DNA from: a virus
Reading direction: 5' to 3' (one strand)
Length of the DNA: 61,666 nt
Virus record (IMG/VR): IMGVR_UViG_3300025133_000106
Shown here: positions 1-61,666 of the stretch, piece by piece
Position numbering within the stretch: position 1 is the first letter of the stretch
Layout of the letters: each line of letters opens with the position of its first letter
Position numbers and translations under genes: made by a program
Notes under the pieces: generated by a model
Database searches by the model: none
Told to the model about the DNA's origin: nothing
The model's input: the letters and a program-made list of their open reading frames with translations, nothing else

Positions 1-57
1 AAAACAAAGAATCCATTACTTGCATGGCCACACCGAGATAAACCACAAACAGTAAAA

Positions 58-624
58 TTGCTAGCAGACAGTGTGCTTGTATTCGATAGGTATTATATCA
101 GGAAAAATGCAGAAGAATTTGATTCAATCACATTCAGGCTCGTCTCTTACCCCGGTGAGCCTGTTGCTGATGTTAGATTCTGGGTATCTCTTTGTGACGT
201 TGATGGCCTCGAGGCTGTGAAGGTCACAGCAGTCCCAAAAAAAGGAGCAAAGACCCCTGCTGACAGAGCAGCATCAAAAATTGAGTGTGACATTCTGCGA
301 GCAGGCTTGATGCACTCCCATAAAGATAAATTCATCGACTGCGTAAATGAAATTAGGGTAGCTGATGAATGTATGCTTCAAAGAGCTGTGGGTGTCGTAC
401 CTCCTCGTTTTGAACTTGGTGCATTCTATGGGCCAAAATATAGGGATGGTCCTGATTTTGTAAGAAAAATAAAAATTGAGCTTAGTTTTGAAATAGAGGG
501 AAGTGAATGGTATCGCACTCGAAATAGACTCCAATGGCAATATCGTACGTACAAAGCTAAAGTTTATTTCGACGAAAAAACGTCAATTAAGTGTATGAAG
601 CTATCAGCTCGTCTTCCACAGTAA
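58..624 (+). CDS. hypothetical protein
   Basis: 188-aa ORF at window edge, same strand as neighbours; no recognisable motif. Confidence 0.4.
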   Translation: MLADSVLVFDRYYIRKNAEEFDSITFRLVSYPGEPVADVRFWVSLCDVDGLEAVKVTAVPKKGAKTPADRAASKIECDILRAGLMHSHKDKFIDCVNEIRVADECMLQRAVGVVPPRFELGAFYGPKYRDGPDFVRKIKIELSFEIEGSEWYRTRNRLQWQYRTYKAKVYFDEKTSIKCMKLSARLPQ

Positions 625-682
625 GAATAAATTTTATATAACTTATTGTAAACTGCATTCACATATGTGGTATAATATAAAT

Positions 683-1693
683 ATGAAAATTATGGTTTCT
701 GGAGGCGCAGGCTTCCTTGGTTCATGGCTAATTGAGGAACTATTGTCTTTAGGACATAGTGTAGTTAGTGTAGATAGTATGATAGGCGGGTATGATGATA
801 ATATCATACAAAATAGCAAGCATGAGTTTCATACGGGCGATGTAAGAGATTTAGAGCTAATGACGGAGCTGACTGCTGGATGTGATGTTATTTTCCACAC
901 AGCAGCGTTAGCATATGAAGGGCTGTCAGTTTTTAGTCCAGCATTAATTACTGACAACATCGTTACCGGGACTGTTACATTAGCGACAGCTGGGATAAAC
1001 TCAGGGGTAAAAAGGTTCATTAATTGCTCTTCGATGGCAAGATACGGTGCGAATAAAGTTCCATTTACTGAATCAATGCAGCCATCTCCTGAAGACCCTT
1101 ATGGCGTTGCGAAATATGCAGCTGAGATGCAGCTTGATCTGCTGGGTAGAATTCATGGCTTTGAAGTTGTCCATGCCATTCCCCATAATATTATTGGTCC
1201 ACGCCAAAAGTATGATGATCCCTTCAGAAATGTGGCATCCATAATGACTAATTTAATGCTTCAAGGGCGTCAGCCAATCGTTTACGGCGATGGAAACCAA
1301 AAAAGATGCTTTAGTTTTGTTAACGATGATTTGTTCGTTTTAACAAGGCTGATTGATTGTGATTTAAAAGTTCATGGTGAGAAGTTTAATATCGGCCCAG
1401 ACGAAGAGTTTGTTACTATTAATGAATTAGCCGATAGGATCGCCTCCATACTAGATTTTAAGCTTGATATCGAGTATCATAAAGCACGACCCTGTGAAGT
1501 TATGCTAGCAACATGCTCAGCAAACAAAATTAGAGAAAGGTTCGGATATGAAACAAAGACAACATTAAATGAGGGTTTAGAATCAATTGTTAACTATGTT
1601 AAGCAACGAGGCACACAAAAATTTAAATATCACTTGCCTATTGAGATTCATAATGCACAATTGCCACGAACGTGGAAAGAAAGGCTTTTCTGA
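683..1693 (+). CDS. NAD-dependent epimerase/dehydratase (extended SDR, nucleotide-sugar enzyme)
   Basis: N-terminal Rossmann GGAGFLGSWL; catalytic YxxxK as PYGVAKYAAE; length ~337 aa typical of GalE/RmlB family. Start placed at MKIMVSGG. Confidence 0.75.
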   Translation: MKIMVSGGAGFLGSWLIEELLSLGHSVVSVDSMIGGYDDNIIQNSKHEFHTGDVRDLELMTELTAGCDVIFHTAALAYEGLSVFSPALITDNIVTGTVTLATAGINSGVKRFINCSSMARYGANKVPFTESMQPSPEDPYGVAKYAAEMQLDLLGRIHGFEVVHAIPHNIIGPRQKYDDPFRNVASIMTNLMLQGRQPIVYGDGNQKRCFSFVNDDLFVLTRLIDCDLKVHGEKFNIGPDEEFVTINELADRIASILDFKLDIEYHKARPCEVMLATCSANKIRERFGYETKTTLNEGLESIVNYVKQRGTQKFKYHLPIEIHNAQLPRTWKERLF

Positions 1694-2070
1694 TGAACGC
1701 TTTAGATGATGCAGTTACTGCAATATCACATGAGCTCCTAAAATTAAGTAAACAGAGAAATGACGTAGACTATGAAGCGCTGCCTTTGGACAAACTTGAA
1801 GCCAGGATACATGATGTTCTCATGGGTTTATCAGGAGAAACGCTGAATATACTAAAACAGTCCACAATGAAATCAGGGCTTAAGCAATCACAGGATGAGG
1901 CTGAATGTTGTTCAACTTGTTTAATGCCTATTGCTGAGTGCCATCGCGAAGATGTCGCCGCACGATGGCACAAAGAAGATATGGATCTTTTTTGTAGTTG
2001 TTGTGGGCGCTTTTGGAAAGGCACGATTACTGAGCTGAGTCGTGCCAGAGAGTTTATGGATAATGAATAA
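1693..2070 (+). CDS. Cys-rich (zinc-ribbon-like) hypothetical protein
   Basis: CCSTC...C-H and CSCCGRFW cysteine clusters; ATGA overlap with upstream stop. Confidence 0.45.
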   Translation: MNALDDAVTAISHELLKLSKQRNDVDYEALPLDKLEARIHDVLMGLSGETLNILKQSTMKSGLKQSQDEAECCSTCLMPIAECHREDVAARWHKEDMDLFCSCCGRFWKGTITELSRAREFMDNE

Positions 2071-2578
2071 AATACTGTTAAGTGCAACACTTGGCGCCGC
2101 CCTTCTTTTAAGCCCGTTATATGCAGCATGTGAAAATTGTCATGTAATAGTCAATAAAGTAAGACTTAGCCAGCGACAGATTTCGTCATTAGAAAAACAG
2201 CTTAGTATGAAGCTCGCTTGTGGCGAAGTCTGGTATGATAGCATGACTGGTGCATGGGGCCACTCAGGAGGTCCAACGATAGGGTTCATTAGGCCTGGGC
2301 TTTCGTCTGCGCGCCTGCATAGAAATGCCTCCTCAGGAAATACTGGCGTAATAGTTAACAATAGAGAACTACACTGGCTTGATGTTGCGATACTTACTAG
2401 CCAGGGAATTCCAGTGCGAAAAGGTAGATATTGGCTTAATTATTTTGGCCAAGGGGGAAGGGTCGGCAGAGGTGTAGAGTTTACACTCCCGAAACCCAGG
2501 CAGATTAGGCGGAAGCCACCATCGTCACGCAAATCTGTATTTAGCTCGTATGATCTAACTGGGGTAAAAGTATTTTGA
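2063..2578 (+). CDS. secreted hypothetical protein (signal peptide)
   Basis: N-terminus MNKILLSATLGAALLLSPLYAA is a classic signal peptide. Confidence 0.5.
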   Translation: MNKILLSATLGAALLLSPLYAACENCHVIVNKVRLSQRQISSLEKQLSMKLACGEVWYDSMTGAWGHSGGPTIGFIRPGLSSARLHRNASSGNTGVIVNNRELHWLDVAILTSQGIPVRKGRYWLNYFGQGGRVGRGVEFTLPKPRQIRRKPPSSRKSVFSSYDLTGVKVF

Positions 2579-2979
2579 GTCAAATGAAAGTCGCCGTCGG
2601 CACGGCAATTGCAATTGTTAATAGCTCTGGACAAGTATTAATGCATAAGCGTAAAGGTTCACATGGGTCAAGTGAATGGGCCTTACCCGGCGGCTCAGTT
2701 GATCCTGACGAGTTTGCTTGTGCTGCAGCAATTCGTGAAGTATACGAAGAGACTGGGCTTATTGTTACAGATCTAAAGCGTGTAGGGATAAATTTACATT
2801 TTTTTGAAGAGATTCAAAAAGAGTATGTTACTATATACTACAGGTGTTATAATCGGGAAGGAATTCCAAGAGTCATGGAACCAGAAAAAGTCGATGGTGA
2901 ATGGGAGTGGATTACACCAGGTAATTGGCCATCACCCATTTTTGAGGACACAATTAGCATGATAGAAGGTAAACTATGA
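2575..2979 (+). CDS. Nudix hydrolase (MutT-like)
   Basis: Nudix box GGSVDPDEFACAAAIREVYEETGL (Gx5Ex7REUxEExGU). Confidence 0.7.
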   Translation: MSQMKVAVGTAIAIVNSSGQVLMHKRKGSHGSSEWALPGGSVDPDEFACAAAIREVYEETGLIVTDLKRVGINLHFFEEIQKEYVTIYYRCYNREGIPRVMEPEKVDGEWEWITPGNWPSPIFEDTISMIEGKL

Positions 2980-4085
2980 AAGTCGGATTTTCTTACCATG
3001 GCGTTTGGGATGCAATGCGTCCTGGTCACCAATTAGACACTCCTGATGGGCACCGATATGGTCGTAAGCTGTTCATGCAAGAAGTTGTTGATCAAGGTAA
3101 CATGTTATATTTGCTGCAACCAAGAAGAGAAGAAACGCACTTCGCTGGTGCTATTTATCCATTAGAAGGTTTCCCGAATGTGCACGTCCAGAAAAATGGA
3201 AATGAAGTTGCCATTAAGAAAGAATACTATCCTGACCTTGATGTCATCTTTATGGAGTGGAGATGGTCCACATACAAAAATGACAAAACTCACCCGAAGT
3301 ATGATCCCCTCAAGTATGAGGCCGATCTTGATAGACAGTGTGCCCTGCTAGCATACTATCATGATAAAATCCCCATTATCGTTTGGGATACAGACTTGAA
3401 GCTGACGGCAAAAGACGAAGAAAAGTGGCCAAATCTTATCATCGCTGACCCGTCATTTGAGACGAATCGTTTAACGCGGGATAGGGTCTCGCTACCATTC
3501 TGGACAGACTGGAAAGAAATGTTGCCTACTGCAGATCCATATCCGATATATGGATATATTGGAAATAATTACGAAAGAGACGATGAGTTTGAAAATTATT
3601 TCTTTAACTTAAAACAAAGTACACGGATAGCTGGCATTCAGACTGCGATGTATGGCAACTGGCTACAGTCATCACCCGAGCGCCCTCGGCCAACAGCATT
3701 AATATCAACACATCGAGAAGTTGCGTTTAATCATAGGATGAACTTCTTTGATTCTATGAAAATGTTAAATAAATTTATTTGTACTACACACATCTCGAAG
3801 CCCAGATATTATGAGGTGGGTTTTATGTCACCGAGATATTTAGAAGCACTTGCAGTAAACTGTCCCGCGATGGTTCCGCATACTTTTAAAGAAAGTAATT
3901 TACTTGGCGCACTGTGGACTGTGGAAAAAACATCTGACGTCATGGATAGAATCAGACTTCTTCGTAACATGTCACTTGCTAATAGGCAGGAAATTGTCGA
4001 AGAGCAACGGTATCACCTGCAAAGACAGCATGATTTTCATGTCGACTCTGTCGTTGAGTTTATAACTGAAGGTCATTCATTATGA
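2976..4085 (+). CDS. hypothetical protein embedded between the two epimerase genes
   Basis: 369-aa ORF with 4-nt overlaps on both sides; no motif recognised. Confidence 0.55.
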   Translation: MKVGFSYHGVWDAMRPGHQLDTPDGHRYGRKLFMQEVVDQGNMLYLLQPRREETHFAGAIYPLEGFPNVHVQKNGNEVAIKKEYYPDLDVIFMEWRWSTYKNDKTHPKYDPLKYEADLDRQCALLAYYHDKIPIIVWDTDLKLTAKDEEKWPNLIIADPSFETNRLTRDRVSLPFWTDWKEMLPTADPYPIYGYIGNNYERDDEFENYFFNLKQSTRIAGIQTAMYGNWLQSSPERPRPTALISTHREVAFNHRMNFFDSMKMLNKFICTTHISKPRYYEVGFMSPRYLEALAVNCPAMVPHTFKESNLLGALWTVEKTSDVMDRIRLLRNMSLANRQEIVEEQRYHLQRQHDFHVDSVVEFITEGHSL

Positions 4086-5074
4086 AAATAATCGTAACTG
4101 GGCATGCTGGGTTTATAGGATCACATTTATGTAGAGCCCTACTAGAGGCCGGGCACGAAGTTATTGGCATCGATAATTTTAACGATACTCTGGGTGGCAG
4201 AACTGCAGAACAAACACTGAACGAGAAACATATTCACCTTGGGCTTTCTGGGGTTGAGCGAGATAGAATGTCTCTTTATACAGCAGACATCAGAAACGAC
4301 GACATCAAAGAACTCTTCAGTGATGTAGATGTTGTTTATCATCTTGCTGCACAAGCAAGCTTGAGTAAGTCATTTGATTATCCGCTAGAATATCAAAGCG
4401 TGAATGTGGAAGGAACCAACAACATCCTTGAATTTTGTCGCGAAGCGTCGGTTAAGAGAGTTATTTTTGCTTCTGATGCGTCAGTACTGGGATCTGATAC
4501 AACATTTCCATCATTAAGACCACGCCCAGAAAGCGTATTCGCTATGACGAAGATGTCAGGTGAACTTTTAGGTCGTACTTACAACACAAATTTCGGAATA
4601 GAGTTTATTTCACTAAGACTCTTTAATGTGTATGGTCCCAGGTCGAGATGTGATATGGTCATGTCAAAGTTCATTGAGTCAGCTATCGAGCAAATACCTG
4701 TTAAGGGATTATGTTACGGTGGCTCTGTTCGTGATTATATCTACATCACTGACTGTGTCGATGCGCTAAGTGCAGCACTTGACATCAAACTACCAGTTTC
4801 TGGGTATGAATATATCGACGTCGGCACTGGAAAAAGCACAAAGTTATTTAATTTACGGTGTTGTATCGAAAAAAATGTGGGTAAAAATATCCTTCTTGAT
4901 GCAGGCGATCCAGATTATGGCTATCCGAAGGGCGTAATGTCATATAGCGTAGCAAATCCATTAAAGGCGGAGGAATTATTGGAGTGGAGACCTAAAGTCA
5001 CTTTAGACGTGGGTATAGCACGACAGGTCGCTTATATGAAATTAGCACAAATACTAAAGCTAAGTAACACATAG
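4082..5074 (+). CDS. NAD-dependent epimerase/dehydratase family protein (catalytic Tyr replaced by Phe)
   Basis: Rossmann GHAGFIGSHL; SDR-like layout, but the YxxxK position reads FAMTK. Confidence 0.65.
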   Translation: MKIIVTGHAGFIGSHLCRALLEAGHEVIGIDNFNDTLGGRTAEQTLNEKHIHLGLSGVERDRMSLYTADIRNDDIKELFSDVDVVYHLAAQASLSKSFDYPLEYQSVNVEGTNNILEFCREASVKRVIFASDASVLGSDTTFPSLRPRPESVFAMTKMSGELLGRTYNTNFGIEFISLRLFNVYGPRSRCDMVMSKFIESAIEQIPVKGLCYGGSVRDYIYITDCVDALSAALDIKLPVSGYEYIDVGTGKSTKLFNLRCCIEKNVGKNILLDAGDPDYGYPKGVMSYSVANPLKAEELLEWRPKVTLDVGIARQVAYMKLAQILKLSNT

Positions 5075-5106
5075 ATAACTTATTACATTATAGTGTATAA
5101 TTCTTT

Positions 5107-5637
5107 ATGCAGCGTATAATAATATTCGAAGGCCCAGATAGATGCGGTAAATCAAACATCGCACAAGAACTATCAAAAAGGCTGGATATTCCCTATTTTA
5201 AGAATAAGAGAGAGTCAAAGTTTTTTAAAGCTGATCCTGGTTATTTTGTGAAAGCATTAAAGTATGCTGATCCATATTTTATAAGCTACTTGCAGCAAAC
5301 AAAGGCATCAATAATCTTAGATCGCTCATTCCCATCTGAGTGGGTCTATAGCCAAGCATTTAATAGGGAAACAAACCTAGATATTCTACGCATGGTTGAT
5401 GGGCTCTATGCTGGAATCGGCGCAAAGATTATTATTCCCACTAGGAAAGACTACGCATTATGCAGTCCCGATCAATTCGAAGAAATTGATAAAGAAATGC
5501 TTGTCAAGCTTGATGGTTTATATACGGATTTTGAGTCCTGGACGTCATGTGAAACTAAAAGAATTAACGTCGACGATGAAGATCTAGAAAGAGAATTGAG
5601 CGAAATTATGCCATTTTTAGAAGGCAGCGAAGATTAA
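5107..5637 (+). CDS. deoxynucleoside monophosphate kinase (P-loop, thymidylate-kinase-like)
   Basis: Walker A IIFEGPDRCGKSN; size ~176 aa as in phage dNMP kinases. Confidence 0.6.
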   Translation: MQRIIIFEGPDRCGKSNIAQELSKRLDIPYFKNKRESKFFKADPGYFVKALKYADPYFISYLQQTKASIILDRSFPSEWVYSQAFNRETNLDILRMVDGLYAGIGAKIIIPTRKDYALCSPDQFEEIDKEMLVKLDGLYTDFESWTSCETKRINVDDEDLERELSEIMPFLEGSED

Positions 5638-6500
5638 TGAATAAAATAAAAGAAGAGAATTATCACAGCAAACCATTTAGAAAGATTTTCAAAGATCTTC
5701 ACAAGAACGGAAAATATTGTTCACCACGAGGCCAGAAGGTATTAGAAATAGAGAACTATTCTTATACACTTCCCCCATGGGTTAGGTTTCAAAACTTCGA
5801 GCACAGAAAGCTCAGCCTTAAGTATATTAAGACGGAACTGCAATGGTATTTAAAGGGCGATAAACGAGATTTAAGCATCATCGATAGTGCAAAAATTTGG
5901 GGTGACATCGTTAATGATGATGGTACAATTAATTCGAATTATGGGCAATACATTTTCGGGAAAACAAACCAGTTTGATAATGTTTTAAATTTACTTAAGA
6001 GTGATAGGGATTCAAGACGTGCAAGCATCGTCTTGTTAAATAAAAAGCATCTCTTTTCTGAAACTAAGGACGTTCCTTGTACATACTCAATGAACTTCAG
6101 GATTAGAGAAAACAAGCTGAATATGTCTGTTCATATGCGGAGTCAAGATGCTATTTTCGGAATGGGCAATGACGCTCCAACATTCAGCATAATCCATGAA
6201 ATGATGTTATGTGCACTGCATGAGTATTATCCAAGTTTAGAGTATGGTGATTATTTTCATATAGCAGATTCATTTCACGTCTACGAGCGTCATTTTGATA
6301 TGCTGCAAAAACTTACTGGAAAGAGGCTTATCGAAAGAGATACTAAGGAAAGGCCTTTGCATAGACACAAAAAATCTGTCTATGTGGTAGAAAATTGTCC
6401 AAAGATATCAGGTCCAAATGAGGTCAGGTTTTTAAGGAAACTTGATTTTTCTGTCATACCTGAGCCTTTTAAATTTACTAAATGGTTGGTAGAAAAATGA
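5637..6500 (+). CDS. thymidylate synthase-family pyrimidine hydroxymethylase (dCMP hydroxymethylase-like)
   Basis: ThyA-fold hallmarks: catalytic Cys in DVPCTYSMNF, HMRSQD..., C-terminal DSFHVYERH. Asp rather than Asn at the position aligned to TS Asn177 (GMGNDAPTF vs GLPFNIASY). Confidence 0.65.
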   Translation: MNKIKEENYHSKPFRKIFKDLHKNGKYCSPRGQKVLEIENYSYTLPPWVRFQNFEHRKLSLKYIKTELQWYLKGDKRDLSIIDSAKIWGDIVNDDGTINSNYGQYIFGKTNQFDNVLNLLKSDRDSRRASIVLLNKKHLFSETKDVPCTYSMNFRIRENKLNMSVHMRSQDAIFGMGNDAPTFSIIHEMMLCALHEYYPSLEYGDYFHIADSFHVYERHFDMLQKLTGKRLIERDTKERPLHRHKKSVYVVENCPKISGPNEVRFLRKLDFSVIPEPFKFTKWLVEK

Positions 6501-7330
6501 AGACAAGAGAGATTCAATTATTGTTGAATAAGCATGGCCACCGGCTACGCTTAGACGACCAAATGGGGCCTACGACAAAGTCAGCAGTTCGAGCCTTTCA
6601 AAGAAAGCACAAGCTTGTTGCTGATGGTATTGTTGGTTCATTAACTATTAGAGCATTACGTAAATCTCCGGCCAGTTCGAAGAAGCTAAAGTTCAAAAAA
6701 ATTGTATGCGACGATTTTGTTCTTGGCGGAATAGTATCTGGAGCAAATCAAACCTGGATAAGGGAAGATGCAGTTTCTTCATTAGCAAAAGTAAGAGACA
6801 CGATCCAGAGCGCAGGCGCGCTATTTACATCTCATGGCGGAAGGAGACTTCTAAGTGCATCAGTAGGCAAAAATAGAAGTAAAACGAGCCTTCATTATCT
6901 TGGTCTTGCTCATGATCTTCATACAAAATCAGGTATGGTTGATCCTTACAATGATCCTTATGTTGTTGTCCAGAGTCTCGAGGATCACCGGAGGTGGACT
7001 GTATACGCTAGGGTTGATTACCCTATAGGCACATATTTAGAGCTGGAGGCGTACACCTATGAACACAAAAAAATCTCCGTTGCAGGAAATTATATTAACA
7101 TCACTGAGCTTATGGCAGAAAATGGCTGGAAGAGTATCCGCGCAAGAAAGTCATTTTTCTCGAAAGGAAATACGCTGGCAGCAGAGTGGTGGCATTTCCA
7201 AAATGAAGATGTCTTAAAAAAGGGTGTAACTTTCGGCTCAGAATTGATAAAATCATATAAATTGAAAAAATTAAAATCATATCCGTTATGGAAACGTAAT
7301 GGTGTCAAGTGGCAAAAGAATTGGTTTTAG
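6497..7330 (+). CDS. endolysin: PG-binding domain + peptidase M15 (VanY-like)
   Basis: PG_binding_1-like QMGPTTKSAVRAFQRKHKLVADGIVGSLT; M15 motifs SLHYLGLAHDLH and AEWWHFQ; ATGA overlap with upstream gene. Confidence 0.7.
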   Translation: MKTREIQLLLNKHGHRLRLDDQMGPTTKSAVRAFQRKHKLVADGIVGSLTIRALRKSPASSKKLKFKKIVCDDFVLGGIVSGANQTWIREDAVSSLAKVRDTIQSAGALFTSHGGRRLLSASVGKNRSKTSLHYLGLAHDLHTKSGMVDPYNDPYVVVQSLEDHRRWTVYARVDYPIGTYLELEAYTYEHKKISVAGNYINITELMAENGWKSIRARKSFFSKGNTLAAEWWHFQNEDVLKKGVTFGSELIKSYKLKKLKSYPLWKRNGVKWQKNWF

Positions 7331-7891
7331 ATGAAGACAAAAGAGCTTATAAAGCAACTTCAAGAAGCAGACCCATCAGGTGAGCTAGATTGTAACTGTA
7401 ATGGGGCAGATATATACTTCGTTCAACATGAGTACGGCTATTATGACGGCCCATATGAGCGTTTAAAAAGAGATGACTCCAAAGCATGTTACAACGTTAC
7501 TGGAGCTGAAATCACTACCGCCGGAGAAAAAGTTATAATTCATACGTTGTCTATTGAAGATGCATTGTGTAATGATACTGAGCTACCTGTTACTGTCACA
7601 CATTATAATAGAGATAGAATGGCTGAGTATCTTGACACAGTCGAAAAGTGGCGGCAAGAGGCTCGCGATAGTTATCGCAGAGTGAATATGATGTGCTTTG
7701 CGCAATTCGTTAAAAAAGAGTTTGGTCTTGAGCGTGAGATTGCAGATGCATTCTATGCAAGGAATATACACTATAAGGACGAGATTGATGCCGATATTAA
7801 AGCTACTAAATCAAGCCCTTGGCAAAAAAATCATGAAATGTGGAAGCGTAACATTACAGCAGTCAATGGCTTGTTAAAGAAGGTAGGCTAA
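7331..7891 (+). CDS. hypothetical protein
   Basis: 186-aa ORF, tight spacing. Confidence 0.5.
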   Translation: MKTKELIKQLQEADPSGELDCNCNGADIYFVQHEYGYYDGPYERLKRDDSKACYNVTGAEITTAGEKVIIHTLSIEDALCNDTELPVTVTHYNRDRMAEYLDTVEKWRQEARDSYRRVNMMCFAQFVKKEFGLEREIADAFYARNIHYKDEIDADIKATKSSPWQKNHEMWKRNITAVNGLLKKVG

Positions 7892-7892
7892 T

Positions 7893-8831
7893 ATGGACCC
7901 TAAATCTGTCAACTGCGTTATTTATCATGGAAATTGTTCTGATGGTTTTGGCGCAGCATGGGCAGCATGGAAAGTCCTTGGCAATAAGGCTGAATATCAT
8001 GCAGCCTTTCATGGAAAAGCGCCACCTGACGTGACTGGTAAGCGTGTCGTCGTTCTTGATTTTGCATATGACAAAAAAATAACAAAACATTTAATTGCGA
8101 CTGCCGAAGATTTCGAAATGAGAGATCACCACAAGTCAGCAATGATGATGCTAGATGGAATAGCTAAACCAGACTGGTTTCAGTTGGGCAACAGCGGAGC
8201 AATTTTAGCATGGGAATATTTTCATCGAGGGATACCTGCGCCAAGGTTTCTGCAGTTCATAGAAAACAGAGATATGGGCTGGAAACCCTATATGGAATAC
8301 TCAAAAGAATTCTCGACAGCCTTTGATATGATCCCGCTAGAATTTCCAGCGTATGACAGAATGATGAATGCATCTGTTGTAGATGATTGTATTAGAAAGG
8401 GTTCACACATTTTACCTTACGCAGATGCTGCTATTGATAAAGTATGCTCAAAGGCAGTTAAGCGTAAGCTGCAAGAGCATTGTGTTCTTGTTGTTAACTC
8501 GACTCAGTGGATATCTGAGGTCGGCATGAGATTAGCGCCTGATTGCGATTATGCAATAGTGTGGTATTGGGATCATAATGAGAAATATGCGAAAGTTAGC
8601 TTACGATCTTTCCACGATCATATTGACTGCGGTTCGATCGCTAAGCGATTCGGAGGCGGAGGGCATGCGGAGATCGCAGGCTTTGAATACTCAGGAAACA
8701 TCGAAGACTTGTTTAAAAAGCAAATTAAAACCCTCCGAATTGAAACTAAGGATTCAGGAGCACAGCAACTTACCGGCTCGTCCGAGTTGGGATATGATCT
8801 GGATGTCGACAGCTCGTCTTTTGGCAAGTAG
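7893..8831 (+). CDS. DHH-family phosphoesterase (NrnA/RecJ-like core)
   Basis: Motifs HGNCSDGFG (I), VVVLDF (II), RDHH (III), GGGGHAE (IV). Confidence 0.7.
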   Translation: MDPKSVNCVIYHGNCSDGFGAAWAAWKVLGNKAEYHAAFHGKAPPDVTGKRVVVLDFAYDKKITKHLIATAEDFEMRDHHKSAMMMLDGIAKPDWFQLGNSGAILAWEYFHRGIPAPRFLQFIENRDMGWKPYMEYSKEFSTAFDMIPLEFPAYDRMMNASVVDDCIRKGSHILPYADAAIDKVCSKAVKRKLQEHCVLVVNSTQWISEVGMRLAPDCDYAIVWYWDHNEKYAKVSLRSFHDHIDCGSIAKRFGGGGHAEIAGFEYSGNIEDLFKKQIKTLRIETKDSGAQQLTGSSELGYDLDVDSSSFGK

Positions 8832-9189
8832 ATCAATTGATCCAAGAACAAAGGTTGGGTGTGTTATCGTTACTGGCGATAATTCACAAGTCTTAGCAGT
8901 TGGATACAATGGTGATCAGAAGGGCGGAACAAACATGGTCGAATCTGATGAACCTGGCAAGAGCGGCACAATACACGCTGAGGAGAATGCACTAATCAAA
9001 TGCGATTTTTCTAGTCATAAAGAGAAGATTATGTATCTTACAGTCAGTCCATGTGATCAATGTGCAAAGAAAATTATAAATGCAGAGATTGATGAAGTTG
9101 TTTATGATGTCGAATACAGAATTACGGATGGTATTGATAGACTAGAGGCTGCTGGTATCTTTGTAAGAAAGTTTAAAACAAATGAATAG
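8794..9189 (+). CDS. dCMP deaminase (cytidine/deoxycytidylate deaminase fold)
   Basis: Zinc motifs HAEENA and SPCDQCAKKI; start moved to internal ATG 8794 to avoid a long overlap with the DHH gene. Confidence 0.7.
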   Translation: MIWMSTARLLASRSIDPRTKVGCVIVTGDNSQVLAVGYNGDQKGGTNMVESDEPGKSGTIHAEENALIKCDFSSHKEKIMYLTVSPCDQCAKKIINAEIDEVVYDVEYRITDGIDRLEAAGIFVRKFKTNE

Positions 9190-9448
9190 ATACTTTATCA
9201 CGCAAGAAAACTTCTTTAAAAATAAGTTTTCGCAATTGTGCGAAGGCGACATGATTTTGCGTAGAGATCTTATAATAGATTGGCCTAAAAACGTCGCAAC
9301 AGAAGTGTTAATTGTTGCAAAGAGGTTACCTTCGACGGTGGCAGCAGTACAATTATTACCCTTGACCGGGATTTTTTTAATGAATGCTTTACCCTACGTG
9401 AGGACGAGGGAGTCTCGTATCAAGGAGACTTTATTATTGTACAAATGA
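9182..9448 (+). CDS. hypothetical small protein
   Basis: 88-aa ORF only. Confidence 0.3.
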   Translation: MNRYFITQENFFKNKFSQLCEGDMILRRDLIIDWPKNVATEVLIVAKRLPSTVAAVQLLPLTGIFLMNALPYVRTRESRIKETLLLYK

Positions 9449-9481
9449 ATAAAAAAGAGAGGGGATTATATATAATAGATA

Positions 9482-11272
9482 ATGCAATATGATTCTCCCA
9501 TAGCATTCTTTTTAGGTAAAGATGCTGATAAGCAAACACACAAAAGAATTAGAGATAAAGGCTTCAAAATTGTAGAGGGCACTTACGATGTCTTGGTTTA
9601 TCACCCTCTTCACTGGACAGTTAAATCACAAAATTCACTTGAAGAATCAATCAATGATAGAAGGTTTCTACCTCCCCATGGGCTACTTGAAGTGGGTGTT
9701 GATTTTCCCTATAGTCACGCAATAATTCCTGAAAGTGTGGAAGCGAAATTATTGCTTCGTTATTTATTTGGTTTATCTGAGGGCCAAACATACAGTGATT
9801 TGTTTAAAACACAAAATATCACCGAAGCAAAAGGCACAACAAGAAGAAGCTTCTTAAAGTCCATGGCTGCAGCCATGGGCACTGCAGCGACAGCAAATCC
9901 AGCAAAATTGGCAGGTGTAGCTAAGACTGCGATGACGCCTGCGGCAACAACGATAACAAGTCCAGGCGCTAGGGCTCTTTCATTCTTTGTAGCAAATGAA
10001 CTTGGTTATGCTTGGTCGAAAGCTGAGGTGTACAATCGCTGGGCCAAAATGAAAAAGCACATTGGTGTATTGGATCCTAAGATGAGAAAAGCAGAGGTTG
10101 CTAAACTGGAAAATGCTCTAAATGACACTATGAAGAGTTTTCCTGAAGGTGGTATTGAGGGATTACATAGTGATGAAGTGTTGGATGCCTTCGATGCCAA
10201 TATGGAGTTATTCGACAATTTATCAGGCTTTGGCACCCCTGCGTGGACTGATCAGGCGGCAAAAATATCTGATGACGCAAATCGGGAATGGTACAAAGAA
10301 GAATTTCCAGAAGATTTTGAAAAAGAAACTGAGCGTAATGATCAACAAGCTGATAAAGCTACCGACAATCATCACAGCACAGATCCAGGTGACGAAGACA
10401 TCACAGACACACCCTGGAGTGCGACAAGAATGGGCGACAGAAAGCAATGGAAAGGTGAAGATGATTTCATTGATGAAGCCAAGGGCACGACAAGAAGAAG
10501 CTTCTTGAAAAGTATGGCTGCAGCCATGGGCACTGCAGCGACAGCAAATCCAGCAAAATTGGCAGGTGTAGCAAAGGCAGCAATGAAACCAGCTTCGGTT
10601 GCTATAACAAGCCCAGGTGCTAAAGCACTTGCGTCGACAATCGCAGGAGAGCTTATATATGCTGCTTCAAAAGCTGCCTTATATGATCGCTTCAAAAAAT
10701 CAAAAGAAATTGCTTTTAAGCTTGACCCTACGATGAAAAAAGCAGAGATTTCTAAATTAGAGAATATTCTCGCTGATGCTACAAAAGACTTCGCCAACGG
10801 CCCAAATGGCATGAATTACGGTAGCATGAGTGATACAGCAGCAGACGCTCTTGAGTTGAAATCTGCAGCATTCGAAAAATTAGCAGGTCACGGAACCGGT
10901 GGATGGGATGAAGCAACAAGACAAATAAGCAGTGATGTTGACCATACATGGCATCGAGCTGAGTTTCCTGAATTATATAAGGACGTTCCTGAGGAATTAC
11001 GGCCTGTGGAGGATGATGAGTATGATGATAGTTTCCAACCACCAGATGATGACAATTATATATCCAACGTAGACCCAGGTGACGAAGACCTCATTAGCAC
11101 TCCCTGGAGTGCAACAAGAATGGGCGACAGAAAGCAATGGAAAGGTGAAGATGATTTCATTGATGAAGCAAAACAGTTCAGGATTGCGATCCCGTCTGTT
11201 CGTCATTTAAAGAAGGCATGGCCAAATGATAGAAAGGGCTGGACATCAGAGATTGATAAGGTATTAAAATGA
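9482..11272 (+). CDS. repeat protein with two internal Tat-signal-like modules
   Basis: Two ~217-aa tandem modules, each starting GTTRRSFLKSMAAAMGTAATANPAKLAGVAK and ending TPWSATRMGDRKQWKGEDDFIDEAK. Confidence 0.6.
   Translation: MQYDSPIAFFLGKDADKQTHKRIRDKGFKIVEGTYDVLVYHPLHWTVKSQNSLEESINDRRFLPPHGLLEVGVDFPYSHAIIPESVEAKLLLRYLFGLSEGQTYSDLFKTQNITEAKGTTRRSFLKSMAAAMGTAATANPAKLAGVAKTAMTPAATTITSPGARALSFFVANELGYAWSKAEVYNRWAKMKKHIGVLDPKMRKAEVAKLENALNDTMKSFPEGGIEGLHSDEVLDAFDANMELFDNLSGFGTPAWTDQAAKISDDANREWYKEEFPEDFEKETERNDQQADKATDNHHSTDPGDEDITDTPWSATRMGDRKQWKGEDDFIDEAKGTTRRSFLKSMAAAMGTAATANPAKLAGVAKAAMKPASVAITSPGAKALASTIAGELIYAASKAALYDRFKKSKEIAFKLDPTMKKAEISKLENILADATKDFANGPNGMNYGSMSDTAADALELKSAAFEKLAGHGTGGWDEATRQISSDVDHTWHRAEFPELYKDVPEELRPVEDDEYDDSFQPPDDDNYISNVDPGDEDLISTPWSATRMGDRKQWKGEDDFIDEAKQFRIAIPSVRHLKKAWPNDRKGWTSEIDKVLK
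9824..11172 (+). repeat. intragenic tandem duplication (~651-bp unit x2)
   Basis: Near-identical DNA at ~9824 and ~10475 (gaagc(a/c)aa(a/g)ggcac(a/g)acaagaagaagcttctt...ggctgcagccatgggcactgcagcgacagcaaatccagcaaaattggcaggtgtagc). Confidence 0.85.
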
Positions 11273-11850
11273 CATACGGGTTTATATATTCTAAGCTTTT
11301 GCCTGATGGTTCAAAAGAAAGAGCAAAAACACATAACATTTCTTTTTCTTCACTTGACGAAAAATTCGAATTCCTACAAGAATGTTCAGCAAAAGGCATT
11401 TTAACAGGCGTCCCAGCATGCGAGCTATTAGAACATGCCGGAAAGAAAAATATAATGTGGGTTGATATTGACACGCCTAATTATAAAGCTTTTAAATTAT
11501 GGGAGCAATCAGAAGCATTTCCTATTACTGGCGGCAGCTATGCTGCGATAAAGTCAGCCACAGGAAATATACATATGTACGTTTCTACTGATAGAAAACT
11601 ATCTGTTGATGAATGTTTTTCTATGGGCGAGTTAATTAGAGAAAGTGCACCGATGTCAATTCGCCCTTTTATTGATAGAATTTATGGCCCAGATAATTTA
11701 GAGCCTATCTTTATACCGGGGACCGCACAGAAACTAAATATTTTACCTCAATCATTACTAGAGAACATCCACGGAATTTATACTATCCCAAGCACAATAG
11801 AGGGAAGTGAATTTAGAGAATGGCAGAAACGTACGAATTATAAACTTTAA
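11269..11850 (+). CDS. hypothetical protein
   Basis: 193-aa ORF with 4-nt overlap. Confidence 0.5.
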   Translation: MTYGFIYSKLLPDGSKERAKTHNISFSSLDEKFEFLQECSAKGILTGVPACELLEHAGKKNIMWVDIDTPNYKAFKLWEQSEAFPITGGSYAAIKSATGNIHMYVSTDRKLSVDECFSMGELIRESAPMSIRPFIDRIYGPDNLEPIFIPGTAQKLNILPQSLLENIHGIYTIPSTIEGSEFREWQKRTNYKL

Positions 11851-11907
11851 TGACATAGCCATAATTTTGGCTTTACTTTTCTTACTACAATAATTAAGAT
11901 TAGGACT

Positions 11908-12186
11908 ATGACAAAATTAACTGAAGAAGACGCCATCAGAGCTATACGTGAAGGCTGGAATAAGAAGGCAGCTAACCTTGAACGTGGCCTTTTTGAGTTC
12001 CTAAAACATGACCCGTCTGAGCGAAAAGGTTTAATCGGCGTTGACACGAAGGTAAGACATAAGGGTTCGCAACTTCTCTATACTGTCGACTCTATCAAAC
12101 CTGACTCAATTATCCTTAGAACACCAGAGAATAAATTATTCCCAGTAAGTGACAAAGATTTTGAAGAAGACTACGAGCTAGACTAA
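11908..12186 (+). CDS. hypothetical protein
   Basis: 92-aa ORF. Confidence 0.45.
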   Translation: MTKLTEEDAIRAIREGWNKKAANLERGLFEFLKHDPSERKGLIGVDTKVRHKGSQLLYTVDSIKPDSIILRTPENKLFPVSDKDFEEDYELD

Positions 12187-12195
12187 GGATAACAG

Positions 12196-12876
12196 ATGGT
12201 AACAAGAAAAGATATATTAGCAGGCATTAAAAAAGACCTAAAGATTGATAAGCCTTTAAGTGAATCGTATGTCGCGTCAGAAAAGTCATATGATCTAAAT
12301 ACAGAGTTGCTAAGCGCAAAAACTAAGCAGACGCATATTAAGTTATATAAAGAGCGGATACAGGCTTTAAATGAAGTTAGTGCTGAACTTGACACTGCTG
12401 ATAGAGAAGCTGCCAACCATAACATGTCTGAGTTTCGAACGTTAAAAGCACTAGAAATGAGACATAGAAATTCTGTTATGCTGCATGAAATGTATTTCTC
12501 TAACATAAGTGACATTAGAAGTGAAATTTCATACGATTCAATCACATACATGAAGCTGGCAGCTAGTTTCGGCACATTCGATGATTGGCAGTGGGACTTT
12601 ATGGCATGCGCTGCCTCAGCAGACGAAGGTTGGGCAGTAACAGTTTATGATACATTTCTTAGGAGATACATCAATGTTATGATTGATGGTGATAGTAAAC
12701 ATATTCCCGTAGGGTGCTTTCCGATCGTAGTATTAGATGTTTGGGCACATTCATATTACAAAGACTATCTCGACAACAAGAACGGTTATATAGAGAACAT
12801 GATGCGTGAATTAAGGTGGGATGTTATTGAAGAGCGCGTCCAACGCGCTGAAATGATAGCACAGGTAGTTAAATAA
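12196..12876 (+). CDS. Fe/Mn superoxide dismutase-like protein
   Basis: C-terminal DVWAHSYY (SOD signature DVWEHAYY) and LHEMYFSNI resembling NHSLFWKNL; overall two-domain layout. Confidence 0.5.
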   Translation: MVTRKDILAGIKKDLKIDKPLSESYVASEKSYDLNTELLSAKTKQTHIKLYKERIQALNEVSAELDTADREAANHNMSEFRTLKALEMRHRNSVMLHEMYFSNISDIRSEISYDSITYMKLAASFGTFDDWQWDFMACAASADEGWAVTVYDTFLRRYINVMIDGDSKHIPVGCFPIVVLDVWAHSYYKDYLDNKNGYIENMMRELRWDVIEERVQRAEMIAQVVK

Positions 12877-13514
12877 TGAACAAAATCACTATTTTAAGAA
12901 AGCTTATTTTTGAAACTTTATTGAATGAAGAGATTCGGTTGTCAAAAGATTCACTTGATGATCAGGTTGACGCAATTTTGCTTAGATTCGAAACTGATTG
13001 CATCGATCAAGAATCTGGGGGCAGCGAAGAGCTTGGTGATGATGAAACAATGAGTTTTGCAGAATCTATCTTACGTGAAGCTCCTGGTGATAAAGATGAG
13101 GAAGAGGATGATGATGAGTTTGCAAAAGAGGAAGAGCCTGTAGATCCCGAAGAAGCTCCAGCTGACGCAACGGACGAGCCAGAGGAAGAGGAAGAACCAG
13201 ACTTAACAACGGATGACGACTTCTCAGTTGAAGAAGATTCCGATCCACTCCAGCCAGCAATAGATCTTCATAAATTCGCGGGTAAAGTGTCTCGTCTTGC
13301 TACGAATTATCATAGTCTACTAGATATGCCTATAGCTATTGCGAATAGGGCTCGTAATTATTTAGAGCAAAACTACAGTCACACAGTCGCAACTGAGTTT
13401 GAAGAAATCTTGGAAAGAGAGTTTGATATAATTTTAGATCGCGAATCACTTGAAGAACCACGAGAGAAACCAATGGCTGTCGGCGCTGGTGCATCAGGTA
13501 TCGGGGGAGTATAA
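12876..13514 (+). CDS. highly acidic protein (Asp/Glu-rich)
   Basis: Long D/E tracts, e.g. DKDEEEDDDEFAKEEEPVDPEEAPADATDEPEEEEEPD. Confidence 0.55.
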   Translation: MNKITILRKLIFETLLNEEIRLSKDSLDDQVDAILLRFETDCIDQESGGSEELGDDETMSFAESILREAPGDKDEEEDDDEFAKEEEPVDPEEAPADATDEPEEEEEPDLTTDDDFSVEEDSDPLQPAIDLHKFAGKVSRLATNYHSLLDMPIAIANRARNYLEQNYSHTVATEFEEILEREFDIILDRESLEEPREKPMAVGAGASGIGGV

Positions 13515-13798
13515 TGTCACGCCGCCCATCAGAAATCGACATCAGAAAAGGCATCCATATTAAGCTTTTACCTCAAACTCATGCCGAATTTCGTGTTTTA
13601 TGCTTTAGAAAGGGCCTGTCTATGCAGGAAGTATTGGAAGAACTATCAGCGCTATGTATCCAGGAAAACCCGAAAATGATTAAAATTTTGGATAACCTTG
13701 CGGAAAGAAAGCGCGAAAAAACTCCAGTAAAATTAACAACAACTGACGCTGAATCTCTGTTTAATGAGATAGAAAGAGAGAGCCCATTTAATGATTAG
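13514..13798 (+). CDS. hypothetical protein
   Basis: 94-aa ORF, ATGA-type overlap. Confidence 0.45.
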   Translation: MSRRPSEIDIRKGIHIKLLPQTHAEFRVLCFRKGLSMQEVLEELSALCIQENPKMIKILDNLAERKREKTPVKLTTTDAESLFNEIERESPFND

Positions 13799-13813
13799 GC
13801 TTGAGGAAGTATT

Positions 13814-14152
13814 ATGTTAGAAATAGGTGCCTTAGGCACATTAACGACGATCCTGCTGGTAATAGCGATATCAGGCGTCGTAAGTTGGGGAGTTACGCAA
13901 GTAATACGTGGTGCGCTAGTTTCTCGTAAAGATGCTATTAAAGAAAAGTCAGGTAAGTCACCCTGGTGGTGGTCTATCGTTCTTAGAGGTGGCGCTATCG
14001 TTATTGGCGGAGGCATGGGTTTTTTACTTGTAAGTACGCCAGTAGGCGCAGGTCTGGGGCTTATGGGGGGTGTGTTAAACACTACAATTATCACACTCGT
14101 AAAGATGAAGATAAAAGCTGTTGCTGCAAAAGCTATTGATACGAAAAAATAA
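13814..14152 (+). CDS. small membrane protein (2 TM; holin-like topology)
   Basis: Two hydrophobic segments, Gly-rich second TM, Lys-rich C-terminus. Confidence 0.45.
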   Translation: MLEIGALGTLTTILLVIAISGVVSWGVTQVIRGALVSRKDAIKEKSGKSPWWWSIVLRGGAIVIGGGMGFLLVSTPVGAGLGLMGGVLNTTIITLVKMKIKAVAAKAIDTKK

Positions 14153-14548
14153 ATGTTAGCACTAAAAAAAGCATTTAGTTGGTTCAAGCATTATTGGTTG
14201 ATTCCTATCTCCGGGCTTCTTATTTTTATGTTTTTTATGTTAAAAAAGCAAAATGGCCCAAATTTAAAATCAGCTATAAAAACTGCAAAAAATGCCCATG
14301 AAAAAGAACTAAAAGTTATCAACTCAGCTCACGAAAAAGAGCTTCAAGATCGTGCAACCGCATTTAAGCAATTTCAAGCAACCACACGCAAAGTTGAAGA
14401 AGCATACAAGAATGATAATAAGCTCTACGATAAGAAGAAGAGAAAGCTGGTTAATAATATTATTAAGAAATTTAAAGACAACCCTGAGGCTTTGGCTTCT
14501 GAGTTGGAAAATGAAACTGGGTATGATATTACGATAGTAAATGAATAA
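14153..14548 (+). CDS. membrane-anchored protein with KELxxxNSAHEKEL repeats
   Basis: N-terminal TM WLIPISGLLIFMFFML, then a charged helical region. Confidence 0.5.
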   Translation: MLALKKAFSWFKHYWLIPISGLLIFMFFMLKKQNGPNLKSAIKTAKNAHEKELKVINSAHEKELQDRATAFKQFQATTRKVEEAYKNDNKLYDKKKRKLVNNIIKKFKDNPEALASELENETGYDITIVNE

Positions 14549-14984
14549 AGCAACGCAAAAATTTGTTATAGCTTTACTGCTTCTTAGCTCTGCGCCATCA
14601 TTAGCACAAGATACTTCAAAACCTCGAGTTGCGATCATAAAAGAAGGTGCCATCGCTCCATTTGATGGTGTGCTATACGACAATAGGGCATTCGCTGAGG
14701 AACGAGCAAAATCTTTGCTCTTAAATGACAAAGCAGCAAGCGAATTAAGATTAGCCCTAGGACTTCAGGGAGCTAAATTAAAGTACGCTACAGCTACTAC
14801 AGCTGCTGCATATGACAGTTTATCTTTATCGTCTGCAGAGAGACTTAAGATTAAGGACAAGTACATCGAGATGCTTGAAGATAAGTTAAACACGCAAAAT
14901 ATATGGTGGGAAAATGTTTTGTGGTATGCACTTGGAGCAGGAAGCATTCTTGGTGGTGCATATGCATTATCAAAAATAAACTGA
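14541..14984 (+). CDS. secreted/membrane protein (signal peptide + C-terminal TM)
   Basis: Signal peptide ending SLAQD; C-terminal WYALGAGSILGGAYAL. Confidence 0.5.
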   Translation: MNKATQKFVIALLLLSSAPSLAQDTSKPRVAIIKEGAIAPFDGVLYDNRAFAEERAKSLLLNDKAASELRLALGLQGAKLKYATATTAAAYDSLSLSSAERLKIKDKYIEMLEDKLNTQNIWWENVLWYALGAGSILGGAYALSKIN

Positions 14985-15066
14985 GTTAAATAAGGAAAAT
15001 AACTGTTTTTATTTTTATAATATTGTGTTATTATTTTTTAGGAAATTTAATCCTTTAAAGGAAATA

Positions 15067-15636
15067 ATGAGCATGACTACATCACTTAATACCGAAGCAT
15101 TAGACGCATTACCAACACTCGCAACATATGAAGACATTGCAAATGAGTTAGCTCCCGAAGGTCAAACTGGCTCGCCATCTTCTGGACGCCTCGCAGTAGC
15201 CCGAGCCTGGGACAAGCTTGTGATGATTACATCATTATGTACACCAGAAGAATGCGATGAGCTTATTGCAGAAGCAGCTTCTGCATTCGAAGAAAAGCAT
15301 GGTGAGCGTCTTTGTGATAAATCACTTCAAACGTTAAACCGCAAAGACTTGCTTAATGTAGTATCGCATGCTATCGAAGAGTATAAAGAGATTATACTCG
15401 GCACAAGAACGTTGTCGCATGATGAAGTAGCATTTTTAACGGAACATAAAGACGTCCCAGCGGCAATCGTGCAATCGCCGAAATTCCAGCACTATCTTCT
15501 AACTTTTTGGGACGAAGCAAAAACCAAACCACAAGGGTGGCTTCTCTTTGACAGATTCCGTGCCGAGCTTCGAAACCCATGGAACAAAAAAAGACGTGAG
15601 CTAACAAAAAGCGGAAAGTACACGGGACAATTTTAA
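15067..15636 (+). CDS. hypothetical protein
   Basis: ORF; start chosen at ATG preceded by aagga. Confidence 0.5.
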   Translation: MSMTTSLNTEALDALPTLATYEDIANELAPEGQTGSPSSGRLAVARAWDKLVMITSLCTPEECDELIAEAASAFEEKHGERLCDKSLQTLNRKDLLNVVSHAIEEYKEIILGTRTLSHDEVAFLTEHKDVPAAIVQSPKFQHYLLTFWDEAKTKPQGWLLFDRFRAELRNPWNKKRRELTKSGKYTGQF

Positions 15637-15637
15637 G

Positions 15638-16054
15638 ATGAACATTTTTACGTGCGAGTCTTTTAAAGACATATGCGGTTCTGGTTGGAGGAAAAAAATT
15701 GATGCCGCGGAGACTTGTATTTCTGATCAAAATGCTGCTAAGGAAGAAACTGGTGACTATCCTGATGTAGAGGCTTATATTGCGGCGAAAGAGCTATTGG
15801 CTGTCATTGGCTATAGACGAGATCTGTCAAGTAAACTAAACAAACTGGAATATGCTGTTCGTAGCCTTGACTATAAAGTGTTAGGAGCTTCTGGCGTGCC
15901 ACTATCATCTTCTTCGCCAATTTTCTTTACGCAGTTCTCAGATGCGAGAGAAGAGTGTAAACATATCACGGGAATAAGCGAAGTATTATCAAATCTAGTT
16001 AGAGATGTTATCAAAGTGCATATGCTACCTGATGATTTTTTTGATGATATATAG
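15638..16054 (+). CDS. hypothetical protein
   Basis: 138-aa ORF. Confidence 0.5.
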   Translation: MNIFTCESFKDICGSGWRKKIDAAETCISDQNAAKEETGDYPDVEAYIAAKELLAVIGYRRDLSSKLNKLEYAVRSLDYKVLGASGVPLSSSSPIFFTQFSDAREECKHITGISEVLSNLVRDVIKVHMLPDDFFDDI

Positions 16055-16246
16055 AAGCGTTAACCAGGGTGCATATCATGCCTAGAAATATTATCCATAG
16101 AACCTATCATATATACTAATATAGTATATAAGATGTGAACCCAGGAAAACTGGCTGTTAACAAGAACCTCTAAGTCAATTAAAAATAATTCACAACTTAT
16201 GGGTTTTTCGCTGAAGGGTTGGATAAATATTATAGAGGACTAAGAT

Positions 16247-16711
16247 ATGACTATTGATGAGCATTTTGACAAAGCTAGACAACATTTAAGCGACGCACGT
16301 ACGGAAGTCGGTAATATCCTTGATATATTACGTGATTATACATCAAATACAGATTATGGTGAGCCTGCTGCCGTCGCTTCGGCAATCGCAGCAGCAGAAT
16401 CAGCTTTAGATGGCATGGCACAAAAGTGGAGAGACTCTGCGGCATCCAAAAATGAAAGCCTGGATATCGATAATTTGAGGCTTGTTTTAAATGAGTCTTC
16501 TTCATTGGAAGATATGGATGAGGATGACGAAATTTTAGGTACCCCATTAAGATTAACTGAGAGTTGTCAGGTTGCATTTAATAAGCATATGGATAATATC
16601 CTTTCTGCAGATGAGGCCGCAAAAAAGAGACAAAGAGACTATGCAGCCAGATCAGCAAACAGGTCTGCTGATCGATATATGGATCATGCCTCTAATAGAA
16701 CACGGCACTAA
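16247..16711 (+). CDS. hypothetical protein
   Basis: 154-aa ORF. Confidence 0.5.
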   Translation: MTIDEHFDKARQHLSDARTEVGNILDILRDYTSNTDYGEPAAVASAIAAAESALDGMAQKWRDSAASKNESLDIDNLRLVLNESSSLEDMDEDDEILGTPLRLTESCQVAFNKHMDNILSADEAAKKRQRDYAARSANRSADRYMDHASNRTRH

Positions 16712-16712
16712 A

Positions 16713-17387
16713 ATGAAGCTGACTCCAGATCAAATACTAACGAGACACCTGCATGAGATAGTCAGAGTCTCTGTGGGCGATGCGATTCATGATCAAGAGA
16801 TGCAGGCTGAGAAGGATCGTGAAGGCCGCCGCCAAGATCAACTGCAAGCATCAATAGAAAGCTTACCACAAAAAGAAACTAAATCCCAAAATGAACACGA
16901 AGCTCAGAGTGAGGAAGTTCCTTCTCAAGAAAAAAGTGGTGAACAGTCGTCGCCCGATGTCCCGGAAGAAATAACGTTTGATGACATTCAGGATAAATTA
17001 AATATTGTCAGATCGGGTAAGTCACTTGATGACTCTAAAATTAAAGATGAAATGAAACAATATCTTGATGGCATGGAATCATCTGAGAGATTTGCTCTTT
17101 TTGGGTTTCTTGAGTCTATTGGGCATATAGTTGCTCATGAAGCTGATGGGAAGCGCGTAAAAGATCCAGATGATGAACCATATTCTGTAAAGATGCAGCG
17201 TGTTACGTCATTAGAGAAAGACAGAAAAGAGAAAGACAAACTTCATCAAGCTCGCCAAACAAACCAAGTGTCCAAAGATGCTGGCATGAGAAAGAAAGAG
17301 AAAGAAAATAGAGCACCACCAATCTCCGCTGGAAAAAGGGTCGGTGAAAGCGCTCAATTTCGAATGAAACAAATGCTCATATCTTAG
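16713..17387 (+). CDS. hypothetical charged protein
   Basis: Start moved to the ATG directly after the upstream stop (MKLTPDQ...). Confidence 0.5.
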   Translation: MKLTPDQILTRHLHEIVRVSVGDAIHDQEMQAEKDREGRRQDQLQASIESLPQKETKSQNEHEAQSEEVPSQEKSGEQSSPDVPEEITFDDIQDKLNIVRSGKSLDDSKIKDEMKQYLDGMESSERFALFGFLESIGHIVAHEADGKRVKDPDDEPYSVKMQRVTSLEKDRKEKDKLHQARQTNQVSKDAGMRKKEKENRAPPISAGKRVGESAQFRMKQMLIS

Positions 17388-17450
17388 TGTTATTTGAAAT
17401 TAAATGTAATATTATTATTTAACAAAAAATAATATGGTATAAAATTTATT

Positions 17451-17633
17451 ATGGCTTTTATATCATTCGAACTTCCTAACGGAAACGTTTTAGACATTGA
17501 ATATACAGAACAGATTCTAGTGAAGATTAGAGCTGCATATGATATTCCCTTAACAGATGCGGTCGACCCAAAACTTATTAGGCAATATTTTATTGATGAA
17601 GTTCGACTAGCAGTAGAGAGAGAGCATAGCTAA
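17451..17633 (+). CDS. hypothetical small protein
   Basis: 60-aa ORF. Confidence 0.35.
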   Translation: MAFISFELPNGNVLDIEYTEQILVKIRAAYDIPLTDAVDPKLIRQYFIDEVRLAVEREHS

Positions 17634-17634
17634 T

Positions 17635-17904
17635 ATGGCAGGTCAAAAGAATTTTTTCGGTCGGAAACAACAGCGTCAAACGGATGCTGCTGAGCGTAAT
17701 GCAGAGCATAATGCGCTATCTCTAGAAGATCGTCTTCTAAAGCTTACGTTTACCCCAGGTGAAAGTGCCAAAGAAAAAGCACGCCTTGAAGCACAGATCA
17801 AGCGTCGCGACGCTGCACCCTCGCCTGCGCCTAAGGCAAAGAAAAATGCTCCAGCTAAGAGCGACAAGAAAGCTCTCAAGGCCCGAGCAAAAAAGCAGAA
17901 ATAA
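17635..17904 (+). CDS. small basic Lys/Ala-rich protein (histone-like tail)
   Basis: C-terminus APSPAPKAKKNAPAKSDKKALKARAKKQK. Confidence 0.5.
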   Translation: MAGQKNFFGRKQQRQTDAAERNAEHNALSLEDRLLKLTFTPGESAKEKARLEAQIKRRDAAPSPAPKAKKNAPAKSDKKALKARAKKQK

Positions 17905-17943
17905 TAACTTTATACACTCTTGCATAGATTGTTATAATGATCT

Positions 17944-18126
17944 ATGCAAGAAGAGTTTATAGAGTTACTAAATACAGTTACAGCACATGTTACATTGACT
18001 GAGCTCGCTGCAAGTGCCGCTGTAACTGTTGGCGAAGTTGTATCATGGATGCAGGGTACTAATCTGCCATCAGAGCAGATGATGAAGTATTTGATTCACT
18101 GGATGAAATTTAAGATTAAAGATTAG
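17944..18126 (+). CDS. hypothetical small protein
   Basis: 60-aa ORF. Confidence 0.3.
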   Translation: MQEEFIELLNTVTAHVTLTELAASAAVTVGEVVSWMQGTNLPSEQMMKYLIHWMKFKIKD

Positions 18127-18155
18127 CAGGATAATACTTATCTTTGGGATAGAGT

Positions 18156-18770
18156 ATGAAGCTAGAATTTGGAATTTTAAAAAAAATAATTAGTGAGCAA
18201 GTAATTTCTGAGCGTTCTCAAAACTATGCAGATGTTACTTTGTCTGATGGGACATCATCTGCGTATGGTTCTTCCGAACATGTTGAAGAGATGGAGTCTA
18301 TTCTTACTGGTTTACTAAGATTAAGAAATCAACAGAAGCTGGCAACTGCAGCAAGGTCAAATTATGCTAGATCATGCCAGCACCTTAAGGCTCAAATAAA
18401 AAAGTACCGACAGCCAGATACTGATGAACAGATTTCTGAAGCTTTAGGTGCATTAAAGATGCTTGATACTGCTTCTGCGAAGCTTGTTCTAAGTAAAGGA
18501 ATGAAAGTCGAAGAAGTTGTTACTGGGATTAGGATTATTAAGGGCATCTCGACTGTCATCCAAAATGGTGCTATTGAAAGAACAAAGGGGGGTCATAGAA
18601 TAATGCAGATTGTTATTACTTTTGATCCTGGCCATCTTCATAGGCTGGAATATGTTGATCTAGTAGCGAAATTAACAAAGAAAATGCACTCTGTTGAAAC
18701 CGTGGTGATCAATGCAATCAATGGTAAACCTGTTAAAGATGAAACTGGCAAAAGAAAATTAGTGTATTAA
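18156..18770 (+). CDS. hypothetical protein
   Basis: 204-aa ORF. Confidence 0.5.
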   Translation: MKLEFGILKKIISEQVISERSQNYADVTLSDGTSSAYGSSEHVEEMESILTGLLRLRNQQKLATAARSNYARSCQHLKAQIKKYRQPDTDEQISEALGALKMLDTASAKLVLSKGMKVEEVVTGIRIIKGISTVIQNGAIERTKGGHRIMQIVITFDPGHLHRLEYVDLVAKLTKKMHSVETVVINAINGKPVKDETGKRKLVY

Positions 18771-18801
18771 CAAGTAATATCTAATTACTTTAATCAATAT
18801 A

Positions 18802-18820
18802 ATTGTCCATAATGGACAAT
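18802..18820. promoter_or_regulatory. 19-bp perfect palindrome spanning a start codon
   Basis: attgtccat-a-atggacaat; the ATG of the 18812 gene lies in the right arm. Confidence 0.6.
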
Positions 18821-20083
18821 ATAACGATATCCTTTAATGGGAAGAATGAAGTGTATATTGAGAAAATCGGTTACACAGCAAATAACGACGACACCATAAA
18901 GGCAATAACAACTCTCCTACACGAATCAGGTTTCAAAAAATATGATGAATCATGTACTTTAAATGAACTACAAGAGTTATTTATAAATGCAGATAGAAGA
19001 TCCTTGTTTTTGAAGCTTGCTAAAAGAATAAATTTTTTCCCGGAGCTTAGAGAGAAAATCTTGCTTGTGCTTAATGATATTGCTGTTCATACACCGGCTG
19101 AACTTGTTTCAAGTGTATTGAGTCTCGAACTTGATATAAGCAAGCCTAGTGAATATACTATTCCAAAATGTTTATGCCCGTTAGCAGACGTCATTAATCA
19201 AACTACGGGTAACGCAGTAGGCAGATATGAAGTGTTATTTGCGTTGCTATTCAGCAATGATACACTCTATGCAGATCCAGGTGGCGCTTACGATTTTTGT
19301 GTCGACGGCGAAAACATTCATGTTAAAGATATGGATATATCAAGCTCATACAGATTAGGAAGAACGGGGACGTGGGATTCCGGCGCTGGCGTGATCAATT
19401 GTATCATCAACACATGTAAAAATGCAAACCTTAATTCTCTTGGCGTAAATGATGTCAAGAACAATATACAACTTGAAAAAGTAGTCATTGACAGATATTA
19501 CGGCGCAGCATGCGCTCTTGTATCTTCTGAGCAAGAAAATCTTGATGATTATTATCTATCATTAAAAGCTGCAGCTATAGCTTTCGAAGAGGAACTAAAC
19601 AGTGTGTTAACCGACTGTAGTACAATCGGTGATGTTAAAGGATTTCTAAGTTCAAAAAATGGTAGAGCAAAATTTTCTCTAAAAGAAGATCAGTGCTTTT
19701 ATGCAATATCAGAGGGATTTCCTAAAGGAACTATAGAGACTGGAAGATATGTTTCTGGGATATGCGAAAGAGTACACAGAAAAATTATTGATAGAGATAT
19801 ACACATTGAAAAAATGCTCAAAGTTATTAAACTAAAGATTGCGAAAGACTTTAAGTATCTAAGCGTAAATACGGGCAAGCTCTTAAAAAGAAGCAGAGAT
19901 GAACAAAGAAAAGCATCTGAGGGTAAGCGTTTTCAACTGCAATGGAATAATTCACAATCACTTAATGAACTTTGTGAGCTTCTTTCTCTAAAGAAAACAA
20001 CCCTCCAGTCAAGAAAAACAGCAGTAAGAAAAAAGTACGGTCTAGACTTTAAAGCATTCAAAAGAGTAAAGAAACAAAAATGA
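18812..20083 (+). CDS. hypothetical protein
   Basis: ORF; ATG 18812 preferred over the TTG at 18803 used by the track. Confidence 0.55.
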   Translation: MDNITISFNGKNEVYIEKIGYTANNDDTIKAITTLLHESGFKKYDESCTLNELQELFINADRRSLFLKLAKRINFFPELREKILLVLNDIAVHTPAELVSSVLSLELDISKPSEYTIPKCLCPLADVINQTTGNAVGRYEVLFALLFSNDTLYADPGGAYDFCVDGENIHVKDMDISSSYRLGRTGTWDSGAGVINCIINTCKNANLNSLGVNDVKNNIQLEKVVIDRYYGAACALVSSEQENLDDYYLSLKAAAIAFEEELNSVLTDCSTIGDVKGFLSSKNGRAKFSLKEDQCFYAISEGFPKGTIETGRYVSGICERVHRKIIDRDIHIEKMLKVIKLKIAKDFKYLSVNTGKLLKRSRDEQRKASEGKRFQLQWNNSQSLNELCELLSLKKTTLQSRKTAVRKKYGLDFKAFKRVKKQK

Positions 20084-20892
20084 AAATTGGATTAATAGCA
20101 GCGAGTTGTAAACCATTTCACGTAGGGCATTGGAACCTAATAAAGCTAGCATCTAGTGATAACGATTATGTTGAGGTTATTGTTTCGCTTGCTGATAGAT
20201 GCAAGCCAGGTGAATTTCATATTAAGGGAGTAGATATGGAGTTAGTGTGGAATGAATGTATCATGCCCAACCTTCCTCAAAATGTTAAAGTAAGCTTCGT
20301 AAAAGTACCTATTAGACATATTTACGAAACACTCGGGTTCGCTAATGAAGAGAAACTTACAACAAAGTATAGCGTATATTCTGACCCTATAGATATACAA
20401 CGAAGGTTCCCAATGAACAGCCGCGAAAAGTATTTCGGGTGGTTACATAATAATATTGGCGTAGAGTTTGTCTCTGTTGAAAGAACGGGTAAGAATGACA
20501 TATCTGGCACCCGGATGAGGGAATTTTTATCAACTGATAACAAGAAGATGTTTGTGCAGTCATTACCCAATGAGATAGATGGCTCAAGAGTCTGGCAAAT
20601 TCTTGGTGGCACTACACAGCTTAGTGTGAATGTTGTCGGTGCACTTGATTTCGTGTCCGACATGATGCCAAATTCTGAGGATTGGTTGGCGGCAAAGAAA
20701 CAAATTCTGCTTTCTTTGCCGCCCGTTGACAGAAAACAATTTACCACAAGAGACCCTAAAACTAAGAACCATTATCCCTTTAATGATTTCGAAAAAAAGG
20801 TTCGCTCTTATTGGAGAGATAAAACAGGGAAGCTATTAATGATGCCTGCAAATAAGATGATGGAAGATGCGCCTGCAGACGCCTATTTATAG
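20080..20892 (+). CDS. nucleotidyltransferase, HxGH cytidylyltransferase-like (NMNAT-like)
   Basis: N-terminal GLIAASCKPFHVGHW (HxGH motif) and ISGTRMRE (ISxTxxR-like). Confidence 0.55.
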   Translation: MKIGLIAASCKPFHVGHWNLIKLASSDNDYVEVIVSLADRCKPGEFHIKGVDMELVWNECIMPNLPQNVKVSFVKVPIRHIYETLGFANEEKLTTKYSVYSDPIDIQRRFPMNSREKYFGWLHNNIGVEFVSVERTGKNDISGTRMREFLSTDNKKMFVQSLPNEIDGSRVWQILGGTTQLSVNVVGALDFVSDMMPNSEDWLAAKKQILLSLPPVDRKQFTTRDPKTKNHYPFNDFEKKVRSYWRDKTGKLLMMPANKMMEDAPADAYL

Positions 20893-20894
20893 CT

Positions 20895-21884
20895 ATGGAT
20901 GAAACCCAATTCAAAAATAGCATACGCATTTCATTACAAGATGCACGTGAAAGAGACAGAAAAAAGCTTGTTAAAGAATACGGCGATGAATTTGGTGATG
21001 TTGATTTAGGGAATGCTGCTGATTTTAAGAAAGTTTTCATAGAACCATGGACAAACGCAACGAAGGTTGCCCTGGGCTCTGTTGCAAAGGTAAGCAGTAA
21101 AGCACGGTCCGCACTCGCTGTCATACTAAAAGGGTTACCGTCACTGATCATTCCTGGTCTTTCGACAAGATACGAAAACATTTTCAGCAATGAAGACCAG
21201 CGTATGCAATCTATAGAGAGAAAGTATGGCGCAATCATAGAAAAAGCAAGAATGGTTTTTAAAAAAGAAGGCGAATTAATCGCATTCCTACTAAACCCTA
21301 TCGCTATGCTTACCGTCAAAGTCGCCGAGGCTGGCCCTAAGGCTTCATTAGAGCTTATCGATGCACTTGCGGGCCATGATAGCTCTATAACATCGAAAAC
21401 ATCTGAGATTCGGAAAACGTTCGGGCTAGGTGAATCTAGGAGTCTTAATAGGGCACTGCTTCATGAGTCTTCTGAATCTGATGCTATTGCTGATCTTCTT
21501 AATAACAAAGAGATTACAAAGTCTATAACAAGTTCTAATTTAGTAAGAAACTTAAATTCTGACATCAAGAGTATCATTAATACAACCTTGAATGATGTTT
21601 TGGAATTGGCAAAGAAAATTTCGGGTGCAGAGACTATTGGTGATGCAGAAAGTATTCTAAAGAAGAAGATCGATACCACGCCCCTTGAAGGCGTGGAAGG
21701 TGATCAACGAGATTCTGCCCTGGGCGCTCTTTTGACGCAAGTAAAGGATGGACAACTACAATCCTTGATAGAGTCATTGACGCTTGGTTTAAAAGAGTTT
21801 AATAGTCTTGACGTTCCAGAATCTGCAGATATTATCCACGCGTATGAAAATGCAATTGATAGAATAGAATCAATGCTTAGTTAA
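20895..21884 (+). CDS. hypothetical protein
   Basis: 329-aa ORF. Confidence 0.5.
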   Translation: MDETQFKNSIRISLQDARERDRKKLVKEYGDEFGDVDLGNAADFKKVFIEPWTNATKVALGSVAKVSSKARSALAVILKGLPSLIIPGLSTRYENIFSNEDQRMQSIERKYGAIIEKARMVFKKEGELIAFLLNPIAMLTVKVAEAGPKASLELIDALAGHDSSITSKTSEIRKTFGLGESRSLNRALLHESSESDAIADLLNNKEITKSITSSNLVRNLNSDIKSIINTTLNDVLELAKKISGAETIGDAESILKKKIDTTPLEGVEGDQRDSALGALLTQVKDGQLQSLIESLTLGLKEFNSLDVPESADIIHAYENAIDRIESMLS

Positions 21885-21914
21885 CAAAACATAGTAAGTA
21901 TTGTACGATTCTTA

Positions 21915-22292
21915 ATGCTAAATAAATGGCAATGGGAAATTTCTTATGAAGAAGATGATGATGGGCAACTGGGAAATCTTCCTTTAATTCATGTTCCGCC
22001 GAAAGAGCAAATGCCTAGGTTTTTGCTTGTATGGGAAGCATGTGATACTGGACAGTTTGAGCCGGGTCCTAGCGGTGAAGATTTACCAATCGTTCACTGG
22101 GATTTAAGACAATATGCACAAATGGAAGTTCTTAAAAGCAAGTTATCAGCGGAAGCTTATGATGATGTTAGAGAAGCTTTAGGGTTAGAACCCTTAACAA
22201 AAGCAGCGATTGCTGGTGCAAAAATCTCACAATCAGTTAGAGATAAAGTCGCAGAAAAGGAAATGAAAAAATCAGCCAAAGGCTTGATGTAG
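21915..22292 (+). CDS. hypothetical protein
   Basis: 125-aa ORF. Confidence 0.45.
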   Translation: MLNKWQWEISYEEDDDGQLGNLPLIHVPPKEQMPRFLLVWEACDTGQFEPGPSGEDLPIVHWDLRQYAQMEVLKSKLSAEAYDDVREALGLEPLTKAAIAGAKISQSVRDKVAEKEMKKSAKGLM

Positions 22293-22300
22293 GATATAAC

Positions 22301-22489
22301 ATGAAATTACACTCAACAACAATCGATAGATTAATAAGCGTTTATGAAACATACGGTGGGTATAAGAATGAAACAAAGCTAAAAAATAAGTTAGCAGAGT
22401 TTGATCTGTCGGAATATAAAAGAGCGTCTGGTGAAAGTATTCTTGTGCTTTCTTCTGATCTTGCTCGGGAAGCTGGAGAACAAGGGTAG
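22301..22489 (+). CDS. hypothetical small protein
   Basis: 62-aa ORF. Confidence 0.35.
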   Translation: MKLHSTTIDRLISVYETYGGYKNETKLKNKLAEFDLSEYKRASGESILVLSSDLAREAGEQG

Positions 22490-22494
22490 CATAA

Positions 22495-22956
22495 ATGAGT
22501 GCAAACTACAACATCGGACAAGTTTTGTTCATTATACCTAGTAATGTGGCTGGTGTTGTACCTGTTCAGGTCATTGAACGCAGAGTAAGTGAGACTCTTG
22601 ATGGCACTACGATACAGCATGTCATTAGAGTTCCAAAAAAAGAATCTAAGCCCAAAGTACTTGAAACAATAAAGGGTACTGTTTATTTATCGCTCGCTGA
22701 TGCACAGGCATCAATGGTAGATAATGCAAAAAAGGGCATTGCAAGCATTATTAAAAAAACAAGTGCTGTTGCTTTAAGGGCTTTTGGTGGTACTACGCAA
22801 GAGGCTATTGAGCATGATGGTTTAAGCATAGACGACATCGGCGAAGAAACTGATGCTCAAATGTCTTTACCAATGATTCCGGTAAACGATAACATGACAG
22901 AGATTATGTTACCTGATGGGTCAACAACAAACGCTAAGGTTAATATCATTTCGTAA
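22495..22956 (+). CDS. hypothetical protein
   Basis: 153-aa ORF. Confidence 0.5.
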   Translation: MSANYNIGQVLFIIPSNVAGVVPVQVIERRVSETLDGTTIQHVIRVPKKESKPKVLETIKGTVYLSLADAQASMVDNAKKGIASIIKKTSAVALRAFGGTTQEAIEHDGLSIDDIGEETDAQMSLPMIPVNDNMTEIMLPDGSTTNAKVNIIS

Positions 22957-22990
22957 TTTATCAACGCACTTTATTTGTGTAGGTTAGTAG

Positions 22991-23149
22991 ATGGAAACAA
23001 CTAGAGGGCAGCATAGACACCAGACTCGCTGGACGATAACATACGAGCAAGATCCCGCAGACAATAATGTTTATTATGAAAAGCATACATGCGAAGTATG
23101 TGGTATCGTCTTTATTTATAACAGAGAAGGCAGCATTCCAACTGAATAA
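22991..23149 (+). CDS. small Cys-containing protein (possible zinc ribbon)
   Basis: ~52-aa ORF METTRGQHRH...HTCEVCGIVF, not in the supplied track (<60 aa). Confidence 0.3.
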   Translation: METTRGQHRHQTRWTITYEQDPADNNVYYEKHTCEVCGIVFIYNREGSIPTE

Positions 23150-23154
23150 TTCAT

Positions 23155-24219
23155 ATGGCGACTCAGATAACATTCACTAGTGACGTAGGAAAAATATCGG
23201 TCGCATCAAATTCTGACGCTTCAATTATATGGTACGTTTATGAAAGGCCGTATCTTACTGGTACATCAATCTTTGTCCAACGTGATATTAATGGTACACT
23301 AGAGAGTGAAGTTAGGCTTTTAGCAGAAGGTGAGCGCCCAGAGATTTTCTTTGATCCCATTGAAGGCACTTGGATCTTTTGTTACGTGCTTAATGAAAAT
23401 CTTTATCTTATTACACTTGATGAAAATGATGCTCCTGCAACTCAAGTCGCTCAGACTGCCACTATAATAGACAACCTGCAACTTGCAGTATTTAGTGCAC
23501 CTGTTAATGATAGCGTAAAACAACTCGAAGCCGGAAAAGTCATCGGTAATATGCCTATTCATGCTGATGCAACAAAACCCATCAGCGCTATTGCTGTTGC
23601 GGCGTCGCCGACGCCATCTTCGACAATGATGATTCGGTGGCGAGCTTTGCCATCATCATTGTCGAATCTAAATCTTAATATTGCAGGTTTTAATGTGTAT
23701 GGAAAATTGCATGGAACAGGTAAATTGGTTAGATTTAATAGCACACTCGTTCCATTCGTGAAACTTGATCCCCACATTTATGAATTTGAAATTCCTTCAC
23801 AGGCTGCGAAGTATTTTGTTACGCAAGTAAATTTTAAAGGACCAAATTCGACGCAGCTGATTGAAGGTAAAATAAAAGCGCCTTTTGACACGATTGAAAG
23901 TGACGGTATAAGTGAGCCCGCAGCTAACACATCAAGGTTAAGCTCTAGATTCAACTCTTCGATGTTTCCTAGTTCTAGAAATATAACTGTTGTAGAGACA
24001 CGCCCAGTTAATGTAATTCCCCCGACAGATGACTACATACAGACAGCCTTCGGTAAAGGAATGTTTTCGCCTGCGACGGTGGTAAGTGAATATGGCATAG
24101 TACAAGTTAAATCTGGTTCAACACAACCTATAGTTGATACTTATACACAGACGTCCTGGGGCAAAGGAATAGGTCGGTTTATTTCAGGAACAGCCTTTGG
24201 TTCAATAATTATTGGGTAA
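23155..24219 (+). CDS. putative virion structural protein
   Basis: Ser/Thr/Ala/Asn-rich, beta-rich composition; lies upstream of the giant fibre-like gene. Confidence 0.4.
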   Translation: MATQITFTSDVGKISVASNSDASIIWYVYERPYLTGTSIFVQRDINGTLESEVRLLAEGERPEIFFDPIEGTWIFCYVLNENLYLITLDENDAPATQVAQTATIIDNLQLAVFSAPVNDSVKQLEAGKVIGNMPIHADATKPISAIAVAASPTPSSTMMIRWRALPSSLSNLNLNIAGFNVYGKLHGTGKLVRFNSTLVPFVKLDPHIYEFEIPSQAAKYFVTQVNFKGPNSTQLIEGKIKAPFDTIESDGISEPAANTSRLSSRFNSSMFPSSRNITVVETRPVNVIPPTDDYIQTAFGKGMFSPATVVSEYGIVQVKSGSTQPIVDTYTQTSWGKGIGRFISGTAFGSIIIG

Positions 24220-24221
24220 CT

Positions 24222-24791
24222 ATGTCGATTACAGTAAATTCATTTAACATCAAAGGACAAGCAAGGATTAAACTTATTGATCAACGTGTGATTGATGAAG
24301 CATCAAAAATGCATCCTACATGGAAGTACGAAGATATACGCGAAGCCATTATAACAAGGGGTGACTACTCCCTTGACAGTGGGTGGCAATCTAATACGAT
24401 CACAGATCAAACACGTCGAATGATTGCCGGCGGGACAGCATTTGGTTCTTTAATCAAAGTGTTCATCCACCAAGGTACTGTACCATCAAATGTCGCACGA
24501 ACATCACTACAGCATGTTTATGACAGTCAAACACCTAGCCAGGTAAAAGCGCCAGATACAACTACACTTGATGCATCAACACTCGTACAGACAAGGACAG
24601 TACAGTTTTCTGCGCCTACTGTTGCCAGAGATATAAACATCGTCGGGTTAACTACACTGAGTTCTTATAACGCAAATGAGTATGCTATTCACGGAATCTG
24701 TGCTTATACTTTGCTTAGCAGTACAATTATACAAGGTACATCTCAAGCAGCTGATGTGCAATATCGTGTAACATTTACACTTGATCTATAA
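24222..24791 (+). CDS. putative virion structural protein
   Basis: 189-aa, Thr/Ser-rich, tightly coupled to neighbours. Confidence 0.4.
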   Translation: MSITVNSFNIKGQARIKLIDQRVIDEASKMHPTWKYEDIREAIITRGDYSLDSGWQSNTITDQTRRMIAGGTAFGSLIKVFIHQGTVPSNVARTSLQHVYDSQTPSQVKAPDTTTLDASTLVQTRTVQFSAPTVARDINIVGLTTLSSYNANEYAIHGICAYTLLSSTIIQGTSQAADVQYRVTFTLDL

Positions 24792-24803
24792 AAGGGACAG
24801 CAC

Positions 24804-27800
24804 ATGAAGGGCTATTTAAAAATCAAACTTGACGACGGGACATGGGTCTATAAACCTAATGTACTTTATAAGTACGAGGCAGAAAGAGCTTTTCGTTCAT
24901 TGGTTGCTGGAACTGCATTATCAACAGTGGCTATCGATGGCGATCTGTTGTTCAAGGGAGACCATATTCTAAATGAAGCGTCGGGCACATCACCTTTAGA
25001 GTTAAGCTACTATAATGTGCGCTTAAACAATTCAATGCCAGCCCTGTCTTCCATAGGCCAATACATGAGGCTTCGAAGATTCATAACAACTACGAACCTT
25101 GCCCCAGCGCAACCATCGCAGATCGCATACGCTCAAGGAAGAATCAGCGCTCGGGCAACTACAACGACACCCGATGCGGCTGTTTCAAGTACCGATATCA
25201 ATTTCAAGCAGATTGGTAGCGTTTTTGGACACCCCTCAGGGCGTGAGGCATTTTTTAATGAAACAGCTGTTACACCGCTCGGTGTAGGATCAGTGTTTAG
25301 CAGTGGATGCCTTGATTTTGCCACTGGCTCTAATGGCAGTCCTGCAATTTCTGGCTCCAATACGGGCGAAGAAGGTCACTATATTTACTCAATTTTCGCT
25401 ACAAAAACAGGCGATTTAAATGGCGCGGGTGATGACGCTGAGTACTACTTCATAAGACAACCATATTATGTAGGTGCTTTTGCTCCTGGTGCTGCGGAGG
25501 CTGACGGCTATACCTCTGCTGAAACTTTATCTGATCGGTATAATGCCTCGTCAACATCACGAGGGTTCGTCAACATCCAGACTTTATTCTGTGATACAGA
25601 TACTCCTGCGCCTACTCAAGTGCCATATGTCATAGATTATCCGACGCAAGCATCAAACGCAAGCTCTGTGTCAAGTATAATATCAGGTATGTGCTTTGAT
25701 GGCTTGGCTGCTGGTTCTGGATCATCACCCCGGAAATCAGGGAAGATTTGGTGGACAGTAACTGATAGGGCCACTAATGATCACGCGAATGCAACAACTT
25801 CACGATCTCTATGGGCATGGAAAAGATTTACTGGTGAGACGCCATCGAGGAAAGATGCAAGCGACTCAATATCAACAGAAGCTTTGTCAGCTTTTCCCAC
25901 ATTACCAACTAACGTCCAATTCAGAGACTTGAAGCCTGGCCGGAACGGGTATTTATATCTTGCATGTGATAGTGATGGTGATACTAATGATACAGGCACC
26001 GACGTAGGTGCGTTGATAATGATAGATGCTGCCGGTGATGCAGTGTTAAATGTTATAGGGACAACTGCAAGCGGTATCTATGATGTAGCCGGACTACAAA
26101 GCAATAATACCCTGGGTATTGCTATTGATAAGTCAGGGCTTCATACTAACGCAGCAGAGCTAGATAGAGTCTGGGCATTACATCGTGATGGATTGTCATA
26201 CATTGACGTATTTACATCGACGGGGATTATAAGTGGTTCGGTCGTAACAGTTAGCGATGCAGGCTCAGATTTTAATACGATTGACAGTGATTCTGTTCGC
26301 GGTTTAGCAGGATTTGTACCAAGAGGGTCCAGTGCGGTTAGAAATAACCATGGTACATTGATTGATGTTGATTCAAGCGGAAATGTATATTGGGTATCTA
26401 CACAGACAGCAGGTAACAATACAACAGGAATTCAGAGATTAAATAGCATACAAGGCAGCGACTTCTCACATGCATATTATAGTATGCATACAACAGCAGA
26501 AGTCAATGCTGCCGGGTTTATACATTTAGGTCTCAATGCTGGAGTCGCCGGCCAGTCTGGTTCAATTAACACGCTTATCATAAATAGAAAAGATACAGGT
26601 GATCCAGAAAGCGATGACATTTGGCTTGCAACACAGAATGGTGATAATCAATTCATTTCAAAAAATATCACACGAATCCCAATCGATTCATGGCTGTCTG
26701 GATCAAATAACATAGGCGTAGGATTTTATGGTGACACGCTCGATGATGGCCTGACTGATGTATCATACCATGTGTCCGTCGCTCCAGGTGGTGCAGCGTG
26801 GTTCTCTGCAGACACCGCATCAACAATCGGCTTGCTTGAGCCGAATGGAAAGGTTGTATCTGGATCAGGCACTGGAACATCAATGTCTTCACCAACGATC
26901 ATAGGAGGCAAATTTGTCCAAGAAGTCGTTATTCCAGCCGATGATTTTACAGAGCATCATGTTGGTAAAAGGATAGTATTGTCAACTACCTCCAATAGTA
27001 TTAATAGCGGCTCTTTTGTCGTGACTGGCGTCTTGGATAATAATACTATACAGATTGTTAATTCAGGTACATCAGAAGTGTCTAGCTTTAACTGGACCTG
27101 TATCGGTGAGGAATTCGACGCTACAGGTACTATAGGGGGAAGTCCAGGTTCTTGGCAGGCGGCTGAGGCTACTGAATGTCATGGCTACAATTGGTTTACT
27201 GATGATAGCGGGGTCGCATATATATTTAGGCCTAGAAATGGAGCTGCGATAGGAAGGCATGACCTTGTTTTTTCTACCCCAACATCATGGCAATGGAGCA
27301 CAGGATCATCAACTTGGTATAGAAGCAGAGTTCATCACAGGGCGGCTGCATCGACAAAACTAGTACACTCTAGCTCAGAGAAACTTGCAAATGGCGTCGA
27401 AGTAGCATTTTCTGGATCTGGTACTGGTGGAAGTGAATTTGTTCAAGATGAATATTACACATTCCCTGTATCAATAGGCCTTGTTAAAGACTCGACGCAA
27501 GAAATTACTTGGGGCTATGATATTTTTGCGCAAAAAACCGAATTGATAGAATCGCCGCTTGCTGAAGCCTTATCTGTTAAGACTGCGGAATCACATTCGT
27601 GCGTTGGCGGGTTTCTGGATGTTGCTTCATTAGCGTCAGTAACATCTGATGACATTTTTGTGCTAGCTGCTAGCTCATCAGCAATGCTTGCTGCATACCA
27701 GAGAAGACTACTGCTTGACGGAACAAACAACACGCAGACCATCGGAGGCAGTGGCGGGACATTAACAACAACTGCTGGATTCCAAACAGGTATTGATCTA

Positions 27801-28700
27801 CAAGCAGATATAATCACTTCAAAATTGGGGTTTGCATGGGAAGCAATGCCTGCTGCAACATATGCAGATGTTAAAATGGACTTATACAGCGCAACTGACG
27901 CTGCTGGTTCTGGCAGCTGGACTCTACGTTCATCGTACCAGTCTAATGAAGATCATCCAGCATGGAACTTGCGAACCGATGCATTCCATGATGACTCCGC
28001 TGCAAATGATTCATTTGCAACGTCACCTAACGAAGTTGTTATTGATTTAGAATTATTAGGTGGAAGTGGATCATTCGGCACAAATAGTGCCAGACGATAT
28101 TGGAAACTTGCTTTTTACCAATGGCAGGGCACAGCAGCTGTAACACCTAATATGGCTGGTAATTTCGCCTTGAACGCTGCTGGTGACAATATCGGATATA
28201 GTGATAATCAAAGGTTATTGACTGCTAATGATACCAACTACATGGCAAACCATATAGTCAGAGCCGTTTTCATTCAAGATTCAGGAACATCATTTTCAAC
28301 TGGGCCTGCTGTAAATCAGGTTACTGCCACAGGAGGTAATACATTTGCGACTGGATCATTTGCAGTAAATGATTTATTTAGGGTAGTCGAAAGTAGCATC
28401 ATCACTGACGAACATGTTATTGCTTCCGTCGATTCTTCAACGCAATTAACTCTTGCAACAGCAGTTAAATTAGGGAAAACGAACGAAGCCTGGGAAATTG
28501 TTAGAAATGCTGATGTCAGACCAAGAGATGATGAGGGCGGCTCTGAAGATCAGGCAGAATTCCCTCCTTCAGGTGGCGCTGGCGTTGGGCAAGTTTATAT
28601 ATGCCCAATAACCGGACATATATTCTATAATGATACAGATATTACGAATAATAGACTGTTTAGAACCGAGAGATATATTAAGGTGAAGCGAGAAATCTAG
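24804..28700 (+). CDS. large (1298-aa) Gly/Ser/Thr/Asp-rich protein, likely tail fibre or other virion structural protein
   Basis: Composition and size typical of phage fibre/receptor-binding proteins; no enzymatic motif seen. Confidence 0.5.
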   Translation: MKGYLKIKLDDGTWVYKPNVLYKYEAERAFRSLVAGTALSTVAIDGDLLFKGDHILNEASGTSPLELSYYNVRLNNSMPALSSIGQYMRLRRFITTTNLAPAQPSQIAYAQGRISARATTTTPDAAVSSTDINFKQIGSVFGHPSGREAFFNETAVTPLGVGSVFSSGCLDFATGSNGSPAISGSNTGEEGHYIYSIFATKTGDLNGAGDDAEYYFIRQPYYVGAFAPGAAEADGYTSAETLSDRYNASSTSRGFVNIQTLFCDTDTPAPTQVPYVIDYPTQASNASSVSSIISGMCFDGLAAGSGSSPRKSGKIWWTVTDRATNDHANATTSRSLWAWKRFTGETPSRKDASDSISTEALSAFPTLPTNVQFRDLKPGRNGYLYLACDSDGDTNDTGTDVGALIMIDAAGDAVLNVIGTTASGIYDVAGLQSNNTLGIAIDKSGLHTNAAELDRVWALHRDGLSYIDVFTSTGIISGSVVTVSDAGSDFNTIDSDSVRGLAGFVPRGSSAVRNNHGTLIDVDSSGNVYWVSTQTAGNNTTGIQRLNSIQGSDFSHAYYSMHTTAEVNAAGFIHLGLNAGVAGQSGSINTLIINRKDTGDPESDDIWLATQNGDNQFISKNITRIPIDSWLSGSNNIGVGFYGDTLDDGLTDVSYHVSVAPGGAAWFSADTASTIGLLEPNGKVVSGSGTGTSMSSPTIIGGKFVQEVVIPADDFTEHHVGKRIVLSTTSNSINSGSFVVTGVLDNNTIQIVNSGTSEVSSFNWTCIGEEFDATGTIGGSPGSWQAAEATECHGYNWFTDDSGVAYIFRPRNGAAIGRHDLVFSTPTSWQWSTGSSTWYRSRVHHRAAASTKLVHSSSEKLANGVEVAFSGSGTGGSEFVQDEYYTFPVSIGLVKDSTQEITWGYDIFAQKTELIESPLAEALSVKTAESHSCVGGFLDVASLASVTSDDIFVLAASSSAMLAAYQRRLLLDGTNNTQTIGGSGGTLTTTAGFQTGIDLQADIITSKLGFAWEAMPAATYADVKMDLYSATDAAGSGSWTLRSSYQSNEDHPAWNLRTDAFHDDSAANDSFATSPNEVVIDLELLGGSGSFGTNSARRYWKLAFYQWQGTAAVTPNMAGNFALNAAGDNIGYSDNQRLLTANDTNYMANHIVRAVFIQDSGTSFSTGPAVNQVTATGGNTFATGSFAVNDLFRVVESSIITDEHVIASVDSSTQLTLATAVKLGKTNEAWEIVRNADVRPRDDEGGSEDQAEFPPSGGAGVGQVYICPITGHIFYNDTDITNNRLFRTERYIKVKREI

Positions 28701-28792
28701 CAACATTTCTGCTGATGGTGAAATCTATGATATCCCTAAGAGTGAATGTATGTTAATTGTTTTATGTTGTATAGACAAGCAGGAAGGTTAAT

Positions 28793-29032
28793 ATGGCTCA
28801 TGGGTGTATAAGTAGCCCTTGCACGATCTGCTTCCCTTCAGGTGACGTTGTATATCCGCCTTTACTAAAGTTTGGTGATCTTGTTGAAATAAACCATTTT
28901 GGTGATCAGACAATCGCCATTTTTTTAGGGTGCAGGAATGACGGAGCGTATCGGTTCTTTGCTGGTGGCCCTATATTGGTTTTATCTCCAAGAAATTGTG
29001 TTAAAGTTATAAGCAGTATTAATAAATCATGA
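28793..29032 (+). CDS. small paralog family protein (KFGDLVEI motif)
   Basis: Shares the h-x-F/L-G-D-L-V motif with ORFs at 29100, 29324, 37435, 37673, 46503, 60723. Confidence 0.4.
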   Translation: MAHGCISSPCTICFPSGDVVYPPLLKFGDLVEINHFGDQTIAIFLGCRNDGAYRFFAGGPILVLSPRNCVKVISSINKS

Positions 29033-29099
29033 TATGAGTGACTAAAGTGGCGTTATAAACGAGTGTATTTTATTCATTTAATATTTTATAATTAAATAA

Positions 29100-29324
29100 A
29101 TGGATTTCTTCTTTGGCGATTTAGTTGGAATATTACCTGTTGGAATCGGGGCGTTATTTGGTATATATATAGAGCGTTTTCGTGGCTGCGTCTTTGTACA
29201 AGAATCATACTCCACAGGTTCATGGGTTGATGCAGATCAATATAAGCTTATGATTGAAGGTAATCTGTATAACATTCCTGTACATGATGTAGATTTAGTT
29301 TTGTTGACTAGGCTGAGTGAATAA
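29100..29324 (+). CDS. small paralog family protein (FFGDLVGI ... YNIPVHDV)
   Basis: Paralog of 29324..29518 (both end in LYNIPVH(D/Q)V). Confidence 0.45.
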   Translation: MDFFFGDLVGILPVGIGALFGIYIERFRGCVFVQESYSTGSWVDADQYKLMIEGNLYNIPVHDVDLVLLTRLSE

Positions 29325-29518
29325 TGCAGTTAAATTTTTCATTTGGTGATTTAGTTGAACTTAAACTTTCTAAACACGTAGATTCCGAATGCGGTATTTA
29401 CGTAGAAAAAACACTTTATGGATTTGTTCCACACCATGCAGTTATGATTGATGGCTATATTTACAACATTCCAGTTCATCAGGTCTGTGTTACTGTAATT
29501 GCTAGTTTAAAACTATAA
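29324..29518 (+). CDS. small paralog family protein (FSFGDLVEL ... YNIPVHQV)
   Basis: Paralog of 29100..29324. Confidence 0.45.
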   Translation: MQLNFSFGDLVELKLSKHVDSECGIYVEKTLYGFVPHHAVMIDGYIYNIPVHQVCVTVIASLKL

Positions 29519-29537
29519 TGTAGTATACTTAATAGTA

Positions 29538-30371
29538 ATGGCATTTAGCTCTCCACAATTAGTTACGTCATCCGCACGAGTCGATGAATGCGTTATCACT
29601 CGAGCCGGGAATGACTCATTTATTTTTGCGTCAAAAAACCACAAAGGTTCTCCCCTGCGTGAGATGGAGATTTATACCGTCGCAGATGTTAAGCGGTCGC
29701 TCACTGGCCCAAATTTCTTTAACGTAAAAGCAACAGTAATTGAGTTACTTCATGAAGTATTCAGGTTCATTTCCGCGATAACAATATCATCTCAGTCAGA
29801 AATTGATGCCGGTGGCGATCCGATTATTAGATTTTATTGGAACAGCATCGCTGGTAGAAATACTGACGTTGATACCATCCTGACTATTGATTATAATACT
29901 GTAACAAAAACAGCATCAAGTAAGACAGAGCTGCCTTTTAAAGGGCTAGATCCTTTTATCATCGATGCAAGAACTGGAGCAGCGCCAAATCGGCTGTATC
30001 TTGCGTATATTGACGATTCAAATAGACAGGTTTTAAGAGAAACCCTAGATTTAGGTATAACATGGTCAACTGGATGCGCGCATGATCAAGATGTAAAGTA
30101 CGTAGAGGGAATTCTGCTAGATGAGCAAGATAAAAAAGAGCTAGTCAGAGTTATGCAATTGCAGTCCCAGCAAATCACAAGCAGTTTAGTCGGAGATGCA
30201 TTCATAAATGATTTTACTACAGCCGCCGTGCCATTAAGTAGAACAAAAAAACTATACCCATTTAAAAGAAGACCACCAAGACTTGACGCTCGGGGTAAAG
30301 ATTTAAATAGGTTTCGTGAAATGTACCCATTAGTTAGAAGAATTACAGCATCAGGTAGGAGCCCGTGTTAA
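29538..30371 (+). CDS. hypothetical protein
   Basis: 277-aa ORF. Confidence 0.5.
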   Translation: MAFSSPQLVTSSARVDECVITRAGNDSFIFASKNHKGSPLREMEIYTVADVKRSLTGPNFFNVKATVIELLHEVFRFISAITISSQSEIDAGGDPIIRFYWNSIAGRNTDVDTILTIDYNTVTKTASSKTELPFKGLDPFIIDARTGAAPNRLYLAYIDDSNRQVLRETLDLGITWSTGCAHDQDVKYVEGILLDEQDKKELVRVMQLQSQQITSSLVGDAFINDFTTAAVPLSRTKKLYPFKRRPPRLDARGKDLNRFREMYPLVRRITASGRSPC

Positions 30372-30375
30372 TATT

Positions 30376-30792
30376 ATGAGTGATATTTTAAAGAAATTTA
30401 TCAACGAAGAGTTGGTCTGGAATTATAAAATGAGGGGACCAAAAACGAACAATCAGGGTGATGTTAGAGCAGAAATAGAAGATGTCAGATCTTCAACTTT
30501 TGACTCGGCGAAAACAGATTTTGCTGCTGGCATTGAAAAACTTAACCATGATATCACTGTCGCAACAGACAAAACTGAACTTGAGGATATTTTTGGGCGG
30601 TGGGGAATTGATGCTTATGACATTGTGCATGATACCACTGAGTTTGATAGAGCTGCTGACGAAGAGAATCTCGAAGAAATGAAAAGAATGATTATGCAAG
30701 GTTTGGGGAAGTGGGTCAAAGAAAAGACTGAGGGATTAGCGGGTGATGGATTCAACTACGCATCGCTGCAAGATCTTGTGTATAAAGGATAG
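30376..30792 (+). CDS. hypothetical protein
   Basis: 138-aa ORF. Confidence 0.5.
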   Translation: MSDILKKFINEELVWNYKMRGPKTNNQGDVRAEIEDVRSSTFDSAKTDFAAGIEKLNHDITVATDKTELEDIFGRWGIDAYDIVHDTTEFDRAADEENLEEMKRMIMQGLGKWVKEKTEGLAGDGFNYASLQDLVYKG

Positions 30793-30825
30793 TGTATTAA
30801 AATTTCCTGTGTGATATAATACATT

Positions 30826-31164
30826 ATGGCAAAATGGAAAGTTGCAATTTTAGATGACGGGCAAGTTGTACATGGGGCAGCGAAAAATGCATCAAGTGCA
30901 TATAATCATAAGTCGAGACGTGATGAACCTGTAACATGGAAAGAGAACTTCGAGTTCGATGCGACAATGAAGATTATTTCCTACTCGAAGGGCAGATCCT
31001 CAGTAGGTTTTACTTTAGAAGATCTAAGAGGAAACTATTATCACATGTTTTTGGTTGACTTCTATACTCTTGTGACTGAATCCTATTTAAAGCGGGGCGA
31101 AGTCACCGCTAAATGGACGTTTTGTAAACGTGGTGCTGCCATTGGCCTAAAGCTAGCTGATTAA
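30826..31164 (+). CDS. hypothetical protein
   Basis: 112-aa ORF. Confidence 0.45.
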   Translation: MAKWKVAILDDGQVVHGAAKNASSAYNHKSRRDEPVTWKENFEFDATMKIISYSKGRSSVGFTLEDLRGNYYHMFLVDFYTLVTESYLKRGEVTAKWTFCKRGAAIGLKLAD

Positions 31165-31216
31165 AACTTCAATACATAAGAGTGTAAAAATGTTTTCTTT
31201 CGAATTATAATAATTT

Positions 31217-32041
31217 ATGGGAAAACGAGTTTTAATTTTAGACGGCTATAACCTCATTCACCGCGCCCGCAGCGGATACTCAAAAGGCAATTGGCCTATT
31301 TGTTTTAACTTCTTTCGGGGCTTAAGACCCATCATTGAGAAACATAAACCTGACGTTTGTTACCTAACAAGTGAAGGTGTTCCTGTAAAGCGTTTAGAAA
31401 TCTTTGAAGAATATAAAGGAACACGTGTTCCTATGGAAAGTGAAGAATATGACTCTTTTTCTCGCCAGAAAGATGAAATCTTTAGCATATTACGTGATTT
31501 CCCTATTACAGTTTTAAGGCATCCCAATTACGAGGGAGATGATATAGTATCAAACATCATTAGCAGACTACATCCGAATGATGACGTAACCGTCGTGTCG
31601 AATGACACAGACTTCATCCAGCTGTTGCAACTGTATAATAACGTTACTTTATGGAATCCCATGAAAAAAGAGTTTGTTTCGGCTCCTACATATGATTATG
31701 TTAAGTGGAAAGCGCTTGTGGGCGACGGGTCGGATAATATCCCAGGTGTTTTTGGGATAGGTTCTAAGACAGCGCAAGCAATGTTAAATAATCCTATCCT
31801 CTTTGATCAGAAGTTGTCTAGAAAAGAAGCCCGTGAACTCTATGAGCTTTGTAAGACCTTAATCAGGTTTCATATTTTACCTGATGAAGAATGGGCGGAA
31901 ATTGAAACAACTAAAGGCCATGCTTCTTGGGATGTTGTCAAAGCAAAATTCGTAGGATTCGAATTTAACTCAATGACCAAAGACTCAACTTGGGCTAAGT
32001 ACACAAAAACGTTCGGTAACTTACAACATAATTCAATTTAG
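31217..32041 (+). CDS. 5'-3' exonuclease / flap endonuclease (PIN-like, RNase H-type)
   Basis: N-terminus KRVLILDGYNLIHRA matches the FEN/53EXO signature; acidic clusters DDIVSN and NDTDFIQL. Confidence 0.7.
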   Translation: MGKRVLILDGYNLIHRARSGYSKGNWPICFNFFRGLRPIIEKHKPDVCYLTSEGVPVKRLEIFEEYKGTRVPMESEEYDSFSRQKDEIFSILRDFPITVLRHPNYEGDDIVSNIISRLHPNDDVTVVSNDTDFIQLLQLYNNVTLWNPMKKEFVSAPTYDYVKWKALVGDGSDNIPGVFGIGSKTAQAMLNNPILFDQKLSRKEARELYELCKTLIRFHILPDEEWAEIETTKGHASWDVVKAKFVGFEFNSMTKDSTWAKYTKTFGNLQHNSI

Positions 32042-32234
32042 ACATGATACAAACACGCATATTTATGTATTATAGTTTGTAACATGAAACTAACAAATAA
32101 AGATTTAGAAACTTTAAAGAAAAAAGGTTTTTTGAACGGCGATGAGATTGCTATTAGAGAAGGTAATATCATCATTGCTGAAAATGTTTTGACAAAAGTC
32201 AGACGAATATTGGATGTCGGTGGGCTTCTTTTAG

Positions 32235-33902
<1,668 letters not shown>

Positions 33903-33915
33903 ATACTTAATAAGT

Positions 33916-34581
33916 ATGAACCTTTTAGAAGCGTTTAAAACAAAGAGCGCAGGCATTGTACTTATTAAGTTTTTGAAAAACAAGCCTCATGTGCTATGCT
34001 TAAAAACGCACGATGGAAGGTGGGACTTACCCAAGGGGAAAATTGACCCTGGAGAAGATGCATTTGGTGCAGCAGCCCGAGAAACACAAGAAGAAGCTGG
34101 CATTTCTAATGTAAAATTTCCGTGGGGTATGATAAGTCATAATGGCACAAAGACTATATTGTTCATTGGTGTTACTATACAGCCTGCAAAAATATCAAAG
34201 AATCCACATACAAAGAAATACGAGCACGCTTCTTCAAAGTGGATTTCTATTTCTTCGGCTAAGAATATTGCGATTCCACACCTACGACCTGGATTAGCTT
34301 GGGCTGAGTCTGTTATTACTACTAGTTCTGCAGCACAGAAACAACGGCGACGTCATGGTTTACGAGAATCAGTTAGCAAAGCGGTCAATATGACTGCTGC
34401 TTATGCCAATGATCTTAAATTAGCTCTTAATTGGTTAACACTTAATAATGCTGCAACATTTAGTGATGAAGTAACAAAAAAGGGCGATAGCTACTTGTCT
34501 GTGATTCATCCTCTTATTGAAAAGGGCGAATTGGAGCTATTAATAAAAGACCGATTCGGCTCTTTTGTGCATATAAATTAA
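33916..34581 (+). CDS. Nudix hydrolase
   Basis: Nudix box GKIDPGEDAFGAAARETQEEAGIS. Confidence 0.65.
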   Translation: MNLLEAFKTKSAGIVLIKFLKNKPHVLCLKTHDGRWDLPKGKIDPGEDAFGAAARETQEEAGISNVKFPWGMISHNGTKTILFIGVTIQPAKISKNPHTKKYEHASSKWISISSAKNIAIPHLRPGLAWAESVITTSSAAQKQRRRHGLRESVSKAVNMTAAYANDLKLALNWLTLNNAATFSDEVTKKGDSYLSVIHPLIEKGELELLIKDRFGSFVHIN

Positions 34582-34622
34582 CCAAATCAATAAGGCTTAC
34601 TACTTATTATCAGGATATATTA

Positions 34623-34904
34623 GTGCGTTATAAAATACTAACAATCGTCTTGCTTGTCTTACCTATAGTCTCATGTGACAAAGGACACCCGGAGTCGGAA
34701 GCGTTGAACCAGATTAATATTGCACAAACATACCAATATACTCAGGAACATAAAAATAGTTACGTGATGGCAAGAAGAACACTCCAAATTGATGTGCCAC
34801 AAACAGCTAATGCCACACAGCATGCTCGCAGCCAAACAAAAGAGATTTTAAAGGAAATAGAGGAAATAGAGGAAATACTAGATGCCCAAGATGACGTCCT
34901 ATAA
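34623..34904 (+). CDS. small lipoprotein
   Basis: Signal peptide + lipobox LPIVSC. Confidence 0.45.
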   Translation: MRYKILTIVLLVLPIVSCDKGHPESEALNQINIAQTYQYTQEHKNSYVMARRTLQIDVPQTANATQHARSQTKEILKEIEEIEEILDAQDDVL

Positions 34905-35166
34905 TACACTAACGCTCTTTAAGAATTTCGGGAGCTGGATAGTTGCGATAGTAATAGCAACTGGTGGTGCCATTGCTTATGTTAATGATATGGGCGCCAA
35001 GAATTATCTTTCTAGAGAAGACGGGCGAGTCCTTGAAGCACGAATCGCTAATTTGGAAAAAGACGTTGCTAAGCAAGACGAAAAATTAGAAAGAATTGTT
35101 GAACAAAACATCATAATAATTGGAAAATTAGGCGAAATAAAGGGTAAAATTAGTGCTCGTCGCTAG
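34882..35166 (+). CDS. membrane protein with N-terminal TM and coiled coil
   Basis: TM WIVAIVIATGGAIAYV, then heptad-like LEARIANLEKDVAKQDEKLERIV; overlaps the lipoprotein gene by 23 nt. Confidence 0.45.
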   Translation: MPKMTSYNTLTLFKNFGSWIVAIVIATGGAIAYVNDMGAKNYLSREDGRVLEARIANLEKDVAKQDEKLERIVEQNIIIIGKLGEIKGKISARR

Positions 35167-35582
35167 TGTACTATGTTAACATATAGTAATAATATTATTA
35201 GGACACAATATGAGTAATTATACACCAGCATGGTTAATTGATGCATTAAGCAAACTTCGCGAAGAGCAGAAAGAGCAACCACAACGGTTATATATACAAA
35301 TTCCATTACCCTGTGATGATGAACCTATAGAAGATAGAACACCAGAAGAATCTAAAATTATTAGGATCGAATTATGATTATTTATCCAGCGATGATTATA
35401 TATTGTATCCTTTCTGCTATATCATTTGGCATTGGGCAATTTGGTACAGGCAGTTTTTTCCTAGCTCTTACAGTTGTCCTAGCTACCGTAGTTTCAATGC
35501 TTAGGAAAAAAACAGAGCAATCAACAGAAGATACACACAGTTAATTAACGTATAGGTACTTTTCGTATATACGTTAGTATAT

Positions 35583-37448
35583 ATGAAGTTGAAATATATA
35601 CTTTTATCTATCTCCCTGCTTTTTATTGCTGCATGTGAAGATGATAACTTATCGAGAGTATGTCAGTCCCCACGCCCGTGTATAATAAATAACGGAAAAA
35701 TAATAACAGATAATCTTAAAGATTCTATTGGCACTTGCCAAAAGGGGATTACTTCATGCGATGCTAAAAATGAAATGGCATTTTGTGAAGGGTTCATCGG
35801 ACAAGTTAATGAAATCTGTGATGGTTTGGACAATGACTGCGATGGTTTAGTTGACGAAGGACATGATGGTGATGGTGATGGCTACAACTCTTGTGATAAC
35901 GATTGTAACGACAATATAGCCGAAATAAACCCAGGCGGGATAGAAATCTGCGATGGTTTTGATAATGACTGTAATGGTGTAATTGACAATTATTCACGGG
36001 ATTGCTGGACTGGTCCAGCTGTCGACAGTTATATTAGCCCTAGCGTTTGCAGAACTGGAAAACAAAGGTGTACTCATGGTGTGTGGGGACAATGTACAGG
36101 CGTTATTTTGCCGACACCAGAAACTTGCGATGGTTTTGATAATAATTGTGATGGTATTACTGACGAAGAAATTTTAGATTCATGCGGCCCGTCAAGTGAA
36201 GTTGGTTTGTGTCAACTTGGCACTCAAATATGTACATCAGAAGAAACATATTGCGTTGGTGCTGTACACCCTTCGCCTGAAATTTGCGATGGTTTTGATA
36301 ATGACTGTAATGGTGCAATTGATGAAGGGCTTGAGAGGTTATGCAGAACCTCATGTGAAAGTGGTATAGAAAGTTGCAACGTGGGCAACTGGATAGGGTG
36401 TAATGCTAGAAAACCAGTACGAGAAATATGTGATGGTTTTGATAATGACTGTGATGGGATAATCGATGAAGATTGTGCATGTACAGTCGGTGACGCTAGA
36501 GTATGCCGACAAAATGTCTTAGATCACGCTACGGGAGAGCTTATCAATTGCGGTACCGGCATTTCAATATGCGATTCTAATGGTGTATGGGGTACATGTT
36601 ATTCTTTTGCTACCGAGCCCGAAGTGTGTAATAACTGGGATGATGATTGCGACGGCACAATCGATGAGTTAACAGACGCATGCGGAGATCCTGCTACGGC
36701 TGGTATCGGACAATGCGTTTTAGGCGAGAGAACATGCACTTCAGGCATTTGGTCAAGCTGCATTGGACCAGTTTATCCTGAGCAAGAATCTTGTGATGGG
36801 GTTGACAATGACTGTGATGGGCTCATCGATGAGGATCTTACACCACATGATAAGGTAGATATAATTTTTGTGATAGATGGCTCAGGTTCAATGACACAAG
36901 CTATGTTCGCTCTGCAAGCAGGGATAAGTAATTATGTTGCAGACTTTCAAGGGACAGAACATAGGTTTGGTTTAGTTGTATTTCCTGGTAGAAGAGATAA
37001 TTATAATGTACTAGTAAATCTCGTTGATTTTACTGTATTTTCTGCAGCATTGAACAATCTTACCGCATCATATCCAGGTGTAGAGCCTTCATACGATGTA
37101 GTTCATGATTTAGCGAACAGCACAAATCCAGCACTTATCAATTGGAGAGAATCTACTGTAACATCAACAGGGGCATACCCTTACATCATTCTTATTACAG
37201 ACGAAGCAGCCCAGACAGTTGCTGGGTTCAATGAAAGTGATGTAGCGCTAAATACGAGCAACTGTGGTGTAGGTATATGCACACCAGGGGATGCATACGA
37301 AATGTATATAATAACACAAACACAGTTCTTTCTGCAATGGGATTCTATAGTCTTTAATGATGTGGCAAGATTGATAGAACTATATCCTCTAAATGCGTCC
37401 CGATACACAAACATTCTAAGGGGAATTTTTTCAAATGTGTGTAGATAA
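35583..37448 (+). CDS. lipoprotein with ~7 Cys-rich CDGxDNDCDGxxDE (MopE-like metal-binding) repeats and C-terminal VWA domain
   Basis: Lipobox LLFIAAC; repeated CDGFDNDC(D/N)G(I/A/L)IDE; MIDAS-like DIIFVIDGSGSM. Confidence 0.65.
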   Translation: MKLKYILLSISLLFIAACEDDNLSRVCQSPRPCIINNGKIITDNLKDSIGTCQKGITSCDAKNEMAFCEGFIGQVNEICDGLDNDCDGLVDEGHDGDGDGYNSCDNDCNDNIAEINPGGIEICDGFDNDCNGVIDNYSRDCWTGPAVDSYISPSVCRTGKQRCTHGVWGQCTGVILPTPETCDGFDNNCDGITDEEILDSCGPSSEVGLCQLGTQICTSEETYCVGAVHPSPEICDGFDNDCNGAIDEGLERLCRTSCESGIESCNVGNWIGCNARKPVREICDGFDNDCDGIIDEDCACTVGDARVCRQNVLDHATGELINCGTGISICDSNGVWGTCYSFATEPEVCNNWDDDCDGTIDELTDACGDPATAGIGQCVLGERTCTSGIWSSCIGPVYPEQESCDGVDNDCDGLIDEDLTPHDKVDIIFVIDGSGSMTQAMFALQAGISNYVADFQGTEHRFGLVVFPGRRDNYNVLVNLVDFTVFSAALNNLTASYPGVEPSYDVVHDLANSTNPALINWRESTVTSTGAYPYIILITDEAAQTVAGFNESDVALNTSNCGVGICTPGDAYEMYIITQTQFFLQWDSIVFNDVARLIELYPLNASRYTNILRGIFSNVCR

Positions 37449-37686
37449 AACTTTATATGAAATTGGTGATCTTATTGTGATATCATCATTAAATAAAATA
37501 GGAATAATTCTCTCGTTACAAGAGGGTTTTAATTCTGGTAAAACAAACATGACATTTCATAGACGTTATGATGTATGGGCTCATGGACCCTTCTGCAACG
37601 TCTATGTAGATAATAGAATAGAAAAAATATCACGAGAAGATATTCTTTTCTTAAAAAAGGCAAAAAAAGGCGATGGTAAAAAGTAG
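37435..37686 (+). CDS. small paralog family protein (YEIGDLIVI)
   Basis: GDL-motif family. Confidence 0.4.
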   Translation: MCVDKTLYEIGDLIVISSLNKIGIILSLQEGFNSGKTNMTFHRRYDVWAHGPFCNVYVDNRIEKISREDILFLKKAKKGDGKK

Positions 37687-37954
37687 TTTTAGACTTGGCG
37701 ATATGGTTATGACAGTTAAAGATTTAGTTTCACGATCAGACGGGTTTATTTTTGGAAATGATGAAGGAAAGGAAAAACACCCATACGATTGGTTTAAAGG
37801 AGCAGTACCCATCGAGAAGGGCACGTACTTTCTATTTTTAGGTGTCGACGAAGAAAACGGGGATGGTAAAAGAGGTCTCATTAAAAAGATGCCTATGGGT
37901 GAAACTCGTAGCATTGAAGTTATAGACATTGAGTTAGTATCACAACTTGATTGA
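37673..37954 (+). CDS. small paralog family protein (FRLGDMVMTV)
   Basis: GDL-motif family; overlaps the previous ORF by 14 nt. Confidence 0.4.
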   Translation: MVKSSFRLGDMVMTVKDLVSRSDGFIFGNDEGKEKHPYDWFKGAVPIEKGTYFLFLGVDEENGDGKRGLIKKMPMGETRSIEVIDIELVSQLD

Positions 37955-38237
37955 ATTACTAGTTCATCGTAATTTTTAACCTATTACCATCCTAGTGATG
38001 ATATAAAATCATCCAGAAAAGAGCAGGATTAATCTTGCACATGTTCGAGTTGTATATTTTCCATGATATTCAAATTCGCCAAAATAGATACTCAGACGCA
38101 TAATATGGTAGTAGCCATTTAGCGAATTTTTTGCTAATGGATCTCAGGACAAATTTGGACATATGGTTCTAATACAAGCGAGTTAATAAAAGATTACTCA
38201 ATTTAAACTTAAAAACTAAATAGAGAATAATATAACA

Positions 38238-38597
38238 ATGAACAAAAATATAGTTTGCTCCATTGCATTTGGATCATCGTCGGGTGAAGCATATGATTCT
38301 TTACAAGAAGATGATAAAATAGATGGGATTAATTACGTTGATATTTGTAATCCTATGCCTACCGGTGATCATCAAAAAGTAATAAAGTATGCATTGTTAT
38401 ATAAGAAGCGAGGCACATCGGCATTAAGCAAAATCCCTAGTCTGAAGAGGGATTTTGCAAAGAATGCTGCTGGTATCTTTGCAAAAAATGAAGGTATAGT
38501 GATGGAAATTTCTTCTTCTGTCGCTAGAGAATTTAGAGACACAAATGGTTTAAGGAATGAACGTGGCAGGGTGTTTGTTTTTATAAAAGAAATATAA
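38238..38597 (+). CDS. hypothetical protein
   Basis: 119-aa ORF after a 280-bp intergenic gap. Confidence 0.45.
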   Translation: MNKNIVCSIAFGSSSGEAYDSLQEDDKIDGINYVDICNPMPTGDHQKVIKYALLYKKRGTSALSKIPSLKRDFAKNAAGIFAKNEGIVMEISSSVAREFRDTNGLRNERGRVFVFIKEI

Positions 38598-38638
38598 ACG
38601 TGTAAATGCAAAAAATATAATGTTAATATTAACATATC

Positions 38639-39097
38639 GTGTATGGAATAAAAGAACCAAAAGAATTGTTACAAATACAAGCATTAGATGATAATTTGGA
38701 TCTTGTGTCACAATGGGCATTCAACGCGACAAATGACACGTATTCTTACAGACAAACTGCGCTATCGCAAGCGCAGGGTATAAAGCAAACTCAGCTGAGA
38801 ATAGACGCGACATTTACTATACAAGCAACCTTCGAAAAAAGGTTGCTTGAAATAGAAAAAACAGAAGAAATTTATCGTGTTGCATATGACACTCTTGTTT
38901 CTCTTATAGATAAGACTGCAATCTTTGCATATGCAGTTAAAGTAGCACCATATGCAAAGATTGAACTACAAAAATCTACACAGCAAAGATTACAGGCTAA
39001 TATTGAAAAATCAAAGGCTAAGTCAAGAGAAATTTTAAGAAAAAAAGAAGAAAAGCAAAAGCAACAATTAAAGAAAGCACTTTTAAGAAAGGGTTAA
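38639..39097 (+). CDS. coiled-coil hypothetical protein
   Basis: Lys/Glu/Gln-rich C-terminal helix. Confidence 0.45.
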   Translation: MYGIKEPKELLQIQALDDNLDLVSQWAFNATNDTYSYRQTALSQAQGIKQTQLRIDATFTIQATFEKRLLEIEKTEEIYRVAYDTLVSLIDKTAIFAYAVKVAPYAKIELQKSTQQRLQANIEKSKAKSREILRKKEEKQKQQLKKALLRKG

Positions 39098-39115
39098 GCA
39101 GGAAAATTTGAAATA

Positions 39116-39967
39116 GTGGCTAAACAAGATAGTGGTGGCGTAGGATTTTATCTTAAACAGATTGGTAAAAGACCTTTGCTTACAAAAGAACAAGAAATTA
39201 TTCTTTCTCAAAAAATTGAGGGCTTTGAGGATGTTAAATATACAAGAGAGCCTGATGGCGAAATAAGAATAGAATCTTCAAAAGCAATTAGCAAAAGTGA
39301 GAAATCAAGAGCTAAGAATAAGATGATAGAATCTAACTTACGCTTAGTTGTCTCGATAGCAAAAAGGTTCCAAAATAGAGGCTGCAGTCTTGATGACTTA
39401 ATCGCAGCAGGCAATATTGGTTTAATCAGAGCTACTGAGTTATTTGATTGGAGAAAAGGGTTTAGATTCTCAACATATGCAACTTGGTGGATTCGCCAAA
39501 ATATCGGGCGCGAAGTTGCATCACAAAGTAAGCAGATAAAGACCTCTGGTAGGGTTACTGACGTTTACGTTCGAATACAATTGGCACGTGATGAATTCAT
39601 TGAACTGCATGCACAAGAACCTACCTGCGCCGAGCTTGCATCGATAATAGGGGTGACTGAAACGACAGTCCAATCAGCAATTTCAGGTATTCCTTTGCTG
39701 GTATCTATTGATAAGCCCATTGGCTCAGATGGCGCTGACTCAAGAACATTAAAAGATGTAATAGAAGACGTCGACTCAGAATCCCCACTTGATTTAATTA
39801 ATAAAAAAGAACTTACTGCTCTCTTATCTGGGGTTTTAAACTCACTAAACCCTAGAGAAGAAAAGATACTTAGAATGAGATTTGGTTTAACGGAAAATCC
39901 AAAAGATCATAAAAAGTTTCCAATCTCCTCTAAAGAGTTAGAGAAGATGAAGGCTTCATGTGCTTAA
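39116..39967 (+). CDS. sigma-70 family RNA polymerase sigma factor (apparently lacking region 4.2)
   Basis: Region 2 NLRLVVSIAKRF...DLIAAGNIGLIRATELFD...FSTYATWWIRQNI; region 3/4.1 up to ILRMRFGL, then the ORF stops. Confidence 0.75.
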   Translation: MAKQDSGGVGFYLKQIGKRPLLTKEQEIILSQKIEGFEDVKYTREPDGEIRIESSKAISKSEKSRAKNKMIESNLRLVVSIAKRFQNRGCSLDDLIAAGNIGLIRATELFDWRKGFRFSTYATWWIRQNIGREVASQSKQIKTSGRVTDVYVRIQLARDEFIELHAQEPTCAELASIIGVTETTVQSAISGIPLLVSIDKPIGSDGADSRTLKDVIEDVDSESPLDLINKKELTALLSGVLNSLNPREEKILRMRFGLTENPKDHKKFPISSKELEKMKASCA

Positions 39968-40134
39968 TGTTATTTTCGGCGATTTAGCAAAAAAGCTTGC
40001 TGTAAAGGCAGCAGAGACTTTTGTTGTAAAGGTCGCGTTAGACGCAGCAACTGAAACAGTAAAGTTTAGCGTGTCAGTTCTTAAAGAGAAAGGTTATTGG
40101 CCAGAAAACAAAAATAAAGACGAGAAAAAGAAAG

Positions 40135-40416
40135 ATGAAAAATGATAGTACGTATTCAACCATATCAACTTCGCTAAAAGACTGCATGGATTATAGAATG
40201 ATAGCTTTGCATATGACAGCAGCTGGGACTATCATTGGTCACTCTACTGTACGCAATAGCATTCTACGTACGATGGAGAAGTTTGCTATTAAACTTATGA
40301 ACTATTATAATGTAGAGGGCGACGCGTCAAAATTAGCGCAAGACCCGAACTTTCAAAAGTCTATAGCTGAACTTTTGCAAGACACAATGCAAATTGGAGA
40401 ACAAAATGGGAACTAA
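40135..40416 (+). CDS. hypothetical protein
   Basis: 93-aa ORF. Confidence 0.35.
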   Translation: MKNDSTYSTISTSLKDCMDYRMIALHMTAAGTIIGHSTVRNSILRTMEKFAIKLMNYYNVEGDASKLAQDPNFQKSIAELLQDTMQIGEQNGN

Positions 40417-40684
40417 ACTTAATGATTTTCTTTTAAGGAAGAAAATGAGCATAGAGTCGTATATACGTGCAAAAAAATTCGACTCGATATCATCGGCACT
40501 AGCACATTTTCAGAGCGCAAGCCTTGAATTGACACTTATAGAGAAAGCTAAGGTTTCTGCGTATTTTAAAGAGAAGCAGTTACTTCATGAGCCTGCCAAA
40601 CAAACACTAGTTGATGTACTGGTGCAGAAGCCTGTTACAGCCCCGGTAAAAAAGAAAAGGGTTTCACGCAAGAAAAAAGTATAA
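40394..40684 (+). CDS. hypothetical protein with basic C-terminus
   Basis: 96-aa ORF ending KKKRVSRKKKV. Confidence 0.4.
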   Translation: MENKMGTKLNDFLLRKKMSIESYIRAKKFDSISSALAHFQSASLELTLIEKAKVSAYFKEKQLLHEPAKQTLVDVLVQKPVTAPVKKKRVSRKKKV

Positions 40685-40703
40685 TATAATACGTTATTTT
40701 TTT

Positions 40704-40915
40704 GTGTTAATTGCGATTTCATCGTAATACTATAAAAAGGGTGGAGTCAATTAATAAAGAAATTTTTGATAATTCATTGAAAATTAACTGTGTTAATTGA
40801 GACTCTAACGTAATATTATAAAAGGACGGAATGCATATATCATATAACACTTTCAAAATTATTGAAAATTAAATGTGTTATATGTAATTTCGTCGTAATA
40901 AAATAAATCATCCAA
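40704..40915 (+). promoter_or_regulatory. three tandem ~85-bp direct repeats with TATAAAA-type elements upstream of the MoxR gene
   Basis: Repeats start ~40704, ~40790, ~40875: (ttgaaaattaa)NTGTGTTAATTG.GA.T..A.CGTAATAnTATAAAA(A)GG. Confidence 0.6.
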
Positions 40916-40943
40916 CCAAGATGGTTTTTAACAAAGGAAAAAA

Positions 40944-50338: not shown

Positions 50339-51145
50339 GTGCCTAAGGTGAATTATAGTAATATAATTCTTTATATGGTTAATACGGATATTGGAGAAAT
50401 CATCACTAAAGCGCTTCAACTCGTTAATGATGGGACCCCAGTATCTACAGCATTACTTAAATCATGCCCTCTTGATAAAAAAGACCGCATCGATATATTA
50501 TTCGCTCAGGCATTATCTTTGATGCCTGTTCAAGGTGCTCCCAAATTTCATTTAGCCATTCTACACCAGATGCTTAAAATATCTGGTTCACCTAAAATTT
50601 TTACCAAAACAAAAAAGGATACTATTATGCAAATTACTCCAACAAAGACAAAAGCAAAGACAAAGAAAAAGAAGTTCAATGAGGGTGATACATTCAATGT
50701 CGTCGCTAACCTTGGCCTTCAACCAACTAATCCTGACAAGGGCACACAGTTAATCAGCTATCAATTTAGCCGCAAGACTTTACGAGATGGCATCATGGAT
50801 GTCCCTCGTCAAACGAGTGTTGTGTTTACTGGGTACGGCGAAGTGTATGAAGGAAATGCGAAATCAAAGCGTATGATCTTTAAAGTTTCTGCAGGAACAG
50901 CAATGCTCGATGGCGAAATTCTTGATAGTGATGTTTTAGTCGCTGGTGTCGACAATCATGTAGATGATACCAGTGAATATAACATTCAGAGCCAGATTGC
51001 TTCAGCGCGCCGTGAAGAAAAGCGCATTGAGCGTGAAGCCTTAACACTTGCTGCAGACGCAGTTAAGGCAGCAGCGGCCGGTGATATTACTAGTGAATCC
51101 GCAGAGCCCTCTTTAGAGCAATTAGCAGAGATCGAAGCCGCGTAA
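50339..51145 (+). CDS. hypothetical protein
   Basis: 268-aa ORF. Confidence 0.45.
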   Translation: MPKVNYSNIILYMVNTDIGEIITKALQLVNDGTPVSTALLKSCPLDKKDRIDILFAQALSLMPVQGAPKFHLAILHQMLKISGSPKIFTKTKKDTIMQITPTKTKAKTKKKKFNEGDTFNVVANLGLQPTNPDKGTQLISYQFSRKTLRDGIMDVPRQTSVVFTGYGEVYEGNAKSKRMIFKVSAGTAMLDGEILDSDVLVAGVDNHVDDTSEYNIQSQIASARREEKRIEREALTLAADAVKAAAAGDITSESAEPSLEQLAEIEAA

Positions 51146-51330
51146 TGTGACAACTGCAATCGCATACATAATTTACGCATTTGGTCCACTTGTACTACAA
51201 GTAGCACTCTTTCTTGGGCTCTTATGGGGTATCCCATATACAATTGATATAGCAATAAAGCTTTATGATAAAATTATGTATCTATTGTCATCCTTACGTG
51301 ATAAAATTTAATTCCACACAAAGGAATTAA

Positions 51331-51534
51331 ATGGCAAAAAAACGATTTCCAGATAAGCATGTCGATACTCTAAAAAGAATTTCAAAAGAAAAAGGCCCAT
51401 TAAACAGATTTACATTGGCTGCTGCTTTAGCAAAAGAGCTTGGCATTCGTAATAGTACTGCGCTTGATTATGTTTTAGGCGCAGTTGCTGAGGGCTATCT
51501 CACGAAAAGAGGGTTTTCGTATGTTGCCAATTAA
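51331..51534 (+). CDS. hypothetical small protein (HTH-like?)
   Basis: 67-aa ORF. Confidence 0.4.
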   Translation: MAKKRFPDKHVDTLKRISKEKGPLNRFTLAAALAKELGIRNSTALDYVLGAVAEGYLTKRGFSYVAN

Positions 51535-51820
51535 GCAATCTCTAAGAAAGGAGAGGTCTGGCTTTCCAGACCGAATAAAACTTGAGTCTATGACTATTCA
51601 TAATGTTGCGAACCCTCATTTTCTTCATGATGGGGATGAATATTTTGTAGCTCCAGAACTTAATGGCTCTTGGGCTGTTACTAAGTTTAGCTGGAAGGGG
51701 TCACTTGGTGAGTATAGTGTTGCATACAACGGTAAAAATGTATCATGCACGTGCCCTTCTGGTCGACGCCATACTGAATGCAAACATAAACAGATGGTTG
51801 CGATGATTATACAAAAATAG
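51521..51820 (+). CDS. hypothetical protein with C-terminal CxC...C..H..C..H cluster
   Basis: SCTCPSGRRHTECKHKQ. Confidence 0.4.
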   Translation: MLPIKQSLRKERSGFPDRIKLESMTIHNVANPHFLHDGDEYFVAPELNGSWAVTKFSWKGSLGEYSVAYNGKNVSCTCPSGRRHTECKHKQMVAMIIQK

Positions 51821-51891
51821 TTAAAATACCTGTGTAATTTGAGTCCTATTCGATATATTATTTAATCACATTCAAGGAATAATTCCTTATT

Positions 51892-52395
51892 ATGAAAGGC
51901 AAGAAAATGAAGTTCGAAGCAGGAAAAACGTATAACCTATTAACTCAGATGTCCCTCCGCGAAGATGGTCCTTTGCTAAGAGTTAGTCGCCGTATCACTG
52001 AAGGGTCGCGCGTCGTAGAGCCATCGGATAATATGCTCTTCAAGGAGCGTCGAAATGGCCTTCCTATCTTTGCGCTAAGTGATGGTACGGAGGTTGTTGG
52101 GCATAACACACACTTTGATTCGAGTGATAAGTACAACACTGGTGCAAAGTCTGCTAGCAGCACCAGCTCCCTTGAGAAAAAGATTGCTGCAGCTGACTCA
52201 GCAATCGCATACCGCCAAGGCGTCTTGACACGTGCTGAGGAGGCCGTCACCGTGCAACAAGTAAAGCTCGCAGCGCTTGTTGCAGATAAAGAGGCTTTGC
52301 AAGTACAGATGGATGCTTCGACCGTTCATCTTACAGAAGCCGAAGCATCCGACGAGCCCAACACCAAGGTTACCGATACAGCAGTCGCAAGCTAG
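51892..52395 (+). CDS. hypothetical protein
   Basis: 167-aa ORF. Confidence 0.45.
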   Translation: MKGKKMKFEAGKTYNLLTQMSLREDGPLLRVSRRITEGSRVVEPSDNMLFKERRNGLPIFALSDGTEVVGHNTHFDSSDKYNTGAKSASSTSSLEKKIAAADSAIAYRQGVLTRAEEAVTVQQVKLAALVADKEALQVQMDASTVHLTEAEASDEPNTKVTDTAVAS

Positions 52396-52409
52396 ATAAG
52401 AAGGCAGCC

Positions 52410-52883
52410 ATGAAAAACTATAGGAAGATGCAGGAAGCAATGGACACTGCACATACTCGTTGGTCAAGCGGTGATTTAAAAGGCAAGCCATACACTGATT
52501 TTATTGGTGCATTACCCATACCTGATCAGTATGTAGTGTCTATTGGGCATATGAATTACCAAGTTACTAATGGCGGGTGGGCACAGTGGATAGACAATAG
52601 ATACCATCTAAGGGCAGATGTACTTAAATCTGGTTTAGCTATAGTTAATACTGCAGCATCAAAAAGAGCCCTCTCTATCCTTTGCTCTGTTTTGTCAAAG
52701 TATCAAAAACATCAAAATAATAGATTTTATGGACAGTTTGTTAACTGGACATGCGATGATTGTGGCGATTATGATGCTATGGTTGACAGTATCGAACCTG
52801 AGTGTGACGAGTATTATGCCATAAATCTTGAACTCCTTGATGACGTAGAAGCATTTCTTTTGCAGGTGCCGAATGCGTCATAA
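52410..52883 (+). CDS. hypothetical protein
   Basis: 157-aa ORF. Confidence 0.45.
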   Translation: MKNYRKMQEAMDTAHTRWSSGDLKGKPYTDFIGALPIPDQYVVSIGHMNYQVTNGGWAQWIDNRYHLRADVLKSGLAIVNTAASKRALSILCSVLSKYQKHQNNRFYGQFVNWTCDDCGDYDAMVDSIEPECDEYYAINLELLDDVEAFLLQVPNAS

Positions 52884-53054
52884 CACAATAATATTCATGT
52901 TGCTTAGCATCGTGCTTGTGCCAGCTGGTTATGCAGCAGGCTCAGCATATACGTCATTTGTTCGTTACGAATTCAATGATTGCTCTAAAGATATCACGGC
53001 ATATAGCTTGTTCGATGACAGGTGGTTTTGTCCAGCCTGGAAAAACAGAAGGTA

Positions 53055-53378
53055 GGAATGGGAAACATGCTCTATACGGACGTAAGTCCATCACTTAAGA
53101 TAACGTCAAAATCTTCACCGAGTGATTTGACTTTATTATATGAGATAACATCAACAAATAAATTGAAGTTGCACCAACTTACTAGCTTGGCCGACACTGG
53201 ATTTCTTGGTTTCGGCACTGGGCTGGCGATTAAATCAAAAATAGATGGTTCTGAAATTCCGACTGAACAAAGAGCTATCGATTGTATCAATTCTGTGACG
53301 GGGAAGGTTGAGGATGGTGTACCCCAAATTAAAATCCCTGTTTACAAGTATATATGCGAACGAAAAAAGGTTGAGTAA
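53055..53378 (+). CDS. hypothetical protein
   Basis: ORF, start uncertain. Confidence 0.35.
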   Translation, partial: GMGNMLYTDVSPSLKITSKSSPSDLTLLYEITSTNKLKLHQLTSLADTGFLGFGTGLAIKSKIDGSEIPTEQRAIDCINSVTGKVEDGVPQIKIPVYKYICERKKVE

Positions 53379-53441
53379 CTTTGAACATAAAGCGGCATTG
53401 GGTATTGTTATTGATTCTTTTTTTCTTTTAAAGGGTGGTGA

Positions 53442-54620
53442 GTGATGCTTTATAAACGATTATTTAAACTTAACAGTACGGGTTCTACTCAAGTCTGGGA
53501 GATCCATCATTCACCTGATGAGTGTAAATATTGGACAGTGTCTGGTAAACTTAATGGTAAGATGACTACATCGGCGTCACGAGACATTAAACCGAAGGCC
53601 GGCCGTTCTCAACATGAACAACTAACACTAGAGCTGAATTCTAATCTTCTGAGACAGAGCAGAAAGAAGTATGTTGAAGACATCACTGATATCGGCACCA
53701 ACGCTGATGCAGCACTACCTGGGTATACTGCAATACTCGCAAAGAAGTGGGAAGATCAAAAGAGAAAAATTAAGTTTCCGTGCGTTACACAGCCAAAACT
53801 TGATGGTATTAGATGCTTGGCAACTAAAGATGGCTTTTTCACACGGGGCAGAAAACCTATCGAAGCTTGTGCCCACATCAGAAAGGCACTTGTACCCTTT
53901 TTTCGAAAATATCCAGAAGCGATGCTTGATGGAGAGCTTTATTCTCATGACTTAAAAGATGATTTTGAATCAATTATCAAGGCAGTTAAAAAAACAGACG
54001 CGCATGCAACTCCTGCTGATTACGAAAAACAAAAGCAAGTACAGTATCATGTTTATGATTGCCCGATAATTGGTACATTAAATCAGGATATCTCTTTTAT
54101 CAAAAGGTTTCTTATGGCAAAAGCTGCTCTTGGGCAGCTGGTACCGAATCATGTAGTAGTAGTGGAAACAAAATTCTCTGTTCCAGATGAAGCCGAGGTA
54201 ACATTGTTACATTCAGGTTATCTATCTGCTGGATATGAAGGCACCATGATTCGTAATACGCATATGCCTTATTGCGGTAAACGCACAGATAATTTACTAA
54301 AACGTAAAGAATTTGATGACGCTGAGTTTGAAGTCGTTGGTGTTAAAGAGGGCGTCGGCGCTTTAAAGGGGCATCTAGGTGCTTTTGTGTTAAAAACCCC
54401 CACCGGCTCTAATTTTGGCCCAAACGGCGGCGGAGCAACATTCAGAGCAAAATTAGAAGGCAGTTTCGATAGGCTTGCATGGATTTGGAAAAACCCAGAT
54501 GCCGTTATTGGAAAGATGGTTACTGTTCGCTACCAAGGGTTGACAAATAGAGAATATGTTCCTCGGTTTCCAGTAGCGATCTCAGTTAGAGGCTTGCAAG
54601 ATAAGAGCGACTGGTTATAA
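53442..54620 (+). CDS. ATP-dependent DNA ligase
   Basis: Motif I KxDGxR as QPKLDGIRCLA; downstream motifs DGELYSH (III) and EGTMIRN (IV); ~390 aa like small phage ligases. Confidence 0.75.
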   Translation: MMLYKRLFKLNSTGSTQVWEIHHSPDECKYWTVSGKLNGKMTTSASRDIKPKAGRSQHEQLTLELNSNLLRQSRKKYVEDITDIGTNADAALPGYTAILAKKWEDQKRKIKFPCVTQPKLDGIRCLATKDGFFTRGRKPIEACAHIRKALVPFFRKYPEAMLDGELYSHDLKDDFESIIKAVKKTDAHATPADYEKQKQVQYHVYDCPIIGTLNQDISFIKRFLMAKAALGQLVPNHVVVVETKFSVPDEAEVTLLHSGYLSAGYEGTMIRNTHMPYCGKRTDNLLKRKEFDDAEFEVVGVKEGVGALKGHLGAFVLKTPTGSNFGPNGGGATFRAKLEGSFDRLAWIWKNPDAVIGKMVTVRYQGLTNREYVPRFPVAISVRGLQDKSDWL

Positions 54621-54666
54621 ATTAGTTGCTATTTGAGATTTAAATGAGGTTAAATTAAGGAGTAAA

Positions 54667-55080
54667 ATGGATATTTCAAGAATTTTAGTATACGTATTTG
54701 CCTTTTTCGTGATTATCGGAATGTTAGGTATAATTACCGATTATACATCGGCATCCAGAGCAGTGGCAACAGCACCAGCGCGTGTTGTTACCGAGACATT
54801 CGAGACTGATAATGTCATTACAAACTATGAGTGGTTTTTTGATGTTCATGCGTCATTCGTAGCCAAAGTGTCTGATATTAGGGCACATAGTGCATTGATT
54901 GAGACCGAAACTGACGCCGGAGAACTCCGGAGACTGAGGGTCGAGTTTGTGGGCATGCAGCAAATGTGCAGAATGCTAGTTACAAAGTATAATGCAAATT
55001 CACGTAAAGCAAACGTTAACATTTTTAAAGGTCGATCTACACCTGAGAAGCTAGAAATGAAAGAGTGTGAAGTTCTATGA
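54667..55080 (+). CDS. membrane-anchored hypothetical protein
   Basis: N-terminal TM ILVYVFAFFVIIGMLGII. Confidence 0.45.
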   Translation: MDISRILVYVFAFFVIIGMLGIITDYTSASRAVATAPARVVTETFETDNVITNYEWFFDVHASFVAKVSDIRAHSALIETETDAGELRRLRVEFVGMQQMCRMLVTKYNANSRKANVNIFKGRSTPEKLEMKECEVL

Positions 55081-55607
55081 ATCGATTTATGAATCTATTA
55101 ATTATTATGTTGTTTGGTGGCGCATCCACGGCATGCGTCCCTGACAGGACGCCACCGACACAGAAACAAATCCAGGCAAAGAGGGCAAGAAAGGCGGCAC
55201 GCTCTGTTAAATTTACTGGAAACGCTGAAGTTGATAATTTGAAGAAGCGCTTAGAGTTAACGTCAGATCCAGGCCTACAGGGATATATCACGCTATTCAG
55301 CCAATCTGGAGCACCAATCGCTTACCATGTTGTCAAGGGAAAGGTTAGCTCAGGGAGCAAAAGGCTGACTTCTACTATGCGTGTTGTCACACCTGACTAC
55401 GCTTCCGATGGCCACCTGGTGGTACCCGCGCCAGGTGATGAAGGGACATACGGCAGTTCATCACCGTATATTTATTTCTGGACAGCTAGCGGCAACTATG
55501 TCCAATGGACGGGTGAATATATATACACAACGTACCCTCAAAGACTTCGCATCGAACCTGTGTTGTTAGCCATTACTCCCGCCGCAGCCTCGAAGTCAAA
55601 TGATTAA
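55077..55607 (+). CDS. secreted protein / possible lipoprotein
   Basis: Signal peptide MNRFMNLLIIMLFGGASTAC. Confidence 0.5.
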   Translation: MNRFMNLLIIMLFGGASTACVPDRTPPTQKQIQAKRARKAARSVKFTGNAEVDNLKKRLELTSDPGLQGYITLFSQSGAPIAYHVVKGKVSSGSKRLTSTMRVVTPDYASDGHLVVPAPGDEGTYGSSSPYIYFWTASGNYVQWTGEYIYTTYPQRLRIEPVLLAITPAAASKSND

Positions 55608-55645
55608 ACGCATAATAGCCAAGGCACAAGATTATGCGTTTTACG
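55608..55645 (+). terminator. hairpin terminator candidate
   Basis: aacgcataat-(14 nt)-attatgcgtt followed by ttt. Confidence 0.4.
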
Positions 55646-55769
55646 CCATATTTTATTTGATAATAATTCCATCTCTTTTTTGTGTCTTGGCGTATGCAAG
55701 TTTGAGCGAGTTCATCAAAAAAAGAAAAAAATAGCGTGTTCTTAGAATTAATATAAGGTACAATAATAC

Positions 55770-56132
55770 ATGAAGTTTGGAATATACAGTGCTGAAGTGC
55801 ACACACGACATAAGGGGTTTGTTTATGAAAACTTGAGTGGGCATGAGGTTCTTTGCTCTGAGATCATTGATGCAGATTCCTGGGTAGCAGCTACTAAAGC
55901 TGTAGCTAACAGAAATATTTCTGATTTAAAGGTGGTAGATGTGGTTACTTACTTTATACGGCAAGTACCCCCAACTGGATCACATCTAACAGAGGATGCA
56001 ATCGATATTGCTTTTGACAAGTTTCGGGAGACACCTAAGCAACCAGAAAAAAAAGCTCCAGACGAAGGTACCGCATTAGCTAGCTTTTTTATGACAAGAC
56101 CAGGTGAATGGAAAGGGTTCGGAAAAGGGTAA
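55770..56132 (+). CDS. hypothetical protein
   Basis: 120-aa ORF. Confidence 0.45.
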   Translation: MKFGIYSAEVHTRHKGFVYENLSGHEVLCSEIIDADSWVAATKAVANRNISDLKVVDVVTYFIRQVPPTGSHLTEDAIDIAFDKFRETPKQPEKKAPDEGTALASFFMTRPGEWKGFGKG

Positions 56133-56134
56133 GG

Positions 56135-56206
56135 GTGATCATAGCTCAATGGTAGAGCCCAGCACTACAGGCTGGTATGTTGAGGGTTCGAGTCCCTCTG
56201 ATCATA
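56135..56206 (+). tRNA. tRNA (cloverleaf; anticodon loop ACUACAG, anticodon UAC=Val if canonical numbering)
   Basis: Acceptor GTGATCA/TGATCAT, D-arm GCTC-AATGGTA-GAGC, anticodon stem CCAGC/GCTGG, T-arm GAGGG-TTCGAGT-CCCTC, discriminator A; no encoded CCA. Confidence 0.6.
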
Positions 56207-56212
56207 TGAAAT

Positions 56213-58204
56213 ATGGCAAAAGTTAATTTAGAAAACAGAACATTAACGACAACTGGTATCGGCGATGAAATACGCTTCGAGATTTCTAATAAGGCCGGTG
56301 ATAACGCACACTTGATGCGTATCATGAGAGATCAGTTATATACAGATAATATATTGGCGGTGTTACGTGAATATGGGGCTAACGCTAGGGATGCAAATGC
56401 TGAAGCGGGTAATGAAGACATACCCATTAAAGTTAACTTACCAACCGCACTAACACCGACTCTAAAGATACGGGATAACGGCCCCGGCCTATCAGAGGAA
56501 GGTATACGAGTTTACGTTAGTTATGGCTCTTCTACTAAACGTGATACTAATGAACAAGTTGGTACACTTGGAATTGGGTCAAAAGCTGCATTCTCTTATA
56601 CATCATCATTTAACATAACTTCATGGCACAAAGGTATGAAGCGTGTATATAATGCTGCATTAGATGAATTAGATGAAGGCATTTTATGCTTGCTATACGA
56701 AGATGAGTGTGATATAGGTATAACAGGCGTCGAGATTGCAATTCCTGTAAAGCAAGCTGATCACAGAGCCTTCCTTTTGAAAGCAGGACATGTATTTAAG
56801 TACATGAGCGCAAACGTTAAATTTAATCTCCCTGACGTTATATCTGATAGATTAGATGATGTGACTTTCAAGGGTACAAAAGCAGAACTTTTACGCCGGG
56901 CCAACAATAATGAAGCAGTTATGGGAGGTATTTCATACAAAGTTTCATCAGAAGAAATTACTAGTGTGATGAATACCAATGACTATGATTTCGGCTGGTA
57001 CTCAAGATTCAGGTTTTTCTTTGACATAGGTGAAGTGGACTTCACGGCAAACAGAGAAGAGTTAAAATACACTCCAAGAACAAGGGCGGCACTAAAGAAA
57101 ACAATTTCAACCCTTTATACAGATTTACTAGCAAAACTACATAAAGTTAAAAATTCTCAATGTTCATCTTGGGAGAAGAAAATATTCTATTATAAGTTTT
57201 GCAATGCTGGAATTAAACTGCCCTTTAATTTTAAGCCGAAGAGTTTTATATGCAAAAGAGCAAAAACTTTTAACGGAAAAAGAGCACTACTTCCTCCTAA
57301 AAAACAAACGCAGATCATTATTATTGATACAAGAAAAGCACTTAAAGGGTACATGATACCATCAGGTGCTGTTACGTTACGACCTGCAACAGGATGCACG
57401 GCAGATGATGTTTTTGCTGAATTGGAATCTCTGGTTGCAGAGCAAGGATGCGAAGGTATACCAATTAGTAGAATTTCATCTTTACCTTGGACTGGTAAAG
57501 ATGTACCAAAGAAAGTACCAAACTCAAAACATGGGCATAGGGCATTTCGTCTTATGCCCCAAGCTGTTTACTCGTTGCAATCAGAAAACTGGATACCCAG
57601 GGTGTCGCTACAAGCAGATACTGACGTATACTTTCTTTTGTGTAGATTTGTGCCCCATGAAATGAAAAATTATCTTGATATTATTGATAAAGACAAGAAA
57701 GTTGCAGCTAAACTTGGCATTGATTTTCCAAAAATTTACGGGTACAAATCTACAGAAAAATCGCCGGTAAAGCCTGGAACCGTAAAGGGTATATCATATT
57801 CGGCATGGCGAGCTACCTTCTATGAAGAAATACAAAAGCACCCTTTAGTGATCGATGAACTTAGAAATATCGCTTGGAAAAACCACCGTATTAGTAGCAC
57901 TTGGAGATACACAAACGCAACATCACTTTTGTTAAAAAGTACAAAATCTATACTTCCTGCTGAACACATATTATCAAGGTATCTAAATGCAGCGACAAAA
58001 GGCATCTCATGGAAATGGACAAATTTTCAATATCTTTTATCACAATGTAAAGGTATTGTGTACCCAACAGAACATGAAGATTATCTAGCTTTGCTTTCTG
58101 CGGATTACCCTCTTTTGATGAAGTGTTTTGGTGAAGTAAATGAGGGTACTATCACAGACTGGGTGGATTACATTCTATTAAAGGACGCTGCAAAAGCAGC
58201 ATAA
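56213..58204 (+). CDS. rIIA: rIIA-like protein (GHKL/Bergerat-fold ATPase)
   Basis: N-box VLREYGANARDA, G1 IRDNGPGL, G2 region VGTLGIGSKAAFSYTSSFNITSWHKG closely resembling T4 rIIA [22 protein letters not shown] (from memory); 663 aa. Confidence 0.7.
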   Translation: MAKVNLENRTLTTTGIGDEIRFEISNKAGDNAHLMRIMRDQLYTDNILAVLREYGANARDANAEAGNEDIPIKVNLPTALTPTLKIRDNGPGLSEEGIRVYVSYGSSTKRDTNEQVGTLGIGSKAAFSYTSSFNITSWHKGMKRVYNAALDELDEGILCLLYEDECDIGITGVEIAIPVKQADHRAFLLKAGHVFKYMSANVKFNLPDVISDRLDDVTFKGTKAELLRRANNNEAVMGGISYKVSSEEITSVMNTNDYDFGWYSRFRFFFDIGEVDFTANREELKYTPRTRAALKKTISTLYTDLLAKLHKVKNSQCSSWEKKIFYYKFCNAGIKLPFNFKPKSFICKRAKTFNGKRALLPPKKQTQIIIIDTRKALKGYMIPSGAVTLRPATGCTADDVFAELESLVAEQGCEGIPISRISSLPWTGKDVPKKVPNSKHGHRAFRLMPQAVYSLQSENWIPRVSLQADTDVYFLLCRFVPHEMKNYLDIIDKDKKVAAKLGIDFPKIYGYKSTEKSPVKPGTVKGISYSAWRATFYEEIQKHPLVIDELRNIAWKNHRISSTWRYTNATSLLLKSTKSILPAEHILSRYLNAATKGISWKWTNFQYLLSQCKGIVYPTEHEDYLALLSADYPLLMKCFGEVNEGTITDWVDYILLKDAAKAA

Positions 58205-58214
58205 CAAGGCATAC

Positions 58215-59222
58215 ATGAAATATAGCATAACTAACGACGTCATAACATTAATATTACCATCTGGTGAACTAGAGACCTTACATAGAGAAGATGATAACTT
58301 TTCTTCATTGCGAGATGCACTCTTTCGAGAAGATTGGGATGAAGCACTTTCTTTGGCCTCTCCAAAGAGTGCAATTAAAAACTGGGCATCAGGTGATTTT
58401 GAAGTAACTGATGATGATACTATTCTTTACAAAAAAGAAGCTATTCCAATTGAGCTGGCTCAACGAATTCTTTCGATGGTAAGGAACGACGCATCACCAG
58501 ATGTATTCATGAACTTCTGGATACGGTTGAATAATAATACAAGCGCCCGCTCTATTGAGCAACTATATAAATTTTTAGAGCATGAAAATATTCCCCTGAC
58601 GGATAAAGGGACATTTTTGGCGTACAAATCTGTTACACAAGATTATCTTGACCATCATACAAAAACGATCTCTAATAAGCCTGGCTGCACGAATGAAATG
58701 CCCAGAAACAAGATTTCAGATGACCCAAACTCAGCATGCAGCTATGGATATCATGTCGGCGCGCTTGAATACGCTGAAGGTTTTGGTAACGGAAGTAGGA
58801 TTCTGATCTGTGAAGTGGATCCAGCTGACGTCGTTTGTGTTCCCTATGATTGTTCATACCAGAAAGTAAGAGTTTGTAAGTATACTGTTTTGCATGAGTA
58901 TACACAAGCACTGCCATCTGTTACATGGTCATATAGAGATGATGATGTGAGCATTGATGATTGCGATGATTGTGATGATTATGGTGATTGTGGTGATCCT
59001 TTTGAGCTTGGCCGTCCGAGTGATATCCACAGCCAGCCAGCCGGCCACCCCGTAGTTAAGCCAACTCAACCAGACTGGACTAAGTTTACCATTTACCCAC
59101 TCGAAGATTTTACACTCAAGCAATTGCGCGAATATGCTAGAAAACATCTGAAGATTAGCACTGCGAATTCTATCCCTGGGGGCAAAAAAGCTTTAATAAA
59201 ACGCATCAGGGAAACTTGGTAA
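58215..59222 (+). CDS. rIIB: rIIB-like protein (by position and size)
   Basis: 335-aa ORF immediately after rIIA-like gene; Asp/Cys-rich segment DDCDDCDDYGDCGD; assignment by synteny only. Confidence 0.4.
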   Translation: MKYSITNDVITLILPSGELETLHREDDNFSSLRDALFREDWDEALSLASPKSAIKNWASGDFEVTDDDTILYKKEAIPIELAQRILSMVRNDASPDVFMNFWIRLNNNTSARSIEQLYKFLEHENIPLTDKGTFLAYKSVTQDYLDHHTKTISNKPGCTNEMPRNKISDDPNSACSYGYHVGALEYAEGFGNGSRILICEVDPADVVCVPYDCSYQKVRVCKYTVLHEYTQALPSVTWSYRDDDVSIDDCDDCDDYGDCGDPFELGRPSDIHSQPAGHPVVKPTQPDWTKFTIYPLEDFTLKQLREYARKHLKISTANSIPGGKKALIKRIRETW

Positions 59223-59265
59223 TAATAAGTTGTAATGGTTATCCATATGATTTATAATAAATCAT

Positions 59266-59550
59266 ATGGATAACCTTCAAGCATTGTTCAAAAAAACGCT
59301 AGATGACGTGGGCACGCAAATAAACGATAGAGTGGCCGCTGCAGAATTACTTCTTGCGGAGGCAGTTGCAATATCAAATGAACACGGGATTCCATTTGAG
59401 TCAGGAGTATCACAGCGTAGTTTCGTACATTCTCCGCCAATCTTCGATATATTCGAAGGGATTAGCCTTAAATTTGTTGCAAATCTAACAGGCATTGAAG
59501 TTTATGATTTAGAAGAAAGTAGCGGTTGGAATGCCTCACAAGTTTGCTAA
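59266..59550 (+). CDS. hypothetical protein
   Basis: 94-aa ORF. Confidence 0.35.
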   Translation: MDNLQALFKKTLDDVGTQINDRVAAAELLLAEAVAISNEHGIPFESGVSQRSFVHSPPIFDIFEGISLKFVANLTGIEVYDLEESSGWNASQVC

Positions 59551-60454
59551 TCTAATTTTAGTTGGTAGTCGTGCCCTTGCTTTAAGATCACAAAGATTTA
59601 AAATTCGAGACGATGCTGATTTTGACTTTGTCGGCACAGAAAGTGATGCAAGATATTTTATTGAAGAAAATAGAAGTGCAATCAAACCAAGAAAAGTGTA
59701 TTTGCACCTAGGGAGAAATCTGATAGTTCAAGGCACTGTTAATCTTGAGTTTGAGCTAGTCTCTAAGAGAGAGAGTTCGCGCATGCTTCATTCTCTTGTT
59801 AAGAATGATACAGCATCTTTTCAAACTGACTTTGGGCTTGTTCCAAGCATTGACCTTCTGTTTGCGTTAAAGTCATCTCATCGTTATCTTAAAGATAATC
59901 CTCATTTTTGGAAAACAGTCCATCACTATCATTTTATGAAGGCGATGGGAGCCACTGTTAAATCAGAACACGTAGATTTTATAAAATTGCGAGAAAAAGA
60001 GACGTATAACTACCCTCTCCCCTCGCTAGATAAAAGTAAAAAAGCATTCTTCAATCGTGATCAGATTGATTATAAATACGACCATGATTCTATTCATGAC
60101 GCAGTCAAGCTATATAATCGCCCTGCATATACTTTTTTCCAGAAAGATGGGCAAGAGGTTGCTGTTGATAAGAGTAAGTTTGATGCTTTAACGAATGACC
60201 TGAAGCTTGCATCCGTGATCGAAGAATCAGCAGTATTAGCGATCGAAAGAAGCTTGGTACCGCACCCGGGCGTTTTGTCTGAGAGACAAGCTTGGATGCT
60301 TGCTCTATCAAAAGTCTGTACAAGCATAACGTCTGGGTGGTGGAGAGAATTTGCATACGAAAATGTTATTGATGCAGTAGCAGATTACCCTAAGGATTAT
60401 TTTTCTAAATTCACACAAGGCCTTAAATCTGGCGTCATAAAAGACTTTAAGTAA
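59531..60454 (+). CDS. hypothetical protein
   Basis: 307-aa ORF. Confidence 0.5.
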   Translation: MPHKFANLILVGSRALALRSQRFKIRDDADFDFVGTESDARYFIEENRSAIKPRKVYLHLGRNLIVQGTVNLEFELVSKRESSRMLHSLVKNDTASFQTDFGLVPSIDLLFALKSSHRYLKDNPHFWKTVHHYHFMKAMGATVKSEHVDFIKLREKETYNYPLPSLDKSKKAFFNRDQIDYKYDHDSIHDAVKLYNRPAYTFFQKDGQEVAVDKSKFDALTNDLKLASVIEESAVLAIERSLVPHPGVLSERQAWMLALSKVCTSITSGWWREFAYENVIDAVADYPKDYFSKFTQGLKSGVIKDFK

Positions 60455-60774
60455 TGAGATATCCATCAATCTATAAAAATGCTAAACAGTTAGCATTAGC
60501 GAATGGTCAAATATATCATATCGCAGCAATTCTATGGAGAAAGCGGACGCCCATAAGCATTGGTGTTAATACGTCACAAACGCATCCCTTGTTCAAAGGG
60601 TATCGGACTGAGACAAGGCATGCAGAGACGTGTGTTTTGCCATTAGCGAAAAAGGGCGATATCATCGAGATTTTAAGGTGGACGCTTGATGGAGTGTGCG
60701 CGCCAATAGAGCCTTGTAGGATTTGTTGTATGCAAATTCGAAAGAGGGGGCTGAAGGTGCGACTGTGTCTTTGA
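60454..60774 (+). CDS. cytidine-deaminase-fold protein (second CDA-like gene)
   Basis: HAETCVL ... EPCRICCMQI zinc-binding pattern (H(A/C)E ... PCxxC). Confidence 0.5.
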   Translation: MRYPSIYKNAKQLALANGQIYHIAAILWRKRTPISIGVNTSQTHPLFKGYRTETRHAETCVLPLAKKGDIIEILRWTLDGVCAPIEPCRICCMQIRKRGLKVRLCL

Positions 60775-61037
60775 AGTTCGGCGATTTATTCATACCACGG
60801 GAGTCCCTGTACATGTCACCCAATTCACATGATTCACATGATACACTCTTCAGAAAATATGCAAAGCTTCCATGGGACGTAAGATTGGTGAACCCAAGTT
60901 GCATGCTTTATTTGGGCTCGCCTGCCAATTTCTTTATCTTAGAAGAAACAGTTTTTTTTAACGGCAGATTTTGTATATTAAGCGGTGTTGCCGACGAAGA
61001 CTTTAACTACGAGATAGTAGGTGAGTTATGGCTTTAA
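60723..61037 (+). CDS. small paralog family protein (LKFGDLFI)
   Basis: GDL-motif; overlaps the previous gene, so the start is uncertain. Confidence 0.3.
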   Translation: MLYANSKEGAEGATVSLKFGDLFIPRESLYMSPNSHDSHDTLFRKYAKLPWDVRLVNPSCMLYLGSPANFFILEETVFFNGRFCILSGVADEDFNYEIVGELWL

Positions 61038-61068
61038 AACCTGGTGATTTGTTCATTCTGCAAGAGAT

Positions 61069-61353
61069 GTGTGGCAAAATAAATCTGACGCACATGAATG
61101 TAACTCTGTCCACCGTCTCTATAGAAGAGATCTAGTTGGGTGGGAAGATGAAGTGTACATCCCCACTACTTACAAGCTCTTTTCTGATTGCAGACCTAAT
61201 GTAGGTATCATGGTGTATATAGGCTCAGGAAGATCATACAACGAAAAATGGTCACGTTATGACTTTGTTGTTTTTGTAGATGGTAAATTTTGCGTTATTG
61301 CAGGGTATAACAAGATTCCGCTTAAACACAAATTGATTAATAGATTGTGTTAA
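61069..61353 (+). CDS. hypothetical protein
   Basis: 94-aa ORF. Confidence 0.35.
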   Translation: MWQNKSDAHECNSVHRLYRRDLVGWEDEVYIPTTYKLFSDCRPNVGIMVYIGSGRSYNEKWSRYDFVVFVDGKFCVIAGYNKIPLKHKLINRLC

Positions 61354-61666
61354 AATGAATAATTCGTAATATAATTTATTAATCAATGAGAGTTCATCAA
61401 ATTTTATTAAAACCCGGCTACGCGGAGACTGGTGCGATAACTGAGCTTAGTATCACTCACCAAGATGGCTTTGACACAGTCACCGATATGCTCCGTATGT
61501 TCATGAAGGATTTTTATTCATCTTACTTAGAAGTAAATGAGGGATATTTAACCTCAGAGCATTGCGGGAAGAGCTATTCTTCATTTGCAAAATTTTGCTC
61601 TACTTGCGGCAACCCCCTGGTTCCAGTAGTAACGTCAGAATCATTACATAACGTTTTAAATGCATT

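Follow-up and report, generated by a model that had tools for sequence, protein, structure and literature searches.

The question raised by this locus is whether a block of nucleotide and nucleotide-sugar genes in an uncultured jumbo phage (308.6-kb contig) forms a single pathway for decorating cytosine in DNA and, if so, with which sugar. The window, the whole stretch of that DNA that was analyzed, is 61,666 nucleotides long. A preliminary description had listed eight ORFs; all are present on the + strand as given below, and Pfam and PHROG profile matches bear out its family assignments ORF by ORF. It had also presented them as a contiguous module of ~8.5 kb; the listed genes are there, but other ORFs are interspersed, and thus the stretch is not purely module. 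In order, the features are the following.

683..1693, + strand: SDR-A, intact extended SDR of the NDP-sugar 4-epimerase type (PF01370 5.4e-41, phrog_540 1.8e-56)
about 1693-2070: lineage-specific ORF within the 8.5 kb
about 2063-2578: lineage-specific ORF, signal-peptide-like N-terminus
2575..2979, + strand: MutT-type Nudix hydrolase, candidate dCTP pyrophosphatase (NUDIX 2.3e-18)
2976..4085, + strand: GT-B glycosyltransferase (GT) of an uncharacterized phage-restricted family, predicted hmC-DNA glycosyltransferase (369 aa)
4082..5074, + strand: SDR-B, orphan UDP-glucuronate-4-epimerase-like SDR with a degenerate active site (PF01370 3.5e-50, phrog_540 1.2e-64)
5107..5637, + strand: Tmk/YorR-like P-loop nucleotide kinase, predicted 5hm-dCMP kinase (phrog_761 "thymidylate kinase" 8.1e-12)
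5637..6500, + strand: ThyA-superfamily enzyme, predicted dCMP 5-hydroxymethylase (5hm-dCMP synthase; PF00303 3e-24)
6482-7330: endolysin-like PG_binding_1 protein within the 8.5 kb
7331-7891: ORF without assigned function within the 8.5 kb
7893..8831, + strand: DHH/DHHA1 phosphoesterase (phrog_4771 9.1e-55, DHHA1 1.2e-6)
8794..9189, + strand: dCMP deaminase, predicted supplier of dUMP for dTMP synthesis, cf. T4 cd (PF00383, dCMP_cyt_deam_1, 2.4e-21; phrog_174 6.3e-40)

Alternative starts exist for SDR-A (665, 683, or 692) and for the Nudix gene (2575 or 2584). The 4-nt ATGA overlaps reported on both sides of the GT gene were confirmed at 2976-2979, where the Nudix stop overlaps the GT start, and at 4082-4085, and the kinase and ThyA homologue genes share 1 nt.

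The ThyA-family enzyme is hydroxymethylase-like, as had been proposed. Its top PDB match is the T4 dCMP hydroxymethylase (1B49/1B5E, 3.5e-19), and its residues E58, W80, L143D, C146, D169, G173, N177D, and Y209 match the signature of T4 gp42 at all these positions and differ from those of RB69 gp48 and E. coli ThyA. Judged by its residues, the protein is shown to have an active site of the dCMP 5-hydroxymethylase type. The rules for interpreting positions L143, D169, and N177 were taken from PMC13326640, and by these rules an enzyme carrying N177D and L143D could not methylate dUMP. A role as a thymidylate synthase is ruled out by these two substitutions together with a score of 75 bits against an equivalog cutoff of 327 bits, ~250 bits short and far under all of the thymidylate synthase cutoffs. 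The same observations bear on the reading of the locus as ordinary nucleotide metabolism, in which a divergent thymidylate synthase, Tmk, and dCMP deaminase would make dTTP beside a generic pair of sugar epimerases. Together these three enzymes are the canonical route to dTTP, and PHROG and Pfam indeed label the families "thymidylate synthase" and "thymidylate kinase"; however, in addition to the evidence above, the closest cultured homologue, ORF10 of RsoM2USA (59.6% identity, same signature), is accompanied in that phage by a separate, bona fide Td, and we consider this reading highly improbable.

The preliminary description left the product of 2976..4085 unassigned and proposed it as a candidate transferase. 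Sequence searches gave only a subthreshold match to Glyco_trans_1_2 (E 0.0029), with zero PHROG, NCBIfam, or PDB sequence matches and no tblastn homologues among 50,697 phage records. The suggestion of a transferase is supported by a confident structure model, which is that of a GT-B glycosyltransferase; when 48,164 PDB chains were ranked by structure, T4 beta-GT came 2nd and alpha-GT 5th. The profile of the family also aligns nearly full-length to T4 beta-GT (hhalign E 0.0015), and its invariant Arg and Glu align with UDP-binding residues of that enzyme. As modeled, the 369-aa protein is thus shown to be a GT-B glycosyltransferase closest to the T4 DNA glucosyltransferases. The family is small (369 cluster representatives from 1.84e9 proteins searched), the members found occur solely in phage or metagenome contigs, and a pattern scan returned 0 in 185,579 bacterial and archaeal genomes. 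One member has an HTH fused at its N-terminus.

We consider it likely that the module carries out pre-replicative cytosine hypermodification, in which C is converted to hmC and the GT then attaches a sugar from a donor made by SDR-A. In the proposed scheme, the Nudix hydrolase would convert dCTP to dCMP, both lowering dCTP and supplying the hydroxymethylase; the ThyA homologue would form 5hm-dCMP from dCMP and methylene-tetrahydrofolate; and the Tmk-like kinase would produce 5hm-dCDP, with the triphosphate then made by host NDP kinase. The phage DnaE-type polymerase would incorporate hmC in place of C, while dCMP deaminase would turn some of the dCMP into dUMP, from which thymidylate is made. 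After replication, the GT would move the sugar from an NDP-sugar onto the hydroxymethyl group, SDR-A having converted a host NDP-sugar to the donor preferred by the GT. Such DNA would withstand host restriction and CRISPR nucleases, as that of T-even phages does. If true, a known way of evading restriction takes a new form here, built on a previously uncharacterized transferase family.

In T-even phages, glucosyl-hmC is made by the gp42 dCMP hydroxymethylase, gp1 dNMP kinase, gp56 dCTPase, cd, and the alpha- and beta-glucosyltransferases. The present locus shares this logic and, by signature (L143D/D169/N177D in the ThyA homologue), the base chemistry; a dCMP deaminase is found in both, the GT-B fold is nearest to beta-GT, and the GT lies close to the hydroxymethylase gene, much as b-gt adjoins gene 42 in T4. 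It differs in its GT, which is of a distinct sequence family outside Pfam and PHROG and related at the profile level given above, in encoding an NDP-sugar epimerase together with that GT, and in its phage, a DnaE-type jumbo phage outside Straboviridae. The kinase is a P-loop kinase as previously described, but it is not gp1-like; it is instead Tmk/YorR-like, of the RB69 gp45 type, with SPbeta YorR (3kb2) as its top PDB match. A Nudix gene stands at the place expected for a gp56-type dCTPase, and the 61 kb of the contig that were analyzed revealed neither a gp56-type dCTPase nor a second thymidylate synthase, nor any GT besides this one. The solved structures nearest to the Nudix protein are NTP pyrophosphatases of the MutT, NUDX1, NUDT15, and MTH1 type, not sugar-nucleotide hydrolases, and its NCBIfam matches are all far under cutoff. 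In two distant members of the GT family (L029 and L030), a PF08761 dUTPase_2 gene (gp56 family) lies directly upstream of kinase-GT-ThyA. Because the Nudix gene occupies the position of these gp56-type dCTPases, its product is more likely a dCTPase analogue (T4 gp56 function) than a sugar enzyme.

The analogy previously drawn to arabinosyl-hmC in RB69-like phages is outdated, since RB69 makes arabinosyl-5-hydroxycytosine, with no hmC and no SDRs, by means of an FMN-dependent ThyA homologue and an arabinose-5-P isomerase/kinase/uridylyltransferase route (PMC13326640). Clusters for glycosyl-5-hydroxycytosine are described in RB69, DLP3, and Rhizobium phage RL38J1 (Lee et al., NAR 2026, PMC13326640). 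Like them, the present locus groups a Tmk-like kinase, a GT, and a ThyA homologue and encodes donor-sugar enzymes beside the GT; its kinase is 34% identical (E 4e-9) to gp45 of the characterized RB69 Ara-5hoC cluster (PMC13326640), and the UDP-galactopyranose mutase of RL38J1 is also found in one relative (L016). This shared architecture and the homology to gp45 would fit a flavin-dependent 5-hydroxy-dCMP synthase, with the sugar placed directly on the C5-O. However, the ThyA homologue retains D169 and lacks the diagnostic D169N, which excludes it as an RB69-type 5-hydroxy-dCMP synthase, and W80, G173, and Y209 are those of folate-dependent enzymes; RB69 gp48 has other residues at all four positions. 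For the present enzyme, hmC rather than 5hoC is therefore predicted. Furthermore, the GT has no detectable relationship to RB69 gp47:46, and genes for arabinose-5-P isomerase and uridylyltransferase are absent, the donor route here being an SDR epimerase. We give 5-hydroxycytosine chemistry very little credence.

Kinase, GT, SDR, ThyA homologue, and dCMP deaminase genes recur as a set, rearrangements notwithstanding, in about 20 related loci; the first four are found in all of these loci, in differing orders, and the deaminase is syntenic in all that are of sufficient length. Every GT-family locus with DNA has a Tmk-like kinase and a same-signature ThyA homologue adjoining the GT, and these contexts include two unrelated phage backbones. 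In marine relatives, as in L029 and L030, the gene immediately upstream of the GT encodes an orthologue of the kinase, and the order in distant relatives from unrelated phages is dUTPase_2, kinase, GT, ThyA (same signature), and DNA polymerase. A third context has ThyA, methyltransferase, and GT genes plus a carbamoyltransferase. The clustering exceeds chance, because the set recurs in about 20 loci and the kinase-GT-ThyA triad in unrelated phages, although a single phage lineage accounts for most of the related loci, and synteny by descent therefore explains some of the co-occurrence. This conserved linkage, reaching into unrelated backbones, upholds the view of the genes as one DNA-modification module. 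Alternatively, the ThyA homologue and kinase might stop at bare hmC in the DNA, or function only in nucleotide metabolism, and the targets of the GT and SDRs would lie elsewhere, for example in virion proteins or glycans of the host envelope. The presence of a ThyA-family gene near the GT in every context examined, including contexts in unrelated replication modules, between dCTPase and DNA polymerase, argues against this, as do the ranking of both T4 DNA GTs within the top five structural matches, the empty scan of bacterial genomes, and the HTH fusion; we regard it as improbable.

Of the two extended SDRs named in the preliminary description as epimerases/dehydratases, both belong to the family, but only SDR-A is both catalytically intact and conserved alongside the GT. 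SDR-A retains GxxGxxG, Ser, and YxxxK, its sequence lacks the TDE/TSE dehydratase or decarboxylase motif, and its top PDB matches are UDP-hexose/HexNAc 4-epimerases (4zrm, 6wjb). Its orthologues are ~70% identical in L005, L006, L026, and L027 and ~34% identical in marine relatives, where they adjoin the GT. SDR-B most closely matches B. cereus UGAepi, the highest-scoring entry being the Y149F mutant (6zlj), and its motifs ASDAS and FAMTK correspond to Thr126 to Asp and Tyr149 to Phe, whereas the S/T and Y are retained in 120/120 of its nearest homologues. It has no relatives above about 40% identity among 5.8e9 proteins and is missing from all related loci. Because the catalytic Thr and Tyr are lost, SDR-B is probably not a working epimerase.

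SDR-A is predicted to supply the sugar donor, and it is by association that it is linked to the GT. The constant presence of an intact epimerase-type SDR with the GT in this lineage makes a sugar other than glucose plausible, and with SDR-A being of the 4-epimerase type, the sugar attached is probably not glucose but a 4-epimer (galactose, GalNAc, or GalA, for example). Glucosyl-hmC made from host UDP-glucose as in T4, with SDR-A and SDR-B as unrelated auxiliary genes syntenic by chance, appears unlikely, if less so than the alternatives above. L029 and L030 have no SDR nearby, and therefore the GT family can work with a host donor; SDR-B is degenerate, and the SDR type adjoining the GT differs between sublineages. 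However, an intact epimerase-type SDR occurs with the GT at every jumbo/marine-lineage locus, often directly adjoining it, and further donor-making enzymes lie beside the same core in L016 (UDP-galactopyranose mutase and a UXS-like SDR) and L027 (dehydratase, aminotransferase, and acetyltransferase). Epimerase-dependent DNA GTs are also documented: those of metavirome Subclass II need a co-encoded sugar epimerase (Pyle et al., bioRxiv 10.1101/2023.12.21.572611/Cell Rep 2024) and were shown experimentally to put Hex, HexNAc, or HexA on 5hmC (bioRxiv 10.1101/2023.12.21.572611). Their 5hmC arises post-replicatively via a C5-methyltransferase and a TET-like dioxygenase, whereas here it is predicted to arise pre-replicatively via the ThyA homologue and kinase; GT-B enzymes have also been associated computationally with ThyS and dCMP deaminase (Pyle et al., bioRxiv 10.1101/2023.12.21.572611).

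RsoM2USA, a Ralstonia jumbo phage of the XacN1-like group, has the closest cultured relatives of the ThyA homologue and, near it, of the Nudix protein (47% identity), but it lacks a GT homologue, and SDR or kinase matches are absent from the 20-kb neighborhood of its ThyA homologue that was searched. That gene is annotated solely as "putative thymidylate synthase," and DNA modification is unreported for this phage. The DHH phosphoesterase is not core to the module, because its gene is missing from L008-L018, L029, and L030. Orthologues lie between the ThyA and deaminase genes in L002, L005, L006, L019, L026, and L027, and the protein is a syntenic neighbor with, possibly, a role in mononucleotide salvage.

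The window, part of a large phage genome, is a run of + strand genes, among them those for GroEL, RIIA/RIIB, an ATP-dependent DNA ligase, a sigma-70-like factor, and a 5'-3' exonuclease. Because a 308,593-bp metagenome contig (ENA ERZ27249009, k141_306648) carries the exact 369-aa protein encoded at 2976-4085, the source is a jumbo phage; the DNA inspected was 61 kb of this 308-kb genome plus 7 kb upstream. A megablast search of 50,697 phage records found no DNA nearly identical to the 8.7-kb module region. All eight genes that the preliminary description had listed were recovered with the same coordinates and family assignments, as were the 4-nt (ATGA) overlaps on both sides of 2976-4085. The description of 665-9189 as one contiguous module holds for the listed genes but not for the span as a whole, since four further ORFs within it lie outside the module. 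The genes are as follows.

683-1693, + strand, extended SDR protein (SDR-A)
2575-2979, + strand, Nudix hydrolase
2976-4085, + strand, 369-aa putative glycosyltransferase (GT)
4082-5074, + strand, extended SDR protein (SDR-B)
5107-5637, + strand, P-loop kinase
5637-6500, + strand, ThyA homologue
7893-8831, + strand, DHH phosphoesterase
8794-9189, + strand, dCMP deaminase
Within the module span, two lineage-specific small ORFs, not part of the module
6482-7330, endolysin-like PG_binding_1 protein, not part of the module
7331-7891, ORF of no assigned family, not part of the module

The ORF at 2063-2578 (+ strand), between SDR-A and the Nudix gene, is lineage specific, has a signal-peptide-like N-terminus (MNKILLSATLGAALLLSPLYAA), and has no homologue in any related locus. 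Within 1-13000, neither the predicted sigma-70 promoters (44, versus 38.4 +/- 6.6 in shuffled sequence) nor the terminators (14, versus 8.7 +/- 3.1) exceeded expectation, and these scans therefore provide no evidence of an operon. No tandem repeats were found.

The product of 5637-6500 has the ThyA fold (PF00303, 3e-24), with a cysteine aligned to the catalytic C146 (E. coli ThyA numbering). Its closest solved structure is T4 dCMP hydroxymethylase (3.5e-19), with the CMP hydroxymethylase MilA and all thymidylate synthases behind. Alignment with E. coli ThyA, T4 gp42, RB69 gp48, and SPO1 gp29 gives E58, W80, Y94, L143D, C146, R166, D169, G173, N177D, H207, and Y209, all of which are as in T4 gp42. 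N177D falls in FGMGND, opposite FGFRND in T4 (D179); L143D is the aspartate of KDVPC; and D169 is kept in the motif MRSQD. Lee et al. (NAR 2026, PMC13326640) associate N177D with selection of dCMP and an acidic residue at L143 with a non-methyl product, the rule being that this residue admits water and so gives a hydroxymethyl rather than a methyl group; for RB69 and DLP3, whose 5-hydroxy-dCMP synthases are flavin dependent, their mark is D169N.

A canonical thymidylate synthase is rejected on the basis of N177D and L143D and by a best NCBIfam score of 75.5 bits against a cutoff of 327 (the cutoffs of the thymidylate synthase models range from 108 to 427 bits). A 5-hydroxy-dCMP synthase is likewise rejected, as RB69 gp48 has N at position 169 and also differs at W80, G173, and Y209, all four of which are unchanged here. 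A dUMP hydroxymethylase was rejected on the same kind of evidence, since it would keep N177, as SPO1 gp29 does. The T4 gp42-identical residues, the T4 enzyme as best solved relative, and the comparison with ORF10 of Ralstonia phage RsoM2USA thus lead us to predict that 5637-6500 encodes a 5hm-dCMP synthase of the T4 gp42 type, in line with the hydroxymethylase-like enzyme proposed earlier. RsoM2USA ORF10 (7607-8443 of its record) is the closest cultured homologue, with 59.6% identity and the full dCMP hydroxymethylase signature. It is annotated as “hypothetical” or “putative thymidylate synthase,” and a bona fide Td thymidylate synthase is encoded separately in that genome. The DNA of RsoM2USA may contain hmC or a derivative, which is unreported so far.

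The 369-aa protein at 2976-4085 belongs to a well-populated metagenomic family (42 to 60% identity in a search of 5.8 billion proteins), none of whose members has a name. An AlphaFold2 model built from a 53-sequence alignment is confident (pLDDT 91.8, pTM 0.89) and displays the two-Rossmann GT-B fold found in T4 beta-GT. Foldseek comparison with viral models returned only distant GT-B proteins (TM about 0.6), including the GTs of phages SP-15 and RL2RES, and the sole Pfam match, to Glyco_trans_1_2, was below threshold. The family aligns weakly with T4 beta-GT (hhalign E 0.0015, probability 17%, across 276 columns). In this weak alignment, the family-invariant R201, R287, and E290 lie opposite beta-GT R195, R269, and E272, and beta-GT D100 falls between D87 and the invariant D89, one residue off. 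In T4 beta-GT, we take R191, R195, R269, and E272 to be UDP-binding residues and D100 to be the catalytic aspartate. No relationship was demonstrable by hhalign to T4 alpha-GT (E 0.073, 57 columns) or to RB69 gp47:46 (E 0.18, 23 columns), and phmmer found no match among PDB sequences even at an E of 10. The earlier suggestion of a candidate transferase is thus strengthened by the confident GT-B model and by a gene context that includes the predicted hydroxymethylase, and on the model the protein is a DNA-GT-like glycosyltransferase.

The family is small, with 369 cluster representatives at an E of <=1e-3 and 90 at <=1e-30 in an exhaustive profile search of 1.84 billion such representatives. 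A tblastn search of 50,697 phage records with the 369-aa query found no homologue, and hence no cultured phage with this GT. A single-sequence scan of IMG/VR also returned nothing, and the members there were recovered by an alignment-based scan instead. No relatives were found in 185,579 bacterial and archaeal genomes, an absence that is suggestive only, as exact peptide patterns were required. One member of the family has an HTH domain at its N-terminus, and another (P0309) is a fusion of GT and methyltransferase.

About 20 loci with GT-family members were fetched from IMG/VR, JGI, Tara, Logan, and NCBI assemblies, the longest contig being 288 kb. At every locus that was long enough, a Tmk-like kinase, at least one extended SDR, a ThyA homologue, and a dCMP deaminase lie within a few kilobases of the GT, and the ThyA homologues carry the L143D/D169/N177D signature. 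Gene order varies by sublineage: SDR-A ... Nudix-GT-SDR-B-kinase-ThyA in the window, kinase-GT-SDR-ThyA-SDR in Tara-type loci, and kinase-GT-ThyA-SDR in L019. These loci are from related phages that have in common a DnaE-type polymerase and a nearby Fe/Mn superoxide dismutase-like gene; in the window, a protein with the Fe/Mn superoxide dismutase C-terminal domain is encoded at 12196-12876 (+ strand), and it is kept a few kilobases downstream of the module in most related contigs.

Because of this kinship, more independent cases were sought, and three distant family members (117 to 191 bits) were found in different phage backgrounds. One locus (L029), with a family-B polymerase, DnaB, and RecA, has the order dUTPase_2 (PF08761), UDG, Tmk-like kinase, GT, ThyA, and DNA polymerase, and a second (L030) has the order dUTPase_2, kinase, GT, ThyA, and DnaE; the ThyA homologues of both share the hmC signature of 5637-6500. 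The third, on the contig of protein P0305, contains a HAD hydrolase, a carbamoyltransferase, ThyA, a methyltransferase, and the GT, which, together with the P0309 fusion, hints that the sugar or base is tailored further. Given the conserved linkage, the distant contexts with the hmC signature, the HTH and methyltransferase fusions, and the blank bacterial and archaeal scan, DNA is a much more likely acceptor than a glycan of the envelope or virion. Transfer of a sugar by the GT to hmC in duplex DNA is accordingly predicted, with support from gene context.

The preliminary description had named two extended-SDR epimerase/dehydratases, of which only SDR-A has its catalytic residues intact. SDR-A has the features of an extended SDR 4-epimerase (GGAGFLG, CSSMARYG, and YGVAKY, with Ser and YxxxK kept), and TDE/TSE, which would supply the acidic residue of a 4,6-dehydratase or decarboxylase, is absent. 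The solved structures closest to it are those of UDP-hexose and UDP-HexNAc 4-epimerases. The “gatekeeper” positions of GalE gave no sugar specificity for SDR-A, since the alignment there is unreliable and SDR-A has distinct motifs (PHNIIG, FRNVASI, and RCFSFV). Orthologues have about 70% identity in closer relatives and about 34% in the marine group, where they directly adjoin the GT. SDR-B resembles the UDP-glucuronate 4-epimerase of Bacillus cereus, with its top score against the entry for the Y149F mutant, but in its triad the catalytic Thr is replaced by Asp and the Tyr by Phe, with only the Lys kept; a Ser or Thr together with the Tyr is present in 120 of its 120 nearest homologues. The Y149F change by itself reduces the activity of BcUGAepi about 1,200-fold (PMC7984243). 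SDR-B is also an orphan: among 5.8 billion proteins, no homologue exceeds about 40% identity, and no related locus has a counterpart. For these reasons, SDR-B probably does not function as an epimerase. Its ORF is nevertheless intact, with a start that overlaps the stop of the GT gene, and the protein may be a pseudoenzyme. NCBIfam subtyping of SDR-A, SDR-B, the Nudix protein, and the kinase gave only matches far below equivalog cutoffs.

Among the relatives, the genes for making the donor vary around a constant core. In L016 (7388-14860), the order is a UXS-like SDR (STSEIYG), UDP-galactopyranose mutase, kinase, GT, SDR, ThyA, a GMP reductase/IMPDH-family protein, and thymidine kinase, an arrangement suggestive of a furanose on hmC, either Galf or Araf. 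In L027, a Gad2-domain protein lies directly upstream of the GT, and a 4,6-dehydratase (STDEVFG), a DegT aminotransferase, and an acetyltransferase are encoded at 18944-21065, 8 kb downstream of it, suggesting an N-acetylated amino-deoxy sugar. Since the donor-making genes of these two loci differ around the same core, they point to different sugars in different phages.

The kinase at 5107-5637 was described earlier as a P-loop dNMP kinase analogous to T4 gp1; it is a P-loop kinase, but its relatives are YorR and RB69 gp45 rather than gp1. It has 34% identity to RB69 gp45 (BLASTP E 4e-9), and its best PDB match is SPbeta YorR (3kb2), which is also the top match of DLP3 gp78 (PMC13326640). In the characterized RB69 cluster, the gene for gp45, a “nucleotide kinase,” adjoins those for the first arabinosyltransferase and the ThyA homologue (PMC13326640). 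The homology to gp45 and the position beside the GT and ThyA homologue place 5107-5637 with the Tmk/YorR-like kinases of hypermodification clusters, and we infer that it phosphorylates 5hm-dCMP.

The Nudix protein groups with NTP pyrophosphatases of the MutT, NUDX1, NUDT15, and MTH1 type and not with sugar-nucleotide hydrolases. The stop of its gene overlaps the GT start, a Nudix protein with 47% identity is encoded near the ThyA homologue in RsoM2USA, which has neither the GT nor the SDRs, and genes for gp56-family dCTPases (PF08761) lie just upstream of kinase-GT-ThyA in L029 and L030. On these grounds, and by analogy, we propose that the Nudix protein is the dCTP pyrophosphatase of this system. 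It is not a T4 gp56-type dCTPase, a family (PF08761) that is all-alpha, and the analogy is one of function only. The dCMP deaminase fits the T4 pattern, in which dCMP is diverted to dUMP. The DHH phosphoesterase is syntenic in only part of the lineage and is absent from the distant loci; it is treated as a noncore neighbor with a possible role in salvage.

The window follows the logic of the T-even glucosyl-hmC system, with the same base chemistry predicted. The two differ in the families of the GT and the kinase, in the Nudix gene found at the place expected of a gp56-type dCTPase, and in the coencoded sugar epimerase. The earlier analogy with arabinosyl-hmC in RB69-like phages needs updating: the DNA of RB69 and DLP3 contains arabinosylated 5-hydroxycytosine, which arises through a D169N ThyA homologue and an arabinose-5-phosphate route (PMC13326640), and the window does not have D169N. 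There is demonstrated precedent for DNA GTs that need a partner epimerase, in metavirome pathways where 5hmC is made by a methyltransferase and a TET-like dioxygenase, and the computational part of the same study found that GT-B enzymes often neighbor ThyS and dCMP deaminase (Pyle et al., 10.1101/2023.12.21.572611). The system in the window, as read from evidence that is computational throughout, is thus not categorically new but a known strategy in a new arrangement.

Taken as a whole, the following reading is tentative, and we would not expect all of its parts to hold together. An uncharacterized GT-B family, beta-GT-like and restricted to phages, would provide the hmC-DNA glycosyltransferase in a widespread lineage of large phages from marine and aquatic habitats, fed in the jumbo branch by a dedicated phage NDP-sugar 4-epimerase. 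Virion DNA would contain glycosyl-hmC with a chemically undescribed non-glucose sugar, of the Gal, GalNAc, or GalA type here and in furanose or amino-sugar versions in relatives, and SDR-B, catalytically dead, would serve the transferase as an accessory that binds a sugar nucleotide or NAD. If so, glycosylated hmC DNA would extend beyond the T-even phages and the metavirome pathways tested recently, as a conserved feature of one lineage of 170- to 310-kb phages that is frequent in Tara Oceans and other aquatic metagenomes. DNA of this kind is resistant to many restriction enzymes and Cas nucleases, and it can bias library preparation and sequencing. A new family of DNA glycosyltransferases would be useful for enzymology and 5hmC-labeling tools, as would the natural set of donor-sugar variations around one core (4-epimerase alone; epimerase and mutase; decarboxylase; and dehydratase, aminotransferase, and acetyltransferase). 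Of minor evolutionary note are SDR-B, with its degenerate active site, and the proposed use of a Nudix protein in place of a gp56-type dCTPase.

Several other genes in the window, all on the + strand, were also noted. The 596-aa protein encoded at 9482-11272 is internally duplicated over about 225 aa, each copy having a Tat-signal-like TTRRSFLKSMAAAMGTAATANPAKLAG at its start and TPWSATRMGDRKQWKGEDDFIDEAK at its end; it has no Pfam or PHROG match. An 858-aa protein (43835-46411) with a major-vault-protein shoulder (PF11978, 3.8e-19) and Vault_3 repeat domains, unusual in a phage, directly follows a MoxR-type AAA_5 ATPase and a VWA/DUF2201 metallopeptidase-like protein (40944-42248 and 42249-43682). 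The phage GroEL is encoded at 32241-33902 (phrog_5725, 3.6e-153) and is immediately followed by a second Nudix protein of 221 aa (33916-34581; PF00293, 3.4e-12). The product of 35583-37448 is a 621-aa protein with repeated Cu-binding MopE motifs (PF11617, 4e-39).

Follow-up and report, generated by a model that had tools for sequence, protein, structure and literature searches.

A predicted folate-dependent dCMP 5-hydroxymethylase of the ThyA superfamily linked to kinase, glycosyltransferase and sugar-epimerase genes in a jumbo phage

Genes at the locus

The gene examined here occupies positions 5637-6500 of the window, by which we mean the whole stretch of viral DNA that was analysed (61,666 nucleotides). 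The source is a jumbo phage, roughly 300 kb in size (about 309 kb), that has a polymerase of the Pol III alpha type. The gene, its key codons and its neighbours are as follows.

665-1693, + strand: second NAD-dependent SDR, UDP-hexose 4-epimerase-like, 342 aa (PF01370, 6e-41)
2575-2979, + strand: NUDIX hydrolase, 134 aa (PF00293, 2e-18)
2976-4085, + strand: GT-B fold glycosyltransferase, 369 aa, candidate DNA (5hmC) glycosyltransferase
4082-5074, + strand: NAD-dependent SDR, nucleotide-sugar 4-epimerase-like, 330 aa (PF01370, 3.5e-50; PHROG 540, 1e-64)
5107-5637, + strand: P-loop nucleotide kinase, Tmk/YorR-like, 176 aa (PHROG 761 'thymidylate kinase', 8e-12)
5637-6500, + strand: predicted folate-dependent dCMP 5-hydroxymethylase, ThyA superfamily, 287 aa (PF00303 and active-site residues)
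6069-6071, 6078-6080, 6147-6149 and 6171-6173, within the 5637-6500 ORF: key codons for D145, C148, D171 and D179 (the last GAC)
about 6318-6497, + strand, within the 5637-6500 ORF: family-specific C-terminal extension, ~60 aa
7893-8831, + strand: DHH/DHHA1 phosphoesterase, 312 aa (PF02272, 1e-6; PHROG 4771, 9e-55)
8794-9189, + strand: dCMP deaminase, about 131 aa from Met 8794 (PF00383, 1e-21; PHROG 174, 1e-43)

The stop codon of the NUDIX gene overlaps the start of the glycosyltransferase gene, whose own stop overlaps the start of the SDR gene at 4082-5074, and the kinase stop and hydroxymethylase start overlap in the sequence TAATG. These overlapping stop and start codons suggest co-expression. 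A promoter and terminator scan of positions 1-9600 gave counts of 32 and 9, with shuffle expectations of 26.6 ± 5.4 and 6.6 ± 2.7, respectively; because these counts lie within expectation, no operon boundaries were drawn.

The initial annotation of this DNA had cited a neighbouring dCMP deaminase and dNMP kinase as context. Both genes are real. The deaminase lies three genes downstream of 5637-6500; the longest ORF there reaches back to 8578, overlapping the gene before it, and the gene called on the contig is 8794-9189. The kinase, however, is Tmk/YorR-like and not a dNMP kinase of the T4 gp1 type: it showed a weak match to TIGR00041, its best PDB match was YorR (2axp/3kb2, 6e-4), and it is 34% identical to RB69 gp45 over 90 aa. 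YorR is also the top structural match for DLP3 gp78 (PMC13326640, Table 1). The context argument was right in spirit, and the stronger context consists of the kinase together with the GT-B glycosyltransferase and the epimerases, which the annotation had left out.

No Pfam family matched the glycosyltransferase above threshold, and the T4 alpha- and beta-glucosyltransferases were its third and fourth best structural matches among 48,164 structures. The best PDB matches of the SDR at 4082-5074 were 6zlj/6zl6 ('Epimerase domain-containing protein', 4e-47), which we take to be the B. cereus UDP-glucuronate 4-epimerase, followed by UDP-glucose 4-epimerases and MoeE5, and those of the SDR at 665-1693 were 4zrm, a UDP-glucose 4-epimerase (1e-41), and 6wjb (4e-40). 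Both SDRs scored below cut-off for GalE and all other NCBIfam equivalogs, and their PDB neighbours are a mixture of UDP-glucose, UDP-GlcNAc and UDP-GlcA 4-epimerases.

The NUDIX hydrolase may act as a pyrophosphatase on (d)CTP, on NDP-sugars or on ADP-ribose, and it looks more like the ADP-ribose or MutT type. All NCBIfam models were below cut-off for this protein, the best being of NadM-Nudix and MutT type, and a NadM-Nudix protein of Ralstonia jumbo phage RsoM2USA matches it at 48% identity over 60 aa. A role as a gp56-like dCTPase finds no support, given these best models and the lack of conservation of the gene with its neighbours in related loci. No convincing dCTPase was found in the window, where neither NUDIX protein (2575-2979 and 33916-34581) matched a dCTPase model above cut-off. 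Likewise, tblastn and a ThyX motif search detected no second ThyA or ThyX in this 61.7-kb window of the 308.6-kb contig.

Fold, placement of Asp179 and active-site residues

The initial annotation had proposed a ThyA-family enzyme at 5637-6500, and this is borne out by the ORF and its match to PF00303 (Thymidylat_synt; E = 3e-24). The AF2 model of the protein has a pLDDT of 93.8. Foldseek with this model returned the CMP hydroxymethylase MilA first, then E. coli thymidylate synthase (TS) and T4 dCMP hydroxymethylase (dCH), with E-values within two orders of magnitude, so that hydroxymethylases and TS are not told apart by Foldseek alone. In a phmmer search of PDB chains, the best match was T4 dCH (1b49, 3.5e-19, 72 bits); E. 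coli TS scored 48 bits and the 5-hydroxy-dCMP synthase 9iqu scored 37 bits.

The annotation had further claimed Asp at the position equivalent to Asn177, as in T4 dCMP hydroxymethylase, and had proposed aligning the protein with E. coli ThyA and T4 gp42 as a check. Three independent alignments agree with it, placing Asp179 opposite E. coli ThyA Asn177 and T4 gp42 Asp179. In the phmmer search, the query segment MRSQDAIFGMGND pairs with MRSNDVVFGFRND of T4 dCMP hydroxymethylase, which contains Asp179, and with RSADVFLGVPFN of a bacterial TS. In the MAFFT alignment, which comprised the query, E. coli ThyA (a reference sequence identical to PDB 1aob), T2 gp42, RB69 gp48, SPO1 gp29 and Xp12, the query D179 shares a column with E. 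coli N177. The nucleophile is also in place, since Cys148, unchanged across the family, falls opposite E. coli C146 and T4 C148. Asp in the 177 column was invariant in 120/120 metagenomic homologues, as was the signature, D179 was invariant in a further alignment as well, and the motif D/E143-C146-T/S147-D169-G173-D177 was present in 76 of the 80 relatives on IMG/VR viral contigs. Because of this invariance, D179 is attributable neither to chance nor to a sequencing error.

These data bear on whether the gene encodes an enzyme for uracil nucleotides, either an ordinary TS or a dUMP hydroxymethylase, a reading that we regard as extremely improbable. Homologues are labelled thymidylate synthase in databases and in the RsoM2USA paper, and in BLAST the dUMP hydroxymethylase SPO1 gp29 scores about equal to T4 gp42. 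However, SPO1 gp29 keeps N177 where the query and every other family member have Asp, and the query also has Thr for His147 and Asp for Leu143. The canonical ThyA C-terminal tail is not homologous in the query, and the NCBIfam TS equivalog models gave 21-75 bits against cut-offs of 108-427 (the best 75.5 against 327). In T4 dCH, the D179N substitution abolishes both activity and dCMP binding (PMC6400193).

Asp at position 177 indicates only a cytosine substrate, and it is also found in flavin-dependent 5-hydroxy-dCMP synthases such as RB69 gp48 (PMC13326640). The MAFFT alignment shows Asp at this position in the Xp12 dCMP methyltransferase as well. The initial annotation had taken the Asn/Asp switch as the mark of a cytosine-type hydroxymethylase; the cytosine substrate stands, but the case for a hydroxymethyl product draws in addition on D145, the T4-specific INSNYG motif, Asp171, Trp88, Gly175 and Phe174, and the S169/R127 pair. 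Since Asp177 is common to enzymes with hydroxymethyl, methyl and hydroxy products, we checked the other published discriminators. These are the L143D/E and D169N changes, whose roles are given along with that of N177D in PMC13326640, the water-network residues D145/S94/Y96 of T4 dCH (PMC6400193), and the deoxyribose determinants Ser167 and Arg126, in place of which MilA has Ala176 and Lys133 (PMC5175136).

At the position of E. coli Leu143 the query has D145, the water-activating residue of hydroxymethylases, and its S100 and Y102, which match T4 S94 and Y96, lie within an INSNYG motif identical to that of T4 gp42. On the folate side it keeps Asp171 (E. coli D169), Trp88 (W80), Gly175 (G173) and E67 (E58), together with Y63, I87 and F174 (T4 Y56, I81 and F174), and the nucleotide pocket is of the deoxyribose type, with S169 (Ser167) and R127 (Arg126). 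In E. coli numbering, the residues are E58, W80, Y94, R126, R127, D143, C146, T147, R166, S167, D169, G173, D177, H207 and Y209. Nineteen of the 26 active-site or THF-site residues of T4 dCH (list from PMC6400193) are identical in the query, including the D145/S94/Y96 triad and the PABA-pocket residues Y56, I81, W82 and F174 (T4 numbering), and in the MAFFT alignment the query equals T2/T4 gp42 at all of the discriminating positions 143, 147, 169, 173 and 177. The query and T4/T2 gp42 (1b49, 6a9a) share the fold and C148, D179, D145, T149, D171, S169, R168, E60, W82, Y96, S94, F174, H216, Y218 and R220, whereas the conserved 60-aa C-terminal extension is found only in the query family. The protein combines sequence and fold features of a dCMP hydroxymethylase (EC 2.1.2.8): the TS fold with its Cys, Asp177, an acidic residue 143 with the water network, the folate residues and the deoxyribose pocket.

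The gene might instead encode an enzyme like RB69 gp48, DLP3 gp80 or HY126, the flavin-dependent synthases of 5-hydroxy-dCMP, in which case the glycosyltransferase would sugar 5-hydroxycytosine directly. The 5hoC clusters of RB69, DLP3 and RL38JI are close in content, with a Tmk-like kinase, a GT-B glycosyltransferase and a ThyA homologue (PMC13326640, Table 1); the kinases are homologous, that of the window being a detectable homologue of RB69 gp45. The ThyA homologues of these clusters likewise have the ThyA fold, dCMP as substrate, Asp177, Thr147 and an acidic residue at 143, and the query shares Gln at 168 with RB69 gp48. The diagnostic D169N change, however, is absent, as Asp171 is invariant in the family while the tested 5hodCMP synthases all have Asn (PMC13326640). 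RB69 gp48 and PDB 9iqc read 'MRSQN', unlike the query; W80, G173 and Y209, kept in both the query and T4 gp42, are Ala, Val and Phe in RB69 gp48; and 9iqu scored below T4 dCH in phmmer. The arabinosyl-5hoC clusters (RB69 gp48, DLP3 gp80, HY126; 9iqc; PMC13326640) also contain an arabinose-5-P isomerase, a kinase-uridylyltransferase and a phosphatase, whereas SDR epimerases are found here. We consider a 5-hydroxy-dCMP synthase very unlikely.

A dCMP methyltransferase of the Xanthomonas phage Xp12 type, which would give DNA with 5-methylcytosine, seems a shade less probable again. The sole ThyA homologue of Xp12 has Asp177 in common with the query, and TS N177D mutants methylate dCMP (cited in PMC8670742). 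At position 143, however, the query has Asp, Xp12 Asn and TS Leu, and at position 147 the query has Thr and Xp12 Pro; the 143/147 rule is weakly founded against methyltransferases because the comparison had a single dCMP methyltransferase reference, Xp12 (Asn143). The Ser94/Tyr96/Asp145 water network of T4 dCH is present in the query, the TS-like C-terminal tail kept by Xp12 is absent, and no DHFR gene adjoins it, in contrast to Xp12. In addition, the glycosyltransferases and carbamoyltransferases linked to the family require a hydroxyl acceptor.

The residue pattern thus points to 5637-6500 as a folate-dependent deoxycytidylate 5-hydroxymethyltransferase, the functional counterpart of T4 gp42, with a probability that we put at roughly 0.78. 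Because the query is only ~32% identical to T4 gp42 and its family is a clade of its own, a small number of residues carries the functional reading, and the rules that an acidic residue 143 denotes hydroxymethylation and D169N hydroxylation are empirical and founded on few characterised enzymes. The proposal of the initial annotation that the product is hm-dC or a derivative, rather than dTMP, is supported by both the residue pattern and the gene context.

Conservation of the family and recurrence of its gene linkage

At least 900 metagenomic proteins make up the clade. A dCMP deaminase homologue adjoins the ThyA homologue in 51 of the 84 loci examined, and this co-occurrence has already been reported for cytosine-modified contigs (PMC8670742). 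In the branch of the family at 35-50% identity, which includes Xp15 and Acinetobacter phage HHU4, a carbamoyltransferase lies ~2.5 kb away (22/84 loci), and one representative carbamoyltransferase of that class is specific for 5hmC (PMC8670742). The predicted dCMP hydroxymethylases of these 5-carbamoyloxymethyl-cytosine clusters (MetaGPA, PMC8670742; Xp15, HHU4) belong to the family at 39-41% identity and have D143/C146/T147/D169/D177, the C-terminal extension and an adjacent dCMP deaminase. Their clusters are carried by phages of ~40-60 kb and contain the carbamoyltransferase, whereas the locus described here has the kinase, the GT-B glycosyltransferase and the sugar epimerases.

Megablast of positions 1-25000 of the window against 50,697 phage records gave no match, which indicates a phage without a close sequenced relative. 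The closest cultured orthologue is ORF10 of RsoM2USA (AVH84939.1), which is 59.6% identical over 98% of the length, has an identical signature and lies two genes from a dCMP deaminase, although it is labelled as a hypothetical protein or putative thymidylate synthase. Like T4, RsoM2USA encodes a Td-type TS separate from ORF10, together with a DHFR and an NTP-PPase, and this separate TS also speaks against reading the query as a thymidylate synthase. The kinase, glycosyltransferase and epimerase are absent from the flanks of ORF10, so the DNA of RsoM2USA may carry unglycosylated or differently modified 5hmC.

The linkage seen in the window recurs in other phages. Homologues of the kinase (40-58% identity) lie beside ThyA or glycosyltransferase genes in six related loci (L008, L010, L012 and L096-L098), an orthologue of the SDR at 665-1693 is present in L012 (71% identity), and the DHH/DHHA1 phosphoesterase is syntenic with the module, adjoining the ThyA homologue in L010, L012, L096 and L098. 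In distant jumbo-phage contigs, a kinase with 50-56% identity to that of the window and a glycosyltransferase with about 45% are linked to an SDR and to a ThyA homologue that has Asp143, Asp169 and Asp177 but is only 34-38% identical to the query.

The hydroxymethylase assignment could be right while the glycosyltransferase and epimerases remodel the host surface polysaccharide, leaving the DNA with plain or otherwise derivatised 5hmC. Clusters of glycosyltransferase and NDP-sugar genes in jumbo phages have also been interpreted in this way (PMC7824862), and we regard this division of roles as possible, if doubtful. What speaks against it is that the glycosyltransferase family has the kinase and a ThyA homologue with Asp177 as neighbours in 5/5 contexts examined, even where that homologue is of a different subfamily, that both T4 DNA glucosyltransferases are among its four best structural matches, and that the overlapping stop and start codons point to co-expression. 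In other relatives (L010, L022) the gene next to the kinase encodes another kind of transferase, which belongs to the PF03214 RGP family. When the window glycosyltransferase was compared by hhalign with the proteins at the equivalent place in L008 (425 aa, without a Pfam family) and L010 (PF03214 RGP), the probability was 0.1%, and these proteins are therefore non-homologous replacements.

Proposed pathway and its implications

If the enzyme follows the T4 mechanism, Cys148 would attack C6 of dCMP, Asp179 would recognise and protonate the N3/N4 edge of the cytosine, and 5,10-methylene-THF would be activated by Glu67 and Asp171. Departure of THF would then allow a water bound by Asp145, Ser100 and Tyr102 to add to the exocyclic methylene. 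The product, we infer, would be 5hm-dCMP, with THF regenerated and not oxidised. The Tmk/YorR-like kinase would then probably convert 5hm-dCMP to the diphosphate, so that 5hm-dCTP enters the phage DNA, and the GT-B glycosyltransferase at 2976-4085 would probably place a sugar on the hydroxymethyl group, the donor being tailored by the two 4-epimerase-like SDRs (665-1693 and 4082-5074). As in T4, the dUMP needed for dTMP would come from the dCMP deaminase (8794-9189).

This arrangement follows the genomic logic of T4/T2 gp42, in which a dCMP deaminase, a nucleotide kinase and a GT-B glycosyltransferase also take part. The partner kinase is gp1-like in T4 and Tmk/YorR-like here, T4 uses UDP-glucose of the host whereas two NDP-sugar epimerases are linked here, and the present phage differs from T4 in its jumbo size (about 309 kb) and in its polymerase, which is of the Pol III alpha type. 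We slightly favour glycosylation of the hydroxymethylcytosine. A wider proposal, which we put forward only tentatively, is that a widespread group of environmental jumbo phages with a Pol III alpha-type polymerase, whose members here derive from metagenomes that include Tara Oceans and JGI samples, replace cytosine with an undescribed glycosyl-5hmC. This would carry a non-glucose sugar made by the phage 4-epimerases (a galacto-hexose or hexuronic acid, for example) and attached by a new Pfam-less GT-B family of ~340-390 aa, and the conserved Tmk/YorR-like kinase would serve specifically for 5hm-dCMP, without homology to T4 gp1.

Synthesis of 5-hydroxymethyl-dCMP is a well-known route of phage DNA modification, and the Asn-to-Asp signature is textbook knowledge. 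Because this signature has already been applied to metagenomes (PMC8670742), the core finding is a correct re-annotation, not a discovery. Taken together, positions 143, 169 and 177 offer a worked example of how 5hm, 5ho and 5m chemistry can be separated. The set of kinase, glycosyltransferase, epimerase and hydroxymethylase is a cloneable candidate pathway for a new glycosyl-hmC, and the candidate DNA glycosyltransferase family and hm-dCMP kinase are possible epigenetic and biotechnology reagents. Hundreds of family members, called thymidylate synthase where they are named at all, are better read as cytosine hydroxymethylases. Such a reading would imply fully C-modified genomes across a large group of jumbo phages, and C-modified genomes withstand restriction enzymes, some library preparations and Cas nucleases.

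Identity of the aspartate at the Asn177 position

The window has about 40% GC, with genes mostly on the plus strand, and belongs to a 308,593-bp metagenomic contig (ENA ERZ27249009); shorter copies occur in one JGI and one SRA sample. No nucleotide-level relative was found among 50,697 phage records. The 287-aa product of the ORF at 5637-6500 (+), hereafter the query, matches Pfam PF00303 Thymidylat_synt (E = 3e-24) and PHROG 160/5131 'thymidylate synthase'. The NCBI thymidylate synthase (TS) equivalog models gave only 21-75 bits, against cut-offs of 108-427. Neither a second ThyA nor a ThyX was detected within the window.

When all PDB chains were searched with phmmer, the top match was T4 dCMP hydroxymethylase 1b49 (E = 3.5e-19, 72 bits), followed by the bacterial TS 6auj (61 bits), the CMP hydroxymethylase MilA (58) and E. 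coli TS (48). The initial annotation had proposed that this ORF carries Asp where TS has Asn177. In the phmmer alignments, MRSQDAIFGMGND of the query lies on MRSNDVVFGFRND of T4 and on RSADVFLGVPFN of TS, so that the Asp of 'GMGND' falls on T4 Asp179 and TS Asn177. A MAFFT alignment with E. coli ThyA (identical to PDB 1aob), T2 gp42, RB69 gp48, SPO1 gp29, the Xp12 enzyme, Xp15, HHU4 and RsoM2USA placed it in the identical column, bearing out the proposal. The codon is GAC (6171-6173). The residue is invariant across the best 120 of 899 database proteins (E ≤ 1e-10), and 76 of 80 IMG/VR relatives have the full motif. The Asp is neither a chance nor an error feature.

About a dozen close homologues (P0002, P0006, P0012, P0018, P0024, P0070 and others) are 413-470 aa long instead of ~270, and several contain a NUMOD3 motif (PF07460). 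This suggests homing-endonuclease fusions or insertions in the ThyA family, resembling the endonuclease-interrupted gp42 genes of some Klebsiella T4-like phages. Residues 228-287 of the query (window 6318-6497) form a conserved C-terminal extension, modelled at high confidence (consensus CPxISGPDEVxFLRxLDFxxIPxxFxFTxWL), which the Xp15/HHU4 branch shares but T4 gp42, RB69 gp48 and E. coli TS lack.

Residues that discriminate the chemistry

Asp177 by itself is insufficient to assign the chemistry, because ThyA homologues with this residue include a third kind of enzyme, the flavin- and O2-dependent 5-hydroxy-dCMP synthases RB69 gp48, DLP3 gp80 and RL38JI gp216 (PMC13326640, 2026); RB69 was formerly presumed to make hmC (PMC13326640). 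In E. coli numbering, N177D marks a cytosine substrate, L143D/E water access and hence a hydroxymethyl rather than methyl product, and D169N 5-hydroxylation (PMC13326640 and its references).

Residues at positions 143, 146, 147, 169, 173, 177 and 80 (E. coli ThyA numbering), in that order
Query: D, C, T, D, G, D, W
T2/T4 gp42: D, C, T, D, G, D, W
RB69 gp48: E, C, T, N, V, D, A
Xp12 (5-methyl-dCMP): N, C, P, D, G, D, W
SPO1 gp29 (5hm-dUMP): D, C, N, D, G, N, M
E. coli TS: L, C, H, D, G, N, W

The query equals gp42 at all of these positions. A 5-hydroxy-dCMP synthase would fit the cluster architecture, but the query lacks D169N and keeps W80, G173 and Y209, which makes this reading very unlikely. 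The solved synthase (PDB 9iqc/9iqu), near-identical to RB69 gp48, reads 'MRSQN' and scored only 37 bits against the query in phmmer.

Among the 26 active-site residues named for the T4 dCMP hydroxymethylase (dCH)-dCMP-THF ternary complex (PMC6400193), 19 are identical in the query. In T4 numbering these are Y56, E60, I81, W82 and F174 (PABA pocket and activation of the cofactor); S94, Y96 and D145, whose water network is proposed to bring about hydration of the exocyclic methylene (PMC6400193); R123, R124, R168 and S169, which bind phosphate and sugar; and C148, T149, D171, D179, H216, Y218 and R220. The motif 'INSNYG' is common to the query and T4 gp42, and its residues differ in E. coli TS, Xp12 and RB69 gp48. 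Ser169 and Arg127 of the query are of the deoxyribose type; in MilA, which prefers CMP, the equivalent positions hold Ala and Lys (PMC5175136). A dCMP methyltransferase would share Asp177, but D143, T147 and the water network of the query, together with linked partners that require a hydroxyl, render it highly improbable in a comparison with one reference enzyme. Asp177 together with the low NCBIfam scores rules out an assignment as TS or dUMP hydroxymethylase, whose likelihood is close to negligible.

AlphaFold2, run on 48 sequences of the family, gave a confident model (pLDDT 93.8), whose best Foldseek PDB matches were MilA, then E. coli TS and T4 dCH. This modelled structure confirms the predicted fold, which alone does not discriminate the chemistry. 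The analysis thus shows an enzyme of TS fold that has the full set of residues of a T4-type dCMP hydroxymethylase, and a large family conserves this set. The agreement with gp42 at the discriminating positions and the sub-threshold TS models support the earlier proposal, and a cytosine-directed hydroxymethylase is the likely reading rather than dTMP synthesis.

Genes around the enzyme

Genes surrounding the query in the window
665-1693: SDR, 4-epimerase-like
1672-2578: two ORFs without assigned product
2575-2979: NUDIX hydrolase
2976-4085: 369-aa protein, weak Glyco_trans_1_2 match (GT-B glycosyltransferase)
4082-5074: second SDR epimerase
5107-5637: P-loop kinase
5637-6500 (+): ThyA homologue (query)
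6482-7330: endolysin
7331-7891: ORF without assigned product
7893-8831: DHH phosphoesterase
8794-9189: dCMP deaminase

The nucleotide kinase and dCMP deaminase that the initial annotation had listed as neighbours are thus both present. Stop and start codons overlap at 2979/2976, 4085/4082 and 5637/5637 (TAATG). The kinase is Tmk/YorR-like and a homologue of RB69 gp45, an uncharacterised 'nucleotide kinase' of 5hoC clusters (PMC13326640). Both SDRs score below all curated cut-offs; their nearest matches are 4-epimerases of UDP-hexose, of UDP-GlcNAc and possibly of UDP-GlcA.

The endolysin gene (PG_binding_1 domain) begins 19 nt within the 3' end of the query gene (6482-6500), so that a lysis gene is embedded in the nucleotide-metabolism block; the related contig L012 has a lysozyme at the same position. 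Further downstream, 9482-11272 (+) encodes a 596-aa protein of two near-identical halves. Both contain the twin-arginine-like signal motif TRRSFLKSMAAAMGTAATANPAKLAGVAK as well as a C-terminal block that is repeated (DPGDEDI/LxxTPWSATRMGDRKQWKGEDDFIDEAK); the Pfam matches were weak TAT_signal ones only. The protein at 12196-12876 (+) has the Fe/Mn superoxide dismutase C-terminal domain alone (PF02777); every related jumbo contig examined (L008, L009, L012, L097, L098) conserves it in synteny, downstream of the block with ThyA and the deaminase. Unusually for a phage, an 858-aa protein (43835-46411, +) has vault repeat domains along with a Major Vault Protein shoulder (PF11978, 4e-19). Four entries (32241-33902, 39116-39967, 40944-43682 and 35583-37448) jointly cover a phage GroEL/Cpn60 chaperonin, a sigma-70-family factor complete from region 1.2 to region 4, a MoxR-type AAA ATPase with a DUF2201 metallopeptidase/VWA protein after it, and a 621-aa protein that combines VWA with six MopE copper-binding motifs. 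At 52410-52883 and 59531-60454 lie a DMP19-like protein (PF14300, 6e-7), of a DNA-mimic protein family, and a DUF7277/DUF7275 protein (5e-60).

Conservation of the module and the proposed pathway

The closest cultured relative of the query is ORF10 of the Ralstonia jumbo phage RsoM2USA (59.6% identity), 'hypothetical' in its database record and a putative TS in the phage paper. RsoM2USA also encodes a Td-type TS, DHFR and NTP-PPase and, like T4, has two ThyA paralogues. Its gp9 (L001 12819-13043), between the ThyA homologue and dCMP deaminase, matches the Acb2/Tad1 hairpin domain (PF24729, 2e-15), of an anti-CBASS/anti-Thoeris sponge family; NAMPT and NadM-Nudix genes lie upstream.

In related jumbo contigs, the kinase, a transferase, an SDR, the Asp177 ThyA, dCMP deaminase and DHH protein are grouped. 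The occupant of the transferase slot varies: L010 and L022 have a PF03214 RGP-family protein there, L008-type contigs a 425-aa protein without assignment, and both are non-homologous to the glycosyltransferase of the window. A distant-context search seeded with glycosyltransferase homologues at ~45% identity yielded three more jumbo contigs (L096-L098) with, in order, kinase, glycosyltransferase, SDR, ThyA, (SDR), TK, (DHH) and dCMP deaminase; the module adjoins a Pol III alpha gene. Their ThyA homologue (L096 9051-10052, L097 11740-12738, L098 8034-9026) belongs to a 330-aa subfamily that keeps D143, C146, T147, D169 and D177. It is only 34-38% identical to the query, whereas the kinase and glycosyltransferase on its flanks share 45-56% identity with those of the window (kinase 50-56%); either the ThyA gene was replaced while the module was conserved, or it diverged much faster. 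The kinase/glycosyltransferase linkage survives in either case and therefore argues for the kinase-glycosyltransferase-SDR-ThyA module as a functional unit. In the smaller-phage branch, which is 35-50% identical and includes Xp15, Acinetobacter HHU4 and numerous viral contigs of 40-60 kb, the enzyme is directly upstream of dCMP deaminase in 51/84 loci, and a carbamoyltransferase is nearby in 22/84; a carbamoyltransferase of this cluster type acts specifically on 5hmC (PMC8670742). The family is repeatedly linked to a kinase and hydroxyl-using transferases.

We propose that the query would convert dCMP and CH2-THF to 5hm-dCMP, which the kinase, whose gene overlaps the query start, would carry towards the triphosphate. 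The polymerase would then build the modified nucleotide into DNA, where the GT-B enzyme may glycosylate the hydroxymethyl group with a donor that the two 4-epimerase-like SDRs would tailor; dCMP deaminase would feed dTMP synthesis. Glycosyltransferase and sugar-gene clusters of jumbo phages have elsewhere been interpreted as surface-polysaccharide systems (PMC7824862). That the present sugar genes serve such a system, making the glycosylation layer wrong, is in our judgement less likely than not.

Specialised TS-superfamily enzymes for 5hmC were noted earlier in some jumbo phages by Iyer et al., and position 177 has been applied at metagenome scale by MetaGPA (PMC8670742). The core finding is therefore a known kind of enzyme, correctly recognised, which is mis-annotated in the lineage of the query. 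Two features are less ordinary: the kinase, glycosyltransferase, epimerase and hydroxymethylase genes show conserved linkage, and the GT-B family lacks an assignment. We put at roughly one in three the probability that these jumbo phages replace cytosine with an undescribed non-glucose glycosyl-5hmC, using phage 4-epimerases, a new GT-B family and a dedicated 5hm-dCMP kinase. The conserved linkage and the GT-B family make such an uncharacterised glycosyl-hmC testable.

Follow-up and report, generated by a model that had tools for sequence, protein, structure and literature searches.

A conserved internal twin-arginine motif in a protein with a tandemly duplicated module, encoded beside a minimal AEP primase-polymerase gene in an uncultured jumbo phage

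The stretch of viral DNA analyzed here, referred to as the window (61,666 nucleotides; IMG/VR record IMGVR_UViG_3300025133_000106), comes from an uncultured jumbo phage (~308 kb). The open reading frame at positions 9482–11272 of the plus strand is a genuine gene and encodes a protein of 596 residues. As judged from family alignments and an AF2 model, the protein begins with an alpha/beta domain (residues 1–117; 9482–9832), and this domain is followed by module 1 (residues 118–334, 217 residues; 9833–10483), which was delimited by paralogue comparison and AF2, by its paralogue module 2 (residues 335–564, 230 residues; 10484–11173), which was delimited by paralogue comparison, and by a single C-terminal tail, QFRIAIPSVRHLKKAWPNDRKGWTSEIDKVLK (11174–11269), with the family-wide pattern IAIPSxKHLxKAW..W..EIDKIL. 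Each module carries near its start the Tat-consensus motif TRRSFLK, at residues 120–126 (9839–9859; Tat models, AF2) and 337–343 (10490–10510; Tat models, with 336–359 as the best TIGR01409 stretch). The stop codon of the gene overlaps in an ATGA sequence with the start of a partner gene on the same strand (11269–11850), which encodes a minimal AEP (primase-polymerase) catalytic domain of 193 residues.

In module 1, the twin-arginine (RR) motif and a linker are followed by a helical bundle, an acidic tract, and a DPGDEDI/W.GE/FIDEAK end. The initial annotation had described tandem 217-residue modules, each opening with an internal Tat-signal-like peptide at about residues 118 and 335, with EAK before both module starts and FIDEAK at the end of the last module. 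The positions proved correct, as GTTRRSFLKSMAAAMGTAATANPAKLAGVAK is found in exact copies at residues 118–148 and 335–365, and an I-x-E-A-K sequence stands before each module and before the C-terminal tail (ITEAK at 113–117, IDEAK at 330–334 and 560–564). The duplication itself was also borne out, but not the equal length, as the modules measure 217 and 230 residues. The module end TPWSATRMGDRKQWKGEDDFIDEAK occurs at residues 310–334 (plus strand, 10409–10483) and again at 540–564 (11099–11173), and the two copies differ by four synonymous changes at the DNA level. A repeat search further revealed an exact repeat of 59 nt on the plus strand (9863–9921 and 10514–10572; codons 128–147 and 345–364), whereas none is expected in shuffled sequence; Tandem Repeats Finder reported no repeat in the reading frame 9482–11272. 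An 18-nt palindrome lies within the 59-nt repeat region, and an RNA-element test of the identical stretch gave a fold z-score of −1.2, which is not significant.

Over all aligned codons, the two modules share 65% identity in DNA and 59% in protein, but this average hides a strong contrast. The statement that the DNA copies are nearly identical holds for the module ends, where the first 31 codons encode 31 identical residues with a dS of 0.25 and the last 25 codons encode 25 identical residues with a dS of 0.40, and it fails for the 156-codon middle, where only ~44–45% of the protein positions are identical, dS is ~2.2 and thus saturated, and dN is 0.56. The cores are under purifying selection (dN/dS ~0.26) and are mutually closest, with 45% identity to each other versus 17–32% to orthologues, and an insertion is common to both paralogues and absent from orthologues. 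As the cores are saturated at synonymous sites and yet closest to each other, the duplication must be old and must have arisen within this lineage, which contradicts the previously suggested recent duplication; concerted evolution, which had been offered as the other option, agrees with the dS profile for the module ends only. We conclude from the sequence comparison that the tandem duplication, whose repeated unit has the RR motif at one end and W.GE...EAK at the other, is old and lineage-specific, and that the cores have since drifted to 44% identity. The ends would have been homogenized by gene conversion, because the identical 59 nt cover the linker segment that is the most variable part among orthologues. 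In addition, Ser127 is encoded by TCC and Ser344 by AGT, and the RRSFLKS peptide has thus been kept by protein-level selection and not merely by recent copying. It is possible that a short I-x-EAK similarity on both sides of the ancestral module mediated the unequal crossover.

An assembly artefact had also been considered as the source of the duplication, or, in an extended version, a chimera of two strain alleles. Near-identical module ends are indeed where assemblers can mis-join, but the same 596-residue product is present on two contigs from ENA (308,593 bp) and JGI—assemblies that are possibly not independent—nothing interrupts the reading frame, and the copies have diverged in cores that evolve under purifying selection. 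Furthermore, the EAK|GTTRR junction at 10483/10484, at which a module end is directly followed by a module start, is present in no single-module allele; it could not be made by threading two alleles, and reads must therefore span it. We regard an artefact as extremely improbable. The suspected start-site artefact can be dismissed as well, as the N-terminal domain is within the same open reading frame in every intact relative.

The protein belongs to a family that is small, previously unannotated, and phage-borne. Among ~15 billion proteins, we found seven relatives, one of them frameshifted, all on contigs of uncultured phages. Five real relatives came from an exhaustive HMMER search, in which a further candidate, P0007, was rejected as a low-complexity match to the acidic tract, and a word-indexed protein search returned only the query itself. 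There was no match in cultured phages, neither with the DNA of positions 9000–12000 nor in tblastn searches with the window protein, P0003, and the partner, and a scan of viral and metagenome contigs with a pattern from the family alignment gave nothing. Every intact relative has one module that is fused to the same N-terminal domain. From the N-terminus onward, the family architecture comprises the alpha/beta domain (~115 residues), the [ST]RRxF[LM]K motif, a flexible Ala/Gly/Lys/Thr-rich linker, a helical bundle, an acidic tract, a D-G-F-D-D-[IL] motif, a W-M-G-E motif, and a basic C-terminal helix. Orthologues are 17–52% identical, and the N-terminal domain is best conserved (FFLGxDAD...KG[FY]xVVEGxYDxLVYHxxHW...PYSH), with conservation statistics that rest on eight sequences and are thin. 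The relative P0008 also has EAK on both flanks of its module (LIEAK|MTRR and MGEAK|VGIPS). L011 was considered as a fusion of the family protein with an AEP domain and was rejected, as its score with the family profile (E 0.12 in a tiny database) lacks significance.

For the whole protein, AF2 produced a poor model (pLDDT 52.7). The N-terminal domain is modeled with mixed strands and helices at a pLDDT of 55–85, and residues 108–156 as well as the RR regions have values below 40, which is consistent with a flexible, exposed segment. Foldseek searches of PDB and BFVD with this low-confidence model yielded generic helical-bundle noise and no match with E<0.2, a profile search of PDB sequences produced nothing beyond noise, PHROGs gave no match, and Pfam and NCBIfam gave for the window protein only sub-threshold Tat-signal models. 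The N-terminal domain and the helical bundle thus have no structural or profile homologue in Foldseek, PDB, Pfam, or NCBIfam searches. An IVEGTYD sequence in the N-terminal domain was considered as a Toprim motif and rejected, as the motif order is wrong and there is no profile or fold match.

The partner gene (~190 codons) is found just downstream of the family gene in seven of the eight loci. Stop and start overlap by 4 nt in five loci, including the window, the two genes abut in L002, and an open reading frame of 70 residues lies between them in L007. The partner shows the AEP fold, retains the catalytic motifs DxD, sxH, and hD, lacks an accessory domain, and is a minimal AEP primase-polymerase. 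A scan with a pattern from the partner alignment gave two loci in metagenome contigs and nothing in viral contigs and genome contigs. The family gene is located among genes of nucleotide metabolism and replication; in five related loci, it heads a transcription unit that diverges from a split DnaE gene, and in L006, it heads an array of small genes that resembles an early-gene array. Neither a protease gene nor a structural or head gene was present among the scanned open reading frames of the window, which covers 62 kb of the ~308 kb.

The resemblance of the RR peptide to Tat signals, on which the initial annotation was based, recurs throughout the family. The consensus [ST]RRxF[LM][KS] is kept in all eight intact family copies; the motif is at residues 120 and 337 in the window protein and at 123–131 in relatives, always internal, following the same N-terminal domain at the start of the Ala/Gly/Lys-rich linker. 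Its Arg codons vary among family copies (AGA AGA, CGT CGT, AGG CGT), so selection acts on the peptide, and by a rough estimate, a conserved 7-mer would match the consensus by chance with a probability of ~4e-5 per protein. Tat models are the sole profile matches of the family. The window protein reaches 21.1 bits with Pfam TAT_signal (PF10518), which is below the cut-off of 22.7, and 16.1 with TIGR01409, below the cut-off of 16.7, while P0002 passes the latter with 18.7 as the sole member; Pfam TAT_signal matches four of the seven rows of alignment A1, with a best E of 1.6e-4. A homologue with the motif at a true N-terminus, which would be expected for a conventional Tat precursor, was not found. 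The apparent exception L003/P0005, in which N-terminal domain and module seem to be separate genes, is due to a frameshift by one base in a homopolymer (A8 versus A7 in close relatives). As far as its position is concerned, the homologues thus have the RR segment conserved and internal, which is the outcome that the initial annotation had named, together with a role unrelated to export, as speaking against its reading.

In a Tat signal, the motif is directly followed by an uncharged h-region of ~12–20 residues, and in the family this region is far less uniform than the motif. Both window copies have a 15-residue uncharged stretch, SMAAAMGTAATANPA, that begins at RR+5, has a Kyte-Doolittle hydropathy of 0.58, and is followed by a possible ATA|N signal-peptidase site, and P0002 has an uncharged stretch of 11 residues. 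In contrast, charges occur every 5–9 residues after the RR in P0003 and the L007 orthologue, and the 27 uncharged residues of P0004 and P0008 start only at RR+16, which makes export by the classical Tat route doubtful in a large part of the family. No 15-residue segment exceeds a hydropathy of 1.2 in the whole protein, the maximum in the first 117 residues is 1.0, and hydropathy thus indicates no transmembrane helix before or after the RR motif. A Met directly precedes [ST]RR in five of the seven orthologues, and this position is Thr in both window copies and Phe in L007. On these sequence data, the RR peptide is a conserved, built-in internal element rather than the beginning of a polyprotein unit. 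A literature search on phage or internal Tat signals gave nothing relevant.

How this internal motif functions can be explained in several ways. The idea of a polyprotein that is cut at EAK|G to release separate Tat precursors, by cleavage at I-x-E|A-K or, alternatively, by internal starts at the Met before [ST]RR, could draw on the I-x-E-A-K at all three junctions of the window protein, on the similar flanks of the P0008 module, and on the Met of five orthologues, which is preceded by A-rich sequence in genomes without Shine-Dalgarno motifs. However, the I-x-EAK junction is limited to the window protein and the P0008 group, the residues ahead of the motif vary (EAK-M, EKKG-M, EAS-G-M, NRQ-M, NKK-F), and the IDEAK sequences before module 2 and the tail are explained by the tandem duplication alone. 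Intact relatives are single-module proteins with the same N-terminal domain, the Met is replaced in both window copies and L007, the only split gene is the homopolymer difference in L003, and the window revealed no protease gene and no virion association. As neither the EAK junction nor the uncharged stretch nor the preceding Met is family-wide, there is no support for EAK|G cleavage or obligatory internal initiation, and we consider release of separate units improbable. It is somewhat easier to imagine, albeit still distinctly unlikely, that the peptide is a working internal Tat signal that inserts by a loop mechanism, with the N-terminal domain remaining in the cytoplasm, both modules being exported in a folded state, and a putative release at ATA|N; the product could, for example, be an early envelope-modifying or superinfection-exclusion factor. 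In thylakoids, a Tat signal may be preceded by an N-terminal extension, Rieske-type proteins of actinobacteria carry internal Tat signals, and the window copies and P0002 combine the consensus with 11–15 uncharged residues from RR+5 and small-x-small sites; P0002 even passes TIGR01409, and the L006 gene heads its array of presumed early genes. Such export would nevertheless leave the second RR copy without a role and is hard to square with the coupling to a primase gene, and the low hydropathy of the stretch, its interruption by charges in P0003 and L007, and its displacement in P0004 and P0008 also argue against it.

A further alternative, possible although on balance unlikely, abandons Tat altogether: the protein would serve the neighboring AEP primase in the cytoplasm as an accessory subunit or scaffold, RRxFLK would contact primase, polymerase, or nucleic acid, and the Tat match would be coincidental. 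Other AEP primases need helix-bundle or PriL/PriX-type partners, and here a partner with an AEP fold but without an accessory domain follows in seven of eight loci, usually overlapping, with DnaE adjoining the gene in five. Helical bundles, an acidic tract, and an SSB-tail-like motif, here D-G-F-D-D-[IL], are typical of replisome adaptors, and the uncharged stretch after the RR is not conserved. What speaks against a coincidence is that the Tat consensus positions are kept across orthologues with only 17–52% identity, that an Ala/Gly-rich segment comes after the motif and Tat-signal HMMs match several members, and that the chance expectation given above is low. Moreover, the helical bundle does not detectably resemble the accessory domains known from primases, and there is no Cys for a Zn or Fe-S site.

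We tentatively favor an early or replication-associated phage protein with a putative uncleaved, Tat-derived internal docking or targeting peptide that has been duplicated and whose module ends have been gene-converted. The RR peptide would be the head of a Tat signal that has become internal, and the Met before [ST]RR may go back to the start codon of an earlier Tat precursor that was fused to an upstream gene, either as a remnant or as a copy that is still in use. The peptide would act without being cleaved, exposed on its flexible linker, and its likeliest putative target would be the host Tat receptor (TatBC), approached from the cytoplasmic face, if the host has a Tat system. In this phage and in P0002, which have a usable uncharged stretch, the part behind the peptide may insert as a loop or be exported. 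The family protein would cooperate with the AEP primase-polymerase of the adjoining downstream gene, two modules would provide two docking peptides per molecule, and proteolytic release of units would not be needed. Against this docking model, it has to be said that the motif, judged from the sequences, is never N-terminal and that the window protein falls below both curated Tat cut-offs; the replication context argues for a cytoplasmic job, and the basic RRxFLK could bind something else. More speculative, and in our opinion quite unlikely, is a Tat-signal mimicry in which exposed RRxFLK peptides, two per molecule in this phage, would dock the AEP primase complex onto TatBC at the inner membrane, thereby tethering phage DNA replication to the membrane or jamming Tat export during takeover; to our knowledge, there is no precedent for exploiting the Tat targeting code in this way.

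If the motif engages Tat, a phage would encode a Tat-type peptide that is internal and placed behind a soluble domain. We do not know this arrangement from the established classes, in which the signal is either N-terminal or, in the Rieske type, internal and preceded by transmembrane helices, and it would suggest a new route by which phages exploit or obstruct an export pathway of the host. If Tat is not engaged, the family is a cautionary case in which a replication protein of the cytoplasm carries a perfect and conserved Tat consensus, and it will be useful for calibrating Tat predictors. In either case, a two-gene cassette of an RR-motif protein and a minimal AEP primase-polymerase is newly defined in a clade of uncultured, DnaE-encoding jumbo phages, and the window protein clearly exemplifies a tandem duplication of a domain that is old and yet has ends that stayed identical.

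Several known systems resemble parts of this arrangement. T4-type prohead proteases cut at L/I-x-E sites, which recalls the I-T-E|A-K and I-D-E|A-K sequences at the three junctions, but these are not conserved in orthologues and occur in a replication-gene context, in a window without protease or head genes. Tat signal peptides as represented by PF10518 and TIGR01409 share with the family the [ST]-R-R-x-F-L-K consensus and a subsequent stretch that is weakly hydrophobic and rich in Ala, Gly, and Thr, and with the window copies also an A-x-A-like site; they differ from the family motif, which is located about 120 (and 335) residues into the protein after a folded domain and has no conserved uncharged stretch, with window scores below both cut-offs. 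A twin-arginine motif away from the N-terminus is also found in the Sec/Tat-inserted actinobacterial Rieske proteins of the QcrA type. The internal RR motif of these proteins is functional, follows Sec-inserted transmembrane helices, and precedes a true transmembrane helix, whereas the 117 residues before the first motif of the window protein contain no hydrophobic segment and the stretch after the RR is too polar for a membrane anchor. With respect to the genomic arrangement, the family can be compared with AEP accessory subunits and domains (PriL/PriX, pRN1 ORF904, NrS-1 primase-polymerase). The family protein differs from these in having no detected sequence or fold similarity and no Cys ligands, and we know of no Tat-like motif in AEP accessory subunits, but like them it places an all-helical module beside a minimal AEP domain, with which it is probably co-translated.

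The open reading frame at 9482-11272 on the + strand (596 aa) is a real gene and belongs to a new, tiny and unannotated phage family. The duplicated modules recognized in the initial annotation are present, with both repeated peptides and the I-x-E-A-K junctions: an N-terminal domain (residues 1-117) is followed by module 1 (residues 118-334, 217 aa), module 2 (residues 335-564, which has 230 aa and not the 217 aa first assigned to it), and a C-terminal tail (residues 565-596). The modules open with GTTRRSFLKSMAAAMGTAATANPAKLAGVAK (residues 118-148 and 335-365) and close with TPWSATRMGDRKQWKGEDDFIDEAK (residues 310-334 and 540-564), and I-x-E-A-K directly precedes module 1, module 2, and the tail. 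From a shallow alignment, AlphaFold2 gave a model with a pLDDT of 52.7, in which the N-terminal domain is mixed alpha/beta (pLDDT 55-85), two helical bundles reach a pLDDT of up to 88, and both regions comprising the RR motif and linker as well as both acidic tracts remain below 40. A Foldseek search with this low-confidence model against PDB and BFVD gave no match with E <0.2.

A word-indexed search with the window protein returned only the query itself, and an exhaustive HMMER search of 1.84 billion representatives identified five true relatives; more members were added by profile search and from contigs bearing the partner gene. The family includes P0002 (400 aa), P0003 (349 aa, on a 194.9-kb contig), P0004 (355 aa), P0008 (364 aa), the members on contigs L008 (8916-10004, 362 aa) and L007 (219-1304, 361 aa), and a frameshifted copy on L003. 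No relatives were found in cultured phages, IMG/VR, or the GTDB genome set, and searches of the family against Pfam, PHROG, NCBIfam, and PDB sequences revealed no relationship except to Tat-signal models. All intact relatives have one module and a common layout: an N-terminal domain of ~115 aa (FFLGxDAD..KG[FY]xVVEGxYDxLVYHxxHW..PYSH), the RR motif ([ST]RRxF[LM][KS]), an Ala/Gly/Lys/Thr-rich segment of varying length, a helical domain (ExxYAAxKAALYDxWxKxK), an acidic tract, D-G-F-D-D-[IL] followed by a basic patch and W-M-G-E, and a tail (IAIPSxKHLxKAW..W..EIDKIL). On L003, an A8 run at 2001-2030 splits the family gene into P0005 and the next ORF; N-terminal domain and module as separate genes were rejected, as the two close relatives on L004 and L008 have A7, and the A8 run may reflect either an error in sequencing or true variation at a slippery homopolymer.

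The RR motif resembles a twin-arginine (Tat) export signal. [ST]-R-R-x-F-[LM] is kept in all eight intact copies and the following K in six of them, with variable residues on either side and with RR codons that differ between phages (AGA AGA, CGT CGT, AGG CGT). The Tat resemblance noted at the outset is thus borne out by conservation, with model scores that straddle the thresholds: Pfam TAT_signal scored the window protein at 21.1 (threshold 22.7) and matched four of the seven rows of the family alignment (E up to 10, best E 1.6e-4), and TIGR01409 (cut-off 16.7) gave 18.7 for P0002 and 16.1 for the window protein. In the relatives, the motif is always internal, at residues 123-131 behind the N-terminal domain, and no homologue with the motif at a true N-terminus, as envisaged initially, was found among them. 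To judge from the sequences, conservation does not extend to the remaining parts of a Tat signal: an uncharged stretch covers 15 residues from RR+5 in the window copies, which also have an ATA|N site, and 11 residues in P0002; P0003 and the L007 protein have a charge every 5-9 residues, and in P0004 and P0008 lysines come first and a 27-residue uncharged run begins only at RR+16. According to the structure prediction, the conserved internal peptide probably sits in a flexible segment of low model confidence.

Over aligned codons, DNA identity between the two modules is 65% and protein identity 59%. The first 31 codons encode identical protein with a dS of 0.25 and contain a 59-nt exact repeat (9863-9921 = 10514-10572; 0 expected by chance), the last 25 codons encode identical protein with a dS of 0.40, and the middle 156 codons are 44% identical with a saturated dS of ~2.2 and a dN of 0.56. 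The copies had been described as nearly identical in DNA and possibly recently duplicated, and the former is true of the ends but not of most of the module. The cores of the window modules are 45% identical to each other vs 17-32% to any orthologue, and both have an insertion that is absent from orthologues; as mutual closest relatives with their own shared insertion, they must stem from an old duplication within this lineage, and the core comparison rules out a recent copy or an imported allele as the source of the second module. One Ser of RRSFLKS is encoded by TCC in copy 1 and AGT in copy 2, which are not interconvertible by a single synonymous step, and this indicates selection on the peptide itself. 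Orthologues differ most in the very part of the module that is identical here, the stretch behind the RR motif, and since 19 consecutive identical codons exceed what purifying selection alone would produce, the homogenized ends are most simply explained by gene conversion between the copies; the suggested concerted evolution would thus apply to these ends, with their low dS vs the saturated core. Folding this stretch as RNA gave no significant signal of structure (z = -1.2). A perfect 18-nt palindrome, CCATGGCTGCAGCCATGG (NcoI-PstI-NcoI sites), at 9861-9878 encodes SMAAAMG in copy 1, and copy 2 retains its inner 14 nt (10514-10527); chance alone would give ~0.2 such palindromes per window, and the RNA fold was not significant. 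Tandem duplication by itself places IDEAK ahead of both module 2 and the tail, and the sole non-trivial junction similarity is ITEAK closing the N-terminal domain. The single module of P0008 is flanked on both sides by the same short similarity (LIEAK-MTRR, MGEAK-VGIPS), and such microhomology could have mediated an unequal crossover. That the duplication is an assembly artefact, as the initial annotation had considered, is highly unlikely: the exact 596-aa product is on record from an ENA contig (308,593 bp) and a JGI contig, the copies are divergent, and the junction from module end to module start exists in no single-module allele, so that reads must span it.

A gene of 189-194 aa follows the family gene in seven of eight loci, the exception being L006, a 7-kb contig. 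In five loci, the window among them (11269-11272), the family stop and the start of this second gene share 4 nt; in L002 the two genes abut, and in L007 a 70-aa ORF lies between them. Pfam yielded only noise-level matches for this partner (for one member, Prim-Pol at E 0.11). AlphaFold2 modelled it with confidence (pLDDT 88.5), and D66-x-D68, H102, and D136, which we take to be the three catalytic motifs of archaeo-eukaryotic primases (AEP), are invariant in six sequences. The family gene is tightly linked to this gene for a predicted minimal AEP primase-polymerase. In five related loci, the pair is transcribed divergently from the gene that encodes the finger domain of DnaE, which is split there and sometimes carries an intein, and in L006 the family gene heads a long small-ORF array resembling an early-gene array; overall, the setting is early or replicative, not among structural genes. 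DnaE (Pol III alpha) is split into several ORFs in related phage contigs (L002:8969-9910 and 11621-13810, L003:955-1626, L004:2604-3926, L006:267-947, L008:7924-8844), with intein signatures in L004 and L006, and the two-gene cassette of L002 sits between DnaE pieces on the opposite strand. A divergent AEP domain (L011:5088-6319), 44% identical to the window partner, is preceded by a long extension made up of acidic GYGYG repeats; immediately upstream, a 70-aa ORF that may be separated from the AEP ORF by a frameshift has a weak, non-significant likeness to the family N-terminal domain (E 0.12).

The source is an uncultured jumbo phage without a close cultured relative, its rIIA being <40% identical to that of any cultured phage. 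All but 3 of the 84 substantial ORFs in the window are on the + strand, and they include genes for rIIA (56213-58204), GroEL (32241-33902; phrog_5725, E 3.6e-153), a sigma-70-type factor with regions 2-4 (39323-39967), ATP-dependent DNA ligase, thymidylate synthase, an Fe/Mn SOD-like protein, a 5'-3' exonuclease, and, at 7893-9189, dCMP deaminase and a DHH/DHHA1 protein. From its first start codon, the dCMP-deaminase ORF overlaps the DHH/DHHA1 gene by ~250 nt, so translation probably begins further downstream, as in the 131-aa gene called on L001. An 858-aa ORF (43835-46411, +) is vault-protein-like (Pfam major vault protein shoulder domain 69 bits, E 3.8e-19; vault repeat domain 34 bits), and a 621-aa protein (35583-37448, +) has six MopE-type Cys-rich metal-binding motifs and a VWA domain; by eye, a similar Cys-rich ORF (CDGxDNDCDG, L011:3141-4310) adjoins the divergent AEP gene. 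AT-rich leaders such as TATATAATAGATA-ATG precede the family gene starts in the window (9452-9481), L002, L004, L005, and L006, and no Shine-Dalgarno motif was found near these starts, which may point to a host that initiates translation independently of SD sequences, such as a member of the Bacteroidota.

We tentatively favor the reading that the RR peptide derives from a Tat signal head and is now an uncleaved docking or targeting element in a primase-associated protein. In five of the seven orthologues, the residue just ahead of [ST]RR is Met (MTRR, MSRR); both window copies have Thr at this position, and L007 has Phe. This Met has the look of an ancestral start codon. The peptide would act in an exposed state, its most likely dock would be the Tat receptor at the cytoplasmic face, and the protein would work together with the primase. 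The main rival, which we consider somewhat less probable, is that the Tat-consensus match is a coincidence and that the peptide has its role in the primase or replisome. For members with a good uncharged stretch, the window protein included, it is conceivable, if improbable, that the motif is a functional internal signal of the loop type through which the downstream part is exported. Least probable of these, and unlikely, is a polyprotein, or internal starts, releasing Tat precursors: the junction at which cleavage had been proposed (EAK-G) varies, with EAK-M in the P0008 group and EKKG-M, EAS-G-M, NRQ-M, or NKK-F elsewhere, the pre-motif Met also varies, and in all intact relatives the parts are fused into one protein.

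What is left standing, from eight sequences, is a perfectly consensus-like and conserved Tat motif in the wrong place of a primase-tied protein, which is unusual; new in comparison with known Tat signals is an internal Tat-type motif behind a soluble domain, in an unannotated phage family.

What the first reader, a model, noticed from the sequence alone, without database searches (positions are those of the whole stretch)
35583..37448. Phage lipoprotein combining MopE-like Cys/Asp metal-binding repeats with a VWA domain
After a lipobox (LLFIAAC) the protein carries about seven copies of CDGxDNDC(D/N)GxxDE. This repeat is known from myxobacterial and methanotroph surface proteins such as copper-binding MopE. 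A VWA/MIDAS domain (DIIFVIDGSGSM) follows. This suggests a periplasmic or outer-membrane adhesin-like protein, possibly for superinfection exclusion or receptor masking.
Basis: partly seen in the sequence, partly recalled or inferred. Interest (0 to 1): 0.5.

Follow-up and report, generated by a model that had tools for sequence, protein, structure and literature searches.

The report
Phage lipoprotein with integrin-like head
A large marine phage encodes a membrane-anchored protein with a stiff, probably calcium-binding, cysteine-rich stalk and an integrin-like binding head; the unstudied family was found only on phage-like contigs and probably grips a host envelope component, perhaps to block other phages.

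Summary
ORF 35583-37448 (+, 621 aa) has a lipoprotein signal peptide, exactly seven PF11617 "MopE-type" motifs (Pfam E=4e-39) and a C-terminal VWA domain. The VWA match is just below the Pfam cutoff by sequence. It is confirmed by a family profile against PDB integrin I-domains, by an AlphaFold model (pLDDT 89) and by Foldseek (TM 0.69 to the CD11b I-domain). The MIDAS site (D432-x-S434-x-S436, E501, D540) is invariant in 74 orthologs.

"Copper-binding" does not transfer. MopE's Cu(I) site lies outside this motif. The repeat's conserved Asp/Asn positions match, in register, six of the Ca2+ ligands of the teneurin-4 C-rich domain.

The full architecture was found only on phage-type contigs: over 120 unnamed orthologs, dozens of IMG/VR contigs up to 280 kb, and a short form of about 390 aa. 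Cellular relatives, mostly Myxococcota, share only the repeats.

The neighbourhood is non-structural (Cpn60, Nudix, sigma factor, MoxR-like ATPase). The host is unresolved.

Best reading: an exported, lipid-anchored, Ca2+-stiffened stalk presenting a metal-dependent binding head to a conserved host envelope ligand. Superinfection exclusion or receptor masking is the most likely role, but it is untested. I rate it a new variant of a known kind, of moderate interest.

The parts
35583..37448 (+). Complete gene: 621-aa lipoprotein with a repeat stalk and a VWA head (stop codon at 37446-37448)
   Evidence: ORF list. Exact sequence is in the public collection as P0123, on a 308,593-bp contig. More than 120 full-length orthologs at 41-51% identity.
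35583..35636 (+). Signal peptide II with lipobox (MKLKYILLSISLLFIAAC; lipidated Cys18)
   Evidence: Passes the PROSITE PS51257 regex, as do 88 of 123 family members; the rest are near misses or truncated gene calls. Cys18 is invariant in the 74-sequence alignment A1. AlphaFold predicts a helix at aa 3-12 followed by a low-confidence linker.
35637..35810 (+). Acidic post-Cys segment (EDDN...) and N-terminal Cys-rich cap (aa 19-76; Cys 27, 33, 52, 59, 68)
   Evidence: Net charge of positions +2..+6 after the Cys averages -2.07 and is negative in 70 of 74 sequences, with almost no K/R. Beta-hairpins are predicted at aa 32-41 and 55-69. This region is less conserved than the rest.
35811..36833 (+). 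Stalk of seven Cys-rich modules (aa 77-417), each a PF11617 acidic loop plus small disulfide-rich beta-hairpins
35817..35858 (+). Motif 1, CDGLDNDCDGLVDE (aa 79-92), followed by a DxDxDG stretch (aa 95-100)
   Evidence: Regex. The segment aa 95-142, which starts just after this motif (the DxDxDG stretch through motif 2), is the only part that aligns to MopE* 2VOV (E=0.012).
35949..35990 (+). Motif 2, CDGFDNDCNGVIDN (aa 123-136)
36126..36167 (+). Motif 3, CDGFDNNCDGITDE (aa 182-195)
36285..36326 (+). Motif 4, CDGFDNDCNGAIDE (aa 235-248)
36429..36470 (+). Motif 5, CDGFDNDCDGIIDE (aa 283-296)
36627..36668 (+). Motif 6, CNNWDDDCDGTIDE (aa 349-362)
36792..36833 (+). Motif 7, CDGVDNDCDGLIDE (aa 404-417), directly abutting the VWA domain
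36834..37445 (+). VWA / integrin I-like head domain (aa 418-621)
   Evidence: Pfam VWA just below the cutoff. Family profile against the PDB hits integrin alpha-X I-domain at 1.2e-5 and integrin beta-8. pLDDT is 92-98 with alternating beta/alpha elements. Foldseek against the PDB gives integrin I-domains, factor B, CMG2/ANTXR2 and collagen VI, with TM 0.65-0.71 normalised to the target. The subfamily is narrow: 181 hits among 1.84 billion representatives.
36876..36890 (+). MIDAS D432-G-S434-G-S436
   Evidence: D432, S434 and S436 are invariant in 74 of 74 sequences. DxSxS is present in 75 of 78 complete IMG/VR relatives.
37083..37085 (+). E501 in the position of the MIDAS Thr
   Evidence: Invariant. 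It aligns to the MIDAS Thr (G-F-T) of the integrin alpha-X I-domain in the HMMER alignment.
37200..37205 (+). D540-E541 at the end of beta-4 (the MIDAS Asp of 'ILITDE')
   Evidence: Invariant. It aligns to 'VITDG' of the integrin alpha-X I-domain.
37440..37442 (+). Invariant penultimate Cys620; Cys561 and Cys566 are also invariant in the head
   Evidence: The mature protein has 46 Cys, an even number. Pairing of C620 with a stalk Cys is an inference and was not checked on coordinates.

Best explanation
Shown: the gene encodes a protein with a conserved type-II (lipoprotein) signal peptide. It has a roughly 400-residue, very acidic (pI about 4), disulfide-rich stalk built from seven PF11617 modules. 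A C-terminal VWA domain carries an invariant MIDAS metal site. The full architecture was found only on phage-type contigs and lies among non-structural genes. Inferred, step 1: during infection the protein is exported by Sec, lipidated on Cys18 and anchored in the host envelope, and its 46 remaining cysteines form disulfides there. Inferred, step 2: each module binds Ca2+ through the E-x-C-[DN]-x-x-D-[ND]-[DN]-C-[DN]-G-x-x-D positions. These are in the same register as the Ca2+ ligands of the teneurin-4 C-rich domain, so the stalk would be a rigid, protease-resistant rod, and copper is not involved. Inferred, step 3: the head uses its MIDAS-bound divalent cation to capture an acidic side chain of a conserved host envelope protein, as integrin I-domains do. 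Most likely purpose (an inference with the least support): occupying or distorting a receptor or entry component. Infected cells and their debris would then no longer adsorb or admit the same or competing phages, which is superinfection exclusion or receptor masking, functionally like T5 Llp but with an unrelated, much larger, integrin-like protein.
For: Lipobox: Cys18 is invariant and 88 of 123 members pass the PROSITE rule. Export is consistent with 44-53 Cys in every ortholog and 46 after the lipid Cys in this protein. Repeats: Pfam E=4e-39; the three-repeat model has pLDDT 94.9. In the pooled logo, the O-donor positions +1, +4, +5, +6, +8 and +12 are 96-100% D/N. These map onto teneurin-4 ligands D840, D843, N844, D845, D847 and D851, which bind Ca2+ in a 1.5 A structure (PMC9058538); the motif similarity was noted earlier in PMC3278476. 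Head: profile hits to integrin I-domains, VWA fold confirmed, and MIDAS residues invariant. The most conserved segments of the head are the MIDAS-forming loops, which suggests a conserved ligand. Phage specificity: more than 120 orthologs on contigs up to 308 kb. Most of the 80 IMG/VR loci kept (478 relatives detected) carry the full length. The short form of about 390 aa also sits in phage-like contexts. None of the 80 best cellular loci encodes the head. The context is non-structural: Cpn60, Nudix, sigma-70, MoxR-like ATPase, ligase, RIIA/B. Precedent: phage lipoproteins that inactivate receptors, such as T5 Llp (PMC9586334).
Confidence: 0.4

Rival explanations
1. Virocell adhesin. The lipoprotein is flipped to the outer surface of the infected cell, and the VWA head makes infected cells stick to particles, neighbouring cells or matrix. 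This would favour transmission of progeny to nearby hosts.
For: The overall design (anchor, rigid Cys-rich stalk, distal MIDAS head) is that of adhesion receptors; the best structural matches are integrin I-domains, CMG2 and collagen VI. The segment after the lipid Cys is polar then acidic (S/E/D/N at +2; D/E at 35-61% of positions +3..+6; K/R about 0). This resembles the Bacteroidota lipoprotein export signal SDDDD/SDDFE that drives surface exposure (PMC5080379). The window is poor in Shine-Dalgarno sites (13 of 60 genes), has about 40% GC, and its Cpn60 resembles those of Flavobacterium, Cellulophaga and Bacteroides phages. All of this is compatible with a Bacteroidota host.
Against: The host is not established. 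The Bacteroidota -7 promoter motif TAnnTTTG is not enriched. The ligase and MoxR-like ATPase point to phages of Proteobacteria. The whole protein is 19% D/E, so an acidic N-terminus is only 2-3 fold above background. I know of no precedent for a lytic phage encoding an adhesin for the infected cell.
Confidence: 0.2
2. Periplasmic brace or lysis-timing factor. The rod spans the periplasm and the head binds peptidoglycan-associated or outer-membrane proteins. This would stabilise the envelope of a cell filling with large virions, or take part in envelope disruption.
For: In this window the gene follows four small envelope-type ORFs: a 93-aa lipoprotein (34623-34904), an overlapping 94-aa protein with an N-terminal TM segment and a coiled coil (34882-35166), and a 56-aa two-TM protein (35374-35544). 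In relatives an Amidase_2 endolysin-like gene lies about 6 kb upstream. Seven modules of about 50 aa could plausibly reach about 15-20 nm, which is periplasm scale; this is an estimate and was not measured.
Against: Those small ORFs are not conserved next to the gene in 83 related loci. There are no coiled-coil or fusogenic features of spanins and no C-terminal TM segment. Repeat number and protein length vary (537-806 aa) in the wider family, which argues against a strict ruler.
Confidence: 0.1
3. Metal scavenger or chaperone in the manner of MopE/CorA. The repeats bind copper or another metal for the benefit of phage or host enzymes.
For: The Pfam family is named Cu-binding_MopE. The N-terminal 24 residues of MopE* contribute to weak Cu(II) binding on IMAC (PMC3423442).
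Against: MopE's high-affinity Cu(I) site (His132, His203, Kyn130) lies outside the motif, and the aligned MopE segment is mostly the flexible N-terminal region (PMC3423442). The MopE/CorA beta-sandwich core is absent. There are only 4 His in the 399-aa stalk, and none is among the conserved columns. The conserved ligand-like positions are all hard O-donors (D/N/E), typical of Ca2+ (PMC9058538). This reading does not explain the invariant MIDAS head.
Confidence: 0.04
4. Virion component (tail adhesin or receptor-binding protein) whose N-terminus only resembles a signal peptide.
For: VWA-fold proteins occur among phage proteins, including one annotated as a virion structural protein (Pseudomonas phage PaMx28).
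Against: The signal peptide and Cys18 are conserved throughout the family. About 23 disulfides need an oxidising compartment, whereas virions assemble in the cytoplasm. The gene lies among early-type and metabolic genes, not structural ones.
Confidence: 0.05

Closest known systems
Myxococcota-type PF11617 ('Cu-binding_MopE') repeat proteins
   Same: The same repeat: E-x-CDGxDNDCDGxxDE followed by small Cys-rich hairpins. Identity over the repeat region (query aa about 49-420) is 30-43%.
   Different: The cellular proteins lack this VWA head: no tblastn hit in any of the 80 best loci. They come from genomes of about 68% GC, against 26-58% for the phage carriers. MopE/CorA themselves share only one weak motif (E=0.012), and their copper site is elsewhere (PMC3423442).
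Teneurin C-rich domain (related to thrombospondin type-3 and LDL-receptor class A Ca2+ sites)
   Same: The D-x-x-D-N-D-x-D-G-x-x-D register of oxygen ligands next to disulfides. Six teneurin-4 Ca2+ ligands coincide with the near-invariant positions of the phage repeat (PMC9058538; PMC3278476).
   Different: There is no significant sequence or fold hit. The phage motif has a Cys where teneurin has Gly. It occurs as seven tandem modules, not one domain. Ca2+ binding has not been demonstrated for it.
Integrin I-domains and other MIDAS-type VWA adhesion domains (CD11b/CD11c, integrin beta subunits, CMG2/ANTXR2)
   Same: The Rossmann-like VWA fold (TM about 0.69). The DxSxS...D MIDAS is conserved, and the head sits at the end of a Cys-rich stalk attached to a membrane anchor. 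A Glu in place of the MIDAS Thr is what integrin beta I-domains use; this is my recollection of beta-3 E220 and was not tested here.
   Different: Sequence identity is 12-18%. The anchor is an N-terminal lipid, not a C-terminal TM helix. The protein is prokaryotic-viral. There is no evidence of conformational regulation or of a partner subunit.
Phage superinfection-exclusion lipoproteins (T5 Llp; also Cor and Ltp from my own knowledge)
   Same: A phage-encoded lipoprotein exported into the host envelope and located outside the structural modules. Binding a host envelope protein to block reinfection or loss of progeny is the proposed logic (PMC9586334).
   Different: There is no homology (no PHROG hit). 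Llp is a small single domain that jams FhuA from the periplasm. This protein is 621 aa, multi-domain and metal-dependent, and its target is unknown.
MoxR AAA+ / VWA pairs (here AAA_5 at 40944-42248 plus DUF2201 at 42249-43682)
   Same: A VWA-containing protein encoded within about 5 kb of a MoxR-like ATPase. This arrangement occurs in 20 of 59 related loci with enough flank.
   Different: The ATPase already has its own adjacent VWA-like partner (DUF2201). The target is exported, whereas MoxR systems are cytoplasmic. The linkage holds only in the closer sub-lineage.

Membership tests
PF11617 (MopE-type putative metal-binding motif) repeat proteins | HMM match above Pfam's gathering score | tested here: met
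   133 bits against a cutoff of 27, E=4e-39, 7 stretches. Seven regex copies.
MopE/CorA copper-binding surface proteins | Homology to the MopE/CorA beta-sandwich core with the Cu(I) site His-His-kynurenine (His132, His203, Trp130 in MopE*) | tested here: not met
   Only MopE* chain residues 6-53 align (E=0.012). This is mostly the flexible N-terminal region, of which the first 46 residues are missing from the crystal (PMC3423442). No other part of MopE is matched.
Teneurin C-rich / TSP3 / LDLa-type Ca2+ sites | Register of acidic or Asn oxygen ligands D-x-x-D-N-D-x-D-G-x-x-D | tested here: met
   The pooled logo over 7 repeats x 74 sequences gives 96-100% D/N at +1, +4, +5, +6, +8 and +12, and G at +9 in 88%. 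The ligand list is from PMC9058538.
Teneurin C-rich / TSP3 / LDLa-type Ca2+ sites | Detectable sequence or fold homology to a solved member | tested here: not met
Teneurin C-rich / TSP3 / LDLa-type Ca2+ sites | Actual Ca2+ binding | not testable with these tools
   Needs ITC, ICP-MS or a crystal structure.
VWA / integrin I-like domains | Pfam VWA HMM above the gathering score | tested here: inconclusive
   The window protein scores 22.8 against 23.8 (PF00092) and 22.4 against 27 (VWA_2). Several orthologs carry precomputed PF00092/PF13519 hits. The family profile hits integrin I-domains at 1e-5.
VWA / integrin I-like domains | Alpha/beta Rossmann-like VWA fold | tested here: met
   The AlphaFold model has pLDDT 92-98 in this region. 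Foldseek probability is 1.0 and TM is 0.65-0.71 normalised to isolated I-domains.
VWA / integrin I-like domains | Complete MIDAS (DxSxS, Thr or Glu, Asp) | tested here: met
   D432, S434, S436, E501 and D540 are invariant in 74 sequences. The positions align to the alpha-X I-domain MIDAS.
Bacterial lipoproteins (signal peptidase II substrates) | n-region, h-region and lipobox [LVI][ASTVI][GAS]C (PROSITE PS51257) | tested here: met
   The target passes, as do 88 of 123 family members, and Cys18 is invariant. No dedicated predictor (LipoP or SignalP) was available.
Bacterial lipoproteins (signal peptidase II substrates) | Lipidation and cleavage in vivo | not testable with these tools
   Needs globomycin or palmitate labelling.
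Bacteroidota surface lipoproteins (LES-bearing) | Polar residue then at least 2 acidic residues at +2..+6 after the Cys, in a Bacteroidota host | tested here: inconclusive
   The motif-like acidic run is present, but the host is unresolved. SD-poor leaders fit, the TAnnTTTG promoter motif is not enriched, and other genes point to phages of Proteobacteria.
Known phage superinfection-exclusion proteins (Llp, Cor, etc.) | Sequence membership in a described family | tested here: not met
   No PHROG family at E<=0.1, no NCBIfam, no PADLOC and no tblastn hit in 50,697 deposited phage records.
Known phage superinfection-exclusion proteins (Llp, Cor, etc.) | Blocks adsorption or entry of homologous phage when expressed | not testable with these tools
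   Needs the host and the phage in culture.
Spanins | Outer-membrane lipoprotein paired with or fused to an inner-membrane anchor; coiled-coil or Pro-rich fusogenic periplasmic domain | tested here: not met
   No C-terminal TM segment and no coiled coil: the model is beta-hairpins plus a VWA domain. The adjacent small membrane ORFs are not conserved.

The most novel reading that the evidence does not exclude
Large phages from several lineages carry their own integrin-like receptor. It would be a lipid-anchored, calcium-stiffened stalk with a beta-integrin-style (Glu-containing) MIDAS head, displayed on the surface of the infected cell. On this reading it reprograms what the 'virocell' sticks to (particles, neighbouring hosts) rather than merely blocking a receptor. 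That would be a new class of phage auxiliary function, and a domain fusion not seen in the cellular genomes sampled here.
Probability: 0.15. Interest if true: 0.75.

Novelty: new variant of a known kind. Interest (0 to 1): 0.5.

Why it matters
Most genes of large environmental phages have no assigned role. This is a widespread family with a very clear physical design. It has more than 120 clusters at 90% identity, appears in dozens of IMG/VR contigs, and has long and short forms in phages of 26-58% GC. Every source that names it calls it 'hypothetical', and I found no paper on it. Its invariant MIDAS site gives a simple handle for finding the ligand: pull-downs comparing point mutants with wild type. 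That ligand is probably a receptor or another key envelope component of an abundant marine host. If the protein is an exclusion factor, it would extend the Llp paradigm to a completely different, metal-dependent, integrin-like mechanism. If it is surface-exposed, it would be a phage-encoded adhesin of infected cells. The analysis also corrects a misleading label: PF11617 repeats in such proteins should be read as probable Ca2+-binding structural modules, not copper sites.

Tried and rejected
1. PHROGs, NCBIfam and PADLOC scans of the target gave no hit. tblastn against 50,697 deposited phages also gave none.

3. Host identification failed. Cpn60 points to Bacteroidota phages and bacterial GroL. 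RIIA is uninformative. The MoxR-like ATPase points to Vibrio, Pseudomonas and roseobacter phages, and the ligase to phages of Alphaproteobacteria. All are below 50% identity and contradict each other.

4. The Bacteroidota promoter motif TAnnTTTG is not enriched. Sigma-70-type promoter and terminator scans around the gene are at chance level.

5. The palindrome CGTATATACG just upstream of the start codon has only two exact copies in the window, and the other lies inside an ORF. I dropped it.

6. Conserved partner genes: the small lipoprotein and TM ORFs upstream, and the two small ORFs downstream, are not conserved next to orthologs. The 'GDLV...GIGIVL' mini-protein family is multi-copy and scattered, and lies directly downstream in only 2 of 81 loci.

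7. Functional coupling to the MoxR-like ATPase: I judged it unlikely. The ATPase has its own DUF2201 partner, and the target is exported.

8. A cellular origin for the whole architecture: none of the 80 best cellular loci has the head. The next-nearest VWA relatives (about 390 aa) turned out to be a short form of the same phage family.

9. Literature searches for phage PF11617 or MopE-VWA proteins found nothing.
Full report
OBSERVATION. The ORF sits at exactly 35583-37448 on the + strand and encodes 621 aa. Its N-terminus, MKLKYILLSISLLFIAAC, has a basic n-region, a hydrophobic core and an I-A-A-C lipobox, and it satisfies the PROSITE PS51257 rule. The motif C-[DN]-x-x-D-[ND]-[DN]-C-[DN]-G-x-x-D-x occurs exactly seven times, at aa 79, 123, 182, 235, 283, 349 and 404. 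The shorter core D[ND][ND]C[ND]G occurs nowhere else in the six-frame translation of the window. Pfam PF11617 (Cu-binding_MopE) scores 133 bits against a cutoff of 27 (E=4e-39, seven stretches). The string DIIFVIDGSGSM is at aa 426-437. The Pfam VWA models fall just below threshold (22.8 against 23.8 bits). PHROGs, NCBIfam and PADLOC return nothing, and tblastn against 50,697 deposited phage genomes finds no relative.

THE WINDOW IS PHAGE DNA. All long ORFs are on one strand and GC is about 0.40. Recognisable genes are as follows:
- RIIA- and RIIB-like proteins, an ATP-dependent DNA ligase, an exonuclease and thymidylate synthase;
- a DHH phosphoesterase, two nucleotide-sugar epimerases and a Cpn60/GroEL;
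- a Nudix hydrolase, a sigma-70-type factor and a MoxR-like AAA_5 ATPase with an adjacent DUF2201 (metallopeptidase plus VWA-like) protein;
- one tRNA-Val.
No virion structural gene was recognised in the window. The exact protein is in the public collection on a 308,593-bp contig.

THE FAMILY. A search of 5.8 billion proteins returns more than 120 full-length orthologs (41-51% identity, 584-663 aa). All are unnamed or 'hypothetical', and they sit on contigs up to about 210 kb. An IMG/VR scan finds 478 relatives. Most of the 80 loci kept carry the full length, at 29-50% identity, on viral contigs up to 280 kb. In 78 complete IMG/VR ORFs, length is 537-806 aa and Cys count is 42-69. A lipobox is found in 60 of 78 (limited by start-codon choice) and DxSxS in 75 of 78.

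In the 74-sequence alignment A1, several features are invariant:
- Cys18;
- the Cys pairs and key Asp/Glu residues of six of the seven motif cores, with the first repeat at least 90% conserved;
- D432, S434, S436, E501, D540 and E541;
- C561, C566 and C620.
Every ortholog has 44-53 Cys. The window protein has 46 after the lipid Cys. This fits a fully disulfide-bonded extracytoplasmic protein.

THE HEAD IS A REAL VWA DOMAIN. The family profile hits integrin alpha-X, alpha-L and alpha-M I-domains and the integrin beta-8 chain in the PDB, with a best E-value of 1.2e-5. In that alignment, DxSxS and 'ILITDE' align to the MIDAS DxSxS and 'VITDG' of alpha-X, and the invariant E501 falls on the MIDAS Thr. 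From my own knowledge, a Glu there is the arrangement used in integrin beta I-domains; I did not test this. AlphaFold2 with the family alignment gives mean pLDDT 89.2, with 92-98 in the head and alternating beta/alpha elements. Foldseek against the PDB returns integrin I-domains, factor B, CMG2/ANTXR2 and collagen VI at probability 1.0, with TM 0.65-0.71 normalised to isolated I-domains. Against viral models it returns generic phage and giant-virus VWFA proteins.

An exhaustive phmmer search of the head alone against 1.84 billion representatives finds only 181 proteins at E<=1e-3 and 24 at E<=1e-30, so the subfamily is narrow. The strong hits all carry the head at the C-terminus of 580-740-aa proteins or are fragments. 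The weaker tier (about 380-440 aa) is the same design in miniature: lipobox, one to three PF11617 motifs, and a VWA with the same EPSYD and TDE(E) signatures and a C-terminal Cys. These short forms also lie in phage-like, co-directional gene arrays: RecA-like, DnaB, RNA ligase and Metallophos in one locus, and peptide deformylase, IF-1 and many small ORFs in another.

THE STALK IS NOT A COPPER SITE. The only solved protein the repeat region retrieves by sequence is MopE* (2VOV), at E=0.012 over chain residues 6-53. That segment is mostly the flexible N-terminal region, of which the first 46 residues are missing from the crystal structure. MopE's Cu(I) is held by His132, His203 and kynurenine130 (PMC3423442). 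[quoted passage not shown] The stalk has four His, and none is among the conserved columns.

In contrast, pooling the seven repeats over 74 sequences gives the following frequencies: E(-2) 0.99; C(0) 1.00; D/N(+1) 0.99; D(+4) 1.00; N/D(+5) 1.00; D/N(+6) 1.00; C(+7) 1.00; D/N(+8) 0.99; G(+9) 0.88; D(+12) 0.96. Tucker et al. linked the teneurin C-rich domain to PF11617 (PMC3278476). That domain binds three Ca2+ ions in a 1.5 A structure through D840, D843, N844, D845, D847 and D851, among others, in TSP3- and LDLa-like sites (PMC9058538). This is the same D-x-x-D-N-D-x-D-G-x-x-D register. I therefore infer that each module is a Ca2+-stabilised, disulfide-locked unit.

Cellular relatives were found in a scan of one genome for each of 185,579 bacterial and archaeal species. 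They are overwhelmingly Myxococcota, Polyangia and Bradymonadia MAGs with median GC 0.68, and they match only the repeat region. None of the 80 best loci encodes a relative of the head. Phage carriers have GC 0.26-0.58. In the data searched, the fusion of lipobox, repeats and this head is therefore specific to phages.

CONTEXT. In 83 related loci, Cpn60 lies about 3-4 kb upstream in 30 of the 60 with enough flank. The AAA_5 ATPase and DUF2201 lie about 5-6 kb downstream in 20 of 59. Both hold only in the closer sub-lineage, where target identity is about 44% against about 34% elsewhere. Immediate neighbours are small, variable and non-structural. In this window the gene is preceded by a 93-aa lipoprotein, an overlapping 94-aa TM/coiled-coil protein and a 56-aa two-TM protein, but these are not conserved elsewhere. 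Promoter and terminator scans are at chance level.

HOST AND COMPARTMENT. The host is unresolved. Cpn60 resembles those of Flavobacterium, Cellulophaga and Bacteroides phages and bacterial GroL. The ATPase and the ligase resemble those of phages of Proteobacteria. Only 13 of 60 genes have a Shine-Dalgarno-like motif, against 3-6 of about 60 in controls. This fits an SD-poor host such as Bacteroidota, but the Bacteroidota -7 motif is not enriched. After the lipid Cys the family carries a polar-then-acidic run: net charge is -2 on average and negative in 70 of 74 sequences. This resembles the Bacteroidota lipoprotein export signal (PMC5080379) and would imply surface display in such a host. The whole protein is 19% D/E, however, and in Proteobacteria the sorting rules differ. 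So the choice between periplasm and surface stays open.

MECHANISM. Shown by the analyses above: the domain composition, the invariant MIDAS and lipobox Cys, the restriction to phage contigs and the non-structural context. Inferred: export and lipidation; Ca2+-dependent rigidity of a rod-like stalk; and MIDAS-mediated capture of an acidic residue of a conserved host envelope protein. The most conserved segments of the head are the MIDAS-forming loops.

The purpose is the weakest step. The best-precedented role for a phage-encoded envelope lipoprotein is receptor inactivation, that is superinfection exclusion and protection of progeny from debris, as shown for T5 Llp (PMC9586334). I give this 0.4. 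The rivals are:
- a surface adhesin of the infected cell (0.2);
- a periplasmic brace or lysis-related factor (0.1);
- a virion component (0.05);
- a MopE-like metal scavenger (0.04).

COMPARISON AND NOVELTY. The parts are known: PF11617 repeats, a VWA/MIDAS domain and a lipobox. The combination is unannotated, absent from PHROGs and from the literature searched, and found here only in phages. I file it as a new variant of a known kind, namely phage envelope lipoproteins and MIDAS adhesins. It is not a member of the MopE/CorA family (defining copper site and core absent), and it is not a member of any described exclusion family.

VERDICT. Interest is 0.5.

Noticed in passing
window 43835-46411 (+): This 858-aa ORF matches Pfam MVP_shoulder (3.8e-19) and Vault_3 (2.5e-8). 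It also matches solved rat Major Vault Protein (2QZV, E=5.7e-10, aa 464-806). It lies directly after the MoxR-like AAA_5 ATPase (40944-42248) and the DUF2201 metallopeptidase/VWA-like gene (42249-43682). A vault-protein homolog in a phage is unusual. It was not detected in the flanks of 83 related loci, and PADLOC gave no hit.
   Followed up: partly
window 34623-34904, 34882-35166, 35374-35544 (+): A cluster of small envelope-type ORFs lies just upstream of the target. It comprises a 93-aa protein with a lipobox (LPIVSC), a 94-aa protein with an N-terminal TM segment and a coiled coil that overlaps the first by 23 nt (a spanin-like pairing in unusual order), and a 56-aa two-TM, holin-like protein. 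None has a Pfam hit, and none is conserved by sequence next to orthologs.
   Followed up: partly
window 37435-37686 and 37673-37954 (+): These are two tandem small ORFs, and the first overlaps the target's stop by 14 nt. They belong to a 'GDLV...G(I/V)G(I/V)(V/L)L' mini-protein family of 60-100 aa. The family is multi-copy and scattered in related phage loci (15 members in 13 loci). It lies directly downstream of the target in only 2 of 81 loci, so it is not a dedicated partner.
   Followed up: yes
window 24804-28700 (+): This 1298-aa ORF is the largest in the window. It has no Pfam, PHROG or PADLOC hit, and it was not found in the flanks of related loci.
   Followed up: partly
L092, L093, L102, L106, L110: about 270-600 nt upstream of the target ortholog: A 63-70-aa ORF with a DnaJ-type zinc-finger pattern (K-C-x-x-C-x-G-x(5)-C-x-Y-C-D-x-x-G) recurs immediately upstream of the target in several related phage loci. 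No equivalent was seen in this window.
   Followed up: no
L166 (gene 8001-9170), L167 (gene 6946-8154): A short form (389-402 aa) of the same architecture exists in other phage-like contigs, including one at 58% GC. It has a lipobox, 1-3 PF11617 motifs, and a VWA with the same EPSYD and TDE signatures. This indicates that the design has spread across phages of different hosts.
   Followed up: partly
window, whole (60 + strand gene starts): Shine-Dalgarno-like motifs occur upstream of only 13 of 60 genes, leaders are A/T-rich, and G never exceeds 28% at any position from -25 to -1. This suggests an SD-poor host lineage. The Bacteroidota TAnnTTTG promoter element is not enriched.
   Followed up: partly
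window 32241-33902, 39116-39967, 56213-59222, 665-1693 and 4082-5074: The phage encodes a group I chaperonin (Cpn60, up to about 49% identical to bacterial-type GroL sequences), its own sigma-70-type factor, an RIIA/RIIB pair and two paralogous nucleotide-sugar epimerases. Cpn60 is the most consistently linked gene to the target, in 30 of 60 loci.
   Followed up: partly
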